Positions 1 through 64,000 of a stretch of DNA of 64,000 nucleotides are shown here, piece by piece. Every line of letters begins with the position of its first letter. The stretch's first letter is position 1. Source of the DNA: Spirochaetia bacterium (lineage in GTDB: Bacteria > Spirochaetota > Spirochaetia > UBA9216); assembly GCA_965140585.1 (NCBI GenBank), contig OZ223267.1, positions 475,166 through 539,165 on the forward strand, written 5' to 3'. Position numbers and translations under genes: made by a program. The notes beneath the pieces were generated by a model. It had not been told where the DNA came from. It worked only from the letters and a program-made list of their open reading frames with translations, and made no database searches.

Positions 1-1
1 A

Positions 2-193
2 CCGACAAATATAACCCAGAAAGATTATCATTATGTTAATAAGATGGGTATTGAGATTCTTGGTTTCAAGGTTGACTGTAATGTAGAAGAAACCTACGGT
101 TCATACTACATTTATTTTGATGACCTTAGAGCTACAACAGACCTTTTCAGTGAAAACAACAGAGATGTTGATGATATAGCTGATACATGGTAG
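2..193 (+). CDS. flaA: Flagellar filament outer-layer (sheath) protein FlaA, 3' end only (partial)
   Basis: Frame 2 reads ...KDYHYVNKMGIEILGFKVDCNVEETYGSYYIYFDDLRATTDLFSENNRDVDDIADTW*, matching the spirochaete FlaA C-terminus (YIYFDDLRAxTDLF...RDxDD..D.W); not in the ORF track. Confidence 0.8.
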   Translation, partial: PTNITQKDYHYVNKMGIEILGFKVDCNVEETYGSYYIYFDDLRATTDLFSENNRDVDDIADTW

Positions 194-221
194 ACCGGAG
201 ATTCATTTTATAGAGAGATAT

Positions 222-254
222 GGGACTGACTGAAATATGTCAGTCCTTTTTTTT
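222..254 (+). terminator. Rho-independent terminator after flaA
   Basis: GGACTGAC-tgaaatat-GTCAGTCC followed by T8. Confidence 0.8.
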
Positions 255-258
255 AATT

Positions 259-1479
259 ATGTGTAAAGTCACAAATATATATAAAATACTTTTTCTCGCT
301 GCTTTTTTTATATTTGGAACTCTTGTGTATGCAGATACTATTAGTTCTGAAGGTTATATATTCAGTTTCAGCAGTGCCAGTCGCCTGAAGATAACCGAAC
401 GTTCCAATATAAGAGTCACAGTTAACGGACAGTATCAGGGATTGACTTATAATGAATCAAGATGTGTTCTTGATTATATGTGGCATAAAGAAGGCAAGTC
501 TCAGTATGCCGGCAATTTCCTTGTATATCAGAATTCCATCCAGGATACAAGAACTATCTCAAATCTTATAGACCGGGATGAATATTGTGAGATCCAGATT
601 GATTCTGCCGGGCATTATTCTGTCGCTTATGATCAGACAGTCCCGGTTCTTCGAAGTTTTCCGGTTTTCAGCATAAATCCTGTCACCCCCGGTGATAAGT
701 GGAGAGATTTCGCCGAGAGAATTGTAGATCCATTGAATAACGGCAAGCTTACAGCAGTAATATTTTATTGTGAATACAGCTATGCAGGTATACAGAATAC
801 TTCACTTGGTGAAAAGCATATCATAAATGCGCAGTATGCCATGCGCTATAAAAAAGGTGATTCCAATCTTTCTGATGAGAATCTTAAGCAGATCTCAGGA
901 AGGCATCTGGTAACAATAATGATTGATACCAGAGACAGTTCTTCAATATTTATTCGTGATATGCTGGATGAACAGTATCAGTATACAGATGGAACCAGAC
1001 TTGAGCATTCTGGCTTTATTCTTACCTGGTACAATGATGTTGTAGGTATGGATAGAGAAGAAGTTGTTAGAAACGTTTCGGAGCTCATTGCAGAACATGA
1101 TTTAAAGGATGTAGAAGTTACTGAAAAACAGGAAGGAATATCAATAAGTCTTCAGGATATTCATTTTGTACCCGATTCACCAGAGATCCTGCCGGAAGAA
1201 ATAAACAGAATAAACAGGATAGCAGAAATTCTGCATGATATCGATCCGTCGAAGATTATGGTTGTCGGTCACACAGCTGACGTGGGTACAAAAGCAAGCC
1301 AATATGAGCTTTCAGAGAAGAGAGCTGAAACTGTAATTAATCTTCTTGTTGTAAATGGGTTTCCCCCAGCATTATTTGTATACAAGGGAGCTGGCGGTGA
1401 TGAACCTGTCGCCGATAACGGAACTGAAGAAGGCCGGGCAAAAAACAGAAGGGTTGAGTTTATAATTCTTGAAGATTAA
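259..1479 (+). CDS. OmpA/MotB-family peptidoglycan-binding exported protein
   Basis: Signal peptide; C-terminal IHFVPDS...VVGHTADVG...LSEKRA...NRRVEF. ATG 259 preferred because ATG 220 overlaps the terminator. Confidence 0.85.
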   Translation: MCKVTNIYKILFLAAFFIFGTLVYADTISSEGYIFSFSSASRLKITERSNIRVTVNGQYQGLTYNESRCVLDYMWHKEGKSQYAGNFLVYQNSIQDTRTISNLIDRDEYCEIQIDSAGHYSVAYDQTVPVLRSFPVFSINPVTPGDKWRDFAERIVDPLNNGKLTAVIFYCEYSYAGIQNTSLGEKHIINAQYAMRYKKGDSNLSDENLKQISGRHLVTIMIDTRDSSSIFIRDMLDEQYQYTDGTRLEHSGFILTWYNDVVGMDREEVVRNVSELIAEHDLKDVEVTEKQEGISISLQDIHFVPDSPEILPEEINRINRIAEILHDIDPSKIMVVGHTADVGTKASQYELSEKRAETVINLLVVNGFPPALFVYKGAGGDEPVADNGTEEGRAKNRRVEFIILED

Positions 1480-2284
1480 ACAGTTTTAAAAAATTCTTTC
1501 TTACAGAGAAAACCAGTTCTTCCAGCGGTATCTGACGAAGCTCAGCTATATAATCATACGTATAACCGATAAAACCAGGGTGATTGGGTTTTGATCTTAC
1601 TTTCTGCGGTGATAAAAATGGTGCATCGGTTTCTAAGAGAAGTTTTTCCAGGGGAACTGACCTTGCTGCATTCTGGATAATATCAGCATTTTTATAAGTA
1701 GCATTACCGGCAAAGGAAATATGGTAACCAAGCTCACAAAATTTAAGGGCAGTTTCGGCGCTGTAGGAATAACAGTGAATAATTCCCTTTCTTTCCGGAC
1801 TGTATGAGGCAAGCACAGAAAGGGTATCCTCTTCCGCATCCCTTGAATGAATTACTACAGGCAGTGAAAGCTCATCAGCCAGTTTCAGCTGTTTTTCAAG
1901 AAGTGATATTTGAAGTTCCCTTGTTCCCTGCATTCTGAAATAATCAAGTCCGATTTCACCCAGGGCTACAGCTTTTTTATCCTGAAGCAGTATTTCTTTA
2001 AGATATTCTATATCTGAGTCTATTTTGGAATTCTCACACTCCGAAGGATAATAGCCGTGAGCAGTGAAAAGCTGTGGAATTTTACCAGCTGTTTCGGCCC
2101 TTAATGCAAAGTTTGCACGATTTATTCCGATATCCAGTGCATAGGCAAGACCATTGCTGAAGCAGTAGTTAATGATTTCAGTCTCCTGCATGCCCCGGTT
2201 CTTCATATGGAAAAGATGAAAATGAGAGTCTATGCAGCCTTTGGATATATTATATTTTGAAGTGTCAACTGAGTATTGATTCAA
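1460..2284 (-). CDS. tatD: TatD family metal-dependent DNase/hydrolase
   Basis: IDSHFH, GEIGLDY, VIHSRDA, IIHCYS, LLETDAPFL motifs. Confidence 0.92.
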   Translation of the reverse strand: MNQYSVDTSKYNISKGCIDSHFHLFHMKNRGMQETEIINYCFSNGLAYALDIGINRANFALRAETAGKIPQLFTAHGYYPSECENSKIDSDIEYLKEILLQDKKAVALGEIGLDYFRMQGTRELQISLLEKQLKLADELSLPVVIHSRDAEEDTLSVLASYSPERKGIIHCYSYSAETALKFCELGYHISFAGNATYKNADIIQNAARSVPLEKLLLETDAPFLSPQKVRSKPNHPGFIGYTYDYIAELRQIPLEELVFSVRKNFLKLFNLQEL

Positions 2285-4196
2285 GGTTTTCCTCTTTCAG
2301 GAAGTCGGTAAACGTTCTGGCTATTTCAGGGTCATATTGTCTTCCGCTGTATTTTCTAATTTCATCAATAGCTTCATCAAAGCTTTTACCTTTTTTATAC
2401 GGTGTATCATGGGTCATCGAATCGAAACTGTCAAGAATTGAAAATATTCTCGATTCAATCGGAATATTTTTCTCTTTAAGACCGGACGGATATCCGCTTC
2501 CATCCCAGCATTCATGATGGTAAAGTATCAGTTCTGCTATTGATGAAAACTCCGGAATAGCTTTTACAATTCTGTAGCCGATAATACTATGTTGTTTAAT
2601 AGTGTTATACTCTTCATCAGTTAGCATACCGTCTTTGGTAAGAATTTTTGACGGTATTCTGATTTTTCCAATATCATGAAGCTTAGCAAGATTATTCAGT
2701 TTCTCAGCAGTCGTTGCCGAAAGATTTAATTTTTTAGAGAAAAGTTTATTAATAGTAATTAGGTTTGAAATGTGTCTGTGGGTTTCATATCCGCGGGTTT
2801 GAGCCGTCTCAATAATATCAGCAAAAAGCTGTTCAAGATGATTTCCCCGGTTTTGAAGTTTCATTTTGTACATCAGCTCATCGGCCTTATGTACGGCATC
2901 AATGAGAGACTCTTCCTGTGATGTTTTGGCAGCACAACCGATGGATACACTGGGCCTGGAAAAAATATCGTCATATACACTTTCGTTACAGGCTGTTATT
3001 ATATTTGATGCAAGTTTTTCAGCTCTGGAAAGGGTGCTTCCGGGAAGAAGTATCGCAAACTCATCACCTCCGGTTCTTGCTATTACATCGCTTTTCCGGC
3101 AGTTAGCTGATAGTATTTCGGAAACCTTTTTAAGAAGCTGATCGCCGAACGCGTGTCCGAAAGCGTCATTGGTCAGTTTAAGGCTGTTTACATCAACAAT
3201 CAGGACACTGGTGGGAATTGCGTTTCGGTTGAGTTCGAGCCTTTTAAGTTCCTCGTCGAAATAAGCCCGGTTATAGAGTCCGGTCAGTACATCATGAAAA
3301 CTTTTAAAATAGTAATCATTTTCCTTACTTTTTCTTGAACTTATATCCCTGATAATACAAGCATTCTCGTGAATACCTGATTTAACAACCTTGCATTCGA
3401 AATATTTATTTTCGCCTGTTGATGCATGATTGTATTCGAAAGTTCGGACTGAGCCTTCATTATGAAGTGTTCCTGTATTTTTGATTATAGTGCTGGCAAG
3501 ATGTTCAGGCATTATTTCAGTAAGATGCCTACCTTCCACAGCGTTTTCGCTCTGAAAGAGTTCGAATTCTGTTGATTCATGGTAATCTATAAAAAGGCCA
3601 TTATCATTGAAAACTACAAGCAGATCAGGAATGGCGTTTAGAAGCGCTTTTGAGCGTTTCTGGCTTCTTTCCAGCGCATTTTCCATCTCTTTTCTCATTG
3701 AGATGTCAAGCATTACTTCGATGACACCTTTAATTTTACCGTTTTCATCAAGAACGGGCTGAGAGGAGATCAGAAATGTTTCGCCTTTACTATTGGAAAT
3801 CTCTTCTTTCCAGGGCCAGCCTGTTTTAATTGTCCCTGTTACCGGACAACCTTCACATGGTTTATCGGTATTATGATATACCTGATAGCAGGGATTGCCT
3901 ATGATGTTTTCGATTTTTTTATTATCTGGAATTGCTTTCAGTCCGGCTTTATTAATCCATTTAATGTTATAGTCCAGATCAATATAGCAGACCCTTTCAA
4001 CCAGACTGTTTAGAATCTGTTCCTTTTCACGTTCAGATTCCTTCAATGATTCTTTAATGACATCATCAAGAAAGTTTTTTCTGCTGCCTTCAGCAATGTT
4101 TTCAAATTCAAGATTGCCGGCTTTAATTTTTTCTTTAAGCTCCGCGATTTCATTTTCAAGCAGTTCAATCTTTTTCTGTTGAGGATCCTTACTCAT
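2265..4196 (-). CDS. PAS-PAS-GGDEF-HD-GYP c-di-GMP signalling protein
   Basis: DVLTGLYNR, RTGGDEF, LHDIGK, HHECWDGSGYP; two PAS-like N-terminal segments. Confidence 0.9.
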   Translation of the reverse strand: MSKDPQQKKIELLENEIAELKEKIKAGNLEFENIAEGSRKNFLDDVIKESLKESEREKEQILNSLVERVCYIDLDYNIKWINKAGLKAIPDNKKIENIIGNPCYQVYHNTDKPCEGCPVTGTIKTGWPWKEEISNSKGETFLISSQPVLDENGKIKGVIEVMLDISMRKEMENALERSQKRSKALLNAIPDLLVVFNDNGLFIDYHESTEFELFQSENAVEGRHLTEIMPEHLASTIIKNTGTLHNEGSVRTFEYNHASTGENKYFECKVVKSGIHENACIIRDISSRKSKENDYYFKSFHDVLTGLYNRAYFDEELKRLELNRNAIPTSVLIVDVNSLKLTNDAFGHAFGDQLLKKVSEILSANCRKSDVIARTGGDEFAILLPGSTLSRAEKLASNIITACNESVYDDIFSRPSVSIGCAAKTSQEESLIDAVHKADELMYKMKLQNRGNHLEQLFADIIETAQTRGYETHRHISNLITINKLFSKKLNLSATTAEKLNNLAKLHDIGKIRIPSKILTKDGMLTDEEYNTIKQHSIIGYRIVKAIPEFSSIAELILYHHECWDGSGYPSGLKEKNIPIESRIFSILDSFDSMTHDTPYKKGKSFDEAIDEIRKYSGRQYDPEIARTFTDFLKEENLESILS

Positions 4197-4307
4197 TGAA
4201 TATAATTTAATATATAACCCAAAAAAATTCTATAATAAGATACATTCTGTTAAATTTATTGACAAATGAGCTTTTGCGCTTCACACTTTTATACAGGAGG
4301 ATGATTT

Positions 4308-5177
4308 ATGGAAAGAATTGTAAAATGCGGACATATTCAGGCCTCAAATGCTCTTGATACAGGCAGTGTCGCCGAAATCAAGGAAGCTATGATTGCTAAA
4401 CACATTCCATTAATTGAACAGGCCGGTAAGCAGGGGGTGCAGATTCTCTGTCTGCAGGAGATTTTCTGGGGACCATATTTCTGTGCTGAGCAGGATATCA
4501 AGTGGTATGCTACTGCAGAGACTGTTCCCGGACCTACTACTGAGAGACTTGCGGAGTATGCTAAAAAATATAAAATGGTCCTGATTCTACCGGTATATGA
4601 AAAGACTCTTGAAGGAGTTTATTATAATACAGCGGCTGTCATTGATGCAGATGGAAAGTTTCTGGGTAAATTCCAGAAGATTCATATTCCGCATACATGG
4701 CCCGGATTCTGGGAGAAATTTTATTTTAAACCGGGAAATGCAGGTTTTCCTGTTTTTGAGACAGCTTATGCTAAGATTGGAATCTTTATCTGTTATGACA
4801 GGCATTTCCCTGAATGTGCCAGAATTCTTGCACTGAACGGCGCAGAGATCCTGTTTAACCCGTCAGCTACTGTAAGCGGTAAGTCCCAGTACCTCTGGGA
4901 GCTTGAGCAGCCGGCTCAGGCTGTTGCTAATGGCGTCTTTATAGGTGCCAATAACCGCGTAGGCGTTGAAAAGCCTTGGGAAATTGGAAAATTCTACGGT
5001 TCAAGCTATTTTGTAGATCCCAGAGGAAAACTTCTAGTTAAAGGCAGTGAAGATAGTGATGAACTGGTCACTGCAGATCTTGATCTGGAGCAGATCCGTG
5101 AGGTTCGCGACGGCTGGCAGTTTTTTAGAGACCGCAGGCCGGAGACCTACTACGATATATGTGATTTTCTTCCCTGA
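4308..5177 (+). CDS. Nitrilase-superfamily C-N hydrolase, beta-ureidopropionase/N-carbamoylputrescine amidase-like
   Basis: Catalytic E-K-C triad in CLQEIF, KIHIP...FWEKFYFKPG and ICYDRHFPE; C-terminal FFRDRRPETY; RBS AGGAGG. Confidence 0.88.
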   Translation: MERIVKCGHIQASNALDTGSVAEIKEAMIAKHIPLIEQAGKQGVQILCLQEIFWGPYFCAEQDIKWYATAETVPGPTTERLAEYAKKYKMVLILPVYEKTLEGVYYNTAAVIDADGKFLGKFQKIHIPHTWPGFWEKFYFKPGNAGFPVFETAYAKIGIFICYDRHFPECARILALNGAEILFNPSATVSGKSQYLWELEQPAQAVANGVFIGANNRVGVEKPWEIGKFYGSSYFVDPRGKLLVKGSEDSDELVTADLDLEQIREVRDGWQFFRDRRPETYYDICDFLP

Positions 5178-5182
5178 GGCAA

Positions 5183-6439
5183 CTATTCATACCTCAGGGC
5201 TTCATGCGGGATAAGTTTGGCCGCTCTTGCCGCAGGATAAAACCCCGACAGCAGGCCGGTAATTATTGAAAGCATTACTGCTGTCACAGCAGTTACCGGA
5301 TTAATTATTACCGGCCAGGTGGCTGCTTTTCCTATGATTACAGAGGCCAGTGCTGCCATGCCAAGTCCGCCGAGGCCTCCGCCGCCGCAAAGAATCAGTG
5401 TTTCAATCAGAAACTGTAATCTGATATCAGCCTGTCTTGCTCCCAGTGCCTTTCTGATTCCAATTTCACGGGTTCTTTCTTTTACTGAAACCAACATAAT
5501 ATTCATAATTCCGATAGCTGCTACAAGAAGTGCTATTCCTGCAAGGACCGCCACGCCTGTTGTTATTGCAGATATTACGTTATTTATCATTTCAAGCTGC
5601 TCTTTCATTGAGGTTACTGCAAATTTATCAAAACGGCTTTCCCATTTTCCATGATTTTTTGCAAGTACACGTAAAATTTCTTTTCTTGCTTCCGGAATGT
5701 CTTCTATTGAAGTAGCTTTTGCCATTACATTCCAGTATTTTCCATCTCCTCCGAAGACTCTTTTAAACAGTGAGACCGGAACTACAAGGGCATTATTGAA
5801 GGTTTGATCAGGATCCGAAAGCGACATTGTTCCGGTTTTCTCTTTTTTGGCTAAGACTCCTACTATTTTGAGAGGTGTCCCCAGGGCATATATATATTCA
5901 CCGATAGGGTCTATCCCATGAAAGAATTCTTCCTTTATTGAGTATCCTATCATTACAACCTTTGCCTGGTATTTAACCTCATCATCAGTGATGACACGGC
6001 CAGAATGAAGGCTGAAATCTACATATTCAATATAGGCATCTGTTGTGCCTGTCACAGTAAGCTGTTTGACAATATCATTCACCTTTATCACAGACCGAAC
6101 CTGCTGAAGCGGTGCTATTGCCGTTACATGTTCTGCATACTTTTCAAGATCTTCTATGTCCCTGGCAGTTAAAGCTTCAGTTTTAAATGATCTGTTGAAG
6201 CTGTAGGTCTGCCAGTTTACACCGACAGACAGGGCTGTAGGTGTAAGACCTTCAAACTCGTTCATTACAATGCTTCTTCCTCCCGCACCTGCTGCAAGAA
6301 CTGTCACAACAGAAGCTATTCCTATTATTATTCCAAGCAGGGTGAGGAAAGAACGGGATTTATTTGATACTACAGCTGAGAAGGCTTCGTATAAAATTTC
6401 TTTGAAAGCCGCTTTATTATTAACTTTTTTTATTTTCAT
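5183..6439 (-). CDS. MacB/FtsX-type ABC transporter permease
   Basis: [52 protein letters not shown]. Confidence 0.92.
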   Translation of the reverse strand: MKIKKVNNKAAFKEILYEAFSAVVSNKSRSFLTLLGIIIGIASVVTVLAAGAGGRSIVMNEFEGLTPTALSVGVNWQTYSFNRSFKTEALTARDIEDLEKYAEHVTAIAPLQQVRSVIKVNDIVKQLTVTGTTDAYIEYVDFSLHSGRVITDDEVKYQAKVVMIGYSIKEEFFHGIDPIGEYIYALGTPLKIVGVLAKKEKTGTMSLSDPDQTFNNALVVPVSLFKRVFGGDGKYWNVMAKATSIEDIPEARKEILRVLAKNHGKWESRFDKFAVTSMKEQLEMINNVISAITTGVAVLAGIALLVAAIGIMNIMLVSVKERTREIGIRKALGARQADIRLQFLIETLILCGGGGLGGLGMAALASVIIGKAATWPVIINPVTAVTAVMLSIITGLLSGFYPAARAAKLIPHEALRYE

Positions 6440-6440
6440 A

Positions 6441-7655
6441 TCAGTACTCCGACCTCAGTGCCTCAACCGGCATCAGCCTGGAAGCCTTCCATGCAGGATA
6501 TATTCCGAAGATTATTCCGATAATACTCGAAATACCCAAGGCTCCGGCAACCATAACAGCGGGTAAGGCGAATTTCCATTCGAGAATTGAGCAGGCGATT
6601 GCAGAAAGACTGATGCCGAAGATAACACCGGTTCCTCCGCCGATAAGACAGAGTACAATGGCCTCAATAATGAACTGAATGATGATATCAGTTCTGGTTG
6701 CTCCGACGGCCATTCTTATACCTATTTCTCTGGTGCGTTCAGTAACAGCTACCAGCATTATATTCATTATTCCCAGACCGCCGACTACCAGCGATATTGA
6801 TGCAATGACGAGAATAAGTGTAGAAATGATATTGAGAATGTTATCAGCCATATCCACATAGCTGTCTAGCCTCTCTATTCGAAACCTCGGATTGCCGCGG
6901 AGATCTCCGTACTTTTTATCGAGATAGTTTGAAATCCTTTGTTCGGCAATGTTAACATCATCGATAGTTTTGAATTTCAACAGGTATACCCAGTATTTTA
7001 TATTGATTCCTCCCCATATTTTCGAAGAGATGAAGTTTTCCGGTACGAATATAGTATTGTCATCAGACCCGTCACTTAAAAAATTATTGTTAACTCTTTC
7101 TGTGATTCCGATAACTGTGTAATTTCGATTTCCGATTCTGACCTGCTTTCCAAGCGGAGGTTCGGAGTTGAAGAGTTTTGCTGCTATGTCCGGACGAAGA
7201 ATGCAGACCGGCCGTCTAAGTTCAAGATCCTGCTGAATAAAAAGTCTTCCCTCAGAGATTTTAATATCGAAGATATCGAAGTATCCCGGTGATGAACCGT
7301 AGACCATGGTTGTGTAGGTTTCTCCCCGGTATGAAGCCGTATACCTTTGGTCAAAAATAGACCCGGAATTCTCTAAACCTGGAAGTGCCTGCAGGAAATA
7401 ATTGATATCTTTGCGGTCAAGCAGGACTCTTCTTTCACTGTTTGCATATGACCTGGAATCGGGCTGAACCCAGAGCATCGTTGAACCGTAGCGTCCAATC
7501 TCATTTTCTATTGAATTCCGGAATGCAAGACCAACTACTGATATTGCAATGAGACAGCCGACTCCAAAATTAATTCCTAGAATTGTGAGAAATGATCTAA
7601 CTTTATTGCCGCCGATTACCCCAAGTGACTCACGCAGCCCTTCGGTAAATTTCAT
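6441..7655 (-). CDS. MacB/FtsX-type ABC transporter permease (second paralogue)
   Basis: [43 protein letters not shown]. Confidence 0.92.
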
Positions 7656-8434
7656 GATTCACGGCTCCGGGAATGATTGTCGATAACATGGCTCAGTACG
7701 GAGTTGTCTGTGTCAGGCATGCTGTTCAGACTGGCTAAAGCATTGCTTGGATTCTTTATCGCTTCATCCGCCTGTATACTTCCGTCGCTTAGTCTGATTA
7801 TTCTATCGCCGTGCATTGCAATATCCATTTCATGGGTAACCATCACAATTGTTGCGCCCTCGGAATGAAGATTCTGAAACAGAGCCATAATTGATAATCC
7901 TGTTTTTGAGTCGAGATTTCCGGTGGGTTCATCGGCAAATATTATGTCCGGGCTGTTGACAAGAGCCCTGGCTATTGCAACCCGCTGTCTTTGACCGCCT
8001 GAAAGTTCATTTGGTTTATGCGATGCACGATCTGAAAGCCCGACGCGTTCCAGAGCTTCATCAGCCTTTGCTTTCCGTTCTGCCGCAGAGTAGCCGGAAT
8101 ATATCAGGGGAAGTTCAACATTTCTTCTTGCGGATATTCTTGGCAGCAGATTAAATGTCTGGAATACAAACCCGATTCTGCGGTTCCTGACTTCTGCTAG
8201 TTCATTGTCGCTTAGTTTTGAAACATTGCTGCCGTTAAGAAAATAGTCGCCGGAATTCGGCCGATCAAGGCAGCCTATAATATTCATAAGAGTGGATTTA
8301 CCTGAACCGGATGCTCCCATTATGCATACGAACTCATGCTCATTAATTGTGAGATTTATGTCTTTCAGGGCATGAACGCTCATCATTCCCATAGAATAGG
8401 TTTTTTCGATACTTTCAAGTTTTATAATTTCCAA
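7652..8434 (-). CDS. ABC transporter ATP-binding protein (LolD/MacB type)
   Basis: Walker [32 protein letters not shown]. Confidence 0.95.
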
Positions 8435-8437
8435 TTT

Positions 8438-9715
8438 CTAAACTCCGTCTTTTTTCTCCGCTGCAGCCTGCTTAACTTCCATATCCAGATAGTTCACTGC
8501 ATCGGCTCCGCTGATTATGATATCTCCGCTGTTTAGTCCTGAAATTATTTCAACTGTTTCTATATCAAGAATACCTGTTGTTACTTCTCTTTTTTCTACC
8601 TTATACACAGCAGAACCTTCATATTCTGCAACGAGGAGGGCTGCATAACTCTTTCCTTCATCCATAAAAAAGGCGTCAATTGGAATTGAAACTGCATTAT
8701 CCTTTTTTTCTACTGTAATAAAAATAGAGGCACTTGCACCTATTCTTGCAATATTATCCGGGTTTTCAAGAAGTTCGACTTCAACCTCACAGACTCTGGT
8801 GTTATCAATATTTTTTATAATAGGAGCAATACGGCTTACACGTCCTTTTATTTCACTTCCAATGAAGGAATCTGAGGTGACAGTCACTTCCTGACCGGTT
8901 CTGATGTAAGAAAGATCTACTTCATCTACCAGTGCTTTTACTACAAGGAGGTTGAGATCATGAATAACTGCGAACACAGAACCGGGTTCAACAACACTGC
9001 TGTCCTCAACCGCAAGCGTGGTGATCGTTCCGTCAATTTCAGCCTTTATTCGGTAATATTTAAGATTTTCGCTGATGTTCTGATAATCTATAGTTGCCTT
9101 TCGAACCTCGGGCGAATCATTCACTATTGCCTCATCACTTCTGAAATAGTTTTCCCTCATATCCGCAAGAGGTCTGCCTTCCCGAAAATTGACGCGCTGT
9201 CTGGCAGAATCAAGAGCCTGTTCGGCAACAAAGAGTTTTTCTTCGGCCATACGGAAAGCCTCATCACTGATTGAACCTATTTTATGCAGCTCTGAAGATC
9301 TATCATAATCACGCTTTGCCTGATCCCTCCCTGTTAATGCTGAAGAGTAGGATGAGCGCAGTGAAAGCAGTTCACCCCTGACAGACATCCTTGCATTTGC
9401 AAGAGTATTTTCAGAAATTACCAGATTATTCTCAAGGCTTTCCCGGTCCAGACTTAGTAGAATATCTTCAGCCTGAATATGGTCGCCTTCTTCAAAATAA
9501 ACCTTTTCAACTGCTGCGGTAACAGCTGAAAACAGCTGTTTATGATGTTTTGATGAGATTTCTCCATTAGCTGTTACTTCTCTGAGAAAATCTGCAGTTT
9601 CCACCACAGCAGTATGTACCTCTGGAAGCCTTGCACTGTTTTTCTTAATTATGCTTAGAGTTATTGTTGCAGCAAGAATAACTGATGCCGCAATTATTAT
9701 GATCTTTTTTTTCAT
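8438..9715 (-). CDS. Efflux periplasmic adaptor (MFP, MacA/YknX-like)
   Basis: N-terminal TM helix, lipoyl halves (VEKVYFEEGD; IKAEIDGTI), alpha-hairpin, VDEVD, EIISGL. Confidence 0.88.
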   Translation of the reverse strand: MKKKIIIIAASVILAATITLSIIKKNSARLPEVHTAVVETADFLREVTANGEISSKHHKQLFSAVTAAVEKVYFEEGDHIQAEDILLSLDRESLENNLVISENTLANARMSVRGELLSLRSSYSSALTGRDQAKRDYDRSSELHKIGSISDEAFRMAEEKLFVAEQALDSARQRVNFREGRPLADMRENYFRSDEAIVNDSPEVRKATIDYQNISENLKYYRIKAEIDGTITTLAVEDSSVVEPGSVFAVIHDLNLLVVKALVDEVDLSYIRTGQEVTVTSDSFIGSEIKGRVSRIAPIIKNIDNTRVCEVEVELLENPDNIARIGASASIFITVEKKDNAVSIPIDAFFMDEGKSYAALLVAEYEGSAVYKVEKREVTTGILDIETVEIISGLNSGDIIISGADAVNYLDMEVKQAAAEKKDGV

Positions 9716-11199
9716 TAGTTTTTCTCCATCTCAGGTGCCAGCATTTGAAGCAGATCAAGACCTGATATTTTATAAAGTTCCAGCACTGTCCTGATAATCT
9801 CAGCACGGTTGCTGAATACTGAAAGCTTCGCGTTCTCAAGGTTTATCTGAGTTTCAAACAATTCTTTTCTTGTGGCGGTGCCCAGACTGAATTCAGCCTC
9901 AGTTTTTTCAAGTTCAAACTCAGCTGTTTCCACCTGCAGAATATAAATTTCGTCAAGTCTTGTATTTACTCTGATACTGTCGGTAAGAGACTGAAATTCG
10001 GCTATAGTTGTTTTAATTTGTTCATCGAGCAGATATCCGGCCCTTTCGGCTTCAGATTCTGCAGCTTTTTGCCCAGTGCTGTTCCATTTCCGGATTGGAG
10101 GAGCGGACATGGAAAGTGTGAAACTCAGAGTATCTGCAGCATAGTCATTGTCTATGCCGCTATCTAATGAGTATTCCGCAGAAGCATTCAAATTGAAATG
10201 TCTGTCTTTTTTTTCTACAACAGTATTGGATTCTGCGGATGAAAAGGTAAGTCTTGCGATTCGGATATCCGGTGATGATTCATGCAGATTCTTCTCAAGC
10301 CCGTTAAGTTCAGAATCGTTTATTTCAAGCAGATTGATTTTTTCGAGAACCTTGTCTGATGCATCAATGCCGTAGAGGTTTAAAATCTGCTGCCTGATAA
10401 GATTCAGACTCCGTTCAGCCTTAAGCAGGTCTGTTTCGGACTGGAGCATCGCGGCTTTTGCAGAGTTAAGTTGAGATTTGGTCCAATAGCCGAGTTCAAA
10501 CTCTCTTTCAATTTTTCGGTACTCCTCTCTGTATCCTTCAAGTCTGCTTTTTATAAGTGTAACCTGGTAAGCGGTAATAGACTGATTCAGATAGTCGTTA
10601 GCCGCTTTGATGACAAGCAGATTCCGGTTATTGAGGTATCCGGCTTCAGATATCTTAAGACTGTTGGAAACGATTGTTTCTGATGCCTTATAGATATTAT
10701 CTGTTGTCAGCGGCTGGGCGAAACTAAGACCCAAATCAAGAGAGTTTATATATTCACCTTCTGATTGAGGGTAGGATGGATAGCTTGATTCTTCAATGCC
10801 GCTGTATGATAGAGAATCTGAAACAGAGCCGCTGATTGTTCCCGAGCTGGGCAGAAGCTGAGAGAAGCTGAGACTTGGGCCTGCATAATAAGAATAATTA
10901 TTTTTGATTTCTATGCCTTCCGCATAGCGGGTGTTAAAGTTGTCGCTTCCACCACCTGTCAGATTTAGATTCAGCTGCGGATAGACAGAAGATTTTGAGT
11001 TCTTGTATTCAAAATCAGATCGGTTTAAATATTCCTGATTAGCAGCATACGCCGGATGATTTTTAACCATAGCGTCCAGAAATGAAGAAAATCCGGATAT
11101 GCTTTCTGATATATCAGACTGATTCCGGAAGTCTCCGGTGTCTGAAAATACCGGTAGCGTAACAATAAATAACGATAGAAGAAATAGTAATTTTTTCAT
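9715..11199 (-). CDS. TolC-family outer membrane efflux protein
   Basis: Signal peptide, YPQLNL, two helical repeats (FELG...; FSLGTAT...ELFE); operon context. Confidence 0.8.
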   Translation of the reverse strand: MKKLLFLLSLFIVTLPVFSDTGDFRNQSDISESISGFSSFLDAMVKNHPAYAANQEYLNRSDFEYKNSKSSVYPQLNLNLTGGGSDNFNTRYAEGIEIKNNYSYYAGPSLSFSQLLPSSGTISGSVSDSLSYSGIEESSYPSYPQSEGEYINSLDLGLSFAQPLTTDNIYKASETIVSNSLKISEAGYLNNRNLLVIKAANDYLNQSITAYQVTLIKSRLEGYREEYRKIEREFELGYWTKSQLNSAKAAMLQSETDLLKAERSLNLIRQQILNLYGIDASDKVLEKINLLEINDSELNGLEKNLHESSPDIRIARLTFSSAESNTVVEKKDRHFNLNASAEYSLDSGIDNDYAADTLSFTLSMSAPPIRKWNSTGQKAAESEAERAGYLLDEQIKTTIAEFQSLTDSIRVNTRLDEIYILQVETAEFELEKTEAEFSLGTATRKELFETQINLENAKLSVFSNRAEIIRTVLELYKISGLDLLQMLAPEMEKN

Positions 11200-11209
11200 T
11201 GTTTACCTT

Positions 11210-11971
11210 TTAAAACAGACTTGTCAAAACCAGCCCAACAGCAATCAGCAGAACAGCCATTACTATGGTGAGAGGCAGGGCTTTACGCTGTTCAATCCCG
11301 CAGGAATATCTTAATCCTGCATAAACAAACCCGTAGTAAAGCCAGTTGAAAATATCGGTCAGGGTATCAACAAGATATATCAGTGCTGTTCCTGTTTTTC
11401 CGGGAGTTAATAGCACTGCAAGGCTTATCTGTGAGCTTAAAGCATATTGAAGATCGGCAGTTGTCATTACACCGGCAAGAACCCTTTCATAGTCAGTTAC
11501 CAATGTGATGATATTTTTAATCAGCATCTGGGCAATGCTTATCACTGATACGAAGACTATGATTTTAAATAGATGTCCGAATTTTGTTTTTTCTCTGAAG
11601 ATAAGTGTAAGGATTTTTAAAAGAACCACTGTCAACAGTATGGTTAGCAGGTACCCGATTGAACCTCCAACCGTTGTTGATATCAGGCTTATAGTTTTAG
11701 TTGCGGAAGAGTTGAGGCTTTGGGTAACCTGTTCTTTCTGTGAGTCACTCATAACACCGCTGCGTTCCTCAAGAACCTTTAGCTGTACTCTTACCATGGC
11801 GTCTGAATAGGCTTTACTGCTTAGTATCGGTATAAGCAGGGTAGATGCGATAAGCGCAAAAATGATGACGATAAAAACCGGAAGAAGAATTTTGGTTTTA
11901 TCATTAACTTTACTAAATCCTGACTCCGGAGATTTGAAGATACTGATCCAAAGAGAAATTGTGTTTTTCAT
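11210..11971 (-). CDS. Yip1-family membrane protein (YknW-like)
   Basis: IFKSPESGF start, about 5 TM helices, DIFNW motif; heads the MFP/ABC operon. Confidence 0.75.
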   Translation of the reverse strand: MKNTISLWISIFKSPESGFSKVNDKTKILLPVFIVIIFALIASTLLIPILSSKAYSDAMVRVQLKVLEERSGVMSDSQKEQVTQSLNSSATKTISLISTTVGGSIGYLLTILLTVVLLKILTLIFREKTKFGHLFKIIVFVSVISIAQMLIKNIITLVTDYERVLAGVMTTADLQYALSSQISLAVLLTPGKTGTALIYLVDTLTDIFNWLYYGFVYAGLRYSCGIEQRKALPLTIVMAVLLIAVGLVLTSLF

Positions 11972-12039
11972 TTTTTACCTTCCTGAATATTTACTTTCAA
12001 TTATTAAACACAGTATATCACAAAAAATATTCAAAAAAA

Positions 12040-12069
12040 ATTAGTGTACTAAGAAAATGGTACACTAAT
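12040..12069. promoter_or_regulatory. Inverted-repeat operator, YtrA (GntR)-like, upstream of the ABC export operon
   Basis: ATTAGTGTAC-N10-GTACACTAAT (AGTGTA-N12-TACACT). Confidence 0.55.
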
Positions 12070-12105
12070 AAGGTAAAGTGTATTTCTCTTTATGTCAACT
12101 GGAAT

Positions 12106-12453
12106 CTAAACAGTAATAATTTCATATCCCTTATTCAGGTAATCCATGATTGAAGGGTGGCCGTAAAGTGAAGATTCCATCTTATAACCGTGCTGTTTTG
12201 CGTATTCCAGTGTTCCCATCTTGTTTGCGCATGCCTGGCATACAGAGATTAGTTCTGAATTTTCTTTAAGCTTGCTGTAAATTTTAAGAAAAGGATTGCT
12301 GTCTGAATCCAGAGCAGGCAGCAGAGATGTTGAGCGTCCCTCGATAATAATCTTTACTTCATATCCTTCAGCAAGCATCTGTTCTGCGTTGAACAAGATA
12401 TGGGCGAAACACATAAGCTCACCTGTAAATCCGAAAAATGCTATTTTTTTCAA
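12106..12453 (-). CDS. DsrE/DsrF-like small cytoplasmic protein
   Basis: MCFAH, KIIIEG, VCQACA, GHPS...GYEIIT; TTG start with RBS GGAGG. Confidence 0.7.
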   Translation of the reverse strand: MKKIAFFGFTGELMCFAHILFNAEQMLAEGYEVKIIIEGRSTSLLPALDSDSNPFLKIYSKLKENSELISVCQACANKMGTLEYAKQHGYKMESSLYGHPSIMDYLNKGYEIITV

Positions 12454-12582
12454 ATGAAACCTCCATAAAAGTTAAAAGAATACAATAAAAATTGAACTAT
12501 CCGTTATTATAGCATAATTCTATTGAAATATAGAATTCTGAGTTGTATAATAAAGCACCGTACAGACAAAGGGGATATCATA

Positions 12583-13047
12583 ATGAAGATTGACAAACTT
12601 GATACCGAGATTATCAAGCTTCTGCAGAAAGACGGCAGAATGAAAAGTAAAACCATGAGTAAGATTCTCGGTGTTTCTGAGACTACTATCCGTAACAGGC
12701 TTGGAAAACTTCTTGAAGAAGATGTAATTCAGATAGTTGCGGTAGCTGATCCTCATAAGATAGGTTATGAGATAGTAGGTAGTTTCAAACTGCAGGTTGA
12801 TCCAATAAAAATTGAAAATGTAATAAGTGAGCTTGGGAAAATTGAAGAAATCTGGTATATCGCAAAAGCTACAGGCAGTGTAGATATTGTCACTGAATTT
12901 AATGTGAAATCTATGAATGCTCTCAACGACCTTATTTACAACAGACTGGTTAAAATTGACGGAATAACAAAAACCGAAACATCTATAATTATGAATTATG
13001 AAAAACGTGATTATGCATGGGGTACCGGTATTTCTATTCCTGAATAG
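12583..13047 (+). CDS. Lrp/AsnC family transcriptional regulator
   Basis: DKLDTEIIKLLQKDGR...LGVSETTIRNR HTH; RAM domain TGSVD...ITKTETSI; ATG 12583 follows GGGGA RBS. Confidence 0.92.
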   Translation: MKIDKLDTEIIKLLQKDGRMKSKTMSKILGVSETTIRNRLGKLLEEDVIQIVAVADPHKIGYEIVGSFKLQVDPIKIENVISELGKIEEIWYIAKATGSVDIVTEFNVKSMNALNDLIYNRLVKIDGITKTETSIIMNYEKRDYAWGTGISIPE

Positions 13048-13069
13048 TCTGCATTCCGGTTAAACTGAA

Positions 13070-13119
13070 TATAAATTTAAAAAATGCGGCCTTGAACGGT
13101 CGCATTTTTTAAATTTATA
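13070..13119. terminator. Long inverted repeat / terminator after Lrp
   Basis: TATAAATTTAAAAAATGCGGCC-ttgaac-GGTCGCATTTTTTAAATTTATA, 22-nt arms. Confidence 0.75.
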
Positions 13120-13213
13120 CAATTTTACATATTTAACATTTGTTTTACCTACCATTAACCGCATAAAATTATGCAGGTAATAAATTATATAAACCGATTT
13201 ACAGGAGTATAAG

Positions 13214-14512
13214 ATGAAAAGAAGTCTTTTAACCGGACTCATTTTATTTTGTGTATTTTTTATTCAAACGGTCTCGGCTGAGGAGAGAACTATTTCAATA
13301 GAAGAGTCGCTGAACCTCGCGCTTGAGAACAATGCCGATTTGATTGATGCATCAATATCACTTGAAAGCTCAAAAAGAGCTGAAAGATACAGTTGGAATA
13401 ATTACCTGCCTTCGCTTACTGCTTCACTAAGACTGGCCGGCAATGCGGTATCAGAGAGTTTTTCAACCACTTTAACTCCGGGTATATCATTAAACTATTC
13501 GCTGAACCCGGGAATTGCACAAATCATTTTGCAGCTGCAGCTTGCAGTTGAAAAAGAAGAGATAAGTTTTGAAAGTGCAAGACTCAACCTGATAATGAGT
13601 GTTGAAACAGAATTCTATTATCTATTGACAGCTGAGAGCAATCTTAAAATAGAAAAAAACAACATTGAACTGGCTAAAAAGCAGCTTGAACAGACAACTG
13701 CAAAGTACAACAGCGGAATGGCTTCTGAGCTTCAGGTTCTGCAGGCACGTGTTAATGTTGAAAACCTGAAGCCTTCATACAGTTCCCTTGTTTCAAGTTA
13801 CAATAATCGTTTGAAGGAGTTTCTTCTTGTTCTGGGGCTTGATCCGCAGGAAGATGTAAAGCTTTCAGGAAGCCTTGAGTTTGAAGATATTGTACCGGAT
13901 TCAGAAGTTCTTATCAGCGCATATCTAATGAACCGTACCGATATAAGGACTAATAAGAAAAATCTTGAGGTGCTGAACAGTAATTTAAAGCTTGCAAATG
14001 CGAACGGATTTTCTCCAACCTTTTCATTATCAGCTTCATGGAGTGATGCGGTTTCTGATCCATTTTCCGGTGATACATGGAGCAGCCGCAGTTACGGCGG
14101 AAGCACCTCTGTCAGTCTGGGCGTAAGCCTCGGACTCGATGATTTTATCCCGGGATCATCAACTAAGATTGATATTGAAGAGCTTAAAGACTCAATAAGT
14201 CAGGCAGAACTTGCTTTGAACAGTCTTGTTCAGGAGGCCGAGCTTGAAGTTCTGAATCTTATTGATTCAATAAATACTGACAAGGAAAATGTCGAGTTGT
14301 CCAAACTGAACCTGGAGCTTGCACAGAAGTCATATGATATGACCGCAAGAAGTTTCGAGCGTGGAACAACGGATCGTATTACTCTTGACGATTCACAGCA
14401 GGATCTGCTTACAGCACAGCAGAATCTTATTGAAAGCAGATATGAATATCTTGCAGATCTAATAAGTCTGAGCGGTGCGCTCGGTCTTGATTCTATAGAA
14501 TATCTAAAATAA
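13214..14512 (+). CDS. TolC-family outer membrane protein
   Basis: Signal peptide, LALENN, YLPSL, YNSGMASELQVLQA, FERGTTD repeats. Confidence 0.88.
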   Translation: MKRSLLTGLILFCVFFIQTVSAEERTISIEESLNLALENNADLIDASISLESSKRAERYSWNNYLPSLTASLRLAGNAVSESFSTTLTPGISLNYSLNPGIAQIILQLQLAVEKEEISFESARLNLIMSVETEFYYLLTAESNLKIEKNNIELAKKQLEQTTAKYNSGMASELQVLQARVNVENLKPSYSSLVSSYNNRLKEFLLVLGLDPQEDVKLSGSLEFEDIVPDSEVLISAYLMNRTDIRTNKKNLEVLNSNLKLANANGFSPTFSLSASWSDAVSDPFSGDTWSSRSYGGSTSVSLGVSLGLDDFIPGSSTKIDIEELKDSISQAELALNSLVQEAELEVLNLIDSINTDKENVELSKLNLELAQKSYDMTARSFERGTTDRITLDDSQQDLLTAQQNLIESRYEYLADLISLSGALGLDSIEYLK

Positions 14513-14520
14513 TCAGTTGA

Positions 14521-15546
14521 ATGGATAAGGAGAAAATTATGGCAAAGAATGTTGCAGAGAGGATAATACAGATTGTTCTTCTGTTGATCATAGCCGCCGG
14601 ATTCGGCGGAATCATATATACTTTAGGCGGTTCGGGAAGCAGTGCCGGCGGACCTCCGGGAAGAATGCCGGGGGCTTCAAGCGGTGCTCCTTCCGGAATG
14701 CCTGCCGCCTTCGGAAAAAGTTCTTCAAATACCACCGCAACAACAGTTGCAGTCGAGGCTGAGATTTCCGAGCTTGGTGATGTTAACCAGTTCATACGTG
14801 TGAACGGTGATGTCGTCAGTGATGTCTCGGTTGAGATTTATCCGGATGTTTCCGGTAAACTGATTGAGCGGAAAATACAGCTTGGCAGCTATGTCAAGAA
14901 GGGTGATGTCATAGCGGTTGTTGATCCGTCAACCCCTGGTGTAGTTTACAGTAAAAGCAGCGTTGTTTCCACAATCAGCGGTACTGTTACAGCGGTGAAT
15001 GCCACGGTCGGTGATACTGTAAGTACAGGCAGTTCAATTGCTGAGGTCGGGGATCTTTCAAATCTGTCACTCGTAACCTATGTACCTGAAAGATATATCA
15101 GTTATCTTAAAACTGGTCTGACTGCAGAAGTAACATTTGAAGCTTTCGAAGATCAGGTTTTTCAGGCTCGGGTCGTTCAGCTTAATCCTGTAGTTGATAC
15201 AAGTTCACGTTCACTCGAAATTAAGCTTGAAATACTTAACCCGGACTCAGGAATACGGGCCGGAATGTTTTCTTCAATGAAACTGATCACTAGGGAAAGT
15301 AAGAACTGTATTTCAGTTCTTAACACCGCCCTTTCTTCCTATTACGAAGATACAGTAGTCTTTGTGCTTAATGATGACGACACCGTTGAACGCAGAGTAG
15401 TAACGACAGGTCTTGTTTCCGATTCCAGAACTGAAATTACCAGCGGACTTGAAGAAGGCGAAATTGTTATTACCCAGGGAACATCATCACTTACCGATGG
15501 AACAGCAGTAAGGGTTGTTAATGAGCTTGAAGGCCTGGAGGGCTAA
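14521..15546 (+). CDS. RND efflux periplasmic adaptor subunit
   Basis: TM anchor, PDVSGK, lipoyl motifs, VPERY, PVVDTSSR, GMF, EITSGL. Confidence 0.88.
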   Translation: MDKEKIMAKNVAERIIQIVLLLIIAAGFGGIIYTLGGSGSSAGGPPGRMPGASSGAPSGMPAAFGKSSSNTTATTVAVEAEISELGDVNQFIRVNGDVVSDVSVEIYPDVSGKLIERKIQLGSYVKKGDVIAVVDPSTPGVVYSKSSVVSTISGTVTAVNATVGDTVSTGSSIAEVGDLSNLSLVTYVPERYISYLKTGLTAEVTFEAFEDQVFQARVVQLNPVVDTSSRSLEIKLEILNPDSGIRAGMFSSMKLITRESKNCISVLNTALSSYYEDTVVFVLNDDDTVERRVVTTGLVSDSRTEITSGLEEGEIVITQGTSSLTDGTAVRVVNELEGLEG

Positions 15547-18500
15547 ATGAATGTTACTGATTTATCGGTAAAACGGCCTGTTACTATCCTTGTTGTAACA
15601 CTTTTACTTGTCGGGCTTGCTGTTTTTATGGTGCCAAGCCTTGCGGTTGAGATGTTTCCGGATACCGACATGCCTGTAATTATGATAAGAACCACTTATT
15701 CGGGAGCCAGCCCTGAGGAGGTCGAGGAAAGTGTGACCTCACTCCTTGAGCAGCAGCTTTCAAATGTAAGCGGAATTGAAAATATAACTTCTACTTCCAG
15801 CGAGGGAAGCAGTACGATCCGTCTTGAGTTTGGTTATGATATAGATCTTGATGATGCAACAAACGACATACGTGATTCACTCGAGCGTGTAAATTCAGCT
15901 CTTCCGGACGGGTCCGGATCTCCGCAGATTATGAAGTTCAGTGCATCCAGTATGCCTATACTCAGGTTGATTGTTACCGGAAATGAAACAGCCGACACTC
16001 TGACAGCCCTTGCAGAGGACACAATACAGCCACGGCTTGAACGAATAGTCGGAGTTGCCTCTGCAGAGGTGAGTGGTGGTGAAACAAAGGAAGTAAAGGT
16101 TGATGTCTCACTGAACAGGCTTCAGGCCTACGGAATATCGCTTTCATCAGTAAGAACCGCTTTGGCGAACCAGGATGTACTGTTAAGTGCTGGCGATCTT
16201 ACTAAGGACGGTATGGAATATACCCTGAGGTTTAATGAAACCTTTGAAACCCTTGATGATATGAGACGTACCGTCATTACAAATATTTCAACCCAGGATT
16301 CAACAGGGTCTGTCAACAGATCGAATGTCGTCCGTCTTGAAGACATTGCTGATGTCTACATGGGTACGGAAGATTCAAGCAGAAGGGTATACATAAACGG
16401 TACTTCATCTGTTTCAATCCGTGTAATGAACGAGACTGATACAAATACTGTTCAGATAGCTGAGGCCGTACGTGCCGAGCTGCCTTCAATAAATGCTGAT
16501 CTGCCGACCGGTGTTAAACTGCAGATTCTGTATGACCAGACCACAATGATTTCAAGTCTGCTCAACCAGGTATACCAGAATGCTATTCAGGGCGGTATTC
16601 TGGCCATGATTATTTTGCTGCTGTTTTTAAGAAATATAAAAACTACCCTGGTAATAGGTGTTTCGATCCCTGTGTCACTGTTCATTACCCTGGGTGCAAT
16701 GTATTTCTTTGATCTTACCCTGAACATGATTTCACTTACCGGACTTATAATGGGCCTCGGAATGATAGTCGATAACTCGATTGTTATTCTGGAAAATATT
16801 TACAAGTACCGGGAAAGGGGTGCAAAGCTGAAGCCCTCGGCCATCCTCGGTTCAAGAGAGATGGTTACTGCCATCACTGCATCAACGCTCACAACTATAT
16901 GTGTATTTATCCCGATGATAATATGGAAAGATGATCTTGAAATGCTTGGTCAGATGTTCCAGGATATGATTTTTACCATAGTAATATCACTTATATCCTC
17001 ACTGCTTGTAGCGCTTATGCTTGTTCCGGCTTTGAGCAGTCATTACATAAAGATATATTCCAAGAAGCAGAAGCCGCTTAAGAATAAGCTTATAATTGCT
17101 TTTGACAACACATTCGAGAAGGGATTTCTTGCTGTTGAAAATGCATATACAAAGGCGCTTGATTTTACACTTAGAAACAGAGCTCTTGTTCTGACCTTTG
17201 TATCTGTTCTGCTGATTATCTCGGTGGCAAAATTTACAACAATGGGAATAGCCTTTCAGCCTTCATCAAATACTGATGACTCTGTTACTGTATCTCTTAC
17301 AATGCCTATAGGTACTTCAATTGACAGAACAGAGACTGTTCTTATGGATATGAAAGATATCATTGAAGAAGAGATTGAAGGCTACGAAAATATTATAGTC
17401 ACAGCCGGATCAGGCGGCGGTTTCGGATCATCAAGTTCATATAAGGGTAATATTGAAATTACTCTGCCTGATGTCGATGAGCAGATTGATAATCCAACAT
17501 CGATAAAACAGAAGTTGAGACCATATCTCAATGAAGTTCCCGACGCGACATTCGAATTTTCTTCAGGCAGACGCTTTGGTGGTTCAAGCGATCCTATTGA
17601 TATTGAAATAATATCAAGTGACCTGACTCTTGCCGGAAACACAGCTTCTGAAATAAGAGATCTGATACGTGAACTTCCGCAGATTGTAGACCCGGTGTCT
17701 TCTCTTGAAAACGGAGCTCCTGAATACCGGATTGTAGTCGATAAAGACAGAGCCGCAGCAATGGGGCTTACTGTAACATCAGTTGCTTCAGCGGTTAATT
17801 ACATGGTTGACGGTTCATCTCCTGTCACTTTCTGGGAGGACGGTGAGGAACTTGATGTAATGGTTCAGCTGCAGGATTCAGATCGCGACAGCATGTCCGA
17901 CCTGGAGTCGCTTACTATAGTGACATCAAGCGGTAAAGAAATACCGCTGTCAAATATTGCCTCTTTTATACTTACTGTCGGACCAGAGGATATCGATCGT
18001 GAAAATGAAAAGAGGGTTGTTCATGTTACATCGGATATCGCCAGCGGCTTAACCGCTACTGAGGTGCTTGCACAGGTAGAAGACTACATTGATTCATCAT
18101 ATGTTGTTCCTGACGGAGTATCAATTTCTTTCGGTGGAGAATCTGAAGATATATCAAGAATGGGCGGCCCGCTTATAATTGTGCTAATAGTTGCCATTAT
18201 CCTCGTATTCGGTGTTATGGCAAGTTTATTTGAATCATTTGTCGACCCCTTTATAATATTCTTCTCGATTCCGCTGATGGTTATTGGTGTAGTAGGTATC
18301 TATACACTAATGGGTGAGACATTCAGCATGTTTTCGGCAGTCGGAATGGTTGCCCTGGTCGGAATTGTAGTAAACAACGGTATTGTTCTTGTAGACTATA
18401 TGAATCTTCTGCGAAACAAGGGCATTCCTTTGATGGAAGCCTGTCACGAAGCCGCAAGAAGCAGATTGAGGCCTGTTCTAATGACCACACTCACTACTGT

Positions 18501-18723
18501 CCTTGGAATGGTTCCCCTGGCGTTCTTTGGAGGTGAGGGTACCGAATCTATTCAGGCTATTGCCCAGACCATTGTTGGCGGATTGTCCGGCAGCATGATT
18601 TTTACTCTTTTTGTTATTCCTGCTCTGTACTCTATCTTTAATAAAAAGAGATCATTTTTTAAAAAGAAAAAGAAAGAGCAGGATTCCATGGACAGGCTTG
18701 CATCTGAAGGAGGTGCATTATGA
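15547..18723 (+). CDS. RND efflux permease (AcrB/AcrD/AcrF family)
   Basis: SVKRPV, GMIVDNSIVILENI, GIVVNNGIVLVD, RLRPVLMTTLTT. Confidence 0.95.
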   Translation: MNVTDLSVKRPVTILVVTLLLVGLAVFMVPSLAVEMFPDTDMPVIMIRTTYSGASPEEVEESVTSLLEQQLSNVSGIENITSTSSEGSSTIRLEFGYDIDLDDATNDIRDSLERVNSALPDGSGSPQIMKFSASSMPILRLIVTGNETADTLTALAEDTIQPRLERIVGVASAEVSGGETKEVKVDVSLNRLQAYGISLSSVRTALANQDVLLSAGDLTKDGMEYTLRFNETFETLDDMRRTVITNISTQDSTGSVNRSNVVRLEDIADVYMGTEDSSRRVYINGTSSVSIRVMNETDTNTVQIAEAVRAELPSINADLPTGVKLQILYDQTTMISSLLNQVYQNAIQGGILAMIILLLFLRNIKTTLVIGVSIPVSLFITLGAMYFFDLTLNMISLTGLIMGLGMIVDNSIVILENIYKYRERGAKLKPSAILGSREMVTAITASTLTTICVFIPMIIWKDDLEMLGQMFQDMIFTIVISLISSLLVALMLVPALSSHYIKIYSKKQKPLKNKLIIAFDNTFEKGFLAVENAYTKALDFTLRNRALVLTFVSVLLIISVAKFTTMGIAFQPSSNTDDSVTVSLTMPIGTSIDRTETVLMDMKDIIEEEIEGYENIIVTAGSGGGFGSSSSYKGNIEITLPDVDEQIDNPTSIKQKLRPYLNEVPDATFEFSSGRRFGGSSDPIDIEIISSDLTLAGNTASEIRDLIRELPQIVDPVSSLENGAPEYRIVVDKDRAAAMGLTVTSVASAVNYMVDGSSPVTFWEDGEELDVMVQLQDSDRDSMSDLESLTIVTSSGKEIPLSNIASFILTVGPEDIDRENEKRVVHVTSDIASGLTATEVLAQVEDYIDSSYVVPDGVSISFGGESEDISRMGGPLIIVLIVAIILVFGVMASLFESFVDPFIIFFSIPLMVIGVVGIYTLMGETFSMFSAVGMVALVGIVVNNGIVLVDYMNLLRNKGIPLMEACHEAARSRLRPVLMTTLTTVLGMVPLAFFGGEGTESIQAIAQTIVGGLSGSMIFTLFVIPALYSIFNKKRSFFKKKKKEQDSMDRLASEGGAL

Positions 18724-19013
18724 TTAGAATTGAAGTTATTGCAAATCAGGCAATTGAAGAGGATGTTATTGCTGCACTTACCGCAAGTAAAATTGGTGAC
18801 TGCTTTACATACATAGCTCCTGTCTACGGCAGAGGACGTAATGGCCGCCGTGAAGGCTCTGCCGTATGGCCCGAGGAGAATGTAATTTTTATAGTTTATA
18901 CAGATGAAGAAAAAAAGGATGATTTTCTGATTTGCCTGAAAAAAATAAAGACTGATTTTCCTGATGAGGGTCTGCAGTGTTTTATAACAGATAATGCTCA
19001 GAGGGTTGTTTAG
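18720..19013 (+). CDS. Small PII-like transporter-associated protein (PG0541-like)
   Basis: TYIAPVYGRGRNGRREGSAVWPEEN T-loop-like motif; ATGA overlap with the RND gene. Confidence 0.7.
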   Translation: MIRIEVIANQAIEEDVIAALTASKIGDCFTYIAPVYGRGRNGRREGSAVWPEENVIFIVYTDEEKKDDFLICLKKIKTDFPDEGLQCFITDNAQRVV

Positions 19014-19041
19014 ACTTTTCTGACAAGTTTTCAAGTATACT

Positions 19042-19076
19042 GAACTGTCCGGAACATTCCGGGCAGTTTTTTTTTT
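19042..19076 (+). terminator. Rho-independent terminator of the RND operon
   Basis: AACTGTCCGGAA-ca-TTCCGGGCAG followed by T10. Confidence 0.85.
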
Positions 19077-19304
19077 ACGAATGTGTAGGATTGTTTGTAT
19101 GGACATTCAAAATAAAACTGTTAAGACAGTCCGCGATTCGATTGTTTTCCTGAACATTTTGATAGATGGATAAAGTAGATTGCAATTAGAAGCGTTTCAT
19201 AGGTTTGTTATTAAAATATCATAATTATAACAGCGGGTACTATGCAATTCAGCACATTTATAATACAGTCATTCATCCTTGATCTATGAAAAACACCCAT
19301 AAAA

Positions 19305-19349
19305 CTACATTTAGGTAGCAAAGACAGGGTGAAAATTACATTAATGTAG
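19305..19349. promoter_or_regulatory. Tandem palindromic sites, putative enhancer (UAS) of a sigma54 activator
   Basis: CTACATTTAGGTAG (19305-19318) and TTACATTAATGTAG (19336-19349; core TACATTAATGTA is a perfect palindrome), 31 bp apart, 75-120 bp upstream of the -24/-12 promoter. Confidence 0.55.
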
Positions 19350-19422
19350 GCTTTTGCAGCGTTTTAACCCCTATAAACGGTGAATAAAGCAATTAACCCA
19401 TGACTATTTTACCGATTATGAC

Positions 19423-19439
19423 TTGGCACGCATGTTGCT
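19423..19439 (+). promoter_or_regulatory. Sigma54 (RpoN) -24/-12 promoter
   Basis: TTGGCACG-catg-TTGCT; exact TGGCACG-N4-TTGC consensus with GG-N10-GC spacing. Confidence 0.85.
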
Positions 19440-19602
19440 CATATTAAGCAAACAAATATGAGAGGGAATTAACATAATGAAAGTAAATCATTTCAGAGAA
19501 CCGTGAGATTCGGCGTGTTTTTTCAGCTCATCCAGAAGGATGTGCAATGCCCGGGCGGAATGCATTTGCCGGGGTAATTCAACTTTAAAGAGGTAAAACG
19601 GT

Positions 19603-20589
19603 TTGAATATGAAGTTTATTCTCCGGAAACTGTTAGCATCTTTGTTAACGCTTCTGGTCATTACATTCGTAAATTTTGTAATTTTCCGAATGGCGCCCGG
19701 CGATCCTGTCAGGCTGATGTTTAAGGACCCCAGAGTTTCAATTGAAGATATCGAGGCTATGAAAGTAAAATTCGGACTCGATAAACCTATTCCCGGTCAG
19801 TATGTCGACTATATGAAAAACCTGCTTAAAGGAGATATGGGAATCTCATTTTGGCAGAAGAAACCAGTATCAGAAGTTATTGCTGCACGAATACCGCAGA
19901 CTCTTATGCTGATAGGGACAGCCTTGTTTCTTGCTGTTGTGATAGGAACACTTTTCGGTGCAATTGCCGGATGGAAAGGAGGTTCGAGGACAGACTCGAC
20001 GATTGTCGGTGTCTCGATGACTCTGTATTCGGTTCCAAGTTTCGCATTCGGTATTCTTCTGATGCTGGGGCTTGCGTATCATCTTGCAATTTTCCCGCTG
20101 GGCGGAATCGAGACGCCTGCTTCCGGTTATTCCGGAATACGCCGTTGGCTTGATATTGCCTGGCATATGGTTCTTCCATCATTCTCGATTGTTCTATGGT
20201 ATATCGGTCAGTATATAATCATCACAAGATCGTCCATGAAGGATGTTTTAAGTCAGCCCTTTATTATGACGGCAAGGTCAAAGGGTGTTCGTGAAAAAGT
20301 TATCCTCAGCAAGCATGCCCTGAGAAATGCCTTCCTTCCGCTCATTACTATAACCGGTGTAAATATTGCCTTTATGACCGGCGGTATTATTGAGGCAGAA
20401 ACTGTATTTTCATGGCCCGGCCTTGGACGACTGCTTTATGACGCAGTTATGAAGCGTGATTATCCGCTTCTGCAGGGATGTTTTATGGTTTTCGCAATCG
20501 CAGTCGTTGTACTGAACTTTGCAGTCGATTTGCTTTACAGCAGAGTTGATCCACGCGTTAGAATCGGAGGTATGAGCGATGAACATTAA
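19603..20589 (+). CDS. Peptide/nickel ABC transporter permease (OppB/DppB family)
   Basis: PGDP, FGLDKP, GDMGISF, RSSM...TARSKG, KHALRNA, ETVFSWPGLG, DYPLLQG. Confidence 0.92.
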   Translation: MNMKFILRKLLASLLTLLVITFVNFVIFRMAPGDPVRLMFKDPRVSIEDIEAMKVKFGLDKPIPGQYVDYMKNLLKGDMGISFWQKKPVSEVIAARIPQTLMLIGTALFLAVVIGTLFGAIAGWKGGSRTDSTIVGVSMTLYSVPSFAFGILLMLGLAYHLAIFPLGGIETPASGYSGIRRWLDIAWHMVLPSFSIVLWYIGQYIIITRSSMKDVLSQPFIMTARSKGVREKVILSKHALRNAFLPLITITGVNIAFMTGGIIEAETVFSWPGLGRLLYDAVMKRDYPLLQGCFMVFAIAVVVLNFAVDLLYSRVDPRVRIGGMSDEH

Positions 20590-21460
20590 AAGTTATAAAC
20601 TGGAGAAGGCAAGAAACTTTGCGCAGATGTTCTTTTCTCATCGAATGGGGCTCTGGGGATTTATAATTTTCAGTCTGTTTATTGTGATGGCTCTTTTTGC
20701 CCCTTTTCTTGGAACTGTCGATCCTCACCGGTCGGGAGATGTTGATAAAATCCTGATCAGTCCCAATGCGGGGGCATGGCTGGGAACAGATGACCTTGCA
20801 CGCGATGTCTGGAGCCAGGTTATCTACGGCAGCCGCATATCGCTCACAATCGGTTTTATTACAGCAATTATTACTGTGATCACGGGGACTATAGTAGGTA
20901 TGATTGCAGGCTTCAAAGGCGGAGTTGTAGATGAAATACTTATGAGGGTTGTAGACTTCTTTATGATGCTTCCCCAGCTCCCGCTTATGATTGTGCTTGC
21001 CGCAGTTATGGGTGCAAGTATATGGAATATAGTCATCGTAATCAGTATTGTCAGCTGGCCGTCAACAGCAAGACTTGTACGCTCTCAGGTTCTTTCTCTT
21101 AAGGAACGGCCCTTTGTTGAAGCGGCAAGATGTCTAGGCGCAGGTGATGCAACCATGATGCTGCGTGAGATTCTTCCTAATGTTATCCCGGTTATGTTCG
21201 CTCAGGCGGTTCTGATGGTTACAGAAACTATCTATGCTGAAGCAGTTCTGAGCTTTCTCGGGCTTGGCGATCCAACCAAGATAAGCTGGGGAACAATGCT
21301 GCATTTCTGTTTTGAGTCAGGAGCCATGGCAAGAGCTGTATGGTGGGTACTTCCACCGATTGCATGTATTGTAGGCTTGATAATCAGTTTTTCTTTTCTG
21401 GGGACCTCGGTTACAGATATTCTGACACCCGGTTATAAAGAGAAAATGGGATATTCGTGA
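20579..21460 (+). CDS. Peptide/nickel ABC transporter permease (OppC/DppC family)
   Basis: WLGTDDLARD, GSRISL, ARLVRSQVLSLKERPFVEAA, LSFLGLG, SWG. Confidence 0.92.
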   Translation: MNIKSYKLEKARNFAQMFFSHRMGLWGFIIFSLFIVMALFAPFLGTVDPHRSGDVDKILISPNAGAWLGTDDLARDVWSQVIYGSRISLTIGFITAIITVITGTIVGMIAGFKGGVVDEILMRVVDFFMMLPQLPLMIVLAAVMGASIWNIVIVISIVSWPSTARLVRSQVLSLKERPFVEAARCLGAGDATMMLREILPNVIPVMFAQAVLMVTETIYAEAVLSFLGLGDPTKISWGTMLHFCFESGAMARAVWWVLPPIACIVGLIISFSFLGTSVTDILTPGYKEKMGYS

Positions 21461-21469
21461 GGTACCTGA

Positions 21470-22429
21470 ATGAACTTACTTGAAGTAAAAGACCTTTGTG
21501 TTGACTATGAAATGAAAAAAGGAACTGCAAGGGCTGTAAATAATGTTAATTTTGAATTGAAGAAGGGTGAAACCTTCGGACTGATTGGAGAATCCGGTTG
21601 TGGTAAGACAACAACCGCTATGGCTCTGATGGGCTTTGTTTCTCCTCCCGGAAGAATAAGCCAGGGGTCGGTCGAGTTTAAAGGCGAAGATATTAGAACT
21701 TATTCAAAGGAAAAGATGCGTCAGCTGCGAGGTAATTCTATCTCCATAGTCAGGCAGGAAGCTCAGAACGCTCTGAATCCAGTATTAACTATCGGTGATC
21801 AGATTGCAGAGGTTTTGAAGGAACATGGTATTACCAAACAGTCTGAAGTCGACGCAAGGGTGAAAAAGCAGCTTGAGATGGTCGGTATTACACCTGATCG
21901 AAAAAACAGTTATCCCTTTGAGTTCAGCGGCGGAATGAGACAGAGGGTAATGATTGCTCTTGCAGCTATATGTGAGCCTGATCTGATGATACTTGACGAG
22001 CCTATAACCGGTCTGGATGTAATTGTTCAGCGACAGCTTCTGACTCTGCTTACAGACCTTAGAAAGAAGATGAATCTTACAGCACTGCTGATTGCCCATG
22101 ACCTTGCAGTTATTGCTGAGATGTGTGACAGGGTTGCTGTTATGTACGGCGGTTATATTGTAGAAAATTCTGAAGTGGCAAAACTCTATGAAGATCCCCA
22201 GCATCCGTACAGTAAGGCTCTTATTGAGTCATATCCGAAGATAACCGGAGAGAAGAAGGAACTTAAGAGTATTCCTGGCGCACCTCCAAAGCTGCTTGAG
22301 AAGCCGGACGGATGTCTTTTTGCGGACAGATGTCCTCAGGCCATGCCTGTCTGCCGGAAAACTGTACCTGAGCTTATTGATGTAGACGGCAGCCAAGTTA
22401 GATGCCATCTGTATGGAGGAGAGAAATGA
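21470..22429 (+). CDS. Peptide ABC transporter ATP-binding protein (OppD/DppD)
   Basis: GESGCGKT, FSGGMRQRV, HPYS, GCLFADRC...C...CHL C-terminus. Confidence 0.93.
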   Translation: MNLLEVKDLCVDYEMKKGTARAVNNVNFELKKGETFGLIGESGCGKTTTAMALMGFVSPPGRISQGSVEFKGEDIRTYSKEKMRQLRGNSISIVRQEAQNALNPVLTIGDQIAEVLKEHGITKQSEVDARVKKQLEMVGITPDRKNSYPFEFSGGMRQRVMIALAAICEPDLMILDEPITGLDVIVQRQLLTLLTDLRKKMNLTALLIAHDLAVIAEMCDRVAVMYGGYIVENSEVAKLYEDPQHPYSKALIESYPKITGEKKELKSIPGAPPKLLEKPDGCLFADRCPQAMPVCRKTVPELIDVDGSQVRCHLYGGEK

Positions 22430-23433
22430 GCGACGCAGTGAATATACTTGAGGTCCGAGACCTGAAAAAATATTTCCCGCTGAAAAAAGATAATATTTTT
22501 TCGAAAAAGCCGCGAAAGATACTCAAGGCTGTAGACGGGCTTAACTTTTCCGTAGGAAAGGGTGAAATCCTTGGGTTCGTCGGAGAGTCAGGCTGCGGTA
22601 AATCAACAATGAGCCGTTCGATAATACAGCTTATACAGCCGACATCCGGTAATGTGATACATGACGGAGTTGATCTAACAACACTGTCAAAGCCGGAAAT
22701 GAGAGCTCGGAGAAAATGTATACAGATGATCTTTCAGGATCCTTTCGGCTCTCTTAATCCAAGGAGATCTGTATCAGAAACGCTCCGGATGGTTTTGAAA
22801 ATTCATGATGTATGCAAGACTCTTGAAGAAGAGGATCAGCTGATACATAATGTTCTTGAAGAAGTAGGGCTTACCCCGGTTGAATCCTTCTGGGACAAAT
22901 TTCCGGCCATGATGAGCGGAGGTCAGCTTCAGCGTGTGAGTATGGCGAGGGTTCTGATGCTCAGACCTGATTTTATAATAGCAGATGAACCGGTATCTAT
23001 GCTTGATGTTTCAGTACGTATCGGCGTTCTGGATCTGCTTCTCAGAATGAGGAAGAAGTACGATATATCATTCATCTATATTACTCATGACCTTGCCACA
23101 GCCAGGTACGTTTGTGACAGAATTGCGATTATGTATCTCGGGAGGATTGTTGAGATGGGTCCGACAGAAGAGATTCTGCATAACCCGCAGCATCCATATA
23201 CTAAGGCACTCATAGCCGCGGTTCCCGAACCGGATCCAAGACGTGAAAAGCTGGAACTTCCGATCAAGGAATGGACCAAGGATTCTTATATAGAGAATGA
23301 TAATGCCTGTCTGTTCTTTCCAAGGTGTCCTGAAGGCCGTGAAGTCTGCCGTCATAAAAAGCCTGTGATGATTGATATTGTAAAAGGGCATACTGCTGCC
23401 TGTCATGCCGTGCATAAAGACAGTGAGTATTGA
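22426..23433 (+). CDS. Peptide ABC transporter ATP-binding protein (OppF/DppF)
   Basis: AVDG, GESGCGKS, SGGQLQR, DEPVSMLDVS, HPYT; ATG 22426 after GGAGGA. Confidence 0.93.
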   Translation: MSDAVNILEVRDLKKYFPLKKDNIFSKKPRKILKAVDGLNFSVGKGEILGFVGESGCGKSTMSRSIIQLIQPTSGNVIHDGVDLTTLSKPEMRARRKCIQMIFQDPFGSLNPRRSVSETLRMVLKIHDVCKTLEEEDQLIHNVLEEVGLTPVESFWDKFPAMMSGGQLQRVSMARVLMLRPDFIIADEPVSMLDVSVRIGVLDLLLRMRKKYDISFIYITHDLATARYVCDRIAIMYLGRIVEMGPTEEILHNPQHPYTKALIAAVPEPDPRREKLELPIKEWTKDSYIENDNACLFFPRCPEGREVCRHKKPVMIDIVKGHTAACHAVHKDSEY

Positions 23434-23453
23434 TTCTGATATAATAAACTAAT

Positions 23454-23476
23454 GGCCGGGATTGCCCGGCTTTTTT
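23454..23476 (+). terminator. Rho-independent terminator
   Basis: GCCGGG-attg-CCCGGC followed by T6. Confidence 0.85.
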
Positions 23477-23510
23477 ATTTTAAGATAAATATCAGGGATG
23501 CGATTTTGAT

Positions 23511-24725
23511 ATGAAGAAGCGGTCTGCCTTGTTTGAGCGGAACAAGATAGAAGAACTAAATATAATCACTAATTTTCAACCTCTTTACTCAGTAACTGAA
23601 AAGAAGTACATAGGTGTCGAAGCTCTTTCCCGTGCAGATTACAAGGGTGATTTTCTGTCTGCAGGCCAGCTGTTCTCAATTCCGTCAAATGATAATGAAA
23701 AACTTTCCCTGAATATGAAGTGTATTTATTCTGCTATATACACTTTTAAAAAGCAGAACTACTCCGATGAGTATACAATGTTTCTTAACTTCGATTCATC
23801 CATTCTCGACAGCGGACTGATCGAAGAAGAGCATTTTCTGAGTGTCGACCAGATTGATGTTAATCCGAACCAGATAGTCATAGAACTCATTGAATCGAAT
23901 GTTGGTGATTTCGATCTTCTTATTAATTTTGTTAAATTCTATCGAAATTTAGGTTTTCTGATAGCGCTTGACGATGTCGGTGCAGGGTATTCAGGTCTGG
24001 ACAGACTTGTGAAGATTAAACCGGATATTATTAAAATTGACCGCTCTCTGGTCAACGGTGTTTCAAAGGAATACCATAAAAGGGAAGTCTGCAGGTCTCT
24101 GATTGAACTTACTCATAATATCGGAGCGCTATCTCTTTCAGAGGGAGTTGAAACCCTTGATGACGCAATAGAATGTCAGCAGCTGGGAACAGATTTAATT
24201 CAGGGATATTTCTTTTCAAAGCCGCTTTCCCGGCTTCCTTCTCCTTATGACAGTAGTGATCAGGGAAATCAGCTGGTTTCAGCCTGGAAGACAAAGGTTG
24301 AGTTCAAGCAGAAAATACTCACGCATAATATTCAGAGTATCAAATCCAGAGCTTCTGAAATTGCAGCAAGCCTTGAGAAGAAGGATTCTTCAGAAGTTGA
24401 TCGTATTTTACTGGCGTATCTTGATTGCTCATCGGATATTGAATGCATGTATATACTTAATGAATGGGGAATTCAGGTATCAGAAACTTATCTAAACTCT
24501 GAAGTCAGCCGTAAAACACATTCCCTGTTTCAGCCGGCAAGAATGGGGACGGATCATTCATTGAAGCACTATTTTCAGAAGAGGCTCAAGAATCAGAAAT
24601 ACTATATCTCCGACCCTTACATATCCAGAGCAACCGGGAATTTCTGCAGGACTATATCCTGCAGCTGGCATGATGGTGCAGCTTCAGAATATTACCTATG
24701 CCTCGATATTTCGCATTCCTATTGA
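23511..24725 (+). CDS. EAL-domain c-di-GMP phosphodiesterase with C-terminal sensor (YkuI_C/Cache-like) domain
   Basis: FQP, EALSR, LFN-like FLN, IALDDVGAGYS, IKIDRSL, EGVET, QGYFF; C-terminal SDPYISRATG. Confidence 0.9.
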   Translation: MKKRSALFERNKIEELNIITNFQPLYSVTEKKYIGVEALSRADYKGDFLSAGQLFSIPSNDNEKLSLNMKCIYSAIYTFKKQNYSDEYTMFLNFDSSILDSGLIEEEHFLSVDQIDVNPNQIVIELIESNVGDFDLLINFVKFYRNLGFLIALDDVGAGYSGLDRLVKIKPDIIKIDRSLVNGVSKEYHKREVCRSLIELTHNIGALSLSEGVETLDDAIECQQLGTDLIQGYFFSKPLSRLPSPYDSSDQGNQLVSAWKTKVEFKQKILTHNIQSIKSRASEIAASLEKKDSSEVDRILLAYLDCSSDIECMYILNEWGIQVSETYLNSEVSRKTHSLFQPARMGTDHSLKHYFQKRLKNQKYYISDPYISRATGNFCRTISCSWHDGAASEYYLCLDISHSY

Positions 24726-24734
24726 TAGCTCTGT

Positions 24735-24905
24735 TTATTTTCTCAGCACAGTGGTGGTGCATGAGCTCTGAATTAGAAACAGCAGATCGTGATATTGTTT
24801 TTCAAGCATTAATAGGCGTATGCAGTCAGGGTTTTCTGAGAAGAAGATCTTCAGTCTTAAGTTGATTATGGCTTTTTTCAAGCAGGTTCTCTGTTCTATA
24901 GTCAT
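24735..24905 (-). CDS. Small hypothetical protein (56 aa), below the ORF-track cutoff
   Basis: MTIEQRTCLKKAIINLRLKIFFSENPDCIRLLMLEKQYHDLLFLIQSSCTTTVLRK*, preceded by AGGA 6 nt upstream; fills the gap next to the EAL gene. Confidence 0.4.
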   Translation of the reverse strand: MTIEQRTCLKKAIINLRLKIFFSENPDCIRLLMLEKQYHDLLFLIQSSCTTTVLRK

Positions 24906-24960
24906 ATCTTTTCCTGATGACTAATCAAGCCATCCTAAGAATATACATTCTTTTTATAAA

Positions 24961-25007
24961 AAATCTATAAAACCAGTGTAAATTAGATATAAATTCTATA
25001 AAACCAG
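24961..25007. repeat. 16-bp direct repeat, putative operator pair
   Basis: AAATCTATAAAACCAG (24961-24976) and AATTCTATAAAACCAG (24992-25007), 31-bp period. Confidence 0.6.
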
Positions 25008-25097
25008 CTTATAAACCTCCCAAAGGCTCCATTCTTAGCAGAATTTATCCGGGACAATCAGAATTGGATTATGGAATATCATTTATTGACATCAGGA

Positions 25098-25126
25098 TTG
25101 ACAGTAGAAAAAATGACACTTAACAT
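25098..25126 (+). promoter_or_regulatory. Sigma70 promoter of the dehydratase-like gene
   Basis: TTGACA-N17-TAACAT. Confidence 0.6.
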
Positions 25127-25269
25127 CTGTCTATAACAGCACGACCCTTCCGTTTCTATTGAAACAATGCTGTTGCCATGGATGAATAAGAGCAATTGGG
25201 AGATATGCAGCTGTATATCTCCCATACCTTTCAACCAGAAAAAATTACCTTAACTATGGAGGAAATTAG

Positions 25270-26850
25270 ATGGGTATTGGAACATATGAACAGTACAAAG
25301 AACGACTTCTCAAGATGAAGCCAAATGTATATTTACATGGTGAGAAAGTAGACAGATCAGGCGATTGGATTGACGGCGGAACATACGTTATGAAGCAGAC
25401 CTATGACTGCGCTAACGATCCTGACTACGAAGATCTCTGTACTGCTACTTCACATCTTACAGGTGAAAAAATCAGCCGATGGACTCACATTCACAGAACC
25501 CAGGATGACCTTTTTAAAAAGCAGCTCATGACCAGGATTATGTGTCACAGAGTTGGCGGATGTACACAGAGATGTATGGGTACAGATGCTCTCAACGCTC
25601 TTGCTGTTGTTACCTATGATATGGATCAGGCTTGCGGAACTAAGTACCACGAGAGATTCAACAAGTACCTTGAGTACTCACAGAAGAACGACCTTGTTGC
25701 CAACTGTGCTCAGACTGATGTTAAGGGTTCAAGAAATCCGAAATACAAGAGAGCTCACATGCAGCCGGATCCTGACCAGTTCGTACACGTTGTAGAAACA
25801 AACGTAGATGGTATCGGTCTTGACGGAAAGCCCTGTAAGGGTATGATCGTTCGCGGTGCAAAGATTTGTAACTCAAACGCTCCTTATGTTGATGAAATCA
25901 TCGTTACTCCTACCAAGTTCATGGGTTCAGGTGACGAAGCATACGCTTGTGCATTTGCTCTTCCTGCCGACTGGCCCGGCGTTAAGCTCATGGCTCTTCC
26001 CGGAAAGCATCACAAGAGAAAGCATATCGAAGCTCCTTTTGCACTCGTAGGTGATGTTGAATCACTCACAATCTTCGATGATACTTTCGTACCTGAAGAC
26101 AGAATCTTCATGAACGGTCTTGATCAGCCGGATGTTCTTCAGTATGCAGGTTACCTTGCCCTGATGTTCGCTCACTTCCACAGACACTCATACACCGGTT
26201 GTAAGACTGCTGTATCAGAAGTTATTGCAGCACAGGCAGCACTTGTTGCAGACGTTAACGACATTGCTAAAGAGCACCACGTAAGAGAGAAGATCTCTGA
26301 CATCGTTGGTACTGCAGAGCTTGTTTTCGCAGCAGGTCAGGCAGCAGCTCTCAGAGCTGTTCAGTTCCCCAACGGTTCATGGGTACCTGATGAGGTTCTT
26401 ACCAACGCTGGTAGAAAGCTTGCAGGTCAGAAGATTTACCACGAGTACGAAACTCTTGCAGACCTTACAGGCGGTATTTCTGCATCACTTCCTACAGAAG
26501 AATCATTCTATGATCCTGAAACTGCAGAACTCTGTAACAAGTACATCATGAGAAATCCTGCTTACACAGCAGAAGAAACTCACAGAGTTATGAGAATGAT
26601 GGAGAACAAGCTTTGTGACGCTTTCGAAGGTGCACAGGCTGTAGCCGGTGTTCACGGCGGTGGTTCACCTCTTATGGAAACTATCGTTATGATGGCAAGA
26701 TACGATCTCGAAGCTCTTAAAGATATTGCAAAATACCTTGCAGGTTTCGAAGGCTACGAGAAGTGCCCGAGATACGAAAGAGCAACTGCTACACCAAGAG
26801 CTATGCTTGACAGATTCAGAAAAACTGAAATGGGAAAGAAAGAAGCGTAA
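25270..26850 (+). CDS. 4-hydroxybutyryl-CoA dehydratase-like FAD/[4Fe-4S] enzyme (HpaB/AbfD family), divergent
   Basis: CTQRC..D cluster motif, QTDVKG, VRGAK, HRHSYTGCK, HGGGSP; RBS GGAGG; codon usage typical of a highly expressed gene. Confidence 0.8.
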   Translation: MGIGTYEQYKERLLKMKPNVYLHGEKVDRSGDWIDGGTYVMKQTYDCANDPDYEDLCTATSHLTGEKISRWTHIHRTQDDLFKKQLMTRIMCHRVGGCTQRCMGTDALNALAVVTYDMDQACGTKYHERFNKYLEYSQKNDLVANCAQTDVKGSRNPKYKRAHMQPDPDQFVHVVETNVDGIGLDGKPCKGMIVRGAKICNSNAPYVDEIIVTPTKFMGSGDEAYACAFALPADWPGVKLMALPGKHHKRKHIEAPFALVGDVESLTIFDDTFVPEDRIFMNGLDQPDVLQYAGYLALMFAHFHRHSYTGCKTAVSEVIAAQAALVADVNDIAKEHHVREKISDIVGTAELVFAAGQAAALRAVQFPNGSWVPDEVLTNAGRKLAGQKIYHEYETLADLTGGISASLPTEESFYDPETAELCNKYIMRNPAYTAEETHRVMRMMENKLCDAFEGAQAVAGVHGGGSPLMETIVMMARYDLEALKDIAKYLAGFEGYEKCPRYERATATPRAMLDRFRKTEMGKKEA

Positions 26851-26872
26851 GTTTACTTTCCTGACTATATAC

Positions 26873-26908
26873 AAAGGCCCTGTGAAGTTCTGCTTTGCGG
26901 GGCTTTTT
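26873..26908. terminator. Bidirectional terminator between convergent genes
   Basis: AAAGGCCCTGTGAAG-ttctg-CTTTGCGGGGCTTTTT. Confidence 0.7.
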
Positions 26909-27615
26909 TATTCATCATATATTGAGACTATACCATTAATGGTTTTTTTAAGGGATTCCTGAAAGGTGCTGACTGCGCCTTTGGTATCCTTTTCTTTTAT
27001 GTTTTTCACAAGTTCGAGGGTGTTCTTGTACAGCTGCTCATTTCCATGCAGGGTAAAATACTTTTCCCACAACATGGTAGAGAGCTCCTTGAAAGAGTAG
27101 AAGATGACCGGAAGCATTGTGTTGCCTGAAAGAATACAGAGTTCCTGATGGAATATGAAAATTGTTTCAGCAGAGTTTTCAGGGGTTCTGGATTTTCCAA
27201 AATTATCCGCCAGCTGCATCAGCACTCCTATATCAGATTCTGATACCGCAGGTACAAGCAGCTCAAGCGCCAGTGTCTCGAAGACCAGCCTGATCTCGAG
27301 AAGTGATTTCATTTCAGTTTTTTTCAGATTGCCGCCGTTGTACCGCAGAATGGCCATCAGAGTTTCAACAGTTCCCCGCCTGTGGTAGTCAGCTACAAAT
27401 GCTCCGATTCTCGGCTTTATTTCAACAAAGCCGATTCCGGCGAGTTCTGTAAGTCCTGAATTAACTACGGCGCGGCTGACGCCCATTTTCTCAGCCAGTT
27501 CTCTCTCAGGGGGAAGTCTGTCGCCTATACTTAGTTTTCCTGAAATTATCATATTCTCAATTTCTCTTACAAAAAGATCCTTTAATGAAGGGGAGGATAG
27601 TCTTGAAAACTCCAT
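26908..27615 (-). CDS. GntR family (FadR subfamily) transcriptional regulator
   Basis: GDRLPPERELAEKMGVSRAVV...EIKPRIGAFV wHTH; FCD domain EIRLVFE, FHQEL..SGN; ATG 27615 follows AGGAG. Confidence 0.92.
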   Translation of the reverse strand: MEFSRLSSPSLKDLFVREIENMIISGKLSIGDRLPPERELAEKMGVSRAVVNSGLTELAGIGFVEIKPRIGAFVADYHRRGTVETLMAILRYNGGNLKKTEMKSLLEIRLVFETLALELLVPAVSESDIGVLMQLADNFGKSRTPENSAETIFIFHQELCILSGNTMLPVIFYSFKELSTMLWEKYFTLHGNEQLYKNTLELVKNIKEKDTKGAVSTFQESLKKTINGIVSIYDE

Positions 27616-27631
27616 AAAAATGCTCCTTGTA

Positions 27632-27644
27632 CTGGTACAACCAG
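27632..27644. promoter_or_regulatory. FadR-type operator (autoregulatory)
   Basis: CTGGT-aca-ACCAG, the TGGT-N3-ACCA FadR-family pattern, just downstream of a minus-strand TTGATT-N17-TATAAT promoter (27686-27658). Confidence 0.65.
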
Positions 27645-27725
27645 AAACCAAAAAATAATTATATTATGTAAAAATCTATAAATCAATATATTTAAACAAA
27701 ATAAAATTCTATAGATAAATATTTA

Positions 27726-27765
27726 TTGACAATACCAGAATGTAGATTTAGACTGGATCTGTCAA
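27726..27765 (+). promoter_or_regulatory. Sigma70 promoter of the Ni-permease/hypB operon, overlapped by an inverted repeat
   Basis: TTGACA-N17-TAGACT; arms TTGACAATACCAG (27726-27738) and CTGGATCTGTCAA (27753-27765) are inverted repeats. Confidence 0.7.
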
Positions 27766-27780
27766 ATAAGGAGTCGAAAA

Positions 27781-28455
27781 ATGAATATTACCTTCTCTAT
27801 GCTGCTGACTGCAGCATTCACAGCGGGAATACTGCATACTCTGACAGGTCCCGATCATTACATCCCGTTTATTGTCCTATCAAGTTCCGGAAACTGGTCT
27901 ATGAAGAAAACGCTCGGCATGACTTTAATCTGTGGACTGGGGCACATTCTTTCAGCAGTCCTCGTTGCATATGGAGCACTGAAAATCAGTTCAATCATGC
28001 TAAGCCTTGAAACGATTGAAGCAATCCGAGGCGGTTTTGCAGCCTGGGCATTGACTGTCTTCGGGTTTACCTATGCGCTTTGGGGACTTAGAAAGATTAT
28101 ATCAGGAAGAAAAGCTGTGAAGGAACATACTGAGAATGTTGGACAAAACAGCAATTATGGTAAAAAGCAGTCTGTACTTGGCTGGACGCTTTTTCTAATC
28201 TTTGTCTTCGGGCCCTGTGAACCTCTCATTCCCTTCATCCTTTTTCCGGAAACTTCAGTATCAGTCAATCAGATTATTGCTGTAACTTCAGTTTTCGGTG
28301 CAGCAACCCTGCTCACAATGCTTACAGTAGTAACATTTGCAACAGCAGGTTTAAAAAGATTTCCGCTGCATAATTTTTTCAGCCGCTTCGGACATACTCT
28401 TGCCGGCAGTATTGTAGGCTGCTGCGGACTTGCTATGACCTTTCTTGGACTTTAG
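27781..28455 (+). CDS. Nickel/cobalt permease-like membrane protein (UreH/NiCoT/DsbD_2-like)
   Basis: GILHTLTGPDHY and GLGH His motifs, GPCEP, 6 TM helices, FGHTLAG. Confidence 0.75.
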   Translation: MNITFSMLLTAAFTAGILHTLTGPDHYIPFIVLSSSGNWSMKKTLGMTLICGLGHILSAVLVAYGALKISSIMLSLETIEAIRGGFAAWALTVFGFTYALWGLRKIISGRKAVKEHTENVGQNSNYGKKQSVLGWTLFLIFVFGPCEPLIPFILFPETSVSVNQIIAVTSVFGAATLLTMLTVVTFATAGLKRFPLHNFFSRFGHTLAGSIVGCCGLAMTFLGL

Positions 28456-28476
28456 TAAGGCTTAAGGAGTACGACA

Positions 28477-29148
28477 ATGGATAAATACAAGGTTATAGAA
28501 ATAAAAAAAAATGTTTTTGAAAGCAACGATAATGAAGCTGCAAAGCTCAGAGCAGGTCTAAAAAAAGACGGGGTTTTCCTTCTTAACCTGATGTCTTCAC
28601 CTGGATCCGGAAAAACTACTACAGTGATGCAGACAATAGAAAAACTAAGAGCCAGTTTGAATATTCGCGTACTGGAGGCTGACCTTGATTCTGATGTTGA
28701 TGCTGCAACTGTTCACAGTTCAGGGGTCAAGGTTCTTCAGCTTCATTCAGGCGGAATGTGTCATTTGAATGCAGATATGGTCAGACAGGGGCTGACTGAA
28801 CTGGGCACAGAGGATACAGACCTTGTTATCCTGGAGAATATTGGAAATCTGATATGTACTGCAGAGTTTGATACAGGAGCCGCAAAAAACGCAATGATAC
28901 TCAGTGTGCCGGAAGGTGATGACAAGCCGCTGAAATATCCAGCGATGTTCAGAATGACTGATGTTCTTATAGTTAACAAGATTGATGCAATGGAATTCTT
29001 TGATTTTAATCTTGAGCGGCTTGAAGGATATGTGAGGAAACTGAATCAGGATGTGAAGATATTTCCCGTATCCGCGAAGACGGGTGAAGGCATTGATGCC
29101 TGGACTGCCTGGCTAAAAAATGAAGTTGAACTTTGGAGGAAATCCTGA
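28477..29148 (+). CDS. hypB: Nickel-insertion GTPase HypB
   Basis: NLMSSPGSGKTT, GGMCHL, ENIGNLIC, SVPEGDDKPLKYP, NKID, VSAKTGEG. Confidence 0.93.
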   Translation: MDKYKVIEIKKNVFESNDNEAAKLRAGLKKDGVFLLNLMSSPGSGKTTTVMQTIEKLRASLNIRVLEADLDSDVDAATVHSSGVKVLQLHSGGMCHLNADMVRQGLTELGTEDTDLVILENIGNLICTAEFDTGAAKNAMILSVPEGDDKPLKYPAMFRMTDVLIVNKIDAMEFFDFNLERLEGYVRKLNQDVKIFPVSAKTGEGIDAWTAWLKNEVELWRKS

Positions 29149-31838
29149 TGGACTACAGAGAAAAGATTCTCGATCTTGCAAATCATATAAACAGAACAAA
29201 GAAAGGCTCTTCAAGGGCAATTAAACCAGGAGATCCTGAATACATGATTCTGGAACCTGTTGTTACTGATGACATGGCTGAGGCTGCTATGTGCCTTGAG
29301 CTGCGGAAACCTAAAAGTGCAGTCGAAGTTGCATTGCTCTGCGGCAGGGATTCTGCTGATACTTCATCACTGCTTTGGGAACTTGCAATGGCCGGAGTCT
29401 GTTTTGTAAATGAAATAGACGGCATTGACAAGTACTGGCTTGAAACCTGGATTCCGGGTGTCATGGAAATGATGACCAACAATAAAGAGAATGTCGCCAG
29501 ATTTCCGCAGATAGCTGAAGCTTTCGAGGCTTACGGCCGGGTTCGCGGGCCTCAGTCGGCAGGAAATTTTCCGGTTGGTGTAGGTCTAATGCGGGTTATT
29601 CCAATCGAACGCTCTATTGAAGGTGAGACTCGCAAGGCCTCCTATGAGGAAGTTTCGAAATACCTGAATGAAAACGACCGCTTTTCGGTTTCCGACTGTG
29701 CCTGCCGTACAGCCCGTGAGGCAATGGGTGAAGGCTGCGGCCATCTGAAAGAGGACATGTGCATACAGATGGGACATGCAGCGGAGTACTACATTCGAAC
29801 TGGCCGTGGCCGTGAGATAGATCGCAACGAAGCCTTCGAAATCATCAAAAGGGCTGAAGATAATGGACTGATGCACCAGATACCCAATACCGACGGCTCG
29901 GGTAACACGCATGCTATATGCAACTGCTGCGGCTGCTCCTGTCTTTCTCTAAGAACAGCAGAGATGTTTATCAACAACGATATGGTCCGTTCAAATTATG
30001 TATCTGATGTAGATATTGATAACTGTGTGGCCTGCGGAGAATGTGTTGAAGTCTGTCCGGTAAATGCGCTTCAGCTTGGTCATAAACTCTGTTCTGAGAC
30101 ACCCCAGAACATCCCGGTACGTGAAACCCCCGAGGTCACAGAATGGGGACCTGAAAAGTGGAATCCTGATTACCGCATAAACAGGCAGGTCGTTCTTGAA
30201 TCGGGAACCAGTCCCTGCAAGGCTGAATGCCCTGCGCATATCGGTATTCAGGGATATGTGAAGCTGGCTTCACAGGGTAAGTATACAGAGGCTCTGGAGC
30301 TAATAAAAACCGAGAATCCCTTTCCTGCTGTCTGCGGCCGTATCTGTCCTCGAAAATGCGAATCTGCGTGTACCAGGGGAGATATAGATGACCCAATTGC
30401 GATTGATGATATTAAGAAGTATATTGCCGAGAAGGACCTTCATGCAGAAAGCAGATTTATTCCCCGAAAGCGCCACGACTATGGTAAGAAAATTGCTGTT
30501 ATAGGCTCCGGTCCGGCAGGGCTTTCCTGTGCTTACTACCTTGCGGTAGACGGTTACAAAGTTACTGTTTTTGAAAAAAACAGCAGACCCGGCGGAATGC
30601 TCACAACAGGTATTCCCTCATTCAGGCTCGAAAAGGATGTGGTAAGCGCTGAAATAGAAATTATTAAAGAACTCGGCGTAGAAATCCGCTGCGGGGTGGA
30701 TGTCGGAAAAGACGTTTCAATTGCCGGACTTAGAAAAGATGGATTTGAAGCCTTCTATCTTGCAATCGGTGCACAGTCGGGAAGAGTCCTTGGAATTGAA
30801 GGTGAGGACGCTGAAGGTGTCATTACCGGAGTTGATTTTCTGCTGAATGTGAGCTGTGGGACTCTGAATGATTTCACAGGCAGAACCGTTGTAATAGGCG
30901 GCGGCAATGTTGCAATTGATGTAGCCCGGACTGCTGTGAGGTCAGGGGCTGATAAAACCAAAATGTTCTGCCTTGAAAGCAGGGACCAGATGCCGGCGCT
31001 TGAAGAAGAAGTTGATGAGGCGCTTTCTGAAGGAATAGAAATTAACAATTCCTGGGGCCCGAAACGAATAATAACCGAAAACGGAAAAGTGAAGGCTGTT
31101 GAGTTTCGAAAGTGCATATCGGTGTTTAATTCCGATGGAAGGTTTTCACCTGTATACGACGAATCGAATACTCTTGCTGTTGAAGCTGATAATGTTCTGA
31201 TTTCTGTAGGACAGGCAATTTACTGGGGGAATCTGCTTGATGGTTCCGGTGTAAAACTGAATACCAACAATACCGTGATTGCTGATCCGGAAACATGGCA
31301 GACGGGTGAGGCTGATATTTTTGCCGGAGGCGATGCCGTAACTGGACCAAAATTTGCTATTGATGCAATTGCGTTAGGCAAGGAGGGCGCTGTTTCCATC
31401 CACCGCTACGTACAGGCGGGGCAGAGTCTTGTTTATGGACGAACTAAACGCAACTATAAACCTCTTGATAAGGAAAACCTCATCCTTGCAGGATTCGACA
31501 GAATGCCAAGGCAGAGCACATCTCATGTGAGCGGAGATGATTCGAAAAACACCTTCAGAGATCTGCGGGAAACCTTTACCGAAGAACAGGTCATCAAAGA
31601 AACTGAACGCTGTCTTGGCTGCGGGGCAGTTGTTGTTGATAAATATATGTGTGTCGGCTGCGGAGCCTGTACTCTGAAGTGCCGCTTTGATGCAATAAAA
31701 CTCGAAAGAAAATACGACGCTGAAGGCCTTGTACTTACAGATATAAGACCTGCTGTTATGAAGCAGATGGTGAAGCGGAAGCTGAAAATAGCTGTTAACA
31801 AACCGATCAAGGCTGTTAAGTCGGCTCTGGGCGGGTGA
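29148..31838 (+). CDS. Large FAD/Fe-S oxidoreductase: Cys-rich N-terminal domain, ferredoxin motifs and GltD-like pyridine nucleotide module
   Basis: CACR..C..MC..CNCCGCSC; CVACGECVEVCP; PCKAECP..CGRICPRKCESAC; GSGPAG; GGGNVA; AGGD; RCLGCG..CVGCGACTLKC. ATG overlaps the hypB stop (TGATG). Confidence 0.88.
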   Translation: MDYREKILDLANHINRTKKGSSRAIKPGDPEYMILEPVVTDDMAEAAMCLELRKPKSAVEVALLCGRDSADTSSLLWELAMAGVCFVNEIDGIDKYWLETWIPGVMEMMTNNKENVARFPQIAEAFEAYGRVRGPQSAGNFPVGVGLMRVIPIERSIEGETRKASYEEVSKYLNENDRFSVSDCACRTAREAMGEGCGHLKEDMCIQMGHAAEYYIRTGRGREIDRNEAFEIIKRAEDNGLMHQIPNTDGSGNTHAICNCCGCSCLSLRTAEMFINNDMVRSNYVSDVDIDNCVACGECVEVCPVNALQLGHKLCSETPQNIPVRETPEVTEWGPEKWNPDYRINRQVVLESGTSPCKAECPAHIGIQGYVKLASQGKYTEALELIKTENPFPAVCGRICPRKCESACTRGDIDDPIAIDDIKKYIAEKDLHAESRFIPRKRHDYGKKIAVIGSGPAGLSCAYYLAVDGYKVTVFEKNSRPGGMLTTGIPSFRLEKDVVSAEIEIIKELGVEIRCGVDVGKDVSIAGLRKDGFEAFYLAIGAQSGRVLGIEGEDAEGVITGVDFLLNVSCGTLNDFTGRTVVIGGGNVAIDVARTAVRSGADKTKMFCLESRDQMPALEEEVDEALSEGIEINNSWGPKRIITENGKVKAVEFRKCISVFNSDGRFSPVYDESNTLAVEADNVLISVGQAIYWGNLLDGSGVKLNTNNTVIADPETWQTGEADIFAGGDAVTGPKFAIDAIALGKEGAVSIHRYVQAGQSLVYGRTKRNYKPLDKENLILAGFDRMPRQSTSHVSGDDSKNTFRDLRETFTEEQVIKETERCLGCGAVVVDKYMCVGCGACTLKCRFDAIKLERKYDAEGLVLTDIRPAVMKQMVKRKLKIAVNKPIKAVKSALGG

Positions 31839-31842
31839 TGCT

Positions 31843-32184
31843 TTGCACGAACTTGGAGTTGTAATCGAAGTGATTAAAACCGTTGAGGAAATTGCAGCGG
31901 AAAACGGGGTAAGCAGTATTGAGTCAATGGTTCTTCAGATAGGAGAACTTTCATCAATAATTCCCCGTTATGTGGAGGATTGCTACCCCGCAGCCGCCGA
32001 CGGAACACTTCTCGAGAATACCAGGCTTGAAATTGAGATACTTCCCGGAAACGGGCTCTGCCGCGGCTGCGGTAAGGTATTCAACCTTGCAGCAGAGAAA
32101 CACGTTTGTCCATCCTGTTCGGCTTCGGATTTTGAAATCCTCGGCGGAAAGGAATTTATGATCAAAGAAATTGTCGCCTGTTAG
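31843..32184 (+). CDS. hypA: Nickel metallochaperone HypA
   Basis: N-terminal MHE Ni site, IGELS, CRGC and CPSC Zn site, GKEF. Confidence 0.93.
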   Translation: MHELGVVIEVIKTVEEIAAENGVSSIESMVLQIGELSSIIPRYVEDCYPAAADGTLLENTRLEIEILPGNGLCRGCGKVFNLAAEKHVCPSCSASDFEILGGKEFMIKEIVAC

Positions 32185-32218
32185 GCCGGCATGAAAATCT
32201 ATTTATATGGAGTAATAG

Positions 32219-33220
32219 ATGTTTACTTTTAATACTGCCGCCGGTGCAAGTATCGCGTCGGCCTGGGGAATGTGGATAGTTGTATTCGCGGCCCTGTTTA
32301 TTCTTAATGAACTTGCACGCAGGTGGAAGGCTGCGGGATTCACTGCCTTTGTAGTTCTGCCTGCAGTACTCACTGTTTTGTGGTTTACAGTTATGAGTGA
32401 TACCACATATACCGACTGGTTTCACCTTGCAAAGGTGTACTCATCAACTGCCGGCTGTATTGGCTTCTGGCTGATACGTCACCTAAAAGGAACAAACAAA
32501 CTTACAGGCAGGCAATGGAGACTTTCAGACAAGAAACTCGCTCTGATATTTCCTCCGCTCATCCTCGCCATCAATATTCTTGAAGCATGTGTACGGGATT
32601 TTCAGATTGGTCTTCAGTACACCGGTGGAGGAATAACTGCCGATGAGGGAGTTTATGTTCTTGGCGGTATATGGAATTATATGAACGGAATTGCAGGACT
32701 CCTTAATATTATAGCTATCACAGGATGGTTTGGTATTGTAATCAGGCGACAGACAGACCGGGATAAAAGCCGCGACATGCTCTGGCCTGATATGCTCTGG
32801 TTCTGGATCATTGCCTATGATATCTGGAATTTCACCTACACATACAACTGTCTGCCTCATCACGCATGGTACTGTGGATTTGCTTTACTGCTTGCACCTA
32901 CACTTTGTGCTTTCACAGTTGGAAAGGGCGCCTGGCTTCAGCATCGTGCTCAGACTCTGGCTCTCTGGTGCATGTTCGCACAGACCTTTCCGGCATTCCA
33001 GGATGAGGGTATGTTTGCTGTTACCTCTACCTACAAGCCGGGGCTGTATATGTTCTGGGGAGTTCTTTCGCTTGCAGTTAACATTGCAGTAATTGTTTAT
33101 ATGCTTATCAGGGTTAAGAAAACCGGACGCAATCCATACAAAGGTGAATTGTACACCGATAACCCCAAGTATCTTGAAGTTAAGGCGCTTGCAGAAGAAC
33201 CGGCAGGTGCGGCTTTATAA
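32219..33220 (+). CDS. DUF5692-like integral membrane protein
   Basis: About 8 TM helices; WFHLAKVYS, PPLILAINILEA, WNYMNGIAG, DMLWPDM..FWIIAYDIWNF, WLQHRAQTL. Confidence 0.75.
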   Translation: MFTFNTAAGASIASAWGMWIVVFAALFILNELARRWKAAGFTAFVVLPAVLTVLWFTVMSDTTYTDWFHLAKVYSSTAGCIGFWLIRHLKGTNKLTGRQWRLSDKKLALIFPPLILAINILEACVRDFQIGLQYTGGGITADEGVYVLGGIWNYMNGIAGLLNIIAITGWFGIVIRRQTDRDKSRDMLWPDMLWFWIIAYDIWNFTYTYNCLPHHAWYCGFALLLAPTLCAFTVGKGAWLQHRAQTLALWCMFAQTFPAFQDEGMFAVTSTYKPGLYMFWGVLSLAVNIAVIVYMLIRVKKTGRNPYKGELYTDNPKYLEVKALAEEPAGAAL

Positions 33221-33251
33221 GCTGGAGCAAATTAATATATTGTGATTTACC

Positions 33252-33274
33252 ACCGCGTCTTCGGGCGCGGTTTT
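33252..33274 (+). terminator. Terminator closing the hypB-hypA operon
   Basis: ACCGCGTC-TTCG-GGCGCGGT followed by TTT (cUUCGg tetraloop). Confidence 0.8.
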
Positions 33275-33341
33275 ATACTATTTACTAAACTTTTATTTCC
33301 TTGCATTAAGCCTGACGACACCTTAGACTTATACTTATCGT

Positions 33342-36300
33342 ATGACAGATAAAAATGTAAAAGCTGACAGAGTAATTGCTCCAGTCGTTGCTATTGGTGC
33401 ATCCGCAGGCGGTCTGAAAGAACTTGAAGTCTTTTTTAAAAACCTGACAAATTTGGACAGAGTTGCCTTTGTTGTTATTCTGCATCTTGCGCCTTCACAT
33501 GAAAGCTCACTTGCTGATATTGTGAGCCGATTTACAAATCTTAATGTTACTCAACCAACCAGGAAAACTACAGTTAAACCCGGGAATGTTTATATAATTC
33601 CTCCTAATAAAATTATTGAATTAAATGCCGGAAAAATTTGTCTGAAACCCTATCCTGAAGATATCAAAAATAGAAAGCCTATTGATATATTTTTTAAATC
33701 TATGAGTCTTTCTCTGAAGGAAAATTCTGTAAGTGTAATTCTGAGCGGTGCCGGGACTGACGGCTCTGAAGGTATAAAGTCAGTAAGTGAACAAAACGGC
33801 CTTGTCATAGTACAGGAACCTGAAACTGCTGAATACACGTCTATGCCTGAGACTGCGATTTCAACAGGCACTGTCGATTTTATCCTGCCTACTTCTGAGA
33901 TGCCGGGTATTATTCAGGAATATCTAAAACATATCCATGATGATAAAATCCTTCATATTTCAGCAGATAATCGGCTGATATTTGATTCAATTTTCAAATA
34001 TTTACTCAAGCAGACCGGAAATGATTTTTCAGGTTATAAGATAAATACTGTATACCGTAGAATTCAGCGAAGAATGAAGTCAAAAAAAATAATTAACTTA
34101 AATGGTTATTTTGAATTTCTTAAACAGAATAGCGAAGAAACTACTTTTTTATATAAAGAACTTCTGATAAGTGTTACAAATTTTTTCAGAGATGAAGAAA
34201 CTTACCACTATCTCAAAGATAATTTAATACCAAGGATAGTTTCAAAGGCTTATACAGATACCATTAGAATATGGGTGCCTGCTTGCGCTACCGGTGAAGA
34301 GGCATATTCTATTGCAATTCTGTTTATGGAATATCTTGATAGACACGAATTCAATCTAAAATTACAGATTTTTGCTTCTGATCTGGATAAAGATGCTATT
34401 GAAAAAGCCAGAAAAGGATTATATCCGCTTAAAATTAAAGACGATATCAGTGAAAAGATCCTGCATAAATATTTTGAGAAGATATTAACCGGATATCAGA
34501 TAAAGGCAGAAGTCCGAGAACATTTGATTTTCGCCGAACAGAATTTATTATCAGATCCGCCCTATTCCAAACTTGATCTGATAAGCTGTAGAAATTTTCT
34601 TATCTATTTAAATAATGCTCAGCAAAAAAAAGTATTATCCATTTTTCACTATGCCTTAAATCCTGACGGTTATCTGCTGCTCGGCAGATCTGAAAGTCTT
34701 GGAATGTCATCCGGTCTTTTCACAACCGAGGACAGGAAGAATAAGGTCTTCCATAAAATCAATGGACTTAAAGTGGAAAGAAATGTATGGAAATTGAATT
34801 TTGAGGAGAAAAGACACCCAGTGGGCACACATAAGGAAATAAAGACAGAGATAGCAGATTTTACAAAAGCATATATTCTTGAGAATTTAAGCCCGCCGTG
34901 TGTTGTAATAGATCCAGAAGGTGAAATGCTTTATGTTCAGGGAAGAACCGGCAAATACCTGGAAAATACTTCAGGCGTCGTCAGTACCAATATTCTGAAA
35001 AACGCCAGGGAGGGCTTAAAAATTCCGCTTACAAATGCTATTAAGCAGGCTGGATTTGAGCAGCATGAAATATATCAAAGAAAAATTAATGTAAAAACTA
35101 ACGGAAGTTATGAACTTATAGATCTGCGTGTTGCCCCTCTTAATAACGCAGACGAACATACTAAACTTTTTATAGTCTCTTTTTTTCCTTCGGTGGAAGT
35201 GCATGATGGTACAGATTCAGAAACTTTTCAATCAAATGATGGTGTTATAGAATCTTTAAAAAAAGAGCTCGCAAATAAGGATGTGTATCTGCGTAATACG
35301 ATTGAAGAACTCGAATCAACCAACGAGGAATTAAAATCGTCCAACGAAGAAGCTCAAAGTGCTAATGAAGAGCTGCAGAGTGCCAATGAAGAACTTGAAA
35401 CATCAAAGGAAGAACTGCAGTCGGTTAATGAGGAACTTGTTACAACAAACAGTGAACTTAATCAGAGGGTGGACGAATTAAGTGAACTTAACAACAATAT
35501 GAAAAATCTTCTAGCTGCAACTGATATTGCAACAATCTTTGTTGACAGAGAACTAAAAATTTTCAAGTTTACACCTGCGGCAAAAAAGATTATCAACCTG
35601 CTTGAATCTGATATTGGCCGTTCTATTTCACAATTCACAAATACATTGAATTATAAATCACTTGCAGATGATATCAGAACAGTGTTAAGCAATCTTCGTC
35701 CTGTCGAGACTGCGGTCAAGGATCAGGAGTTAAACCATTTCTGGATGAGGATTTCACCCTACAGAACTACCGACGAGAAGATTGAAGGGGCAGTGATAAC
35801 ATTTACAGATATAACAGAGAGAAAAAAGGCTGATAATCAAATATCACTATTAAACAGTATCATAGAAAATTCTTTGGATGGTTTTGACATAGTTAATGAA
35901 AATGGGCTGCTTGAATATGTTAATAAAGCGTATCTGAAAATGTGGGGATATGATAGTCAGGATGAAATTCTCGGAACTTCGCCTGCTGGACATTGTGCCG
36001 ATGAAGAAATGCCTTTGATTATTATAAACAAGGTTAATAAAGAACAGAAAGCAGATTTTGAATTTAAGGCTAAGCGTAAAGACGGCTCAACCTTTGATGT
36101 CTTTATGAGTGTTTCAACATATGAAGATATAGACGGCAAAAGATATTATGCCGGTTTTTCCCAGGATATCAGTGAAAAAGTTCAACAGAAAAAGGAATTG
36201 GATGAGTATAGAAACAATCTAGAAGAAATTCTAAAAGAAAAAAATGAACAGCTTTATAAAAGTGAAGTTATTCATAGGAAAATCTCGCTGATGTCTTCTG

Positions 36301-37658
36301 ATTACTCTTACAGCTACAAGGTAAATGATCTCAATGAATACGAGCTTGAATGGTCTTTCGGTGCGTTTGAAAAAATTACAGGATATAAACCGGCAGAAAT
36401 ATTAAACACAGCTTTTATCAAAAAACTTATTCATCCTGATGATTTCTCTGAAATCATCAACAGAAGAAAAAAGAATGCTGCCGGTGAAACTGCAACATCC
36501 GATGTCCGAATTATTACAAAAAGAGGAGAAATCAAATGGATACAGGACAAATCTGTTCCTGAACTTGATGAAAAAACAGGCAAGCTTATTCGGATTATCT
36601 CTTCAGCCACGGAAATAACCAAGCGGAAAAATGTGGAAAAAGCTCTGGAGCTCAGTGAAAGAAAATTCCGGAATATAGCAGAAAACATTCCAGGGCTGGT
36701 CTATAAATACAGAGTATCCAATGCTGATGATATTACGCTTATGTATCTTAGTAGAAGTGTTGAATCAATATTTAAAATCCCGTACAGCGAAGCAAAAAAT
36801 GATATAAATCTTTTTTTGAGCCTAATTCATGAAGAAGATTTGCCCGGGTATAAAAAGGCTTTTGAGAAAGCAGGTAAGAATCTTTCATTTTTTGATTTAA
36901 AGCACAGAGTAACGCTTCATGACGGTGAAATTAAATGGCTCCATACCCGAGGTACTCCTTCAAGAGATGATGAAGGCGGCACCGTATGGGATGTGCTAAG
37001 CTTTGATATTACCCGCCAGCATGCAGCAGAAGACAAACTGTTGCAATCAAATCAGCAGATGGAGATCCTGTTTAAAGAGCTGCACCACAGGGTTAAGAAT
37101 AATCTCCAGCTTGTGTCAAGTATGCTTCAGCTTCAGGCTAATTATATTGATGATGAAAAGATCTCTGCAATGTATTCAGAAAATCAGCACAGAATAAGAT
37201 GCATTGCCCATCTGCATGAACTTATTTATCACTCTAATGATTTAAATCAGATAGAATTAAATGTGTATTTATCAAATATTACTGATTATCTGTACAAATC
37301 GTATGCAATCACAGACAAAGACATCAGTCTTGAATTAAATATAACCGAGCTTCTGGTAGATATTGAAATGGCAGTACCATTAGGGCTGATTGTAACTGAA
37401 TTAATAAGTAATAGTTTTAAACACGGTTTTAAGGACAGGAGTAAAGGGACTCTCAGTCTTTCACTAAGTAAAGTCAACAGCAAAAGATATTCACTGGTTG
37501 TCGAAGATGACGGGACAGGTGTACCGGAAGATATTTTTAGTAATAGTGAAAAAAGTTTTGGCGTTTTTATTGTAAGTTCATTAGTATTACAGTTAGATGG
37601 AGACATTCATGTCAGGTCCAAAAACGGAACCAAAATAACCATTTCATTTTATTGTTGA
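33342..37658 (+). CDS. CheB methylesterase-CheR methyltransferase-PAS(xN)-HisKA_2 histidine kinase fusion
   Basis: IGASAGG, ILSGAGTDG, ISVTNFFRD, PACATGEEAYS, SCRN, NEELQS coiled-coil repeats, PAS/PAC domains, ELHHRVKNNLQ, ELISNSFKH, VEDDGTG. Confidence 0.93.
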   Translation: MTDKNVKADRVIAPVVAIGASAGGLKELEVFFKNLTNLDRVAFVVILHLAPSHESSLADIVSRFTNLNVTQPTRKTTVKPGNVYIIPPNKIIELNAGKICLKPYPEDIKNRKPIDIFFKSMSLSLKENSVSVILSGAGTDGSEGIKSVSEQNGLVIVQEPETAEYTSMPETAISTGTVDFILPTSEMPGIIQEYLKHIHDDKILHISADNRLIFDSIFKYLLKQTGNDFSGYKINTVYRRIQRRMKSKKIINLNGYFEFLKQNSEETTFLYKELLISVTNFFRDEETYHYLKDNLIPRIVSKAYTDTIRIWVPACATGEEAYSIAILFMEYLDRHEFNLKLQIFASDLDKDAIEKARKGLYPLKIKDDISEKILHKYFEKILTGYQIKAEVREHLIFAEQNLLSDPPYSKLDLISCRNFLIYLNNAQQKKVLSIFHYALNPDGYLLLGRSESLGMSSGLFTTEDRKNKVFHKINGLKVERNVWKLNFEEKRHPVGTHKEIKTEIADFTKAYILENLSPPCVVIDPEGEMLYVQGRTGKYLENTSGVVSTNILKNAREGLKIPLTNAIKQAGFEQHEIYQRKINVKTNGSYELIDLRVAPLNNADEHTKLFIVSFFPSVEVHDGTDSETFQSNDGVIESLKKELANKDVYLRNTIEELESTNEELKSSNEEAQSANEELQSANEELETSKEELQSVNEELVTTNSELNQRVDELSELNNNMKNLLAATDIATIFVDRELKIFKFTPAAKKIINLLESDIGRSISQFTNTLNYKSLADDIRTVLSNLRPVETAVKDQELNHFWMRISPYRTTDEKIEGAVITFTDITERKKADNQISLLNSIIENSLDGFDIVNENGLLEYVNKAYLKMWGYDSQDEILGTSPAGHCADEEMPLIIINKVNKEQKADFEFKAKRKDGSTFDVFMSVSTYEDIDGKRYYAGFSQDISEKVQQKKELDEYRNNLEEILKEKNEQLYKSEVIHRKISLMSSDYSYSYKVNDLNEYELEWSFGAFEKITGYKPAEILNTAFIKKLIHPDDFSEIINRRKKNAAGETATSDVRIITKRGEIKWIQDKSVPELDEKTGKLIRIISSATEITKRKNVEKALELSERKFRNIAENIPGLVYKYRVSNADDITLMYLSRSVESIFKIPYSEAKNDINLFLSLIHEEDLPGYKKAFEKAGKNLSFFDLKHRVTLHDGEIKWLHTRGTPSRDDEGGTVWDVLSFDITRQHAAEDKLLQSNQQMEILFKELHHRVKNNLQLVSSMLQLQANYIDDEKISAMYSENQHRIRCIAHLHELIYHSNDLNQIELNVYLSNITDYLYKSYAITDKDISLELNITELLVDIEMAVPLGLIVTELISNSFKHGFKDRSKGTLSLSLSKVNSKRYSLVVEDDGTGVPEDIFSNSEKSFGVFIVSSLVLQLDGDIHVRSKNGTKITISFYC

Positions 37659-37683
37659 AACTACATGTGCGGGGAGGTTTATT

Positions 37684-38052
37684 ATGCATAATATTCTACT
37701 TGTTGAAGATGAAGTAATCATAGGCTCTTCCCTTGCATTCAGTCTTAAATCTTCCGGATATAATGTCATTTATCCTGTGCTTAATGGAACTGAAGCATTG
37801 GAAATAGTAAAAACCCGGGATATCGATTTTATACTTATGGATATTAATATTAAAGGTAGCTTTGATGGTATTACCACAATTCTGAAAATTTATAACGTTA
37901 AAGAAATTCCGCATATTTTTTTATCAGGGCTTACAGATTCAAATACAGAATCAAGAGCAATGAAAACATCTCCGCTTGCGTACTTTTCAAAACCTATTGA
38001 TTTTCTGTTACTGGAAAAAAAACTTGCTGACCATTTTAAAAAATTAGATTAA
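37684..38052 (+). CDS. Single-domain response regulator
   Basis: ILLVEDE, ILMDINI, DG, FLS, SKP. Confidence 0.9.
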   Translation: MHNILLVEDEVIIGSSLAFSLKSSGYNVIYPVLNGTEALEIVKTRDIDFILMDINIKGSFDGITTILKIYNVKEIPHIFLSGLTDSNTESRAMKTSPLAYFSKPIDFLLLEKKLADHFKKLD

Positions 38053-38158
38053 GATTTGTCAGTATATAGAAAAAAAGTTATATTGAATACAGAAAGTTGA
38101 AGCATACCAAAGTCCTGCATCTCTGAACCAATTTTCAAAGCTAAATCGGAGGTGTTTT

Positions 38159-39016
38159 ATGAAATTAAACGGAAAAGTAATTGTTATCACTGGAGCAGGC
38201 GGAGGAATAGGTCGTCAGCTTGTTGTTCAGGCTCTTGATGAAGGAGCATCAGTAGCGGCAGTGGATATTAATCCTGATGCCCTTGAGGCAACACAGCTTG
38301 CAGCCGGAAAGCATGCGGACAGGCTGTCACTTCACACTGCGAATATAACTGACAGGCATGCTGTATGCAGTCTCCCTGAATCTGTAAAAGCAGCCCATGG
38401 TAAAATTGATGCCATTATTAACAATGCAGGTATTATTCAGCCGTTTATTCCCTTTGCTGAACTTGACTATGAAACTATTCAAAGGGTTATGAATATAAAT
38501 ATCTACGGCATGATGTATATGACCCGTGCCTTTCTTCCGTATATCGGTGAATCCGCTGAGGGGTATATTGCAAACGTATCAAGTATGGGCGGATTTCTGC
38601 CTGTTCCAGGTCAGGCTCTGTATGGGGCCTCAAAGGCTGCAGTAAAGCTGCTTACAGAAGCCCTCAGATCAGAGCTGATAAATACAAATATTCATGTTTC
38701 TGTAATTATGCCAGGCGGTGTTGCCACTGACATTACAAAAAATTCAGGTGTAGAGGCAAGTTCAACTGCTAATGAAGAAAACAGCTCAAACTACAAGATG
38801 ACTACTCCGGAAGAGGCTGCATCAATAATATTAACTGGAATAAAAAAAAATAAACCGCGAATCCTTGTTGGAAAAGATGCAAAGTTTATGGATTTTCTGA
38901 GCCGTCTCGCACCTGTAAAAGCCAGTCAATATATAACAAAGATGATGGCATCACTTGTGGAACAACGCGGCGGAAATGAGGGTGTAAAGACAGCCGGATG
39001 CCTTGGGCAGGATTAG
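38159..39016 (+). CDS. Short-chain dehydrogenase/reductase (SDR)
   Basis: TGAGGGIG, NNAG, NVSS, YGASK. Confidence 0.93.
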   Translation: MKLNGKVIVITGAGGGIGRQLVVQALDEGASVAAVDINPDALEATQLAAGKHADRLSLHTANITDRHAVCSLPESVKAAHGKIDAIINNAGIIQPFIPFAELDYETIQRVMNINIYGMMYMTRAFLPYIGESAEGYIANVSSMGGFLPVPGQALYGASKAAVKLLTEALRSELINTNIHVSVIMPGGVATDITKNSGVEASSTANEENSSNYKMTTPEEAASIILTGIKKNKPRILVGKDAKFMDFLSRLAPVKASQYITKMMASLVEQRGGNEGVKTAGCLGQD

Positions 39017-39122
39017 TTATACAATAATTGTATTTTAATCAAACTCTAACAATCTTAATCCTATAATAGCATTATTCTAATATATGAACAGTAGAAATGA
39101 AGCTGATTATAGGAGTTAACCT

Positions 39123-39833
39123 TTGGCTGAAGATAAGATAAAAAGCAATACACTGGCTGCGGAAGCCCTCGGGACATTTTTTCTAGTGCTGATAGGCTGC
39201 GGATCAATCGTAGTTAATACCATCTACGGGGGAGTTATAGGACACGCAGGTATTTCAGTTGTATTTGGAATGGTTGTCATGGCGATGATCTACTCAGTCG
39301 GCAATATTTCAGGAGCTCACCTTAATCCTGCCGTGACCATCGGTTTTTTATTTGCAAAAAGAATTGGAATAAGGCAGACTCTGTTCTACATAGTATTTCA
39401 GATTATCGGTGGGCTTGCCGCTTCGCTTCTGCTTAGGTTGATCTTTCCGGAAAGCCAGAGTCTCGGTGAAACAATTCCATCTATAAAAGTTCTGCCGGCA
39501 TTCTTAACCGAGGTTGTGCTTACATTTATGTTGATGTTTGTCATCCTTAATGTTTCAACCGGGCATAAAGAGAAGGGTATAATGGCAGGAGTTGCTATTG
39601 GCGCGACAGTTTGTATTGCCGCTATGGTCGGAGGCCCGCTTACAGGGGCTTCAATGAACCCTGCACGCTCGCTTGGTCCTGGAATTATCAGCGGAAACCT
39701 TGAGCATATCTGGATCTACATCTCTGCTCCGGTAGTGGGCGCAATTCTTGCCTCGCCACTCTGCCGCATACTTCAGGGCCCTGAATGCTGTTATGTTGAT
39801 TGTGATGTAAATAAATCGGTCGATGACCGATAA
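39123..39833 (+). CDS. MIP channel (aquaporin, NIP-like) with Cys-rich tail
   Basis: SGAHLNPAVT and GASMNPARS NPA boxes; C-terminal CRIL..ECCYVDC. Confidence 0.92.
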   Translation: MAEDKIKSNTLAAEALGTFFLVLIGCGSIVVNTIYGGVIGHAGISVVFGMVVMAMIYSVGNISGAHLNPAVTIGFLFAKRIGIRQTLFYIVFQIIGGLAASLLLRLIFPESQSLGETIPSIKVLPAFLTEVVLTFMLMFVILNVSTGHKEKGIMAGVAIGATVCIAAMVGGPLTGASMNPARSLGPGIISGNLEHIWIYISAPVVGAILASPLCRILQGPECCYVDCDVNKSVDDR

Positions 39834-39907
39834 ATAGCCCAATCTCATTTGACAGCCTGTAATAAAAGAGGATACAATCGATCTATCCCACACACAAGGA
39901 TCGAAAT

Positions 39908-42900
39908 ATGGCTAAGAAAGTATTGACTATTGACGGTAACGAAGCGGCGGCGCATGTATCCTACGCCTTCACCGAGATTGCCACTATATACCCAATTACA
40001 CCCTCATCACCAATGGCCGAGAAAGTAGACGAATGGTCCGCAGTAGGCAGGCAAAACATCTTCGGACAGCCGGTACGGCTTGTTGAGATGCAGTCGGAAG
40101 CCGGAGCTGCCGGTGCTATGCACGGAACCCTTGAAGCGGGTGCACTTGCTACGACATATACGGCCTCTCAGGGCCTTCTTTTGATGATTCCGCCTATGTA
40201 CAGAATGGCAGGACAGCTTCATCCGGCAGTTATGCATGTGAGCTCAAGGACTCTCGGTACACATGCTTTTTCAATATTCGGAGATCATTCAGACGTAATG
40301 AGCTGCCGGCAGACCGGTTTTGCCATGCTGGCAAGCTCAAGCGTACAGGAAATTGCCGACCTCGCAGCTGTAGCCCACATGTCGGCGATTAAGGCCCGAG
40401 TTCCGTTTCTTCATTTCTTTGACGGTTTCAGGACTTCGCATGAAATTCAGAAGGCTGAGTTTCTTGAATATGAAGACTACGCAAAACTGGCTGACATGAA
40501 CGCAGTAAACGCTTTTCGCAGAAGAGCTCTCAACCCGGAACACCCGGTAATGAAGAGTACTGTTCAGAATCCTGATATGTTTTTTCAGGCGAGAGAGGCG
40601 ATTAACCCTTATTACAACCAGGTTACTCCAATTGTTGAAGAGTACATGGATAAAATGAACAGTATTACAGGCCGGAAGCTTGGTCTGTTTAACTATTACG
40701 GAGATCCCCAGGCTGAGAACATCATCGTTGCCATGGGATCAGTAAGCGGCACGATTGAAGAAACCGTTGACTACCTCCGCGGAAAGGGAGAGAAGGTCGG
40801 TTTTATTCAGGTTCACCTCTACAGACCCTTCTCGGTCAAGCATCTTCTGGAACTTATTCCGGCCAGCGTTAAAAATATCAGTGTTCTTGACCGGACAAAG
40901 GAACCCGGGGCAATAGGCGAACCGCTGTACGTCGATGTGACCTCTGCAGTATATTCAGCTGGAAGACAGATTCGGATCACCGGCGGCCGCTACGGACTTT
41001 CCTCAAAAGACACTACACCTGCACAGATTGCCGGTGTTTTTGCGAACATGAAATCTGCCGAACCTAAAAACGGATTTACAATCGGTATTGAAGATGATGT
41101 CACCCATCTTTCATTAAAAGATGAACCTGTTTACATAGAAACTAAAAATATCAGCTGCAAGTTCTGGGGGCTCGGCTCGGATGGAACTGTTGGTGCCAAC
41201 AAGAATACGATCAAGATTATCGGCGACTACACAGACCAGAATGTTCAGGCTTATTTTGAATACGATACCAAGAAATCATACGGAATTACCAAATCTAACC
41301 TCCGTTTCGGAAATGAAAAGATACGCTCAAGCTATCTTGTAAAATCGGCAGATTTTGTGGCCTGTCACAATGCATCATTCATAGACAAGTACGACATGCT
41401 GACTGACCTCAAACCCGGCGGTACCTTCCTGCTTAATTGCGGCTGGAATGCTGACGAGCTGGATGCCAACCTACCTTCAGCTGTTAAGAAAGCTCTGGCA
41501 GATAAGAATGTAAATTTCTTTACCATAGATGCAACCGCAATTGCCGAAGAATTGGGACTTGGAAACAGAACTAATACAGTACTGCAGGCTGCTTTCTTTA
41601 AACTTGCAAATATTATTCCAGTCGATGAAGCAGTTAAGTATATGAAGGGGGGGATTAAAAAGACCTACTTCAAAAAAGGTGAGGCTGTTATCAAGCTTAA
41701 CTATGATGCCGTGGATAAGGGGATTGACGGAGCAGTCAGGGTGAATGTCCCTGAAGCCTGGAAATCAGCACCTGCCGATCCTGTTCATACGGTAAATCCT
41801 GAGTGGCCGTCATTCGTGAAGAATATACTGATTCCCGCAAACGCTCAGCGAGGTGATGAACTTCCGGTGAGTGCTTTCAACGATATTGTTGACGGTGCGG
41901 TAAAGCTTGGAACTTCCCAGTATGAGAAACGCGGCATAGCCGTGAGTATTCCTGTCTGGCAGCCGGAGAAATGTATTCAGTGCAATCAATGTGCATATGT
42001 CTGTCCCCATGCGGTAATTCGCCCCTTCCTTCTGACAGATGAAGAGGCTTCCAATGCACCCGAGGGTTTCAAGATAGCAGAAACAAAGGGAAAGATGCCT
42101 GAGGGGCTCAAGTACAGTATTCAGGTGAGTACAATGGACTGTACCGGCTGCGGGATATGTGAGAACACCTGCCCGGCAAAGGAAAAGGCCCTGGTTATGA
42201 CAGCTTTTACTCCGAGTGCTGAATATGATGCATTCTGGGAGTATGCTTTTAACCTGCCGGTTAAGGATAATCCAGTTAGAAAGACTACGGTCAAGGGCAG
42301 CCAGTTTGAGCAGCCTCTGCTTGAGTTTTCCGGTGCATGTGCCGGATGCGGTGAAACTCCCTATATCAAGGTTGTTACCCAGCTTTACGGCGACAAGATG
42401 TATTTTGCCAACGCTACCGGCTGTACCCAGGCTTGGGGCGCTGCGATGCCTTCAATACCCTATACTGTAAATAAAAAAGGGAAAGGTCCGGCTTGGTCAA
42501 ACTCCCTCTTTGAAAATAATGCAGAGTTTAGCCTTGGAATGGCTCTTGCCGTAACCCAGCAGAGAAACCGCCTCAAAGGACTTGCTTCCGGGCTGCTTGA
42601 AAGCACCGCGGACGGCTCATTAAAAGAATCGATTACAAAATGGCTTGATACCTTCAGCAGTGATACCGAATCTGAAGCAGCCTCTGCGGAGTTTATTTCC
42701 AGGCTTAAAGCATACAACCCTGCAGCAGCCGAGAAAGATGCGGTTTCCGTCATTCTCGAAAACAATGACCAGCTTGCAAAGAAGATGATGTGGATGATTG
42801 GAGGCGACGGCTGGGCCTATGATATCGGGTACGGCGGACTTGATCATGTTCTCGCCCTTGGTGAAGACATAAATATCCTGATTCTTGATACCGAGGTTTA

Positions 42901-43432
42901 TTCCAATACCGGCGGTCAGTCTTCAAAGGCTACCCCGATAGGTGCCGTAGCTCAGTTTGCCGCTTCAGGAAAGAAGGTCGGCAAGAAGGACCTTGCCGCC
43001 CAGGCTATTGCATACGGAAACGTTTATGTTGCTCAGGTCGCAATGGGCGCCAACCAGGGACATCTTATCAAGGTTCTTGAAGAAGCGGTCAATTATCCCG
43101 GACCGTCGCTCGTAATAGCATATGCGCCCTGTATAGCACACGGTCTGAAGCGCGGAATGAAAGATGCACAGGAAGAAATGAAACTGGCGGTTGATACCGG
43201 TTACTGGCATCTTTTCAGGTATAATCCTTCTCTTAAGGATGAGGGCAAAAATCCCTTCCAGCTTGATTCAAAGGAACCCTCAGTTGAACTGAGTGAGTTT
43301 CTGAAGAGGGAAACAAGATATTCCGCCCTTGAGATTACATTTCCTGATGAAGCTGAAAGGCTCTTTGTCGAAGCGGAACGTCAGGTGAAAGAAAAATTCC
43401 GCAAATACAAGATGATGAGTGAGAGTTATTAA
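39908..43432 (+). CDS. nifJ: Pyruvate:ferredoxin (flavodoxin) oxidoreductase
   Basis: DGNEA, YPITPSS, EMQSEAGAAG, GSDGTVGANKN, two ferredoxin motifs, FSGACAGCGE, GGDGWAYDIG, YSNTGGQ. Confidence 0.97.
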   Translation: MAKKVLTIDGNEAAAHVSYAFTEIATIYPITPSSPMAEKVDEWSAVGRQNIFGQPVRLVEMQSEAGAAGAMHGTLEAGALATTYTASQGLLLMIPPMYRMAGQLHPAVMHVSSRTLGTHAFSIFGDHSDVMSCRQTGFAMLASSSVQEIADLAAVAHMSAIKARVPFLHFFDGFRTSHEIQKAEFLEYEDYAKLADMNAVNAFRRRALNPEHPVMKSTVQNPDMFFQAREAINPYYNQVTPIVEEYMDKMNSITGRKLGLFNYYGDPQAENIIVAMGSVSGTIEETVDYLRGKGEKVGFIQVHLYRPFSVKHLLELIPASVKNISVLDRTKEPGAIGEPLYVDVTSAVYSAGRQIRITGGRYGLSSKDTTPAQIAGVFANMKSAEPKNGFTIGIEDDVTHLSLKDEPVYIETKNISCKFWGLGSDGTVGANKNTIKIIGDYTDQNVQAYFEYDTKKSYGITKSNLRFGNEKIRSSYLVKSADFVACHNASFIDKYDMLTDLKPGGTFLLNCGWNADELDANLPSAVKKALADKNVNFFTIDATAIAEELGLGNRTNTVLQAAFFKLANIIPVDEAVKYMKGGIKKTYFKKGEAVIKLNYDAVDKGIDGAVRVNVPEAWKSAPADPVHTVNPEWPSFVKNILIPANAQRGDELPVSAFNDIVDGAVKLGTSQYEKRGIAVSIPVWQPEKCIQCNQCAYVCPHAVIRPFLLTDEEASNAPEGFKIAETKGKMPEGLKYSIQVSTMDCTGCGICENTCPAKEKALVMTAFTPSAEYDAFWEYAFNLPVKDNPVRKTTVKGSQFEQPLLEFSGACAGCGETPYIKVVTQLYGDKMYFANATGCTQAWGAAMPSIPYTVNKKGKGPAWSNSLFENNAEFSLGMALAVTQQRNRLKGLASGLLESTADGSLKESITKWLDTFSSDTESEAASAEFISRLKAYNPAAAEKDAVSVILENNDQLAKKMMWMIGGDGWAYDIGYGGLDHVLALGEDINILILDTEVYSNTGGQSSKATPIGAVAQFAASGKKVGKKDLAAQAIAYGNVYVAQVAMGANQGHLIKVLEEAVNYPGPSLVIAYAPCIAHGLKRGMKDAQEEMKLAVDTGYWHLFRYNPSLKDEGKNPFQLDSKEPSVELSEFLKRETRYSALEITFPDEAERLFVEAERQVKEKFRKYKMMSESY

Positions 43433-43435
43433 AAT

Positions 43436-43726
43436 ATGGAAGAAAAAAGATACCCAAGAAATTATTTTACGAGCCTCGGCATCTCGATCGGTGTTCCGGT
43501 CGGAGTTGCGCTGGGGCTTGTTTTCAAGAACCTCGGAATCGGTGTTACTGTAGGCTTAAGTGCCGGTGTCATAGTAGGCCGACTTCTTGAAAAGAAAAAG
43601 AATCTCAATCCGCTGGAGCAGGACAGTGAAGAGCATACAAAAGGACGAAAGCGGCTTCTGCTAATGTTTCTGATAGGCGATGTGGTTTTTATTGCGCTTG
43701 CAGCCTATATTGTGCTTAGCAGATAG
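43436..43726 (+). CDS. Small membrane hypothetical protein (glycine-zipper-like)
   Basis: GISIGVPVGVALG...GVTVGLSAG hydrophobic segments; directly follows PFOR. Confidence 0.6.
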   Translation: MEEKRYPRNYFTSLGISIGVPVGVALGLVFKNLGIGVTVGLSAGVIVGRLLEKKKNLNPLEQDSEEHTKGRKRLLLMFLIGDVVFIALAAYIVLSR

Positions 43727-43747
43727 GTTTTTCTGATTTTGTTTGTC

Positions 43748-43788
43748 AAACCCCTTTTACAGAATTAAAAATCTGTAAAAGGGGTTTT
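43748..43788. terminator. Bidirectional terminator
   Basis: AAACCCCTTTTACAGA-attaaaaa-TCTGTAAAAGGGGTTT. Confidence 0.85.
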
Positions 43789-43800
43789 CTGTTTCCGGGC

Positions 43801-44880
43801 TCATTCAAATGCAGCTGCAACATCCTTCAGATGTTTAATAATTTCAATATGCTGCGGACAGTGACTTTCACAGGCTCCGCATTCAATACAATCCGAAGCC
43901 TTTCCGTGATTTTTAATATAGTTTCCATAGTAGACCTTCTGAACAGAAAATCCCTTGAACAAATCCTGCTTCTCGGCGTTATATAATGAAAAATATTCCG
44001 GGATGGCGATATTCTGCGGACAGTCGTCTACACAGTATCTGCAGGCGGTGCAGGGGACAGTGATGCTGTCGTTTATTATTTTAACAGCCTTTTTAATTAC
44101 TGATGATTCATCTTTAGTAATTGGTTTAAAATCCTGCATGTAGTCCGTATTATCTGAAAGCTGCTCATAGTCAGACATTCCGCTTAGCACTGTGAATATA
44201 CCTTCAAGACTGGCTGCGTACCTGATTGCCCAGGAAGCGAGGGACGCTTCGGGGGCTGCTTCTTTGAACAGCTTTTCTGCTTCTTCAGGCAGAGCGGTAA
44301 GAGTTCCTCCCTTTACAGGTTCCATTACTACAATAGGCTTATTGTGCCTAAGTGCAATTTCATAACATTTCCTGACTGAATAGCCTTGCTGTTCCAGTCC
44401 AGGTAGTTTAGCTGAAGCTGCACAAAATCAATTTCAGGATGATCCGACAAGATTGTTTCAAGCAGATCTGCATAATCATGAAAAGAAAACCCTATCTGCT
44501 TTATTTTTCCCTCTGCTTTCATTTTGCTGATGAACTCAAAACTTCTGCATTTTTTTGCAATTTCATAATGGCTTTCATTCAGGTTATGCAGAAGGTAATA
44601 ATCAAAATAATCCACACCGCACTTCTCAAGCTGTTCGTTAAAAATACGCAGATTGTCCTCTTCAGATTTAAGAAACATCGTCGGCAGCTTTGTGGCTACT
44701 GTAAAACTATCTCTGGTGTGGCGTTTTACCAGTGATTCTCGTAGAGCAATCTCACTTTTAAAACTGTGATACATATATGCTGTATCAAAATATGTAAAAC
44801 CGCGTTCAAGAAATGTGTCTACCATCCTGTTAAGTGTTTCAAAATCTACTGATGCCTGATCTCCTGGTTCAGTAAGCGGA
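43801..44880 (-). pseudogene. Aldo/keto reductase with C-terminal 4Fe-4S domain; 5'-truncated and frameshifted
   Basis: ORFs 44328-44825 (YFDTAYMYH, VATKLP, DYYLLH, GFSFHD) and 43801-44325 ([24 protein letters not shown]) join as ..IQSG[K][17 protein letters not shown] if one base is added at 44368-44370; homology extends to PLTEPGD.. but the usual xLGFGxMRL start is absent. Confidence 0.8.
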
Positions 44881-44930
44881 TAAAGGTCAATATATTGAGA
44901 TAATATAAATATATTAAGGAAATACTTGGA

Positions 44931-45968
44931 TTATTCGGCACCCATATCAAACAGTATTTTCATATAAGGTTTCCCGCCGTAGATTACATCATATGCTTTC
45001 TGAGCCTCATCAGCCTTGAATACATGTGATATAATTTTTTCATCTTTTATATATCCCTGTTTAAGAAGCTGAATTGCAATTTCCCATTCACGTCCCGGCC
45101 AGGGTGCAGAATAGTTCATCCATGAGCCTTTTACAGTCAGTTCCTTCCGGTTAATCCTTTCCATAAGTTCCGGTTCAAATGTAGCCGGTTTTGCAGCTGT
45201 GCCTACCAGGACAATGGTCCCTCTGCCGTTACACACCGTAAGTGCATCAATCTTTCCGAAATTAGTACCCGAACATTCCAGGATGATATCCGGTCGAGGG
45301 TGAGAGTTGTAGTATTCAGCTAATGGTACCGAGCCTGAGTTTATAGTAAAATCAGCACCGCATTCTGCAGCAGAAGAAAGTTTTTCATCCACAACGTCGG
45401 AAACTGTTATGCTTGCCGGGCCCATCATTTTAACTGCAGAAACTGCAAGCAGTCCGATGGTGCCTGCACCTATCACCAGAACATTTTTCCCTGCAATCGT
45501 TCCGAGCTCCAGTACAGGATGTAGGCTTACAGTAATGGGTTCAAGCAGGGCTGCCTGCTTAAGGCTCAGCTCATCATCAAGCAGGATGATATTAGATGCT
45601 TTGACCCTGACATATTCGGCAAAGGCTCCGTTTTTACGTGAACCGACAAACGAGTAGCTCTCACAAAGTGAGTAATGGCCCTGCTGGCACCATTCGCATT
45701 CATGGCAGGGTTCAAGAGGCACTGCGGCAACACGATCTCCGGGTTTGATATTTTTAACACCGGCACCAACTTCATCGACTGTGCCTGAAAACTCATGCCC
45801 GAGAGCTATTGTATTCCATTTGGGATTATCCTCTCTGACTCGCTGTATATCAGAACCGCAAATACCGGCATAGGCAACCCTGACTATTACTTCATCCGCT
45901 CCGGCGGATGGCTTTTCTATTTCAACAGCAGAAACCTTTAAAGGTTCGGTTCTAATTATTGCTTTCAT
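44931..45968 (-). CDS. Zn-dependent polyol(-phosphate) dehydrogenase (galactitol-1-P dehydrogenase-like)
   Basis: GICGSD, GHEFSG, CHECEWC..C, GAFAEY, LEP, GAGTIG, KGSW. Confidence 0.88.
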   Translation of the reverse strand: MKAIIRTEPLKVSAVEIEKPSAGADEVIVRVAYAGICGSDIQRVREDNPKWNTIALGHEFSGTVDEVGAGVKNIKPGDRVAAVPLEPCHECEWCQQGHYSLCESYSFVGSRKNGAFAEYVRVKASNIILLDDELSLKQAALLEPITVSLHPVLELGTIAGKNVLVIGAGTIGLLAVSAVKMMGPASITVSDVVDEKLSSAAECGADFTINSGSVPLAEYYNSHPRPDIILECSGTNFGKIDALTVCNGRGTIVLVGTAAKPATFEPELMERINRKELTVKGSWMNYSAPWPGREWEIAIQLLKQGYIKDEKIISHVFKADEAQKAYDVIYGGKPYMKILFDMGAE

Positions 45969-47464
45969 TTTATCTCTCCATAAGTATTAAGTTGGCGGAA
46001 AACCGGTTCAAGTCCGGAATACAGCATTTTGAAAATTTCAGATCGTTTATGGTTAAGCTGGGTGGTCTTATCAGTCCCATCAGGGAAAAAACTTTCACGG
46101 ACGGAAATCATGTCTGCGGCTTCCTCGAAGGAGCCGAATATTCCGGTTCCGACTCCTGCTGTTACAGCTGCGCCCAGGGAAGCCACATCATCATTTCCCG
46201 GTATTGAGATTGTACAGTTAAGAATATCAGCGAACATCTGCGCCCAGACTCGGCTGTTTGAACAGCCGCCGGTCAGTCTGATAGCATCGGGAAAAATGCC
46301 TTTTTCACGCTGAATATCGATTATCGTACGTACGCCTAGAACATTTCCTTCCATCAGAGCTCTGTACATTTCGTTACGCGTTGTGTCCGGAGTAAGCCCG
46401 AAAAAGACTCCCTTTGTATCATTATTCCAGAGAGGGGCCCGCTGTCCGACCATGTAGGGAAGAAACATCGGGGATTGCTGATTAGGTTCAGCCTGTTTGG
46501 AGGCTGTGTTTACAACTTCAAAGCTTTCCTCTCCAAGCAGTTCCTTGAACCACTTAAGACCTGCTCCGCCGTAATCAACTCCGGCGACACTCAGCCATTT
46601 CCCGTGAACAGAATGCCTGTAGAGATGCATCCTACTGTCATAGTCCGGCTGTTCAATACAGCAGTTAACAGTTGTTACAGTACCGGCAGAGACGTAAACC
46701 TCGCGATTTCGGTATAGCCCTGCGCCTGCGCCTGCTGCAGCGTTGTCCATTGAGCCGCAGACTACCGGAGTTCCCTGCATAAGCCCTGAAAGAGATGCTG
46801 CTTCAGACGTGACGGTTCCGGCTATTTCGGTACTCTCGAAAATATCAGGGAGCTTCCCGCCTGCGATTCCGCAGCCATTAAGAAGTTCTTTAGACCACTG
46901 CGAATCGGAAGTTCTGCATAACTGGGAAAGTCCGCATTCGGTAACATCCATGGTGTTATTTCCTGTAAGCTTTCTTACAAGATATCCATTGGCATGAAGG
47001 AAGATATCTGTTTTATTATATATTTCAGAGCGGTTTTTTTTGAGCCACATCACCTTGGGGCCGAAATTGGAAGGATCATTGTGATTTCCTGCAATCTTAA
47101 AAAAATCATTTCCGAATATGCTGTCGATTTGCCGGCATTCAATTTCGGCTCTACGGTCCAGCCAAAGCATAGCCGGATGAATGGGATTACCGTCAATATC
47201 AAGCGGAACTACTGCAGAGGACATTGTATCGATACCTACAGCTGCCACATCAGATGAGTTGAATCCGCTTTCAGAGAATATTTCAGAGGTAGAGTCACAA
47301 AGAAGCTTCCACCACATCTGCGGGTCCTGTTCGGCGCCATTATCTTCTGTATGATTTGTCAGGTAGAACTTCTGAACACTGTGAAGGGTTTTTAACTCAG
47401 AGCTGTAAAGTACGGTTTTCATACTGGTCGTGCCGAGATCTACACTAAGAATCAGGTTTTTCAT
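45965..47464 (-). CDS. FGGY-family carbohydrate kinase (xylulokinase-like)
   Basis: DLGTTS, EQDP..WW, LWLDRR, FLPYMVGQRAP, ALMEG, LTGG..S..WAQMFAD. Confidence 0.9.
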   Translation of the reverse strand: MKNLILSVDLGTTSMKTVLYSSELKTLHSVQKFYLTNHTEDNGAEQDPQMWWKLLCDSTSEIFSESGFNSSDVAAVGIDTMSSAVVPLDIDGNPIHPAMLWLDRRAEIECRQIDSIFGNDFFKIAGNHNDPSNFGPKVMWLKKNRSEIYNKTDIFLHANGYLVRKLTGNNTMDVTECGLSQLCRTSDSQWSKELLNGCGIAGGKLPDIFESTEIAGTVTSEAASLSGLMQGTPVVCGSMDNAAAGAGAGLYRNREVYVSAGTVTTVNCCIEQPDYDSRMHLYRHSVHGKWLSVAGVDYGGAGLKWFKELLGEESFEVVNTASKQAEPNQQSPMFLPYMVGQRAPLWNNDTKGVFFGLTPDTTRNEMYRALMEGNVLGVRTIIDIQREKGIFPDAIRLTGGCSNSRVWAQMFADILNCTISIPGNDDVASLGAAVTAGVGTGIFGSFEEAADMISVRESFFPDGTDKTTQLNHKRSEIFKMLYSGLEPVFRQLNTYGEIK

Positions 47465-47499
47465 CAGTTCTCCCGTGTCCGATTATATAATTAAATATA

Positions 47500-47513
47500 G
47501 TTAATCGATTAAC
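47500..47513. promoter_or_regulatory. LacI-family operator
   Basis: Perfect 14-bp palindrome GTTAATCGATTAAC with central CG, between the divergent kinase and LacI genes. Confidence 0.75.
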
Positions 47514-47663
47514 CTTTTGTAAAGTAGTCGATTCCTGAAATAAACAAAATAATAAAACAATTAATTCAAAGCCTCTTGTAAAACTCTCCGGGTTTTTCAG
47601 GAAGCTCATTGAAAAGTTTATTGACCAGTGCTAAGATTTTTCAATAAAAATCAGGAGAAATAC

Positions 47664-48662
47664 TTGGCTGCTTCAATGAAAGATGTCGCTTCACTTGCAG
47701 GCGTTTCAACCGCTACAGTCTCTCATGTGATAAATCGGACAAGAAATGTCAAACCGGAAACATACCGCAGGGTCATGAATGCAATAAGTGAACTGCAGTA
47801 CTCAGTCAACCCTGTTGCAAGGAATCTTCGAAACGGCAGATCACGAATCATCGGATACATGGTCTCGAATCTGGCAAATTACTTTTATATAGAAATTTCA
47901 AGAAAAATGGAAGAAATTCTCTACGCTGCCGGCTACAGCGTTATTCATTTAAATACAGATGAAGATCCTGTAAAAGAAAAAGAGAGTCTTCAGAATCTGG
48001 TGCTGCAGAATGTTGACGGTCTGATTATTGTGCCGGTTTCAAATGACTGGACCGAGCTGGAAGACATTGTAGGGGACAGATGTCCCTGTGTGTTTATCGA
48101 CCGTAAGCCTGAAAACTGCCTTCACGACAGCGTACTGTCAACCAATTATGAGGGAGCATATGAATGCACCCGTATTCTACTGAACCGCGGGCATGAGCGA
48201 GTGGGCTTTCTGGCGTCACGCAAGGACACAACCATGGACGAGCGTCTGAACGGCTATCTGCAGGCCTTGAGGGACACAGGGCGGAAAACTGATGAAAGGC
48301 TTGTTAAAACAGGAAGCGGAAGACCTATGATTACCCGTGAAATGCAAAAGGGTGAAAGCTATAATCTTATGAAAGAGCTTTATGAGGTTGAAAAAATTAA
48401 AGCCCTGTTTATCGGAAATGATCTGTTTGCTCTGGGCGCTTTTAATTATGTAATCGATAAGGGCCTGCGTATTCCGGAGGATATTGATATTGTTACATTC
48501 GACAATCCATTCTGGCTGTCAATGCTTGATACCCGTATACCGGCGATGAGGCAGGATTTTGAGTCAATGGGGAAGGCTGCGGCTGAAATAATGCTTAAAA
48601 AACTGAACGGTGCCGATCATGAAATTAAAGAATACCGGATTAAAACCCGGTTAGTCATTTGA
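47664..48662 (+). CDS. LacI family transcriptional regulator
   Basis: SMKDVASLAGVSTATVSHVIN HTH, VDGLII, IPEDI..VTFD; TTG start after AGGAG. Confidence 0.93.
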   Translation: MAASMKDVASLAGVSTATVSHVINRTRNVKPETYRRVMNAISELQYSVNPVARNLRNGRSRIIGYMVSNLANYFYIEISRKMEEILYAAGYSVIHLNTDEDPVKEKESLQNLVLQNVDGLIIVPVSNDWTELEDIVGDRCPCVFIDRKPENCLHDSVLSTNYEGAYECTRILLNRGHERVGFLASRKDTTMDERLNGYLQALRDTGRKTDERLVKTGSGRPMITREMQKGESYNLMKELYEVEKIKALFIGNDLFALGAFNYVIDKGLRIPEDIDIVTFDNPFWLSMLDTRIPAMRQDFESMGKAAAEIMLKKLNGADHEIKEYRIKTRLVI

Positions 48663-48737
48663 ACTCAGCTGTCAGGCTTTAAAAAATAGAGTTCACAGCT
48701 GCGGGTTTCAATAGTATTATATTAAAAAGGGGAAACT

Positions 48738-49223
48738 ATGAGTGGACCGTTTAAAAATATTCTTGTATACGTTGACGGCTCAGAAGCTTCTATTTCAGCT
48801 GCGATGTACGCAATAGTTCTGGCTGAAAGTACCGGTGCTTCTCTGACGGCTGTTTATATCATAAATACAAGAGCTTTAAGCGACCTTGTGACAGCTCATA
48901 TTTTTATCAAGAGTGAGGAAGCCGAGTACCAGCAGGATCTTGAAAAGGATGCGGACAGGTATCTTAAGCATGTTTCAAAACTTGCTGCAGGAAAGGGGCT
49001 CGAGATATCAACACTCAAACTTTCCGGATCTGTGAATAAGGAAATCAAGAATATAGTTAAGAAAGATAATTATGATCTTCTTGTGATTGGCGGGGTTTCT
49101 CAAATCAGAAGCCGCAGAGACGAGTTTTACAATGAAGCCGACAGGGCAATGAGAAGTGTATCCTGCCCGGTACTTGTAGTAAAAGAAGATGAACAGCTGT
49201 GGGATCTTTTCGAGTCCCTTTAA
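48738..49223 (+). CDS. Universal stress protein
   Basis: FKNILVYVDGSE, DLLVIG, CPVLVVK. Confidence 0.88.
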   Translation: MSGPFKNILVYVDGSEASISAAMYAIVLAESTGASLTAVYIINTRALSDLVTAHIFIKSEEAEYQQDLEKDADRYLKHVSKLAAGKGLEISTLKLSGSVNKEIKNIVKKDNYDLLVIGGVSQIRSRRDEFYNEADRAMRSVSCPVLVVKEDEQLWDLFESL

Positions 49224-49237
49224 AATAAGGAGTAAAG

Positions 49238-49687
49238 ATGGGGTTTATTGATTTACTTGATAAAAATCTTATAAGGGTTCCTGTAAAAGCCACCAAAAAA
49301 ATTGAGCTTATTGAAGAGCTTATTCAGGTCCTTGATAAGAATGGTGCACTAAAAGACCGTGAAAAGGCGCTGAACGATGTTCTGAAAAGAGAACAGATGG
49401 GCAGCACCGGCCTTGAAAAGGGAATAGCTGTTCCGCACTCAAAAACCGATGCGGTTGAAAAGATGGTGATGGCAATCGGAATCGCCCCATCGGGAATAGA
49501 TTTTAATGCACTGGACGGCAACCCCTCCACGCTTTTCTTTATGATACTGGCTCCGCCCGACCAGTCAGGACCCCATATTGAGGTTCTTGCAGATATTGCA
49601 CGGGCTACAAAGTCGGCAGCACTGTGCAGACTCCTTGTTAATGCCGCTGATGCAGACGAGGTTCTTGAACTGTTTGAGGAAACCTGA
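49238..49687 (+). CDS. PTS EIIA (fructose/Ntr-type) domain protein
   Basis: REQMGSTGLEKGIAVPHSK, GIDFNALDG, HIEVLA. Confidence 0.9.
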   Translation: MGFIDLLDKNLIRVPVKATKKIELIEELIQVLDKNGALKDREKALNDVLKREQMGSTGLEKGIAVPHSKTDAVEKMVMAIGIAPSGIDFNALDGNPSTLFFMILAPPDQSGPHIEVLADIARATKSAALCRLLVNAADADEVLELFEET

Positions 49688-49706
49688 TTGAGCCCGGCAG
49701 TTCTGT

Positions 49707-50939
49707 CTATACCTCTGAATCTTCCGGAGAAAAAGGTGGGGTTTCAGTTTTTCCGGGAGCTTTTACAGGTTCAGAAGTCTGAGTAAACTGAATAGGTTCT
49801 GAAACCTTAAGCTGAACATGCGGAAAGGGTATTGATATCTTCTGCTCGTCAAATCTCTTCCATATCTCTCTGTTTGTCCAGTCTTCGGCATCATATTTAT
49901 ACATCACATCATCAATCCAGGTGAAAAGGCCCAGATCAAGTCCGGAATCACCAAATGAACGAAACCTCGGTATTGGTTCCATATTTTTTATTGCCCAGGG
50001 ATTATCCTTTCCGATTTCATGAAGGATTTTAAGCGCTTTCTCGGGGTTTGTATCGTAGGAAATCTGTACAAAATTCTTTACAAGTATTCTGCGGTCTTCG
50101 TAGGAATAATTATGTACTTCGTTTTGAACAAGCTTCGAGTTCGGAATAATTATACTTTCGTTTGTAAGTGTGTTAATTACTGTCGTGGATAGCTTTATCT
50201 GGGATACTGTACCCTCAAGTCCGTTAATCAGGATACGGTCGCCTTCTTTCACGGGGCGTGTAAAAATGATCTGAATACCGGCCATAAAATTGGCAACTGT
50301 ATTCTGAAGACCGAAACCAAGACCAAGACCGAGTACACCGAAGATTACCGTTATAGCCGAAAGGTCTATGCCGATAACAGAAAAGCCTGTGAGCGCAACG
50401 ACTACCATTACACTATACTGCAGTATAGAGATAACACTGAATTTACGTGATGCATCAAATCCTATACGATCAAGAAAGCTTGTATTAATCATCTTTCTTG
50501 AAGCTTTTCCTGCCCATGATGCAATGTAGAATACCGGAATAGTCATTATAAGAGTCAGGAAGGTGATCTTTGTGCTGCCTGATTCTATTAGGGGCTGGTT
50601 CAGTATGTTAATAAATATACCGAGGTATTTGAGGGTCTCGGCTCCGAAAAGATTTGCCGCCAGGCTGACAACGATTACCAGAAATGAGGCATTGAATATC
50701 CGTCTGATCCAGAGAATGCTTCTGTCCTTTGATTTCTGCTGGATATTACTCTTTCTAATCAGATGGAAAACTGCTCTTTTAATCAGTTTAAAAACTATAA
50801 AAATAATTACTGAAGGAAGTAGAAATCTTAACAGCAGGTCGAAGACTGAAAAAGGAAATGCAAAATCTCCAAGGCTGATTTTTGAAAATAAAATGTCTGT
50901 TGCAATAGATTTAAGCTGCATACTAATATTAAACCTCAT
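49707..50939 (-). CDS. Small-conductance mechanosensitive channel (MscS family)
   Basis: GLGLGFGLQNTVANF, PVKEGD, IIPNS, FGDSGL, ISIPFP. Confidence 0.92.
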   Translation of the reverse strand: MRFNISMQLKSIATDILFSKISLGDFAFPFSVFDLLLRFLLPSVIIFIVFKLIKRAVFHLIRKSNIQQKSKDRSILWIRRIFNASFLVIVVSLAANLFGAETLKYLGIFINILNQPLIESGSTKITFLTLIMTIPVFYIASWAGKASRKMINTSFLDRIGFDASRKFSVISILQYSVMVVVALTGFSVIGIDLSAITVIFGVLGLGLGFGLQNTVANFMAGIQIIFTRPVKEGDRILINGLEGTVSQIKLSTTVINTLTNESIIIPNSKLVQNEVHNYSYEDRRILVKNFVQISYDTNPEKALKILHEIGKDNPWAIKNMEPIPRFRSFGDSGLDLGLFTWIDDVMYKYDAEDWTNREIWKRFDEQKISIPFPHVQLKVSEPIQFTQTSEPVKAPGKTETPPFSPEDSEV

Positions 50940-51024
50940 TTATTACCTGTTGTAAATACAGAATATTAATCCTAATGAATAAAGATTTCTCTATATAAAT
51001 ACATTTATTTATATCGATATTATT

Positions 51025-51064
51025 TTATAAATATTTTGACAACGATATAATTTGCCTGTATCAT
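51025..51064 (+). promoter_or_regulatory. Hydrogenase operon promoter with Rex-like operator
   Basis: TTGACA-N17-TATCAT (51036-51064); TTATAAA-tatt-TTGACAA (51025-51042) is one mismatch from TTGTNAA-N4-TTNACAA. Confidence 0.6.
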
Positions 51065-51156
51065 GGAATTAATTATTTACAACAGTATTACTAATATATG
51101 GACATCAGCCTTTCTTTATGATCCAGGTCAAAGCCTGCTAATCAACAAAGAAGGAG

Positions 51157-51681
51157 ATGCAAATGGCAGAAACAGCCCAGATTTCCCACCACAAGACAGA
51201 AGAGGAAATAATTCAACAGACTGACATCGTCGTCAACGAACTTGCAGGAAAAAAAGGTGCACTCATACCTGTACTGCAGACTTTGCAGGATATCTTCGGA
51301 TACCTGCCCGAAACAGCCCTGAAAAGGACAAGCGAACAGATGAAGATTCCCTACAGCGAGGTAGCCGGAGTAGTTAGTTTCTACAAGTATTTTTCTACTT
51401 CACCGCGGGGAAAATATCTTATCAGGGTATGTCTAGGAACATCGTGTTACGTAAGGGGAGGCCGTGAAGTACTCAACAGCCTCAGGGATACGCTTGGTAT
51501 CGAGATCGATCAGACTACTGAGGACGGTCTGTTTTCACTCAAGGTGGGCAGATGCTTCGGTGCCTGTGGCCTCGCGCCGGTCATCATGATAAATGATGAC
51601 ATCTACAGAAGGGTAAAGCCCTCCAAGGTCGATGAAATTATCGCGGTTTATAAGGATCTGGAGGCTGCGGATGAAGAGTGA
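51157..51681 (+). CDS. hydC: [FeFe]-hydrogenase gamma subunit (HydC/NuoE-like, 2Fe-2S)
   Basis: LIPVLQ..Q..FGYLP, GVVSFY, VCLGTSCYVRG, RCFGACGLAP. Confidence 0.9.
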   Translation: MQMAETAQISHHKTEEEIIQQTDIVVNELAGKKGALIPVLQTLQDIFGYLPETALKRTSEQMKIPYSEVAGVVSFYKYFSTSPRGKYLIRVCLGTSCYVRGGREVLNSLRDTLGIEIDQTTEDGLFSLKVGRCFGACGLAPVIMINDDIYRRVKPSKVDEIIAVYKDLEAADEE

Positions 51682-54600
51682 GAACAAGTTTATTAAATCT
51701 GTAAAAGACCTTGAAAAAATTAAAAAGGATAATGCTGAAAAAATTAATTTCAGGCTTCTTGAAAAAGCCGATTCGGGAGATATTCAGCAGCAGATGAAAT
51801 CAAGGGACGGCCGCTACGACATTGCTCTATGTATGGGCACAAGCTGTCAGTCATCGGCATCGGCAGAGGTTGCTGGAGCGGTTGACGAAGAAATAAAGAA
51901 ACACAATCTTGAAGATAAAGTTACATTGGTCCGGACAGGATGCAACGGCTTTTGTGCTGTCGGTCCTATCATGGTCATCTATCCGGGAAGCATTCTCTAT
52001 CATGGAATGACTGCAAAAGATGTCCCCGAAATTTTTGAAGAACATATTCTGAATAACAGAATAGTTGAAAGACTGATGTATCATCATCCGGTTTCAGATG
52101 CGGTTATTCCACGCTATATGGATCTTCCCTTTTTCTCCAGTCAGGAGCTGAGGGTTCTGCGTAATAAGGGCATAATTGAGGCTGACAGTATTGATGAGTA
52201 TATTGCCAGAGACGGATATTTTGCTGCCACAAAGGCTTTAATGAATATGAGCCCTGATCAGATCATATCTGAAATATCAGAATCGGGACTTCGCGGAAGA
52301 GGCGGCGGAGGCTTTCCTACAGGTCTTAAATGGTCTTTTTGTAATAAGGCAGAGGGAGACAAGAAATACATCCTTTGTAATGCAGATGAGGGCGATCCCG
52401 GAGCATTCATGGACCGCAGCATCATCGAATCTGATCCGCATACAGTTATTGAAGGTATGATGATCGGAGCAAAGGCTATCGGAGCCGACGAAGGATATGT
52501 ATACTGCCGTGCCGAATATCCGCTGGCCCTAAAACGCCTGGAAACAGCGATTGCCAAATGCCGTGAATACGGACTTTTGGGTGAAAATATTCTCGGAACA
52601 GGATTCAACTTTGAACTTCATATCTCACGCGGATCAGGAGCCTTTGTCTGCGGAGAGGAAACCGCACTTATGAATTCAATTGAAGGCAAGCGCGGCGAGC
52701 CCCGGCCCAGACCGCCCTTTCCGGCGGTTAAAGGCCTCTGGGGTAAACCCTCTGTTCTGAACAATGTTGAAACATACGGAAATATTCCACAGATTATACT
52801 CAAGGGTGCAGGCTGGTACAGGGAAACAGGAACTGAAAAATCACCTGGAACCAAGATATTTGCACTTACAGGCAATGTAAGAAATGTCGGCCTGGTGGAA
52901 GTTCCCATAGGAACAAGCCTGGGTGATCTTGTCTTTGATATCGGCGGCGGTATGCAGGGCGAGAAAAAGTACAAAGCTGCCCAGATAGGCGGTCCCTCCG
53001 GCGGATGCATCCCTAGAAGTCACCTGAGTGTTCCGCTTGATTATGAGTCTCTCACCGAACTCGGCGCAATAATGGGTTCAGGCGGCCTTGTTGTTATGAA
53101 CGATGAAACCTGTATGGTCGATGTTGCCAAGTTTTTTCTTGAGTTTGTACTCGAAGAATCCTGCGGCAAATGTGTTCCATGCCGTGTGGGAATCAAGAGA
53201 ATGCATGAAATACTTGCAAGAATATGTGAAGGTCAGGGCGAGGAAGGTGACATTGAAAGACTAATTGAGCTTGGTCAGACGATCAAGGATACTGCTCTAT
53301 GCGGTCTTGGCCAGACAGCTCCGAACCCTGTCCTTTCTACAATCCAGCATTTCCGTGATGAGTATGAAGACCACATTATTCACAAACACTGTGAAGCCGG
53401 AGTTTGTCCGGGATTAGTCAGGGCTCCATGTCAGAGTTCCTGTCCGGCAAGTGTTGATATTCCGGGCTTCGTTGCACTCATCCGGGAAAAACGCTATGAA
53501 GAGGCATTAAAACTTCACCGTGAAAAGAACCCCTTTGCGGTTGTATGCGCCAGGGTATGCTTTCATACCTGTGAGGAAAAATGCCGCCGTGCAATGCTTG
53601 ACGATCCTGTTTCAATACGTGCTCTCAAGCGCTACCTGGTTGAACAGGAAATAATAGTTCAGCTTCCTGAGGTTCTTGAGAACAAAGAAAACGAAGCAAA
53701 AAAGATAGCTATAGTCGGTGCCGGTCCGGCGGGCCTTTCATGTGCCTACTTCCTGGCAAGACTGGGCTACAAACCTGTAATATTCGAATCAGAAAACCGC
53801 CCCGGCGGAATGCTGACTCAGGCAATACCTTCATACAGACTCCCGCGTGAAGAACTTGCCCGTGAGATCCGGATGATTGAAAGACTCGGTGTTCAGATAA
53901 ATACCGAAAAGAAACTGGGGCGGGACTTTACCCTGAACAGTCTGAAAGAAGACGGATATGACGCCGTTTTTGTCGGTATCGGTGCTCCTAAAGGTACGCT
54001 TCTGGGAATTAAGGGCGATGATGCTGAAGATGTTGTTGATGCCCTTTCATTTCTGAAAGAGTACAACATCAGAGGTAACGTTAAAGTAAACAACGATATT
54101 CTGGTTATCGGCGGTGGAAATGCGGCTATCGATGCTGCAAGGACAGCGGTTCGTCTTGGTGCAGAAAACGTGACCATCATCTACCGCAGAAAACGCGAAC
54201 AGATGCCTGCCTACCAGGAAGAGATTGAAGAAGCAATTGTTGAAGGTGTTAAGCTTATAGATTTGACTCAGCCGGTTGAGGTTGTAAAGACTGCTGACGG
54301 CAAGGTTAAGGGACTGAAATGTCTTCATATGGAGCTTGGAGAATTCGACAAGCAGGGAAGAAGACGGGCAGTAAAATCGGATGAAGATTACTTTGTGATT
54401 CCAGGTGACCAGATAATTACCGCAATCGGACAGAATGTGGATCTATCTGTTTTTAAGGATTCAGAGGGTCTGACGTTTGATGAAAAGGGCTTTATACGTG
54501 CTGACAGCAGTACCGGCAGGACATCAATTGACTGGGTTTTTGCCGGTGGCGATTCATCAAGCGGTCCTTCATCAGTAGTAAAGGCGATTAAGGGAGGCGA

Positions 54601-54874
54601 AGTAGCCGCAGTCGGTATCGATTACTACCTGACGGGCGAAGACCATGCCTTCTGGCGTGAGGAGCGAAAGGTTGAAACAGCCTTTGATCCGGATGCTGAT
54701 CCCGCACCATATCCCAGGGAGAAAGTTCCCCTGGTTGCAGTAGAAAAGCGGCGGTCGAATTTTACCGAAGTGGAAATGGCATGGACAGAGGCTGTGGCCC
54801 TTAGGCAGAGCTCAAGATGTCTGCGTTGTGACTACGGAAAACCTGTTGCACCGAGGGAGGTTTTACATGATTAA
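51671..54874 (+). CDS. hydB: [FeFe]-hydrogenase beta subunit (HydB/NuoF-like) fused to a GltD-like FAD/NADP(H) domain
   Basis: N-terminal 2Fe-2S, GRGGGGFPTG, NADEGDPG, FVCGEET, SCGKCVPCR; then APCQSSCP, CARVC..CE..C, GAGPAG, GGGNAA, YRR; ATG 51671. Confidence 0.9.
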   Translation: MKSENKFIKSVKDLEKIKKDNAEKINFRLLEKADSGDIQQQMKSRDGRYDIALCMGTSCQSSASAEVAGAVDEEIKKHNLEDKVTLVRTGCNGFCAVGPIMVIYPGSILYHGMTAKDVPEIFEEHILNNRIVERLMYHHPVSDAVIPRYMDLPFFSSQELRVLRNKGIIEADSIDEYIARDGYFAATKALMNMSPDQIISEISESGLRGRGGGGFPTGLKWSFCNKAEGDKKYILCNADEGDPGAFMDRSIIESDPHTVIEGMMIGAKAIGADEGYVYCRAEYPLALKRLETAIAKCREYGLLGENILGTGFNFELHISRGSGAFVCGEETALMNSIEGKRGEPRPRPPFPAVKGLWGKPSVLNNVETYGNIPQIILKGAGWYRETGTEKSPGTKIFALTGNVRNVGLVEVPIGTSLGDLVFDIGGGMQGEKKYKAAQIGGPSGGCIPRSHLSVPLDYESLTELGAIMGSGGLVVMNDETCMVDVAKFFLEFVLEESCGKCVPCRVGIKRMHEILARICEGQGEEGDIERLIELGQTIKDTALCGLGQTAPNPVLSTIQHFRDEYEDHIIHKHCEAGVCPGLVRAPCQSSCPASVDIPGFVALIREKRYEEALKLHREKNPFAVVCARVCFHTCEEKCRRAMLDDPVSIRALKRYLVEQEIIVQLPEVLENKENEAKKIAIVGAGPAGLSCAYFLARLGYKPVIFESENRPGGMLTQAIPSYRLPREELAREIRMIERLGVQINTEKKLGRDFTLNSLKEDGYDAVFVGIGAPKGTLLGIKGDDAEDVVDALSFLKEYNIRGNVKVNNDILVIGGGNAAIDAARTAVRLGAENVTIIYRRKREQMPAYQEEIEEAIVEGVKLIDLTQPVEVVKTADGKVKGLKCLHMELGEFDKQGRRRAVKSDEDYFVIPGDQIITAIGQNVDLSVFKDSEGLTFDEKGFIRADSSTGRTSIDWVFAGGDSSSGPSSVVKAIKGGEVAAVGIDYYLTGEDHAFWREERKVETAFDPDADPAPYPREKVPLVAVEKRRSNFTEVEMAWTEAVALRQSSRCLRCDYGKPVAPREVLHD

Positions 54875-56633
54875 TCTGACTGTTAACGGAACAGAATTAA
54901 TGGTCGAAAACGGCACAAGCGTACTTGATGCCGCAAGACTGACCGGAGTAGATATACCAACACTATGCAATTATGAAGGTAAGCCGGCTATCGGTGCCTG
55001 CAGGGTCTGTGTAGTTGAGGTGGAAGGCGCAAAGGCTCTGATGCCGGCATGTGCTACTCCTGCATCAAACGGTATGAATATTTTTACGAACACAAAGCGC
55101 GTTCGTGATGCAAGACGGACTGTTGTTGAACTGCTTCTAAGCGAGCATGAAGGAAACTGCCAGTACTGTGAGAGAAACAGTGACTGTGAACTGGAAAGGC
55201 TTGCTTTAAAGATGGGGATAACAAAACCTGTTTATGAAGGTGAAAAGCCGGATGCCCGAACAGATAATTCAACCTGGGCTCTGGTTCGTGATACGGGTAA
55301 ATGCATCAAGTGCAGGCGCTGTGTTACCGTCTGCAATGAGGTCCAGGCAGTAGGTGCGCTATTTCCACAATACCGTGGTTATGAAACAGTAATCGGTCCT
55401 GCTTTCACGATGGACCTGGCAGATGTAAAATGTGTGCAGTGCGGTCAGTGCGCTGCAGTCTGTCCGGTTGGTGCAATCGTAGAAAGATCGGCGATTGAAA
55501 GTGTCTGGGCGGCAATTGATGATCCTGAAAAGCATGTAGTTGTACAGACTGCGCCGGCAATCCGCGCAGCCCTGGGCGAATGTTTTGACTATGAGCCCGG
55601 CACCCTTGTTACAGGAAAGATGGTAACTGCACTTAAACAGATGGGATTTGATTCTGTATTCGATACCAACTTCACTGCAGACCTGACCATCCTTGAGGAA
55701 GGTACCGAGCTTCTCACAAGGCTTAAAAAGAAGCTTGTTGAAAACGAGGATATCGCCCTTCCGATGTTTACAAGCTGCTCTCCAGGCTGGATAAATTTTG
55801 CTGAATATTTTTATCCTGATTTTCTTCCAAATCTTTCTACATGTAAATCACCGCAGCAGATGTTCGGGGCTGTGACCAAGACATACTACGCGACGAAGAA
55901 AGGTGTCGATCCGGCTGATATCGTCATGGTTTCGGTAATGCCCTGTACTGCCAAGAAGTTTGAAGCTTCGAGGGATGAGATGAACGACAGCGGTTTCATG
56001 GATGTTGATTATGTACTCACTACCAGGGAGCTGGGCAGAATGATCAAGTCGGCTGGTATTGATTTTCACAAGCTGGAAGATTCCCAAATGGATTCGCCAC
56101 TTGGTGAATCAACCGGTGCTGCTGATATCTTTGCCAATTCAGGCGGTGTTATGGAAGCGGCCATCAGAACCGTATATGAAATAGTAACAGGACGCGAAGT
56201 TCCCTTTGATAATCTGCATCTGCAGCCTGTGGCAGGTCTTCAGGGTCTGAAGGAAGCAAGTCTGAAACTTGAGGGAACAGTTGCTGACTGGTCTTTCCTG
56301 GAAGGAGTTGAAGTCAAGGTTGCTGTAGCCCATGGGCTGGGAAATGCCGCTGAGGTGATGAAAAAGATTGAGGAAAACGGTTCCTCATACCACTTTGTCG
56401 AAGTAATGGCCTGTCCCGGAGGCTGTATAGGCGGCGGAGGACAGCCGAGATTTACTACTGATGAGGTTCGTATGGCCAGAATGAAGGCAATATTTGCTGA
56501 AGATGAAGGGAAACCGCTTAGAAAATCACATCTTAACCCGTCAGTAGCAAAGATATATGAAGAATTTCTCGTCAATCCGCTTGGCGAGAAGTCTCATCAT
56601 TTGCTTCATACGCATTATGCAAAAAAAATGTAG
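54867..56633 (+). CDS. hydA: [FeFe]-hydrogenase catalytic subunit, group A (M3 architecture)
   Basis: 2Fe-2S, HEGNC..C..C, two 4Fe-4S motifs; H-cluster motifs TSCSPGW, MPCTAKKFE, EVMACPGGCIGGGGQP; ATG 54867 after GGAGG. Confidence 0.95.
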   Translation: MINLTVNGTELMVENGTSVLDAARLTGVDIPTLCNYEGKPAIGACRVCVVEVEGAKALMPACATPASNGMNIFTNTKRVRDARRTVVELLLSEHEGNCQYCERNSDCELERLALKMGITKPVYEGEKPDARTDNSTWALVRDTGKCIKCRRCVTVCNEVQAVGALFPQYRGYETVIGPAFTMDLADVKCVQCGQCAAVCPVGAIVERSAIESVWAAIDDPEKHVVVQTAPAIRAALGECFDYEPGTLVTGKMVTALKQMGFDSVFDTNFTADLTILEEGTELLTRLKKKLVENEDIALPMFTSCSPGWINFAEYFYPDFLPNLSTCKSPQQMFGAVTKTYYATKKGVDPADIVMVSVMPCTAKKFEASRDEMNDSGFMDVDYVLTTRELGRMIKSAGIDFHKLEDSQMDSPLGESTGAADIFANSGGVMEAAIRTVYEIVTGREVPFDNLHLQPVAGLQGLKEASLKLEGTVADWSFLEGVEVKVAVAHGLGNAAEVMKKIEENGSSYHFVEVMACPGGCIGGGGQPRFTTDEVRMARMKAIFAEDEGKPLRKSHLNPSVAKIYEEFLVNPLGEKSHHLLHTHYAKKM

Positions 56634-56688
56634 TCTAATATATAGCGGATGTTGTATTATGTTATTATTATATTAATCGGAGGCTAAT

Positions 56689-57123
56689 ATGAATATAGGA
56701 GATGTGCTTAAAGTAAAAGGGACCACCGTTGAAACTATCGGTGCCGGAGAGAAGCTGGATGCAGCATTGGGTAAACTCAATGAAAAGCGTATCGGTGCTC
56801 TTATGGTTACTGATGACAGCGGGGCAATCGCAGGAATAGTCAGTGAACGTGATTTCCTCAGAGTCTGCAGTAAATGCGCTCCCGACCTGGTTGTGAAAGA
56901 TCTGATGACTCCTAAAGAGAAAATTTCTTCACTGACTCCGAAAGATTCACTGCAGACTGCAATGAAGATTTTTACAGAGAAGAGAATACGTCATCTTCCC
57001 GTGCTGGAGAATGATGAGCTGAAGGGTATGCTTTCAATAGGTGATGCTGTAAAGGCTCTGCTTGATGCAGTTGAGCAGGAAAACAAGTATCTTAAAGAAT
57101 ACATCATGGGACAGGATATCTGA
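56689..57123 (+). CDS. CBS domain pair protein
   Basis: IGALMV, GIVSERD, IRHLPV, GMLSIGD. Confidence 0.9.
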   Translation: MNIGDVLKVKGTTVETIGAGEKLDAALGKLNEKRIGALMVTDDSGAIAGIVSERDFLRVCSKCAPDLVVKDLMTPKEKISSLTPKDSLQTAMKIFTEKRIRHLPVLENDELKGMLSIGDAVKALLDAVEQENKYLKEYIMGQDI

Positions 57124-57143
57124 TCTCCTGATACTTAAATTTC

Positions 57144-57182
57144 AAAGCTGACCGGGCTCAATATAGCTGGTCAGCTTTTTTT
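57144..57182. terminator. Terminator after the hydrogenase-CBS unit
   Basis: AAAGCTGACC...GGTCAGCTTTTTTT. Confidence 0.75.
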
Positions 57183-57201
57183 ATAAATGAACAGGGAACA
57201 C

Positions 57202-59175
57202 TTAATCTGTTTGAACGAGAAAGTCAAATTCATCGTCTTCAAAGGTTTCTCTGGTAAACCTCATAAGTTGATTATCGTCCAGTTCAGAAAAGCTTTCCAG
57301 GGTTGTTGTCAGGTCGCTGTTAATATCTCTTTTGTGGTTTACATATGTTGTCTGATAAAATCCAAGTTTTTTTTCTTTATGCAGACCCATATCAAGCAGT
57401 TTTTTTGATGCCAGCCGCATCATTTTTAATCTTTTAATCAGACCTTCATCTGAATCTATGCTCCAAACCCCCAGATAGATAGGTTTCAGATCGTTATTAA
57501 GATCACCGGTAAACTCTCCCCGTAATAGATCATTCTTTTCCTTTCCGAGGTAGGGCACAAAATCAAGATGTTCGGCCAGCTTCCTGTCCGAAGCAAAAAA
57601 TCTGCCGCTCTCTGGATCCATGGTAAAGATTATTACATTATCTACAGCCTGGCCGTAGCTTTTAAACAGTGCTCCCTTGAAAGAATTAAGATCGTAAACC
57701 TTTTGTGAAAGGTGGATGATTCGCTTTTTTATTTCGATGGAGATATCAAAAAGCCATTCCTTAAGGATTTCATGATCGCTTTTAAGGTTGAAGATATACT
57801 CATTCAGATTCTCTTCCGTTGTCTTATTCATCATGAAAGACAAAATAGTACGGTATATAAATCTGATATTCTGAAAGGTAGAGAACAGCATAATAAGATC
57901 AAATAGAAAGATTTCCATTTTACGGAGCTGCCAGATAAATGCAATTATTTCATTTCTGGGAGTTGTTTTCTTTATACTGTAATCTTCCCAGAGGTCCTTG
58001 AATTCGTTGTATCTTCTGCTTAAAACTGCATGCCGTTCATCCAGTTCGCTTGATGATTTTGAGAAAATAATTTTATAGCAGGTTCCTTCCGGACTGCTTT
58101 TTACGGTTATATTCTCCGCCCCGAAAGTTGCGAAAATCTGCTGTGTTCCAAGTCCTTCACCGGAAGGGCTGTTTCCGGCGGATTTGGTGGTTCTACCAAC
58201 GAAAATTGGAATACCGGTTTCATCCTTTTCGAGAAGCTCGGCATTAATGCCGATGCCGTTGTCACGTATTGAAAGGGTGAGGTTTTCTTCATCATCTGTC
58301 AGACCGATTTTTATTACACCCTTATCTGCCTTGGCTTCAATCGCGTCCATGGAATTGGAAACTATATTTATCAGGGCTCTTCCAATTGTTTCATGGTAAC
58401 CAAGTATGACTGAGGATTTTGCATTAAGTTTCAGATGAAGCGCACATCTTAGCGGTGAGGCTTGTATGTAGGGAACTATCCTTTCAAGGAGGAGATCACG
58501 AAGATTTACCTCATGAATGATTTTTCTGGAATCTCTGAAGATGTTCAGCATATTGATCATTGCAGTAGTTTCCCTGTTTACATCTTCAACAATACGGTCG
58601 CAGTTTTCTGCAGAAAGTGAATCAATCATATGCGATAGAAGCCTGACAATTTTTCTGGCATCGTGCCTTGTTTTTCCGATCTCTGCTTCTTCAATAGCCT
58701 TGGCTTTCTGAGCCAGATTCCCTTTTAGAATCTCTTCCTTATAAGTATAAATATGGTAGTAGACAAGGTTTCGGTAGACTATTGTATCTCCCAGGCTGAA
58801 ACCTCTTGTTCTGAAGAATTCGAGTGTATCGGACTGTTTTTCCCATAGGTAGAGGTAGATGCAGGCTTTATCGGGGATATTTTCTGCAAGGTTGTGGATG
58901 AAAGCCTGACCGATTCCGCGTCCGCGTCCGAAAGGACTGGCAACAAGTTTATAGATATGAAAGTTCTGCTGCTTAGCATCTGAATAAACAAGGAGATATC
59001 CGAGGATTTCTCGTTCTTCAATCCATATATAGCTGTGTTCATAATCTTTTTCAAGAGTTGAATCTTTAATATAAGGAGACGGAATTATAAAGGTATCAAG
59101 GTTGAGAAGCGGATTTTTTTTAATTCTTGCTTCAATCTTGGGAGTAAGTTTAACAATATGAGATAAAGTTTCCAT
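57202..59175 (-). CDS. GNAT acetyltransferase-histidine kinase (HATPase) fusion with unknown C-terminal domain
   Basis: GNAT motif A GRGRGIG and FF..RGF; H-box-like TRHDARK; N-box ALINIVSNSMDAI; DNGIG; TTK; GEGLG. Confidence 0.75.
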   Translation of the reverse strand: METLSHIVKLTPKIEARIKKNPLLNLDTFIIPSPYIKDSTLEKDYEHSYIWIEEREILGYLLVYSDAKQQNFHIYKLVASPFGRGRGIGQAFIHNLAENIPDKACIYLYLWEKQSDTLEFFRTRGFSLGDTIVYRNLVYYHIYTYKEEILKGNLAQKAKAIEEAEIGKTRHDARKIVRLLSHMIDSLSAENCDRIVEDVNRETTAMINMLNIFRDSRKIIHEVNLRDLLLERIVPYIQASPLRCALHLKLNAKSSVILGYHETIGRALINIVSNSMDAIEAKADKGVIKIGLTDDEENLTLSIRDNGIGINAELLEKDETGIPIFVGRTTKSAGNSPSGEGLGTQQIFATFGAENITVKSSPEGTCYKIIFSKSSSELDERHAVLSRRYNEFKDLWEDYSIKKTTPRNEIIAFIWQLRKMEIFLFDLIMLFSTFQNIRFIYRTILSFMMNKTTEENLNEYIFNLKSDHEILKEWLFDISIEIKKRIIHLSQKVYDLNSFKGALFKSYGQAVDNVIIFTMDPESGRFFASDRKLAEHLDFVPYLGKEKNDLLRGEFTGDLNNDLKPIYLGVWSIDSDEGLIKRLKMMRLASKKLLDMGLHKEKKLGFYQTTYVNHKRDINSDLTTTLESFSELDDNQLMRFTRETFEDDEFDFLVQTD

Positions 59176-59275
59176 TCTTTATAGTATATCGATTAGACGT
59201 CAGCAATCAATATTTTACGGTTTTTCTTGATAGTTATATTTAGCTTTATTATCTTTCACTAAGTGAGGTGACAGA

Positions 59276-59770
59276 ATGAAAAAAATATTGATTATTCTTT
59301 TAATCCTTCTTCCTGCTACAGTATTTGCTTCAGACTGGAAGTCTGAGAATATAAAAGACTTTAGTTTCATGTGGAGATTTGAAGGCTCAAATCTTGAAGT
59401 AAAGCTCAGCTATCCGGGAACAGGATGGGTGGCCGTCGGTTTTGGTGCCGAGAATAAAATGAAGGGTGCGAATATTATTATCGGTTCTGTTGATAAGGGT
59501 GAACTGACAATTGAAGACCATTATGGAAACAGCCCTATAAGTCATAAAGAGGATGTTAGGCTTGATGGAAGCAATGATATAATCAGTGCAAGCGGTACAG
59601 AGTCCGGCGGTGTTACTACCATTGAATTTACAATTCCCTTATCTTCCGGTGATGAAAATGATAAGGAGCTGGTCGAAGGCAAGGTCTACCGGGTTATCTT
59701 TGCAGCATCAAACAGCGACAACCTTGGACGGATTCACAGAACTGCTACCGGCAAGGATATTAAACTATAG
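59276..59770 (+). CDS. Secreted DOMON-domain protein
   Basis: Signal peptide; GWVAVGFG...MKGANIIIG; IEFTIPL; VIFA..; C-terminal His. Confidence 0.75.
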   Translation: MKKILIILLILLPATVFASDWKSENIKDFSFMWRFEGSNLEVKLSYPGTGWVAVGFGAENKMKGANIIIGSVDKGELTIEDHYGNSPISHKEDVRLDGSNDIISASGTESGGVTTIEFTIPLSSGDENDKELVEGKVYRVIFAASNSDNLGRIHRTATGKDIKL

Positions 59771-59772
59771 AA

Positions 59773-60081
59773 TCACCAGCCCTTAATGCTGTCAGGCAGG
59801 AGAGGTTTGAACATCCTGCCTGATCTGGGCTTATCCATCCAGGGTTCAACGGTTTCCCTCCATTTTTTATAATGCTCAGTTGTTTTATGGTAGGCGACCG
59901 CTTCTTCATCATCATAAACTTCGTATAAAAAAAATAACCCTGAATCTTTAGGATCCCGGGAAAGATCAAAGCGGACATTGCCTTCCTCCTTCCTGGTGGC
60001 CAGGTGGTTAAGTCTTGTTGCTTCAATGAATTCTTTTTCATTTCCTTTCTTAACAAAAACATCAACACAATAAACAACCAT
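59773..60081 (-). CDS. ABM-family protein, LsrG-like isomerase/monooxygenase
   Basis: EEGNVRFDL, FFLYEVY, AYHKTTEHYKKWRETV. Confidence 0.8.
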   Translation of the reverse strand: MVVYCVDVFVKKGNEKEFIEATRLNHLATRKEEGNVRFDLSRDPKDSGLFFLYEVYDDEEAVAYHKTTEHYKKWRETVEPWMDKPRSGRMFKPLLPDSIKGW

Positions 60082-60210
60082 AGGATCCTCCTGTAATTAT
60101 TATACTCAGAGAGAGAAAAAAAAGCATCTGTTTATTTGAATTACGTTAGTAGATTGCTTAGGATTTACGTTGGCGCATAAAGCTTATTTAACATAGAGAA
60201 GAGGAAAATA

Positions 60211-62115
60211 ATGTTTTGGAAGAATCTAAAAGTCAGAACCAAGATGTATGCCGGATTTGGACTGGTTCTTATACTGCTTGGAATAACAGCTATTTTTGCT
60301 ATAGTTGGAATAGTACAAATAGTCAGCAACGCAGGAATAGTTATTGAAGGAAATAAACTTGACGGGCTCCTTGCTCAGAAAGAAATAGATCACCTTAACT
60401 GGGCGTCTGAAGTAAACGCTCTGCTCACTGATGAAAATATTACAGAATTGAATGTAGAACTATATGATCATAACTGTGCCTTCGGTAAATGGCTTTACGG
60501 ATCCGGCCGTGAACAGATCGAAACATTTATTCCAGATTTAGCAGTACTTCTGCATCAGATTGAAGCTCCCCATAAGGCTCTCCATGATTCGGCTGCCGAG
60601 ATAAAAGACCTCTTCATCCAGGCTGATCAAAACCTGTCTGCAGTCCTCAGGCAGAGAGAAATTGAACATCTTAACTGGGCAGCTGCTATAAGAGATTCTC
60701 TACTTGCCGGAGAGAGAACACTGACAGTCCAGACTGATCATGAACAGTGCGGGCTTGGAATCTGGCTGGCCGGCTCAGAAGCAAAGCATATATATTCAAA
60801 CGCATCACCGGAATTTAAGGCTTCATGGGACAGAATGCTTTTGGTCCATGAAAAACTGCACGAATCGGCAATAAATCTTGAACAGCAGATGAAAGTATCG
60901 GAAATTTCGGCCCTGAACTATTTTAGAAATTCAACGCTTCAGTATCTTGAGCAGACTATTCATGAGCTTCGATTTATGACTGAGGAATCTGAAGCTGAAC
61001 TTGCAGGAATGCTGGCCGCAAACCGTGTATACAGTGAAAGTACCAAGCCGGCTTTACATGAGGTTCAGCGAATTCTTTCAGATGTCAGAGCTACCGCCAG
61101 GGCTAATATTCTGACCGATGAGCAGATGCTGAAGGCGGCGTCTAGTACACGTTCTTCAGTTATTGTAATCAGTATTATTGCTTTGGTGGTGGGGCCGCTT
61201 CTGGCATTTTTTATTTCAAATGGTATAACAGCTCCATTAAAGGACGGTATAGTATTTGCCTCCAAGCTTTCGGAGGGGGATCTTTCCTATACTATGCAGA
61301 TAAAACAGAACGATGAATGCGGTCAGCTGGTCGGTTCTCTGATGGCTATGCGCGAAAGTCTGCGTGATATAGTTTCAAATGTAATAACGGCTTCGGAGAA
61401 TGTTTCATCTGGCAGCAGTCAGCTCTCCGATACTTCACTGGTGCTGTCTCAGGGAGCAAGTGAACAGGCGGCCTCGGCAGAAGAAATATCGGCTTCTATG
61501 GAGCAGATGATCTCCAATATCAGTCAGAACTCCGATAACGCTTCACAGACTGCCAGAATATCTGATAAAGCCCTGAGAACAGTAGAAGAAGGCGGTAGTG
61601 CAGTAATGCAGATGGTCAAAGCCATGAACGATATTGCTGAAAAAATTGGTATAATAGAGCAAATTGCAAATCAGACAAATTTACTAAGTCTGAACGCTGC
61701 AATAGAAGCTGCAAGGGCGGGTGAGTACGGGAAGGGCTTTGCTGTGGTTGCTGCAGAGGTAGGTAAGCTTGCATCCAGAAGCAAGGACGCTGCTTCAGAG
61801 ATTTCTGAACTTACAGGCTCAAGTGTTAAACAGGCCAACGAAACCGGTCAGATTATGCAGGATATCGTTGAACAGATTCAGATGACTGCCAGCCTCATAC
61901 AGGAGATTGATGCAGCGAGCCGTGAACAGCAGACCGGAGTCGAACAGATAAACGAGTCTGTAATGCAGCTTGATTCGGTTGTCCAGCAGAATGCCTCTGC
62001 ATCTGAAGAGGCGGCTTCAATGTCTGAAGAGTTATCTGCCCAGGCTGTGAAGCTTAAAGAGCTGATTGGATTTTTTAAGCTTGATTCAGTCAGGCTTCAG
62101 GCTTCAGGCTCCTGA
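60211..62115 (+). CDS. Methyl-accepting chemotaxis protein with two CZB domains
   Basis: TM1; two HxxW...CxxGxW...H..LH repeats; TM2; HAMP; [30 protein letters not shown]. Confidence 0.92.
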
Positions 62116-62251
62116 AGATGATTTTGATCAGCTTTACCCCCCTCAGCGGATCGAAACACTCGCCGGGGCCTGATTTGAAAAAAAATTATATATTATTGTC
62201 AATCTTTAGTTCTAATCATATACTGTCTCCATAGGTGGTATTTCGAAACTT

Positions 62252-64000
62252 ATGGCACTGAATAAGGCAGAAAAGGTTTTATTTCTTCTCAAGGATAAAA
62301 ACTTACAGGACAGCGGGCTCTACCAGGCTATAGCTGCTCTGGGCTACAGTGTTAAAGTCTGTTCTAATTTCGATGAATCAGAGCAGATGGTGAATATCTT
62401 TTCTCCTGATATAATTCTATATGATAGCGGCTCCGTCAATTTAAATTATGAAGTCATTGAATTACTAATCAGACTGTCCAGAATATTCAGAACTCCAGTT
62501 CTGCTGCCTGATTCAAATGGTTCTGATGAAAATCTTTCCAAACTGATAAAAAATGCTCCCTGCAGTTTCATTCCTGTTCAGGCCTCTTCAGATTTACTTG
62601 ATTCTGTTATAAAGGCTGCATTTTATTCATGCAGGCATTGCTTCTCTTCAAATACTTTAAAACTTACCGATGATTTGGAAAAAGCCAAAGCTATGCTTGA
62701 TGATGTTTTAAATACAATACCCGTACGTGTATTCTGGAAGGATTTGAACAGTGTTTATCTTGGATGCAACAGGCTTTTTGCCAGGGATTCAGGAAAAGAA
62801 AGCCCTGAAGAAATTGTCGGGCTTACCGATTATGATATCCGTGACAGAGAAAGAGCCGGACTTAACCGATCAGATGATAAAGAAATAATGGCTGCAGGTA
62901 AACCGAAAATCAATTATGAAGAGCCTTTTGTAACCTCTGACGGTGAAAAAAACTGGATTATGACTTCAAAAATCCCATTAAAAAACCGTGCTGGAAATAT
63001 GTACGGAATTCTTGGGACTTATGAAAATATAACAGAAAGAAAAAGACTGCAGGAAGAACTTATTCTGCAGAGAAACCGCTTATCTGATATTCTTTACGGC
63101 AGCAATGTAGGAACCTGGGAATGGAATGTTCAAACCGGAATAAATATTGTAAATAAACACTGGGCTGATATTATTGGATACAGCCTTGAGGAATTACATC
63201 TGAATGGAAGAGATTTCTGGAAGGATTTTCTTCATCCTGATGATTTGATGCATACAGAAAAAGAACTTCAGAAACATTTTGACGGAGCAACAGAATACTT
63301 CGAGTCTTACTTTAGAATGCAGCACAAGGACGGACACTGGGTTTGGGTCTTATCCAGAGGCCGGGTTTCATCCCGAACCGAAGATGGGCAACCGCTGCTT
63401 GTTTCCGGGACTCACCTTGATATGAGTGAACAGAAGAAGGCTGAGCAGGAGATTCTAACCAGCTTAATGAAAAGGAACTGATTTTAAAAGAAACAAATCA
63501 TCGTATTAAAAATAATTTATCTTCAATCAGCAGCCTGCTTTCGCTTCAGGCAAATACTGATATTCCGGTTGAAGCCCAGAACGCACTTCAGGATGCCGGT
63601 AACCGTGTGATGAGTATGGAAGTTCTTTATGAAAACCTTCTGAATGCAGATGATCATCAGAATACTTCCATTGGTTCGTATTTAGAGGAGCTTGTTGCAG
63701 ACATAGTAGCGGTTCAGAATATAAACACCGATTTGGAAATTTTATATAACATTCAAGATACTGCAATCACTCCAAAGAAGCTCTTTCCAATAGGTCTAAT
63801 CGTAAATGAGGCGATTACAAACATTCTGAAATATGCTTTTAAAGATCGCGATTCCGGAAAGGTGAAATTGTGTTTATGGCGCAGAGAAGATATTGTTGAG
63901 CTGATTATAGAAGATGACGGAATCGGAATGCCGGATAATATAATTCCCGGAGAAAGCGGAAGTTTCGGCCTGATGCTCATGGATATTCTGATAAGGCAAA
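62252..64000 (+). pseudogene. REC-like/PAS-PAS/HisKA_2 sensor kinase with a frameshift near 63457 (pseudogene or sequencing error); runs off the window end
   Basis: ORF stops at 63481, but the shifted frame continues NQLNEKELILKETNHRIKNNL...GLIVNEAITNILKYAF...IEDDGIG...SFGL to the window end. Confidence 0.75.

Follow-up and report, generated by a model that had tools for sequence, protein, structure and literature searches.

An IsrA-family Fe-S flavoprotein and its co-inherited HypA/HypB pair in a Spirochaetia bacterium, a likely client of dedicated metallochaperones

An 896-amino-acid Fe-S flavoprotein of the IsrA family ('clade 9') is encoded between genes for HypB and HypA in the window analysed here, a stretch of 64,000 nucleotides from the genome of a Spirochaetia bacterium, and the pairing with these chaperones is dedicated, co-inherited and paralogue-specific. 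We read the locus, with a probability of roughly 0.6, as an IsrA-family oxidoreductase accompanied by its own HypA and HypB, which would load Ni(II) for a chemically hard reduction. The sequence-only reading had presented the cluster as a candidate new nickel enzyme system. This novelty does not hold, as the family, its HypA/HypB/DUF5692 neighbourhood and the proposal that nickel enters a Cys6 site have already been described (Kronen et al. 2023, PMC10134865). The locus is thus a further member of a known family of putative isoprene reductases and opens no new question, the nickel hypothesis having been in print since 2023.

The operon consists of five tightly packed genes on the forward strand, in the order of a UreH/DsbD_2-like membrane protein, hypB, the flavoprotein, hypA and DUF5692, with a GntR gene diverging from them. 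HypB is a G3E GTPase (28477..29148) that scores 234 bits against the TIGR00073 cut-off of 121.2. The oxidoreductase (29148..31838) carries Pyr_redox_2, Fer4_20 and Fer4 matches, and the HypA-type metallochaperone (31843..32184; 113 amino acids, TTG start) reaches 105.4 bits with PF01155 (cut-off 28.9), although it falls below the cut-off of the NCBIfam equivalog TIGR00100 (74.8 vs. 88.1). The DUF5692 polytopic membrane protein (32219..33220) is recognized by PF18948 at E 4.8e-118. Open reading frame coordinates and family matches therefore bear out the positions first given for hypB, the oxidoreductase of about 900 residues, hypA and DUF5692. The oxidoreductase frame spans 29133-31838, but we count 896 residues because the start is the ATG at 29148, with GGAGGA 8 nt upstream. 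This ATG overlaps the hypB stop codon TGA at 29146-29148 (cTGATGg), and the hypA TTG at 31843 lies 4 nt beyond the oxidoreductase TGA at 31836-31838; both junctions, already remarked on in the earlier reading, can be read directly in the sequence. The remaining intergenic gaps in the operon are 21 nt and 34 nt.

Promoter-like and terminator-like sites had also been noted on either side of the cluster, and both were located on the forward strand. The former, TTGACA-17-TAGACT at 27726..27754, is a consensus match only and is overlapped by an imperfect inverted repeat (27726-27738 / 27753-27765); the latter is a hairpin at 33252..33271, 32 nt past the DUF5692 stop, with an 8-bp stem containing six GC pairs and followed by a T-rich tail. 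Since promoter-like sites are not enriched in the region (17 observed vs. 13.2 ± 4.9 expected), the evidence for an operon is taken from gene spacing and synteny and not from the promoter match. The divergent gene (26908..27651, reverse strand) encodes a GntR-family protein with an FCD domain (PF00392, E 9.2e-18; PF07729, E 3.8e-6), which is likely the local regulator of the cluster; of 80 related loci, 27 have a homologue close to the oxidoreductase gene.

The two membrane proteins recur to different degrees. DUF5692 is found near the oxidoreductase in 45 of the 80 loci. Its AF2 model (pLDDT 84.4) consists mostly of long helices and returned no match at E <= 1e-3 in a fold search against the PDB; it possibly serves substrate uptake or acts as a membrane partner. 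The first gene of the operon (27781..28455), encoding a polytopic protein of 224 amino acids, had been called a Ni/Co-type permease, a label that is not sustained by its weak match to DsbD_2 (PF13386, 25.6 bits vs. a cut-off of 24.9). Look-alikes in the Atlas are DsbD_2 clusters, with one 'UreH nickel transporter' cluster at rank 21, and a related gene accompanies the cluster in a single locus of the 80 (L016). It is possibly a nickel permease, and by its distribution would be an accessory rather than a core part.

The oxidoreductase combines a domain without a Pfam family with a well-known redox module. Its N-terminal domain (29148..29999) begins with a winged-helix-like part and continues with a Cys-rich one, and Pfam gave no match before residue about 285. 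The AF2 model of this domain has a pLDDT of 89.2; a fold search against the PDB produced no match at E <= 1e-3, the first ~140 residues showing a weak winged-helix resemblance (best E 0.019). Across 86 sequences C185, C187, C206, C259, C261 and C266 are constant or almost constant, and all six are invariant in 39 full-length sequences, whereas C198, H244, C262 and C264 are mostly conserved (N-domain residue numbers count from 29145; numbering from the ATG is lower by one). This Cys-rich domain is the proposed site of a nickel-dependent centre. It is followed by a GltD/NfnB/dihydropyrimidine dehydrogenase (DPD)-type module (30186..31424) with two [4Fe-4S] sites in Fer4_20 (PF14691, E 1.6e-22) and Rossmann folds for FAD and NAD(P)H (PF07992, E 1.7e-26), for which the matching PDB chains include 9bov_A (1.2e-108), 4ylf_B (6.3e-71) and 5jca_L (1.6e-67). 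Ferredoxin-type Cys motifs close the protein (31599..31724), with Fer4 (PF00037) matches in two stretches and with C823, C826, C836, C839, C842 and C846 invariant in the 39 full-length sequences; together with residues 289-309 these motifs are predicted to form extra [4Fe-4S] sites. The architecture is maintained among relatives: the best 120 homologues include 119 with a length of 891-927 amino acids and a query coverage of 97-100%, the remaining one (P0048) having 692 amino acids and 77% coverage, and mean column identity across the 39-sequence alignment is 61%. Among divergent representatives of ~900 amino acids, one cluster carries a name ('FAD-dependent oxidoreductase'; Acutalibacteraceae).

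The association with the chaperones is conserved across phyla. We compared 80 related loci, whose titles name spirochaetes, clostridia, Deltaproteobacteria, Chloroflexi, Thermotogae and Shewanella, and in which the oxidoreductase retains 66-75% identity, marking an unusually conserved sub-clade. In 72 loci a hypB gene of the same strand precedes the oxidoreductase by no more than 300 nt, and in 70 hypA follows it within 1200 nt, so that the hypB-oxidoreductase-hypA order suggested for examination is indeed kept. Both chaperones occur somewhere in the locus in 69 cases. Nine loci are without hypA, two of which stop at a contig edge, and in five (L017, L024, L046, L049 and L073) neither chaperone is nearby. 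No conserved catabolic enzyme that would name a substrate was found around the related loci. Extra neighbours that recur, none of them across the loci in general, are generic ABC ATPases (19 loci), an amine-oxidase-like flavoprotein together with an HTH protein (11), ABC transporter fusion proteins (6), TetR (6) and a chemoreceptor (5).

A search of the bacterium's own genome (98.5% complete) gave no match to the [NiFe] large subunit (PF00374), HypD (PF01924), urease alpha or CODH, the sole Prismane match being a hydroxylamine reductase, which leads us to reject service to a [NiFe] hydrogenase, urease or CODH. HypA has a single match in this genome, and the oxidoreductase, like its N-domain, is present in single copy. 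A group-4-like complex on contig 2 was considered as a nickel enzyme and discarded: its Complex1_49kDa match passes the NuoD model NF004739 (371.8 bits vs. 360) and its C-terminus is without the Cys pair. The [FeFe] hydrogenase reported earlier for the window is present as one Fe_hyd_lg_C match at about 55530-56438.

Other hosts show the same pattern. Of the 77 host genomes scored, 38, or roughly half, gave no HypD match; genomes lacking all known Ni enzymes had been named earlier as the ones of most interest for a synteny test. Each of the 11 HypD-less genomes checked has exactly one HypA above the cut-off, whereas 34 of 39 HypD-positive genomes have at least two and five have one only. Where a locus has at least 4 kb of flank and still misses a chaperone, the genome is mostly HypD-positive (8 of 9, vs. 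31 of 68 for the rest; Fisher one-sided p = 0.016, with the related genomes not independent). Within the window's class (61 genomes), all eight genomes with the oxidoreductase have a HypA some 2-3 kb away from the oxidoreductase match on its contig, and seven of these eight have no HypD match; HypA exceeds the cut-off in one of the 46 genomes that have neither oxidoreductase nor HypD. The pairing extends to paralogues, as every one of five extra ~900-aa copies (five genomes, 35-55% identity) is accompanied by a HypA match of its own, which lies ~1.7-2 kb away from the N-domain match on that contig and in the same orientation.

The HypB proteins separate in a tree of 94 sequences, in which the linked forms make up a distinct group of the kind that the earlier reading had proposed to look for. 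A branch with SH-aLRT 100 divides all 21 hyp-operon HypB and the second HypB of L071 from the window protein and 71 other oxidoreductase-linked HypB; the tree derives from a quick search, and four hyp-operon rows have long branches. The window's HypB has no His-rich or CxxC N-terminal extension. C95, H96 and C127 are present in it and in all 72 linked homologues, and H90 in it and in 71 of the 72, a position occupied by Asn in 19 of 21 hyp-operon HypB. Across 39 HypA sequences there is no variation at H2 and E3 of the M-H-E N-terminus or at C73, C76, C89 and C92 of the Zn site, and most linked HypA also have Cys47 and a C-terminal Cys113. Because of the synteny over 80 loci, the HypD-less hosts, the split in the HypB tree and the paralogue-specific HypA, these dedicated chaperones very probably have as their client the oxidoreductase or, more narrowly, its Cys-rich N-terminal domain. 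The sequence-only reading had made it both a HypA/HypB client and a nickel enzyme; the genome, synteny, HypD-less-host and HypB-tree tests favour the first part, while its nickel content is something we infer.

An unlikely reading, though the strongest competitor, accepts HypA and HypB as true partners with a task other than nickel delivery, be it the handling of zinc or iron or a role in assembly or structure, the Cys-rich site being an ordinary Fe-S cluster. The stand-alone N-domain proteins speak in its favour. The identical Cys set is invariant in these short forms (~360 aa), where the site is as well conserved as in the long ones, yet of 11 such proteins (~375-389 aa, five genomes) two have their own HypA nearby and nine have no HypA match on the contig; a dedicated chaperone is therefore not required by the site in every case, and the site may be an ordinary Fe-S cluster. 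The clade-specific Cys47 and Cys113 of HypA and His90 of HypB could moreover alter specificity, and we found no published nickel measurement for the IsrA-type family. Against this, to our knowledge every characterised HypA/HypB pair handles nickel. The M-H-E motif of HypA and the Cys-His...Cys motif of HypB, both retained here, have been named as nickel-binding sites (Kronen et al. 2023, PMC10134865, section 9).

Far less probable is that the chaperones serve a distant nickel enzyme such as LarA-like proteins, adjacency to the oxidoreductase being regulatory or historical. The genome does contain seven Lar_N (LarA-like) matches, none on the window's contig, with no match to LarC and none to LarE above the cut-off, so that a nickel insertase for these proteins is missing. 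LarC, however, is a cyclometallase whose reaction on a pyridinium precursor has no parallel among the HypA and HypB functions known to us, and this reading conflicts with the adjacency kept in 69 of 80 loci across phyla, with the private HypA of every extra ~900-aa paralogue and with the fact that HypA tracks the oxidoreductase or HypD in the window's class. We give equally little credence to a nickel homeostasis or storage module with the flavoprotein as redox sensor or regulator rather than catalytic nickel enzyme, which could invoke the winged-helix-like N-terminus and a possible nickel permease within the operon but is at odds with the near absence of that permease-like gene from related loci, with a size of 896 amino acids, four or five Fe-S sites and the binding of both FAD and NAD(P)H, as is usual for catalytic oxidoreductases, and with the induction of IsrA by its substrate isoprene (PMC10134865).

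Under the preferred reading of an IsrA-family enzyme supplied with Ni(II) by its own HypA and HypB, NAD(P)H would reduce the FAD of the GltD/NfnB-like module, a step taken from the family, and electrons would run along four ferredoxin-type [4Fe-4S] sites to the Cys-rich centre of the N-domain. During maturation, the GTPase HypB and HypA would load Ni(II) into or beside this centre. The mature enzyme would then reduce a difficult substrate, by analogy with IsrA maybe an unactivated C=C bond and not necessarily isoprene, and the GntR/FCD regulator and DUF5692 would point to a small molecule that is sensed and possibly imported. Nickel as the metal, its location, which way the electrons flow and what substrate is reduced are elements of this scheme that we infer. 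Somewhat short of even odds, we further suggest that the N-domain may hold a previously unseen Ni-Fe-S centre installed by client-specific HypA and HypB, and that the sub-clade with GntR and DUF5692 may use a non-isoprene substrate sensed by the regulator and handled by DUF5692.

If the family binds nickel, a new class would be added to the short list of nickel enzymes, and HypA/HypB would gain a type of client beyond hydrogenase and Helicobacter urease. Such an enzyme may perform hard reductions of unactivated C=C bonds, which would bear on what becomes of isoprene and related hydrocarbons where oxygen is absent. The present analysis adds genomic support in the form of a host without the other client genes searched for, a HypB group with signature residues and a private HypA for each extra ~900-aa paralogue examined, and the highly conserved, phylum-crossing sub-clade represents a good target for biochemistry.

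Among known systems, the closest is IsrA, a putative, isoprene-induced isoprene reductase from Acetobacterium wieringae ISORED-2, whose genome is without [NiFe] hydrogenase (PMC10134865). The oxidoreductase is placed in IsrA 'clade 9' by its architecture and neighbourhood, the comparison with IsrA being made by published description. The proteins are of similar length (896 vs. 901 amino acids) and share an unannotated N-terminal domain of ~270 amino acids with two CxC motifs (C184/C186 and C258/C260 here in ATG numbering; C180/C182 and C254/C256 in IsrA), the DPD-domain-II pair of [4Fe-4S] clusters, an FAD/NAD(P)-binding domain and two further ferredoxin motifs. In both cases hypA and hypB adjoin, DUF5692 is a frequent neighbour and the host is without [NiFe] hydrogenase; among 988 homologues the neighbour frequencies are 0.73 for HypA, 0.56 for HypB and 0.40 for DUF5692 (PMC10134865). 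In a 2026 preprint, hypA was up 373-fold and hypB 585-fold with isoprene. The isr operon proper consists of isrA, two hypA, hypB and a ferredoxin with an IsrA-like N-domain, whereas the present cluster, with a single hypA and no separate ferredoxin gene, is therefore not an isr operon proper and adds the GntR/FCD regulator, DUF5692 and the UreH/DsbD_2-like membrane protein. Isoprene reduction is not implied for the oxidoreductase studied here.

The alignment with NfnB/GltD/DPD modules (9bov_A, 8oh5_C, 9n5u_A, 4ylf_B, 5jca_L and 1gt8_A; E 1e-108 to 1e-53) covers residues about 348-760 (up to 830), and the protein scores 466.9 bits with NF009410, below the cut-off of 516. In contrast, nothing in these enzymes corresponds to the first ~285 residues, among which the Cys-rich domain lies, and we know of none that needs HypA or HypB. 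The chaperones resemble those of [NiFe]-hydrogenase maturation, and also of Helicobacter urease, in the M-H-E motif and Zn finger of HypA and in the Cys-His...Cys motif of a HypB that passes TIGR00073. They differ in that no large subunit, HypD or urease match accompanies them, in that linked HypB splits from hyp-operon HypB, and in the clade-specific HypB His90 and HypA Cys47 and C-terminal Cys113.

A comparison of working principle can be drawn with the ACS A-cluster and the CODH C-cluster, which are served by AcsF and CooC, respectively, both MinD-type ATPases. No similarity of the oxidoreductase to CODH/ACS was found in PDB sequence and fold searches, and a G3E GTPase with HypA represents a different chaperone family. 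In each case, however, a dedicated NTPase loads, or here would load, nickel into or beside a Cys-ligated Fe-S cluster at the substrate end of an electron chain, and nickel insertion into these two clusters has been compared with IsrA in the discussion of Kronen et al. 2023 (PMC10134865).

Five genes on the forward strand of the window form one tight set, comprising a 224-aa membrane protein (27781–28455), hypB (28477–29148), a large oxidoreductase (open reading frame 29133–31838, ATG at 29148), hypA (31843–32184) and a DUF5692 protein (32219–33220). Gene positions and junctions bear out the sequence-only reading, which had described this arrangement. The hypB TGA and the oxidoreductase ATG overlap by one A (cTGATGg), and GGAGGA stands 8 nt upstream of this ATG, which makes the oxidoreductase 896 residues long. 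The start codon of hypA is a TTG (31843), 4 nt past the oxidoreductase TGA, and the protein so begun opens with M-H-E, as HypA proteins typically do; the remaining intergenic gaps measure 21 and 34 nt. A promoter-like TTGACA-17-TAGACT (27726–27754) marks the upstream end of the set, and the downstream end is marked by a hairpin (33252–33271) that runs into a T-rich stretch. As promoter-like sites are no commoner than in shuffled sequences (17 found vs. 13.2 ± 4.9), we regard promoter and hairpin simply as consistent with a single operon. A GntR/FCD regulator is encoded divergently (26908–27651), and an imperfect inverted repeat at 27726–27765 (TTGACAATACCAG / CTGGATCTGTCAA) that covers both promoter hexamers is a candidate operator for it, in an AT-rich region where such a repeat may arise by chance. 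Immediately upstream lies a gene for a 526-aa HpaB-family protein (PF11794 and PF03241; 25270–26850) with its own terminator-like hairpin (26873–26907). The HpaB family in strict anaerobes includes 4-hydroxybutyryl-CoA dehydratases.

HypB passes the TIGR00073 model (234 vs. a cut-off of 121.2), and HypA matches PF01155 with 105.4 bits (cut-off 28.9) and stays under the NCBIfam equivalog cut-off (74.8 vs. 88.1). The 224-aa membrane protein had been labeled a Ni/Co-type permease; its DsbD_2 match is marginal (25.6 vs. 24.9) and its Atlas look-alikes are DsbD_2 clusters, with a 'UreH nickel transporter' cluster at rank 21, and the more guarded designation of putative nickel permease is plausible. 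The DUF5692 protein (profile match E 4.8e-118) is a membrane protein with many invariant polar and aromatic residues; its model (pLDDT 84.4) consists mostly of helices and retrieved no structural relative with E ≤ 1e-3. This protein and the GntR/FCD regulator jointly suggest that a small molecule is sensed and perhaps imported.

Residues of the oxidoreductase are numbered from a translation begun at 29145; numbering from the ATG is lower by one. Residues about 348–760 constitute a module of the GltD/NfnB/dihydropyrimidine dehydrogenase type (Fer4_20 and Pyr_redox_2), the closest solved structures are 9bov_A (E 1.2e-108), 4ylf_B and 5jca_L, and ferredoxin motifs occupy 289–309 and a stretch near 823–846. 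The first ~285 residues, a Cys-rich N-domain, matched no Pfam family. A model of residues 1–345, built from an 86-row alignment, is confident (pLDDT 89.2, pTM 0.88) and retrieved no PDB structure at E ≤ 1e-3; fold likeness to winged-helix regulators is weak and confined to the first ~140 residues. Five cysteines (C185, C206, C259, C261 and C266) never vary across the N-domain alignment, C187 and R188 are almost invariant, and C198, H244, C262 and C264 are mostly kept. The N-domain family is large, with 2477 representatives reaching E ≤ 1e-3 and 1275 reaching E ≤ 1e-10; its members have architectures of ~900 and ~360 aa, and the Cys set is equally conserved in the two.

Relatives of the whole oxidoreductase number in the thousands (at least 7997 scored). 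Among the best 120 of these, 119 are 891–927 aa long with 70–81% identity, and the remaining one, P0048, has 692 aa and 95% identity across 77% of the query. When species-representative genomes were scanned, 409 relatives were confirmed and 80 loci (66–75% identity to the query) were obtained, from genomes labeled as spirochaetes, clostridia, Deltaproteobacteria, Chloroflexi, Thermotogae and Shewanella. The oxidoreductase is genetically linked to both chaperone genes: hypB lies on the same strand within 300 nt upstream in 72/80 loci, hypA within 1200 nt downstream in 70/80, and both occur somewhere in the locus in 69/80. Seven loci are without hypB and nine without hypA, two of the latter stopping at a contig edge. 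DUF5692 is found in 45 of the 80 loci, a GntR homologue in 27 and the window's membrane-protein gene in one; the nearest locus, in a genome labeled an Oceanispirochaeta MAG, has all six genes in identical order. No conserved catabolic neighbor that would name the substrate was found around these loci. In L029 (978–6418), tandem oxidoreductase paralogues with 70% and 59% identity to that of the window stand between one hypB and one hypA. An orthologue in a genome of the same genus (G080:C4:2487047–2488074; 96–97% identity) is split over two open frames (231 and 701 aa), the cause being a frameshift or else an error in sequencing. In 11/80 loci, namely L021 (2641–4972), L037, L047, L048, L053, L057, L061, L069, L070, L076 and L080, the region upstream of hypB encodes an HTH protein of about 360 aa and an amine-oxidase-like flavoprotein of about 419 aa.

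In a search for other HypA/HypB clients, the window's own genome (4.85 Mb, 10 contigs, 98.5% complete) gave no match for a [NiFe] large subunit, HypD or a urease alpha subunit; it contains a single HypA and a single N-domain copy. CODH was rejected, as the sole Prismane match is a hydroxylamine reductase (873.6 bits vs. 31.1 bits on the CODH model). A Complex1_49kDa match is part of an Mrp-type membrane complex (G000:C2:259000–277000, ORFs 7477–17481, minus strand); its 393-aa large subunit was likewise set aside, passing the NuoD model NF004739 and keeping the N-terminal CxxC, with a C-terminus that has no Cys pair. It adjoins a 614-aa protein whose N-terminus matches NuoI models and whose remainder matches GltD-type models. 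Seven LarA-like (Lar_N) matches lie on contigs other than that of the window (C7:660596–661186, C1:135736–136335, C6:577339–577935, C9:241636–242199 and three weaker ones). LarC (PF01969) had no match in this genome and LarE nothing above cut-off. This is an oddity, as the LarA-like proteins resemble nickel-pincer enzymes unaccompanied by the genes known to build the cofactor. The [FeFe] hydrogenase cited in the sequence-only reading has its catalytic domain at about 55530–56438, one of eight such matches in the genome.

The cluster is not confined to hosts whose [NiFe] hydrogenase would need the chaperones. HypD was matched in 24/48 and 16/30 host genomes, one genome being in both sets, i.e., in 39 of 77 and not in 38 (two further hosts were unscored); many are MAGs of uncertain completeness. 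Nine HypD-less hosts are labeled as isolates (L015, L028, L037, L038, L039, L042, L045, L050 and L055). All 11 HypD-less genomes searched have exactly one HypA above cut-off, and in the three compared by coordinates (G003, G004 and G038) it adjoins the oxidoreductase. HypD-positive genomes carry two or more HypA in 34/39 cases and one in 5/39. Nine loci with at least 4 kb of flank lack a chaperone, and eight of these are in HypD-positive genomes, compared with 31/68 of the rest (Fisher one-sided p = 0.016, with related genomes not independent); this fits a borrowing of the general HypAB where the genome has one. Within the window's class (61 genomes, own genome included) the oxidoreductase is present in eight, always with HypA on the same contig about 2–3 kb from the match, and seven of the eight have no HypD match. 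HypA exceeds the cut-off in 6/7 class genomes with HypD and no oxidoreductase, and in 1/46 with neither.

The linked chaperones are also distinct in lineage. Hyp operons were retrieved from 20 genomes that have both HypD and the cluster, and each of the 20 operons includes hypA and hypB. In a tree of 94 HypB, obtained by a quick search and with four long hyp-operon branches flagged, a branch with SH-aLRT 100 separates 21 hyp-operon HypB and the second HypB of L071 from the window HypB and the other 71 oxidoreductase-linked HypB. The window HypB groups among Spirochaetota, which makes a spirochaete the probable host. The second HypB of L071 (L071:9650–10324) lies 3' of hypA, is a hyp-operon-type protein (38% identity) and comes from a genome without a HypD match. 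His90 is present in the window HypB and 71/72 linked homologues, compared with Asn in 19/21 hyp-operon HypB; C95, H96 and C127 are common to both kinds. Linked HypA are 55–69% identical to the window HypA and mostly have Cys47 (in 'CYPAA') and an Ala-Cys C-terminus, compared with 26–35% identity for hyp-operon HypA. In five genomes with several HypA, we compared the places of N-domain homologues and HypA. All five extra ~900-aa paralogues (35–55% identity; two in G048, two in G014, one in G037) have a HypA match that shares contig and strand with the N-domain match and lies about 1.7–2 kb from it. An adjacent HypA also accompanies 2 of 11 stand-alone N-domain proteins of 375–389 aa (G048 and G059). 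This pattern ties HypA to the N-domain and not to the GltD module. For the nine stand-alone proteins of G037, no HypA was matched on the contig that encodes them; the N-domain is not always accompanied by a chaperone.

Comparative genomics thus lends good support to the proposal that the oxidoreductase is probably the HypA/HypB client. Gene anatomy and genetic linkage are what the data show; metal identity, metal site and substrate are what we infer, and the oxidoreductase is a putative nickel enzyme. Most likely, electrons would pass from NAD(P)H via FAD and a chain of [4Fe-4S] clusters to the Cys-rich center, Ni(II) would be loaded at that center by HypB and HypA, and the matured oxidoreductase would reduce a difficult substrate.

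The novelty claimed for this putative nickel system did not hold, as the hypothesis is already in print in Kronen et al. 2023 (PMC10134865). The paper describes IsrA of Acetobacterium wieringae ISORED-2, an oxidoreductase of 901 aa that is induced by isoprene, in a genome stated to be without [NiFe] hydrogenase. Its authors propose that HypA and HypB insert nickel into a Cys6 site, 'cluster V', whose CxC motifs are C180/C182 and C254/C256. Homologues of ~900 aa ('clade 9') are reported there from many phyla, and the neighbor frequencies among 988 homologues are 0.73 for HypA, 0.56 for HypB, 0.40 for DUF5692 and 0.21 for TetR. According to two 2026 preprints, hypA and hypB are strongly induced by isoprene in Pelotomaculum, and biochemistry is still called for. 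The top-ranked literature matches, mostly from outside subscription journals, included no report of a nickel measurement in the IsrA family. The window oxidoreductase fits the description of the family in Kronen et al. point by point. However, the isr operon contains two hypA, hypB and a ferredoxin, whereas the window operon has one hypA and no ferredoxin, and is therefore not the isr operon as described there.
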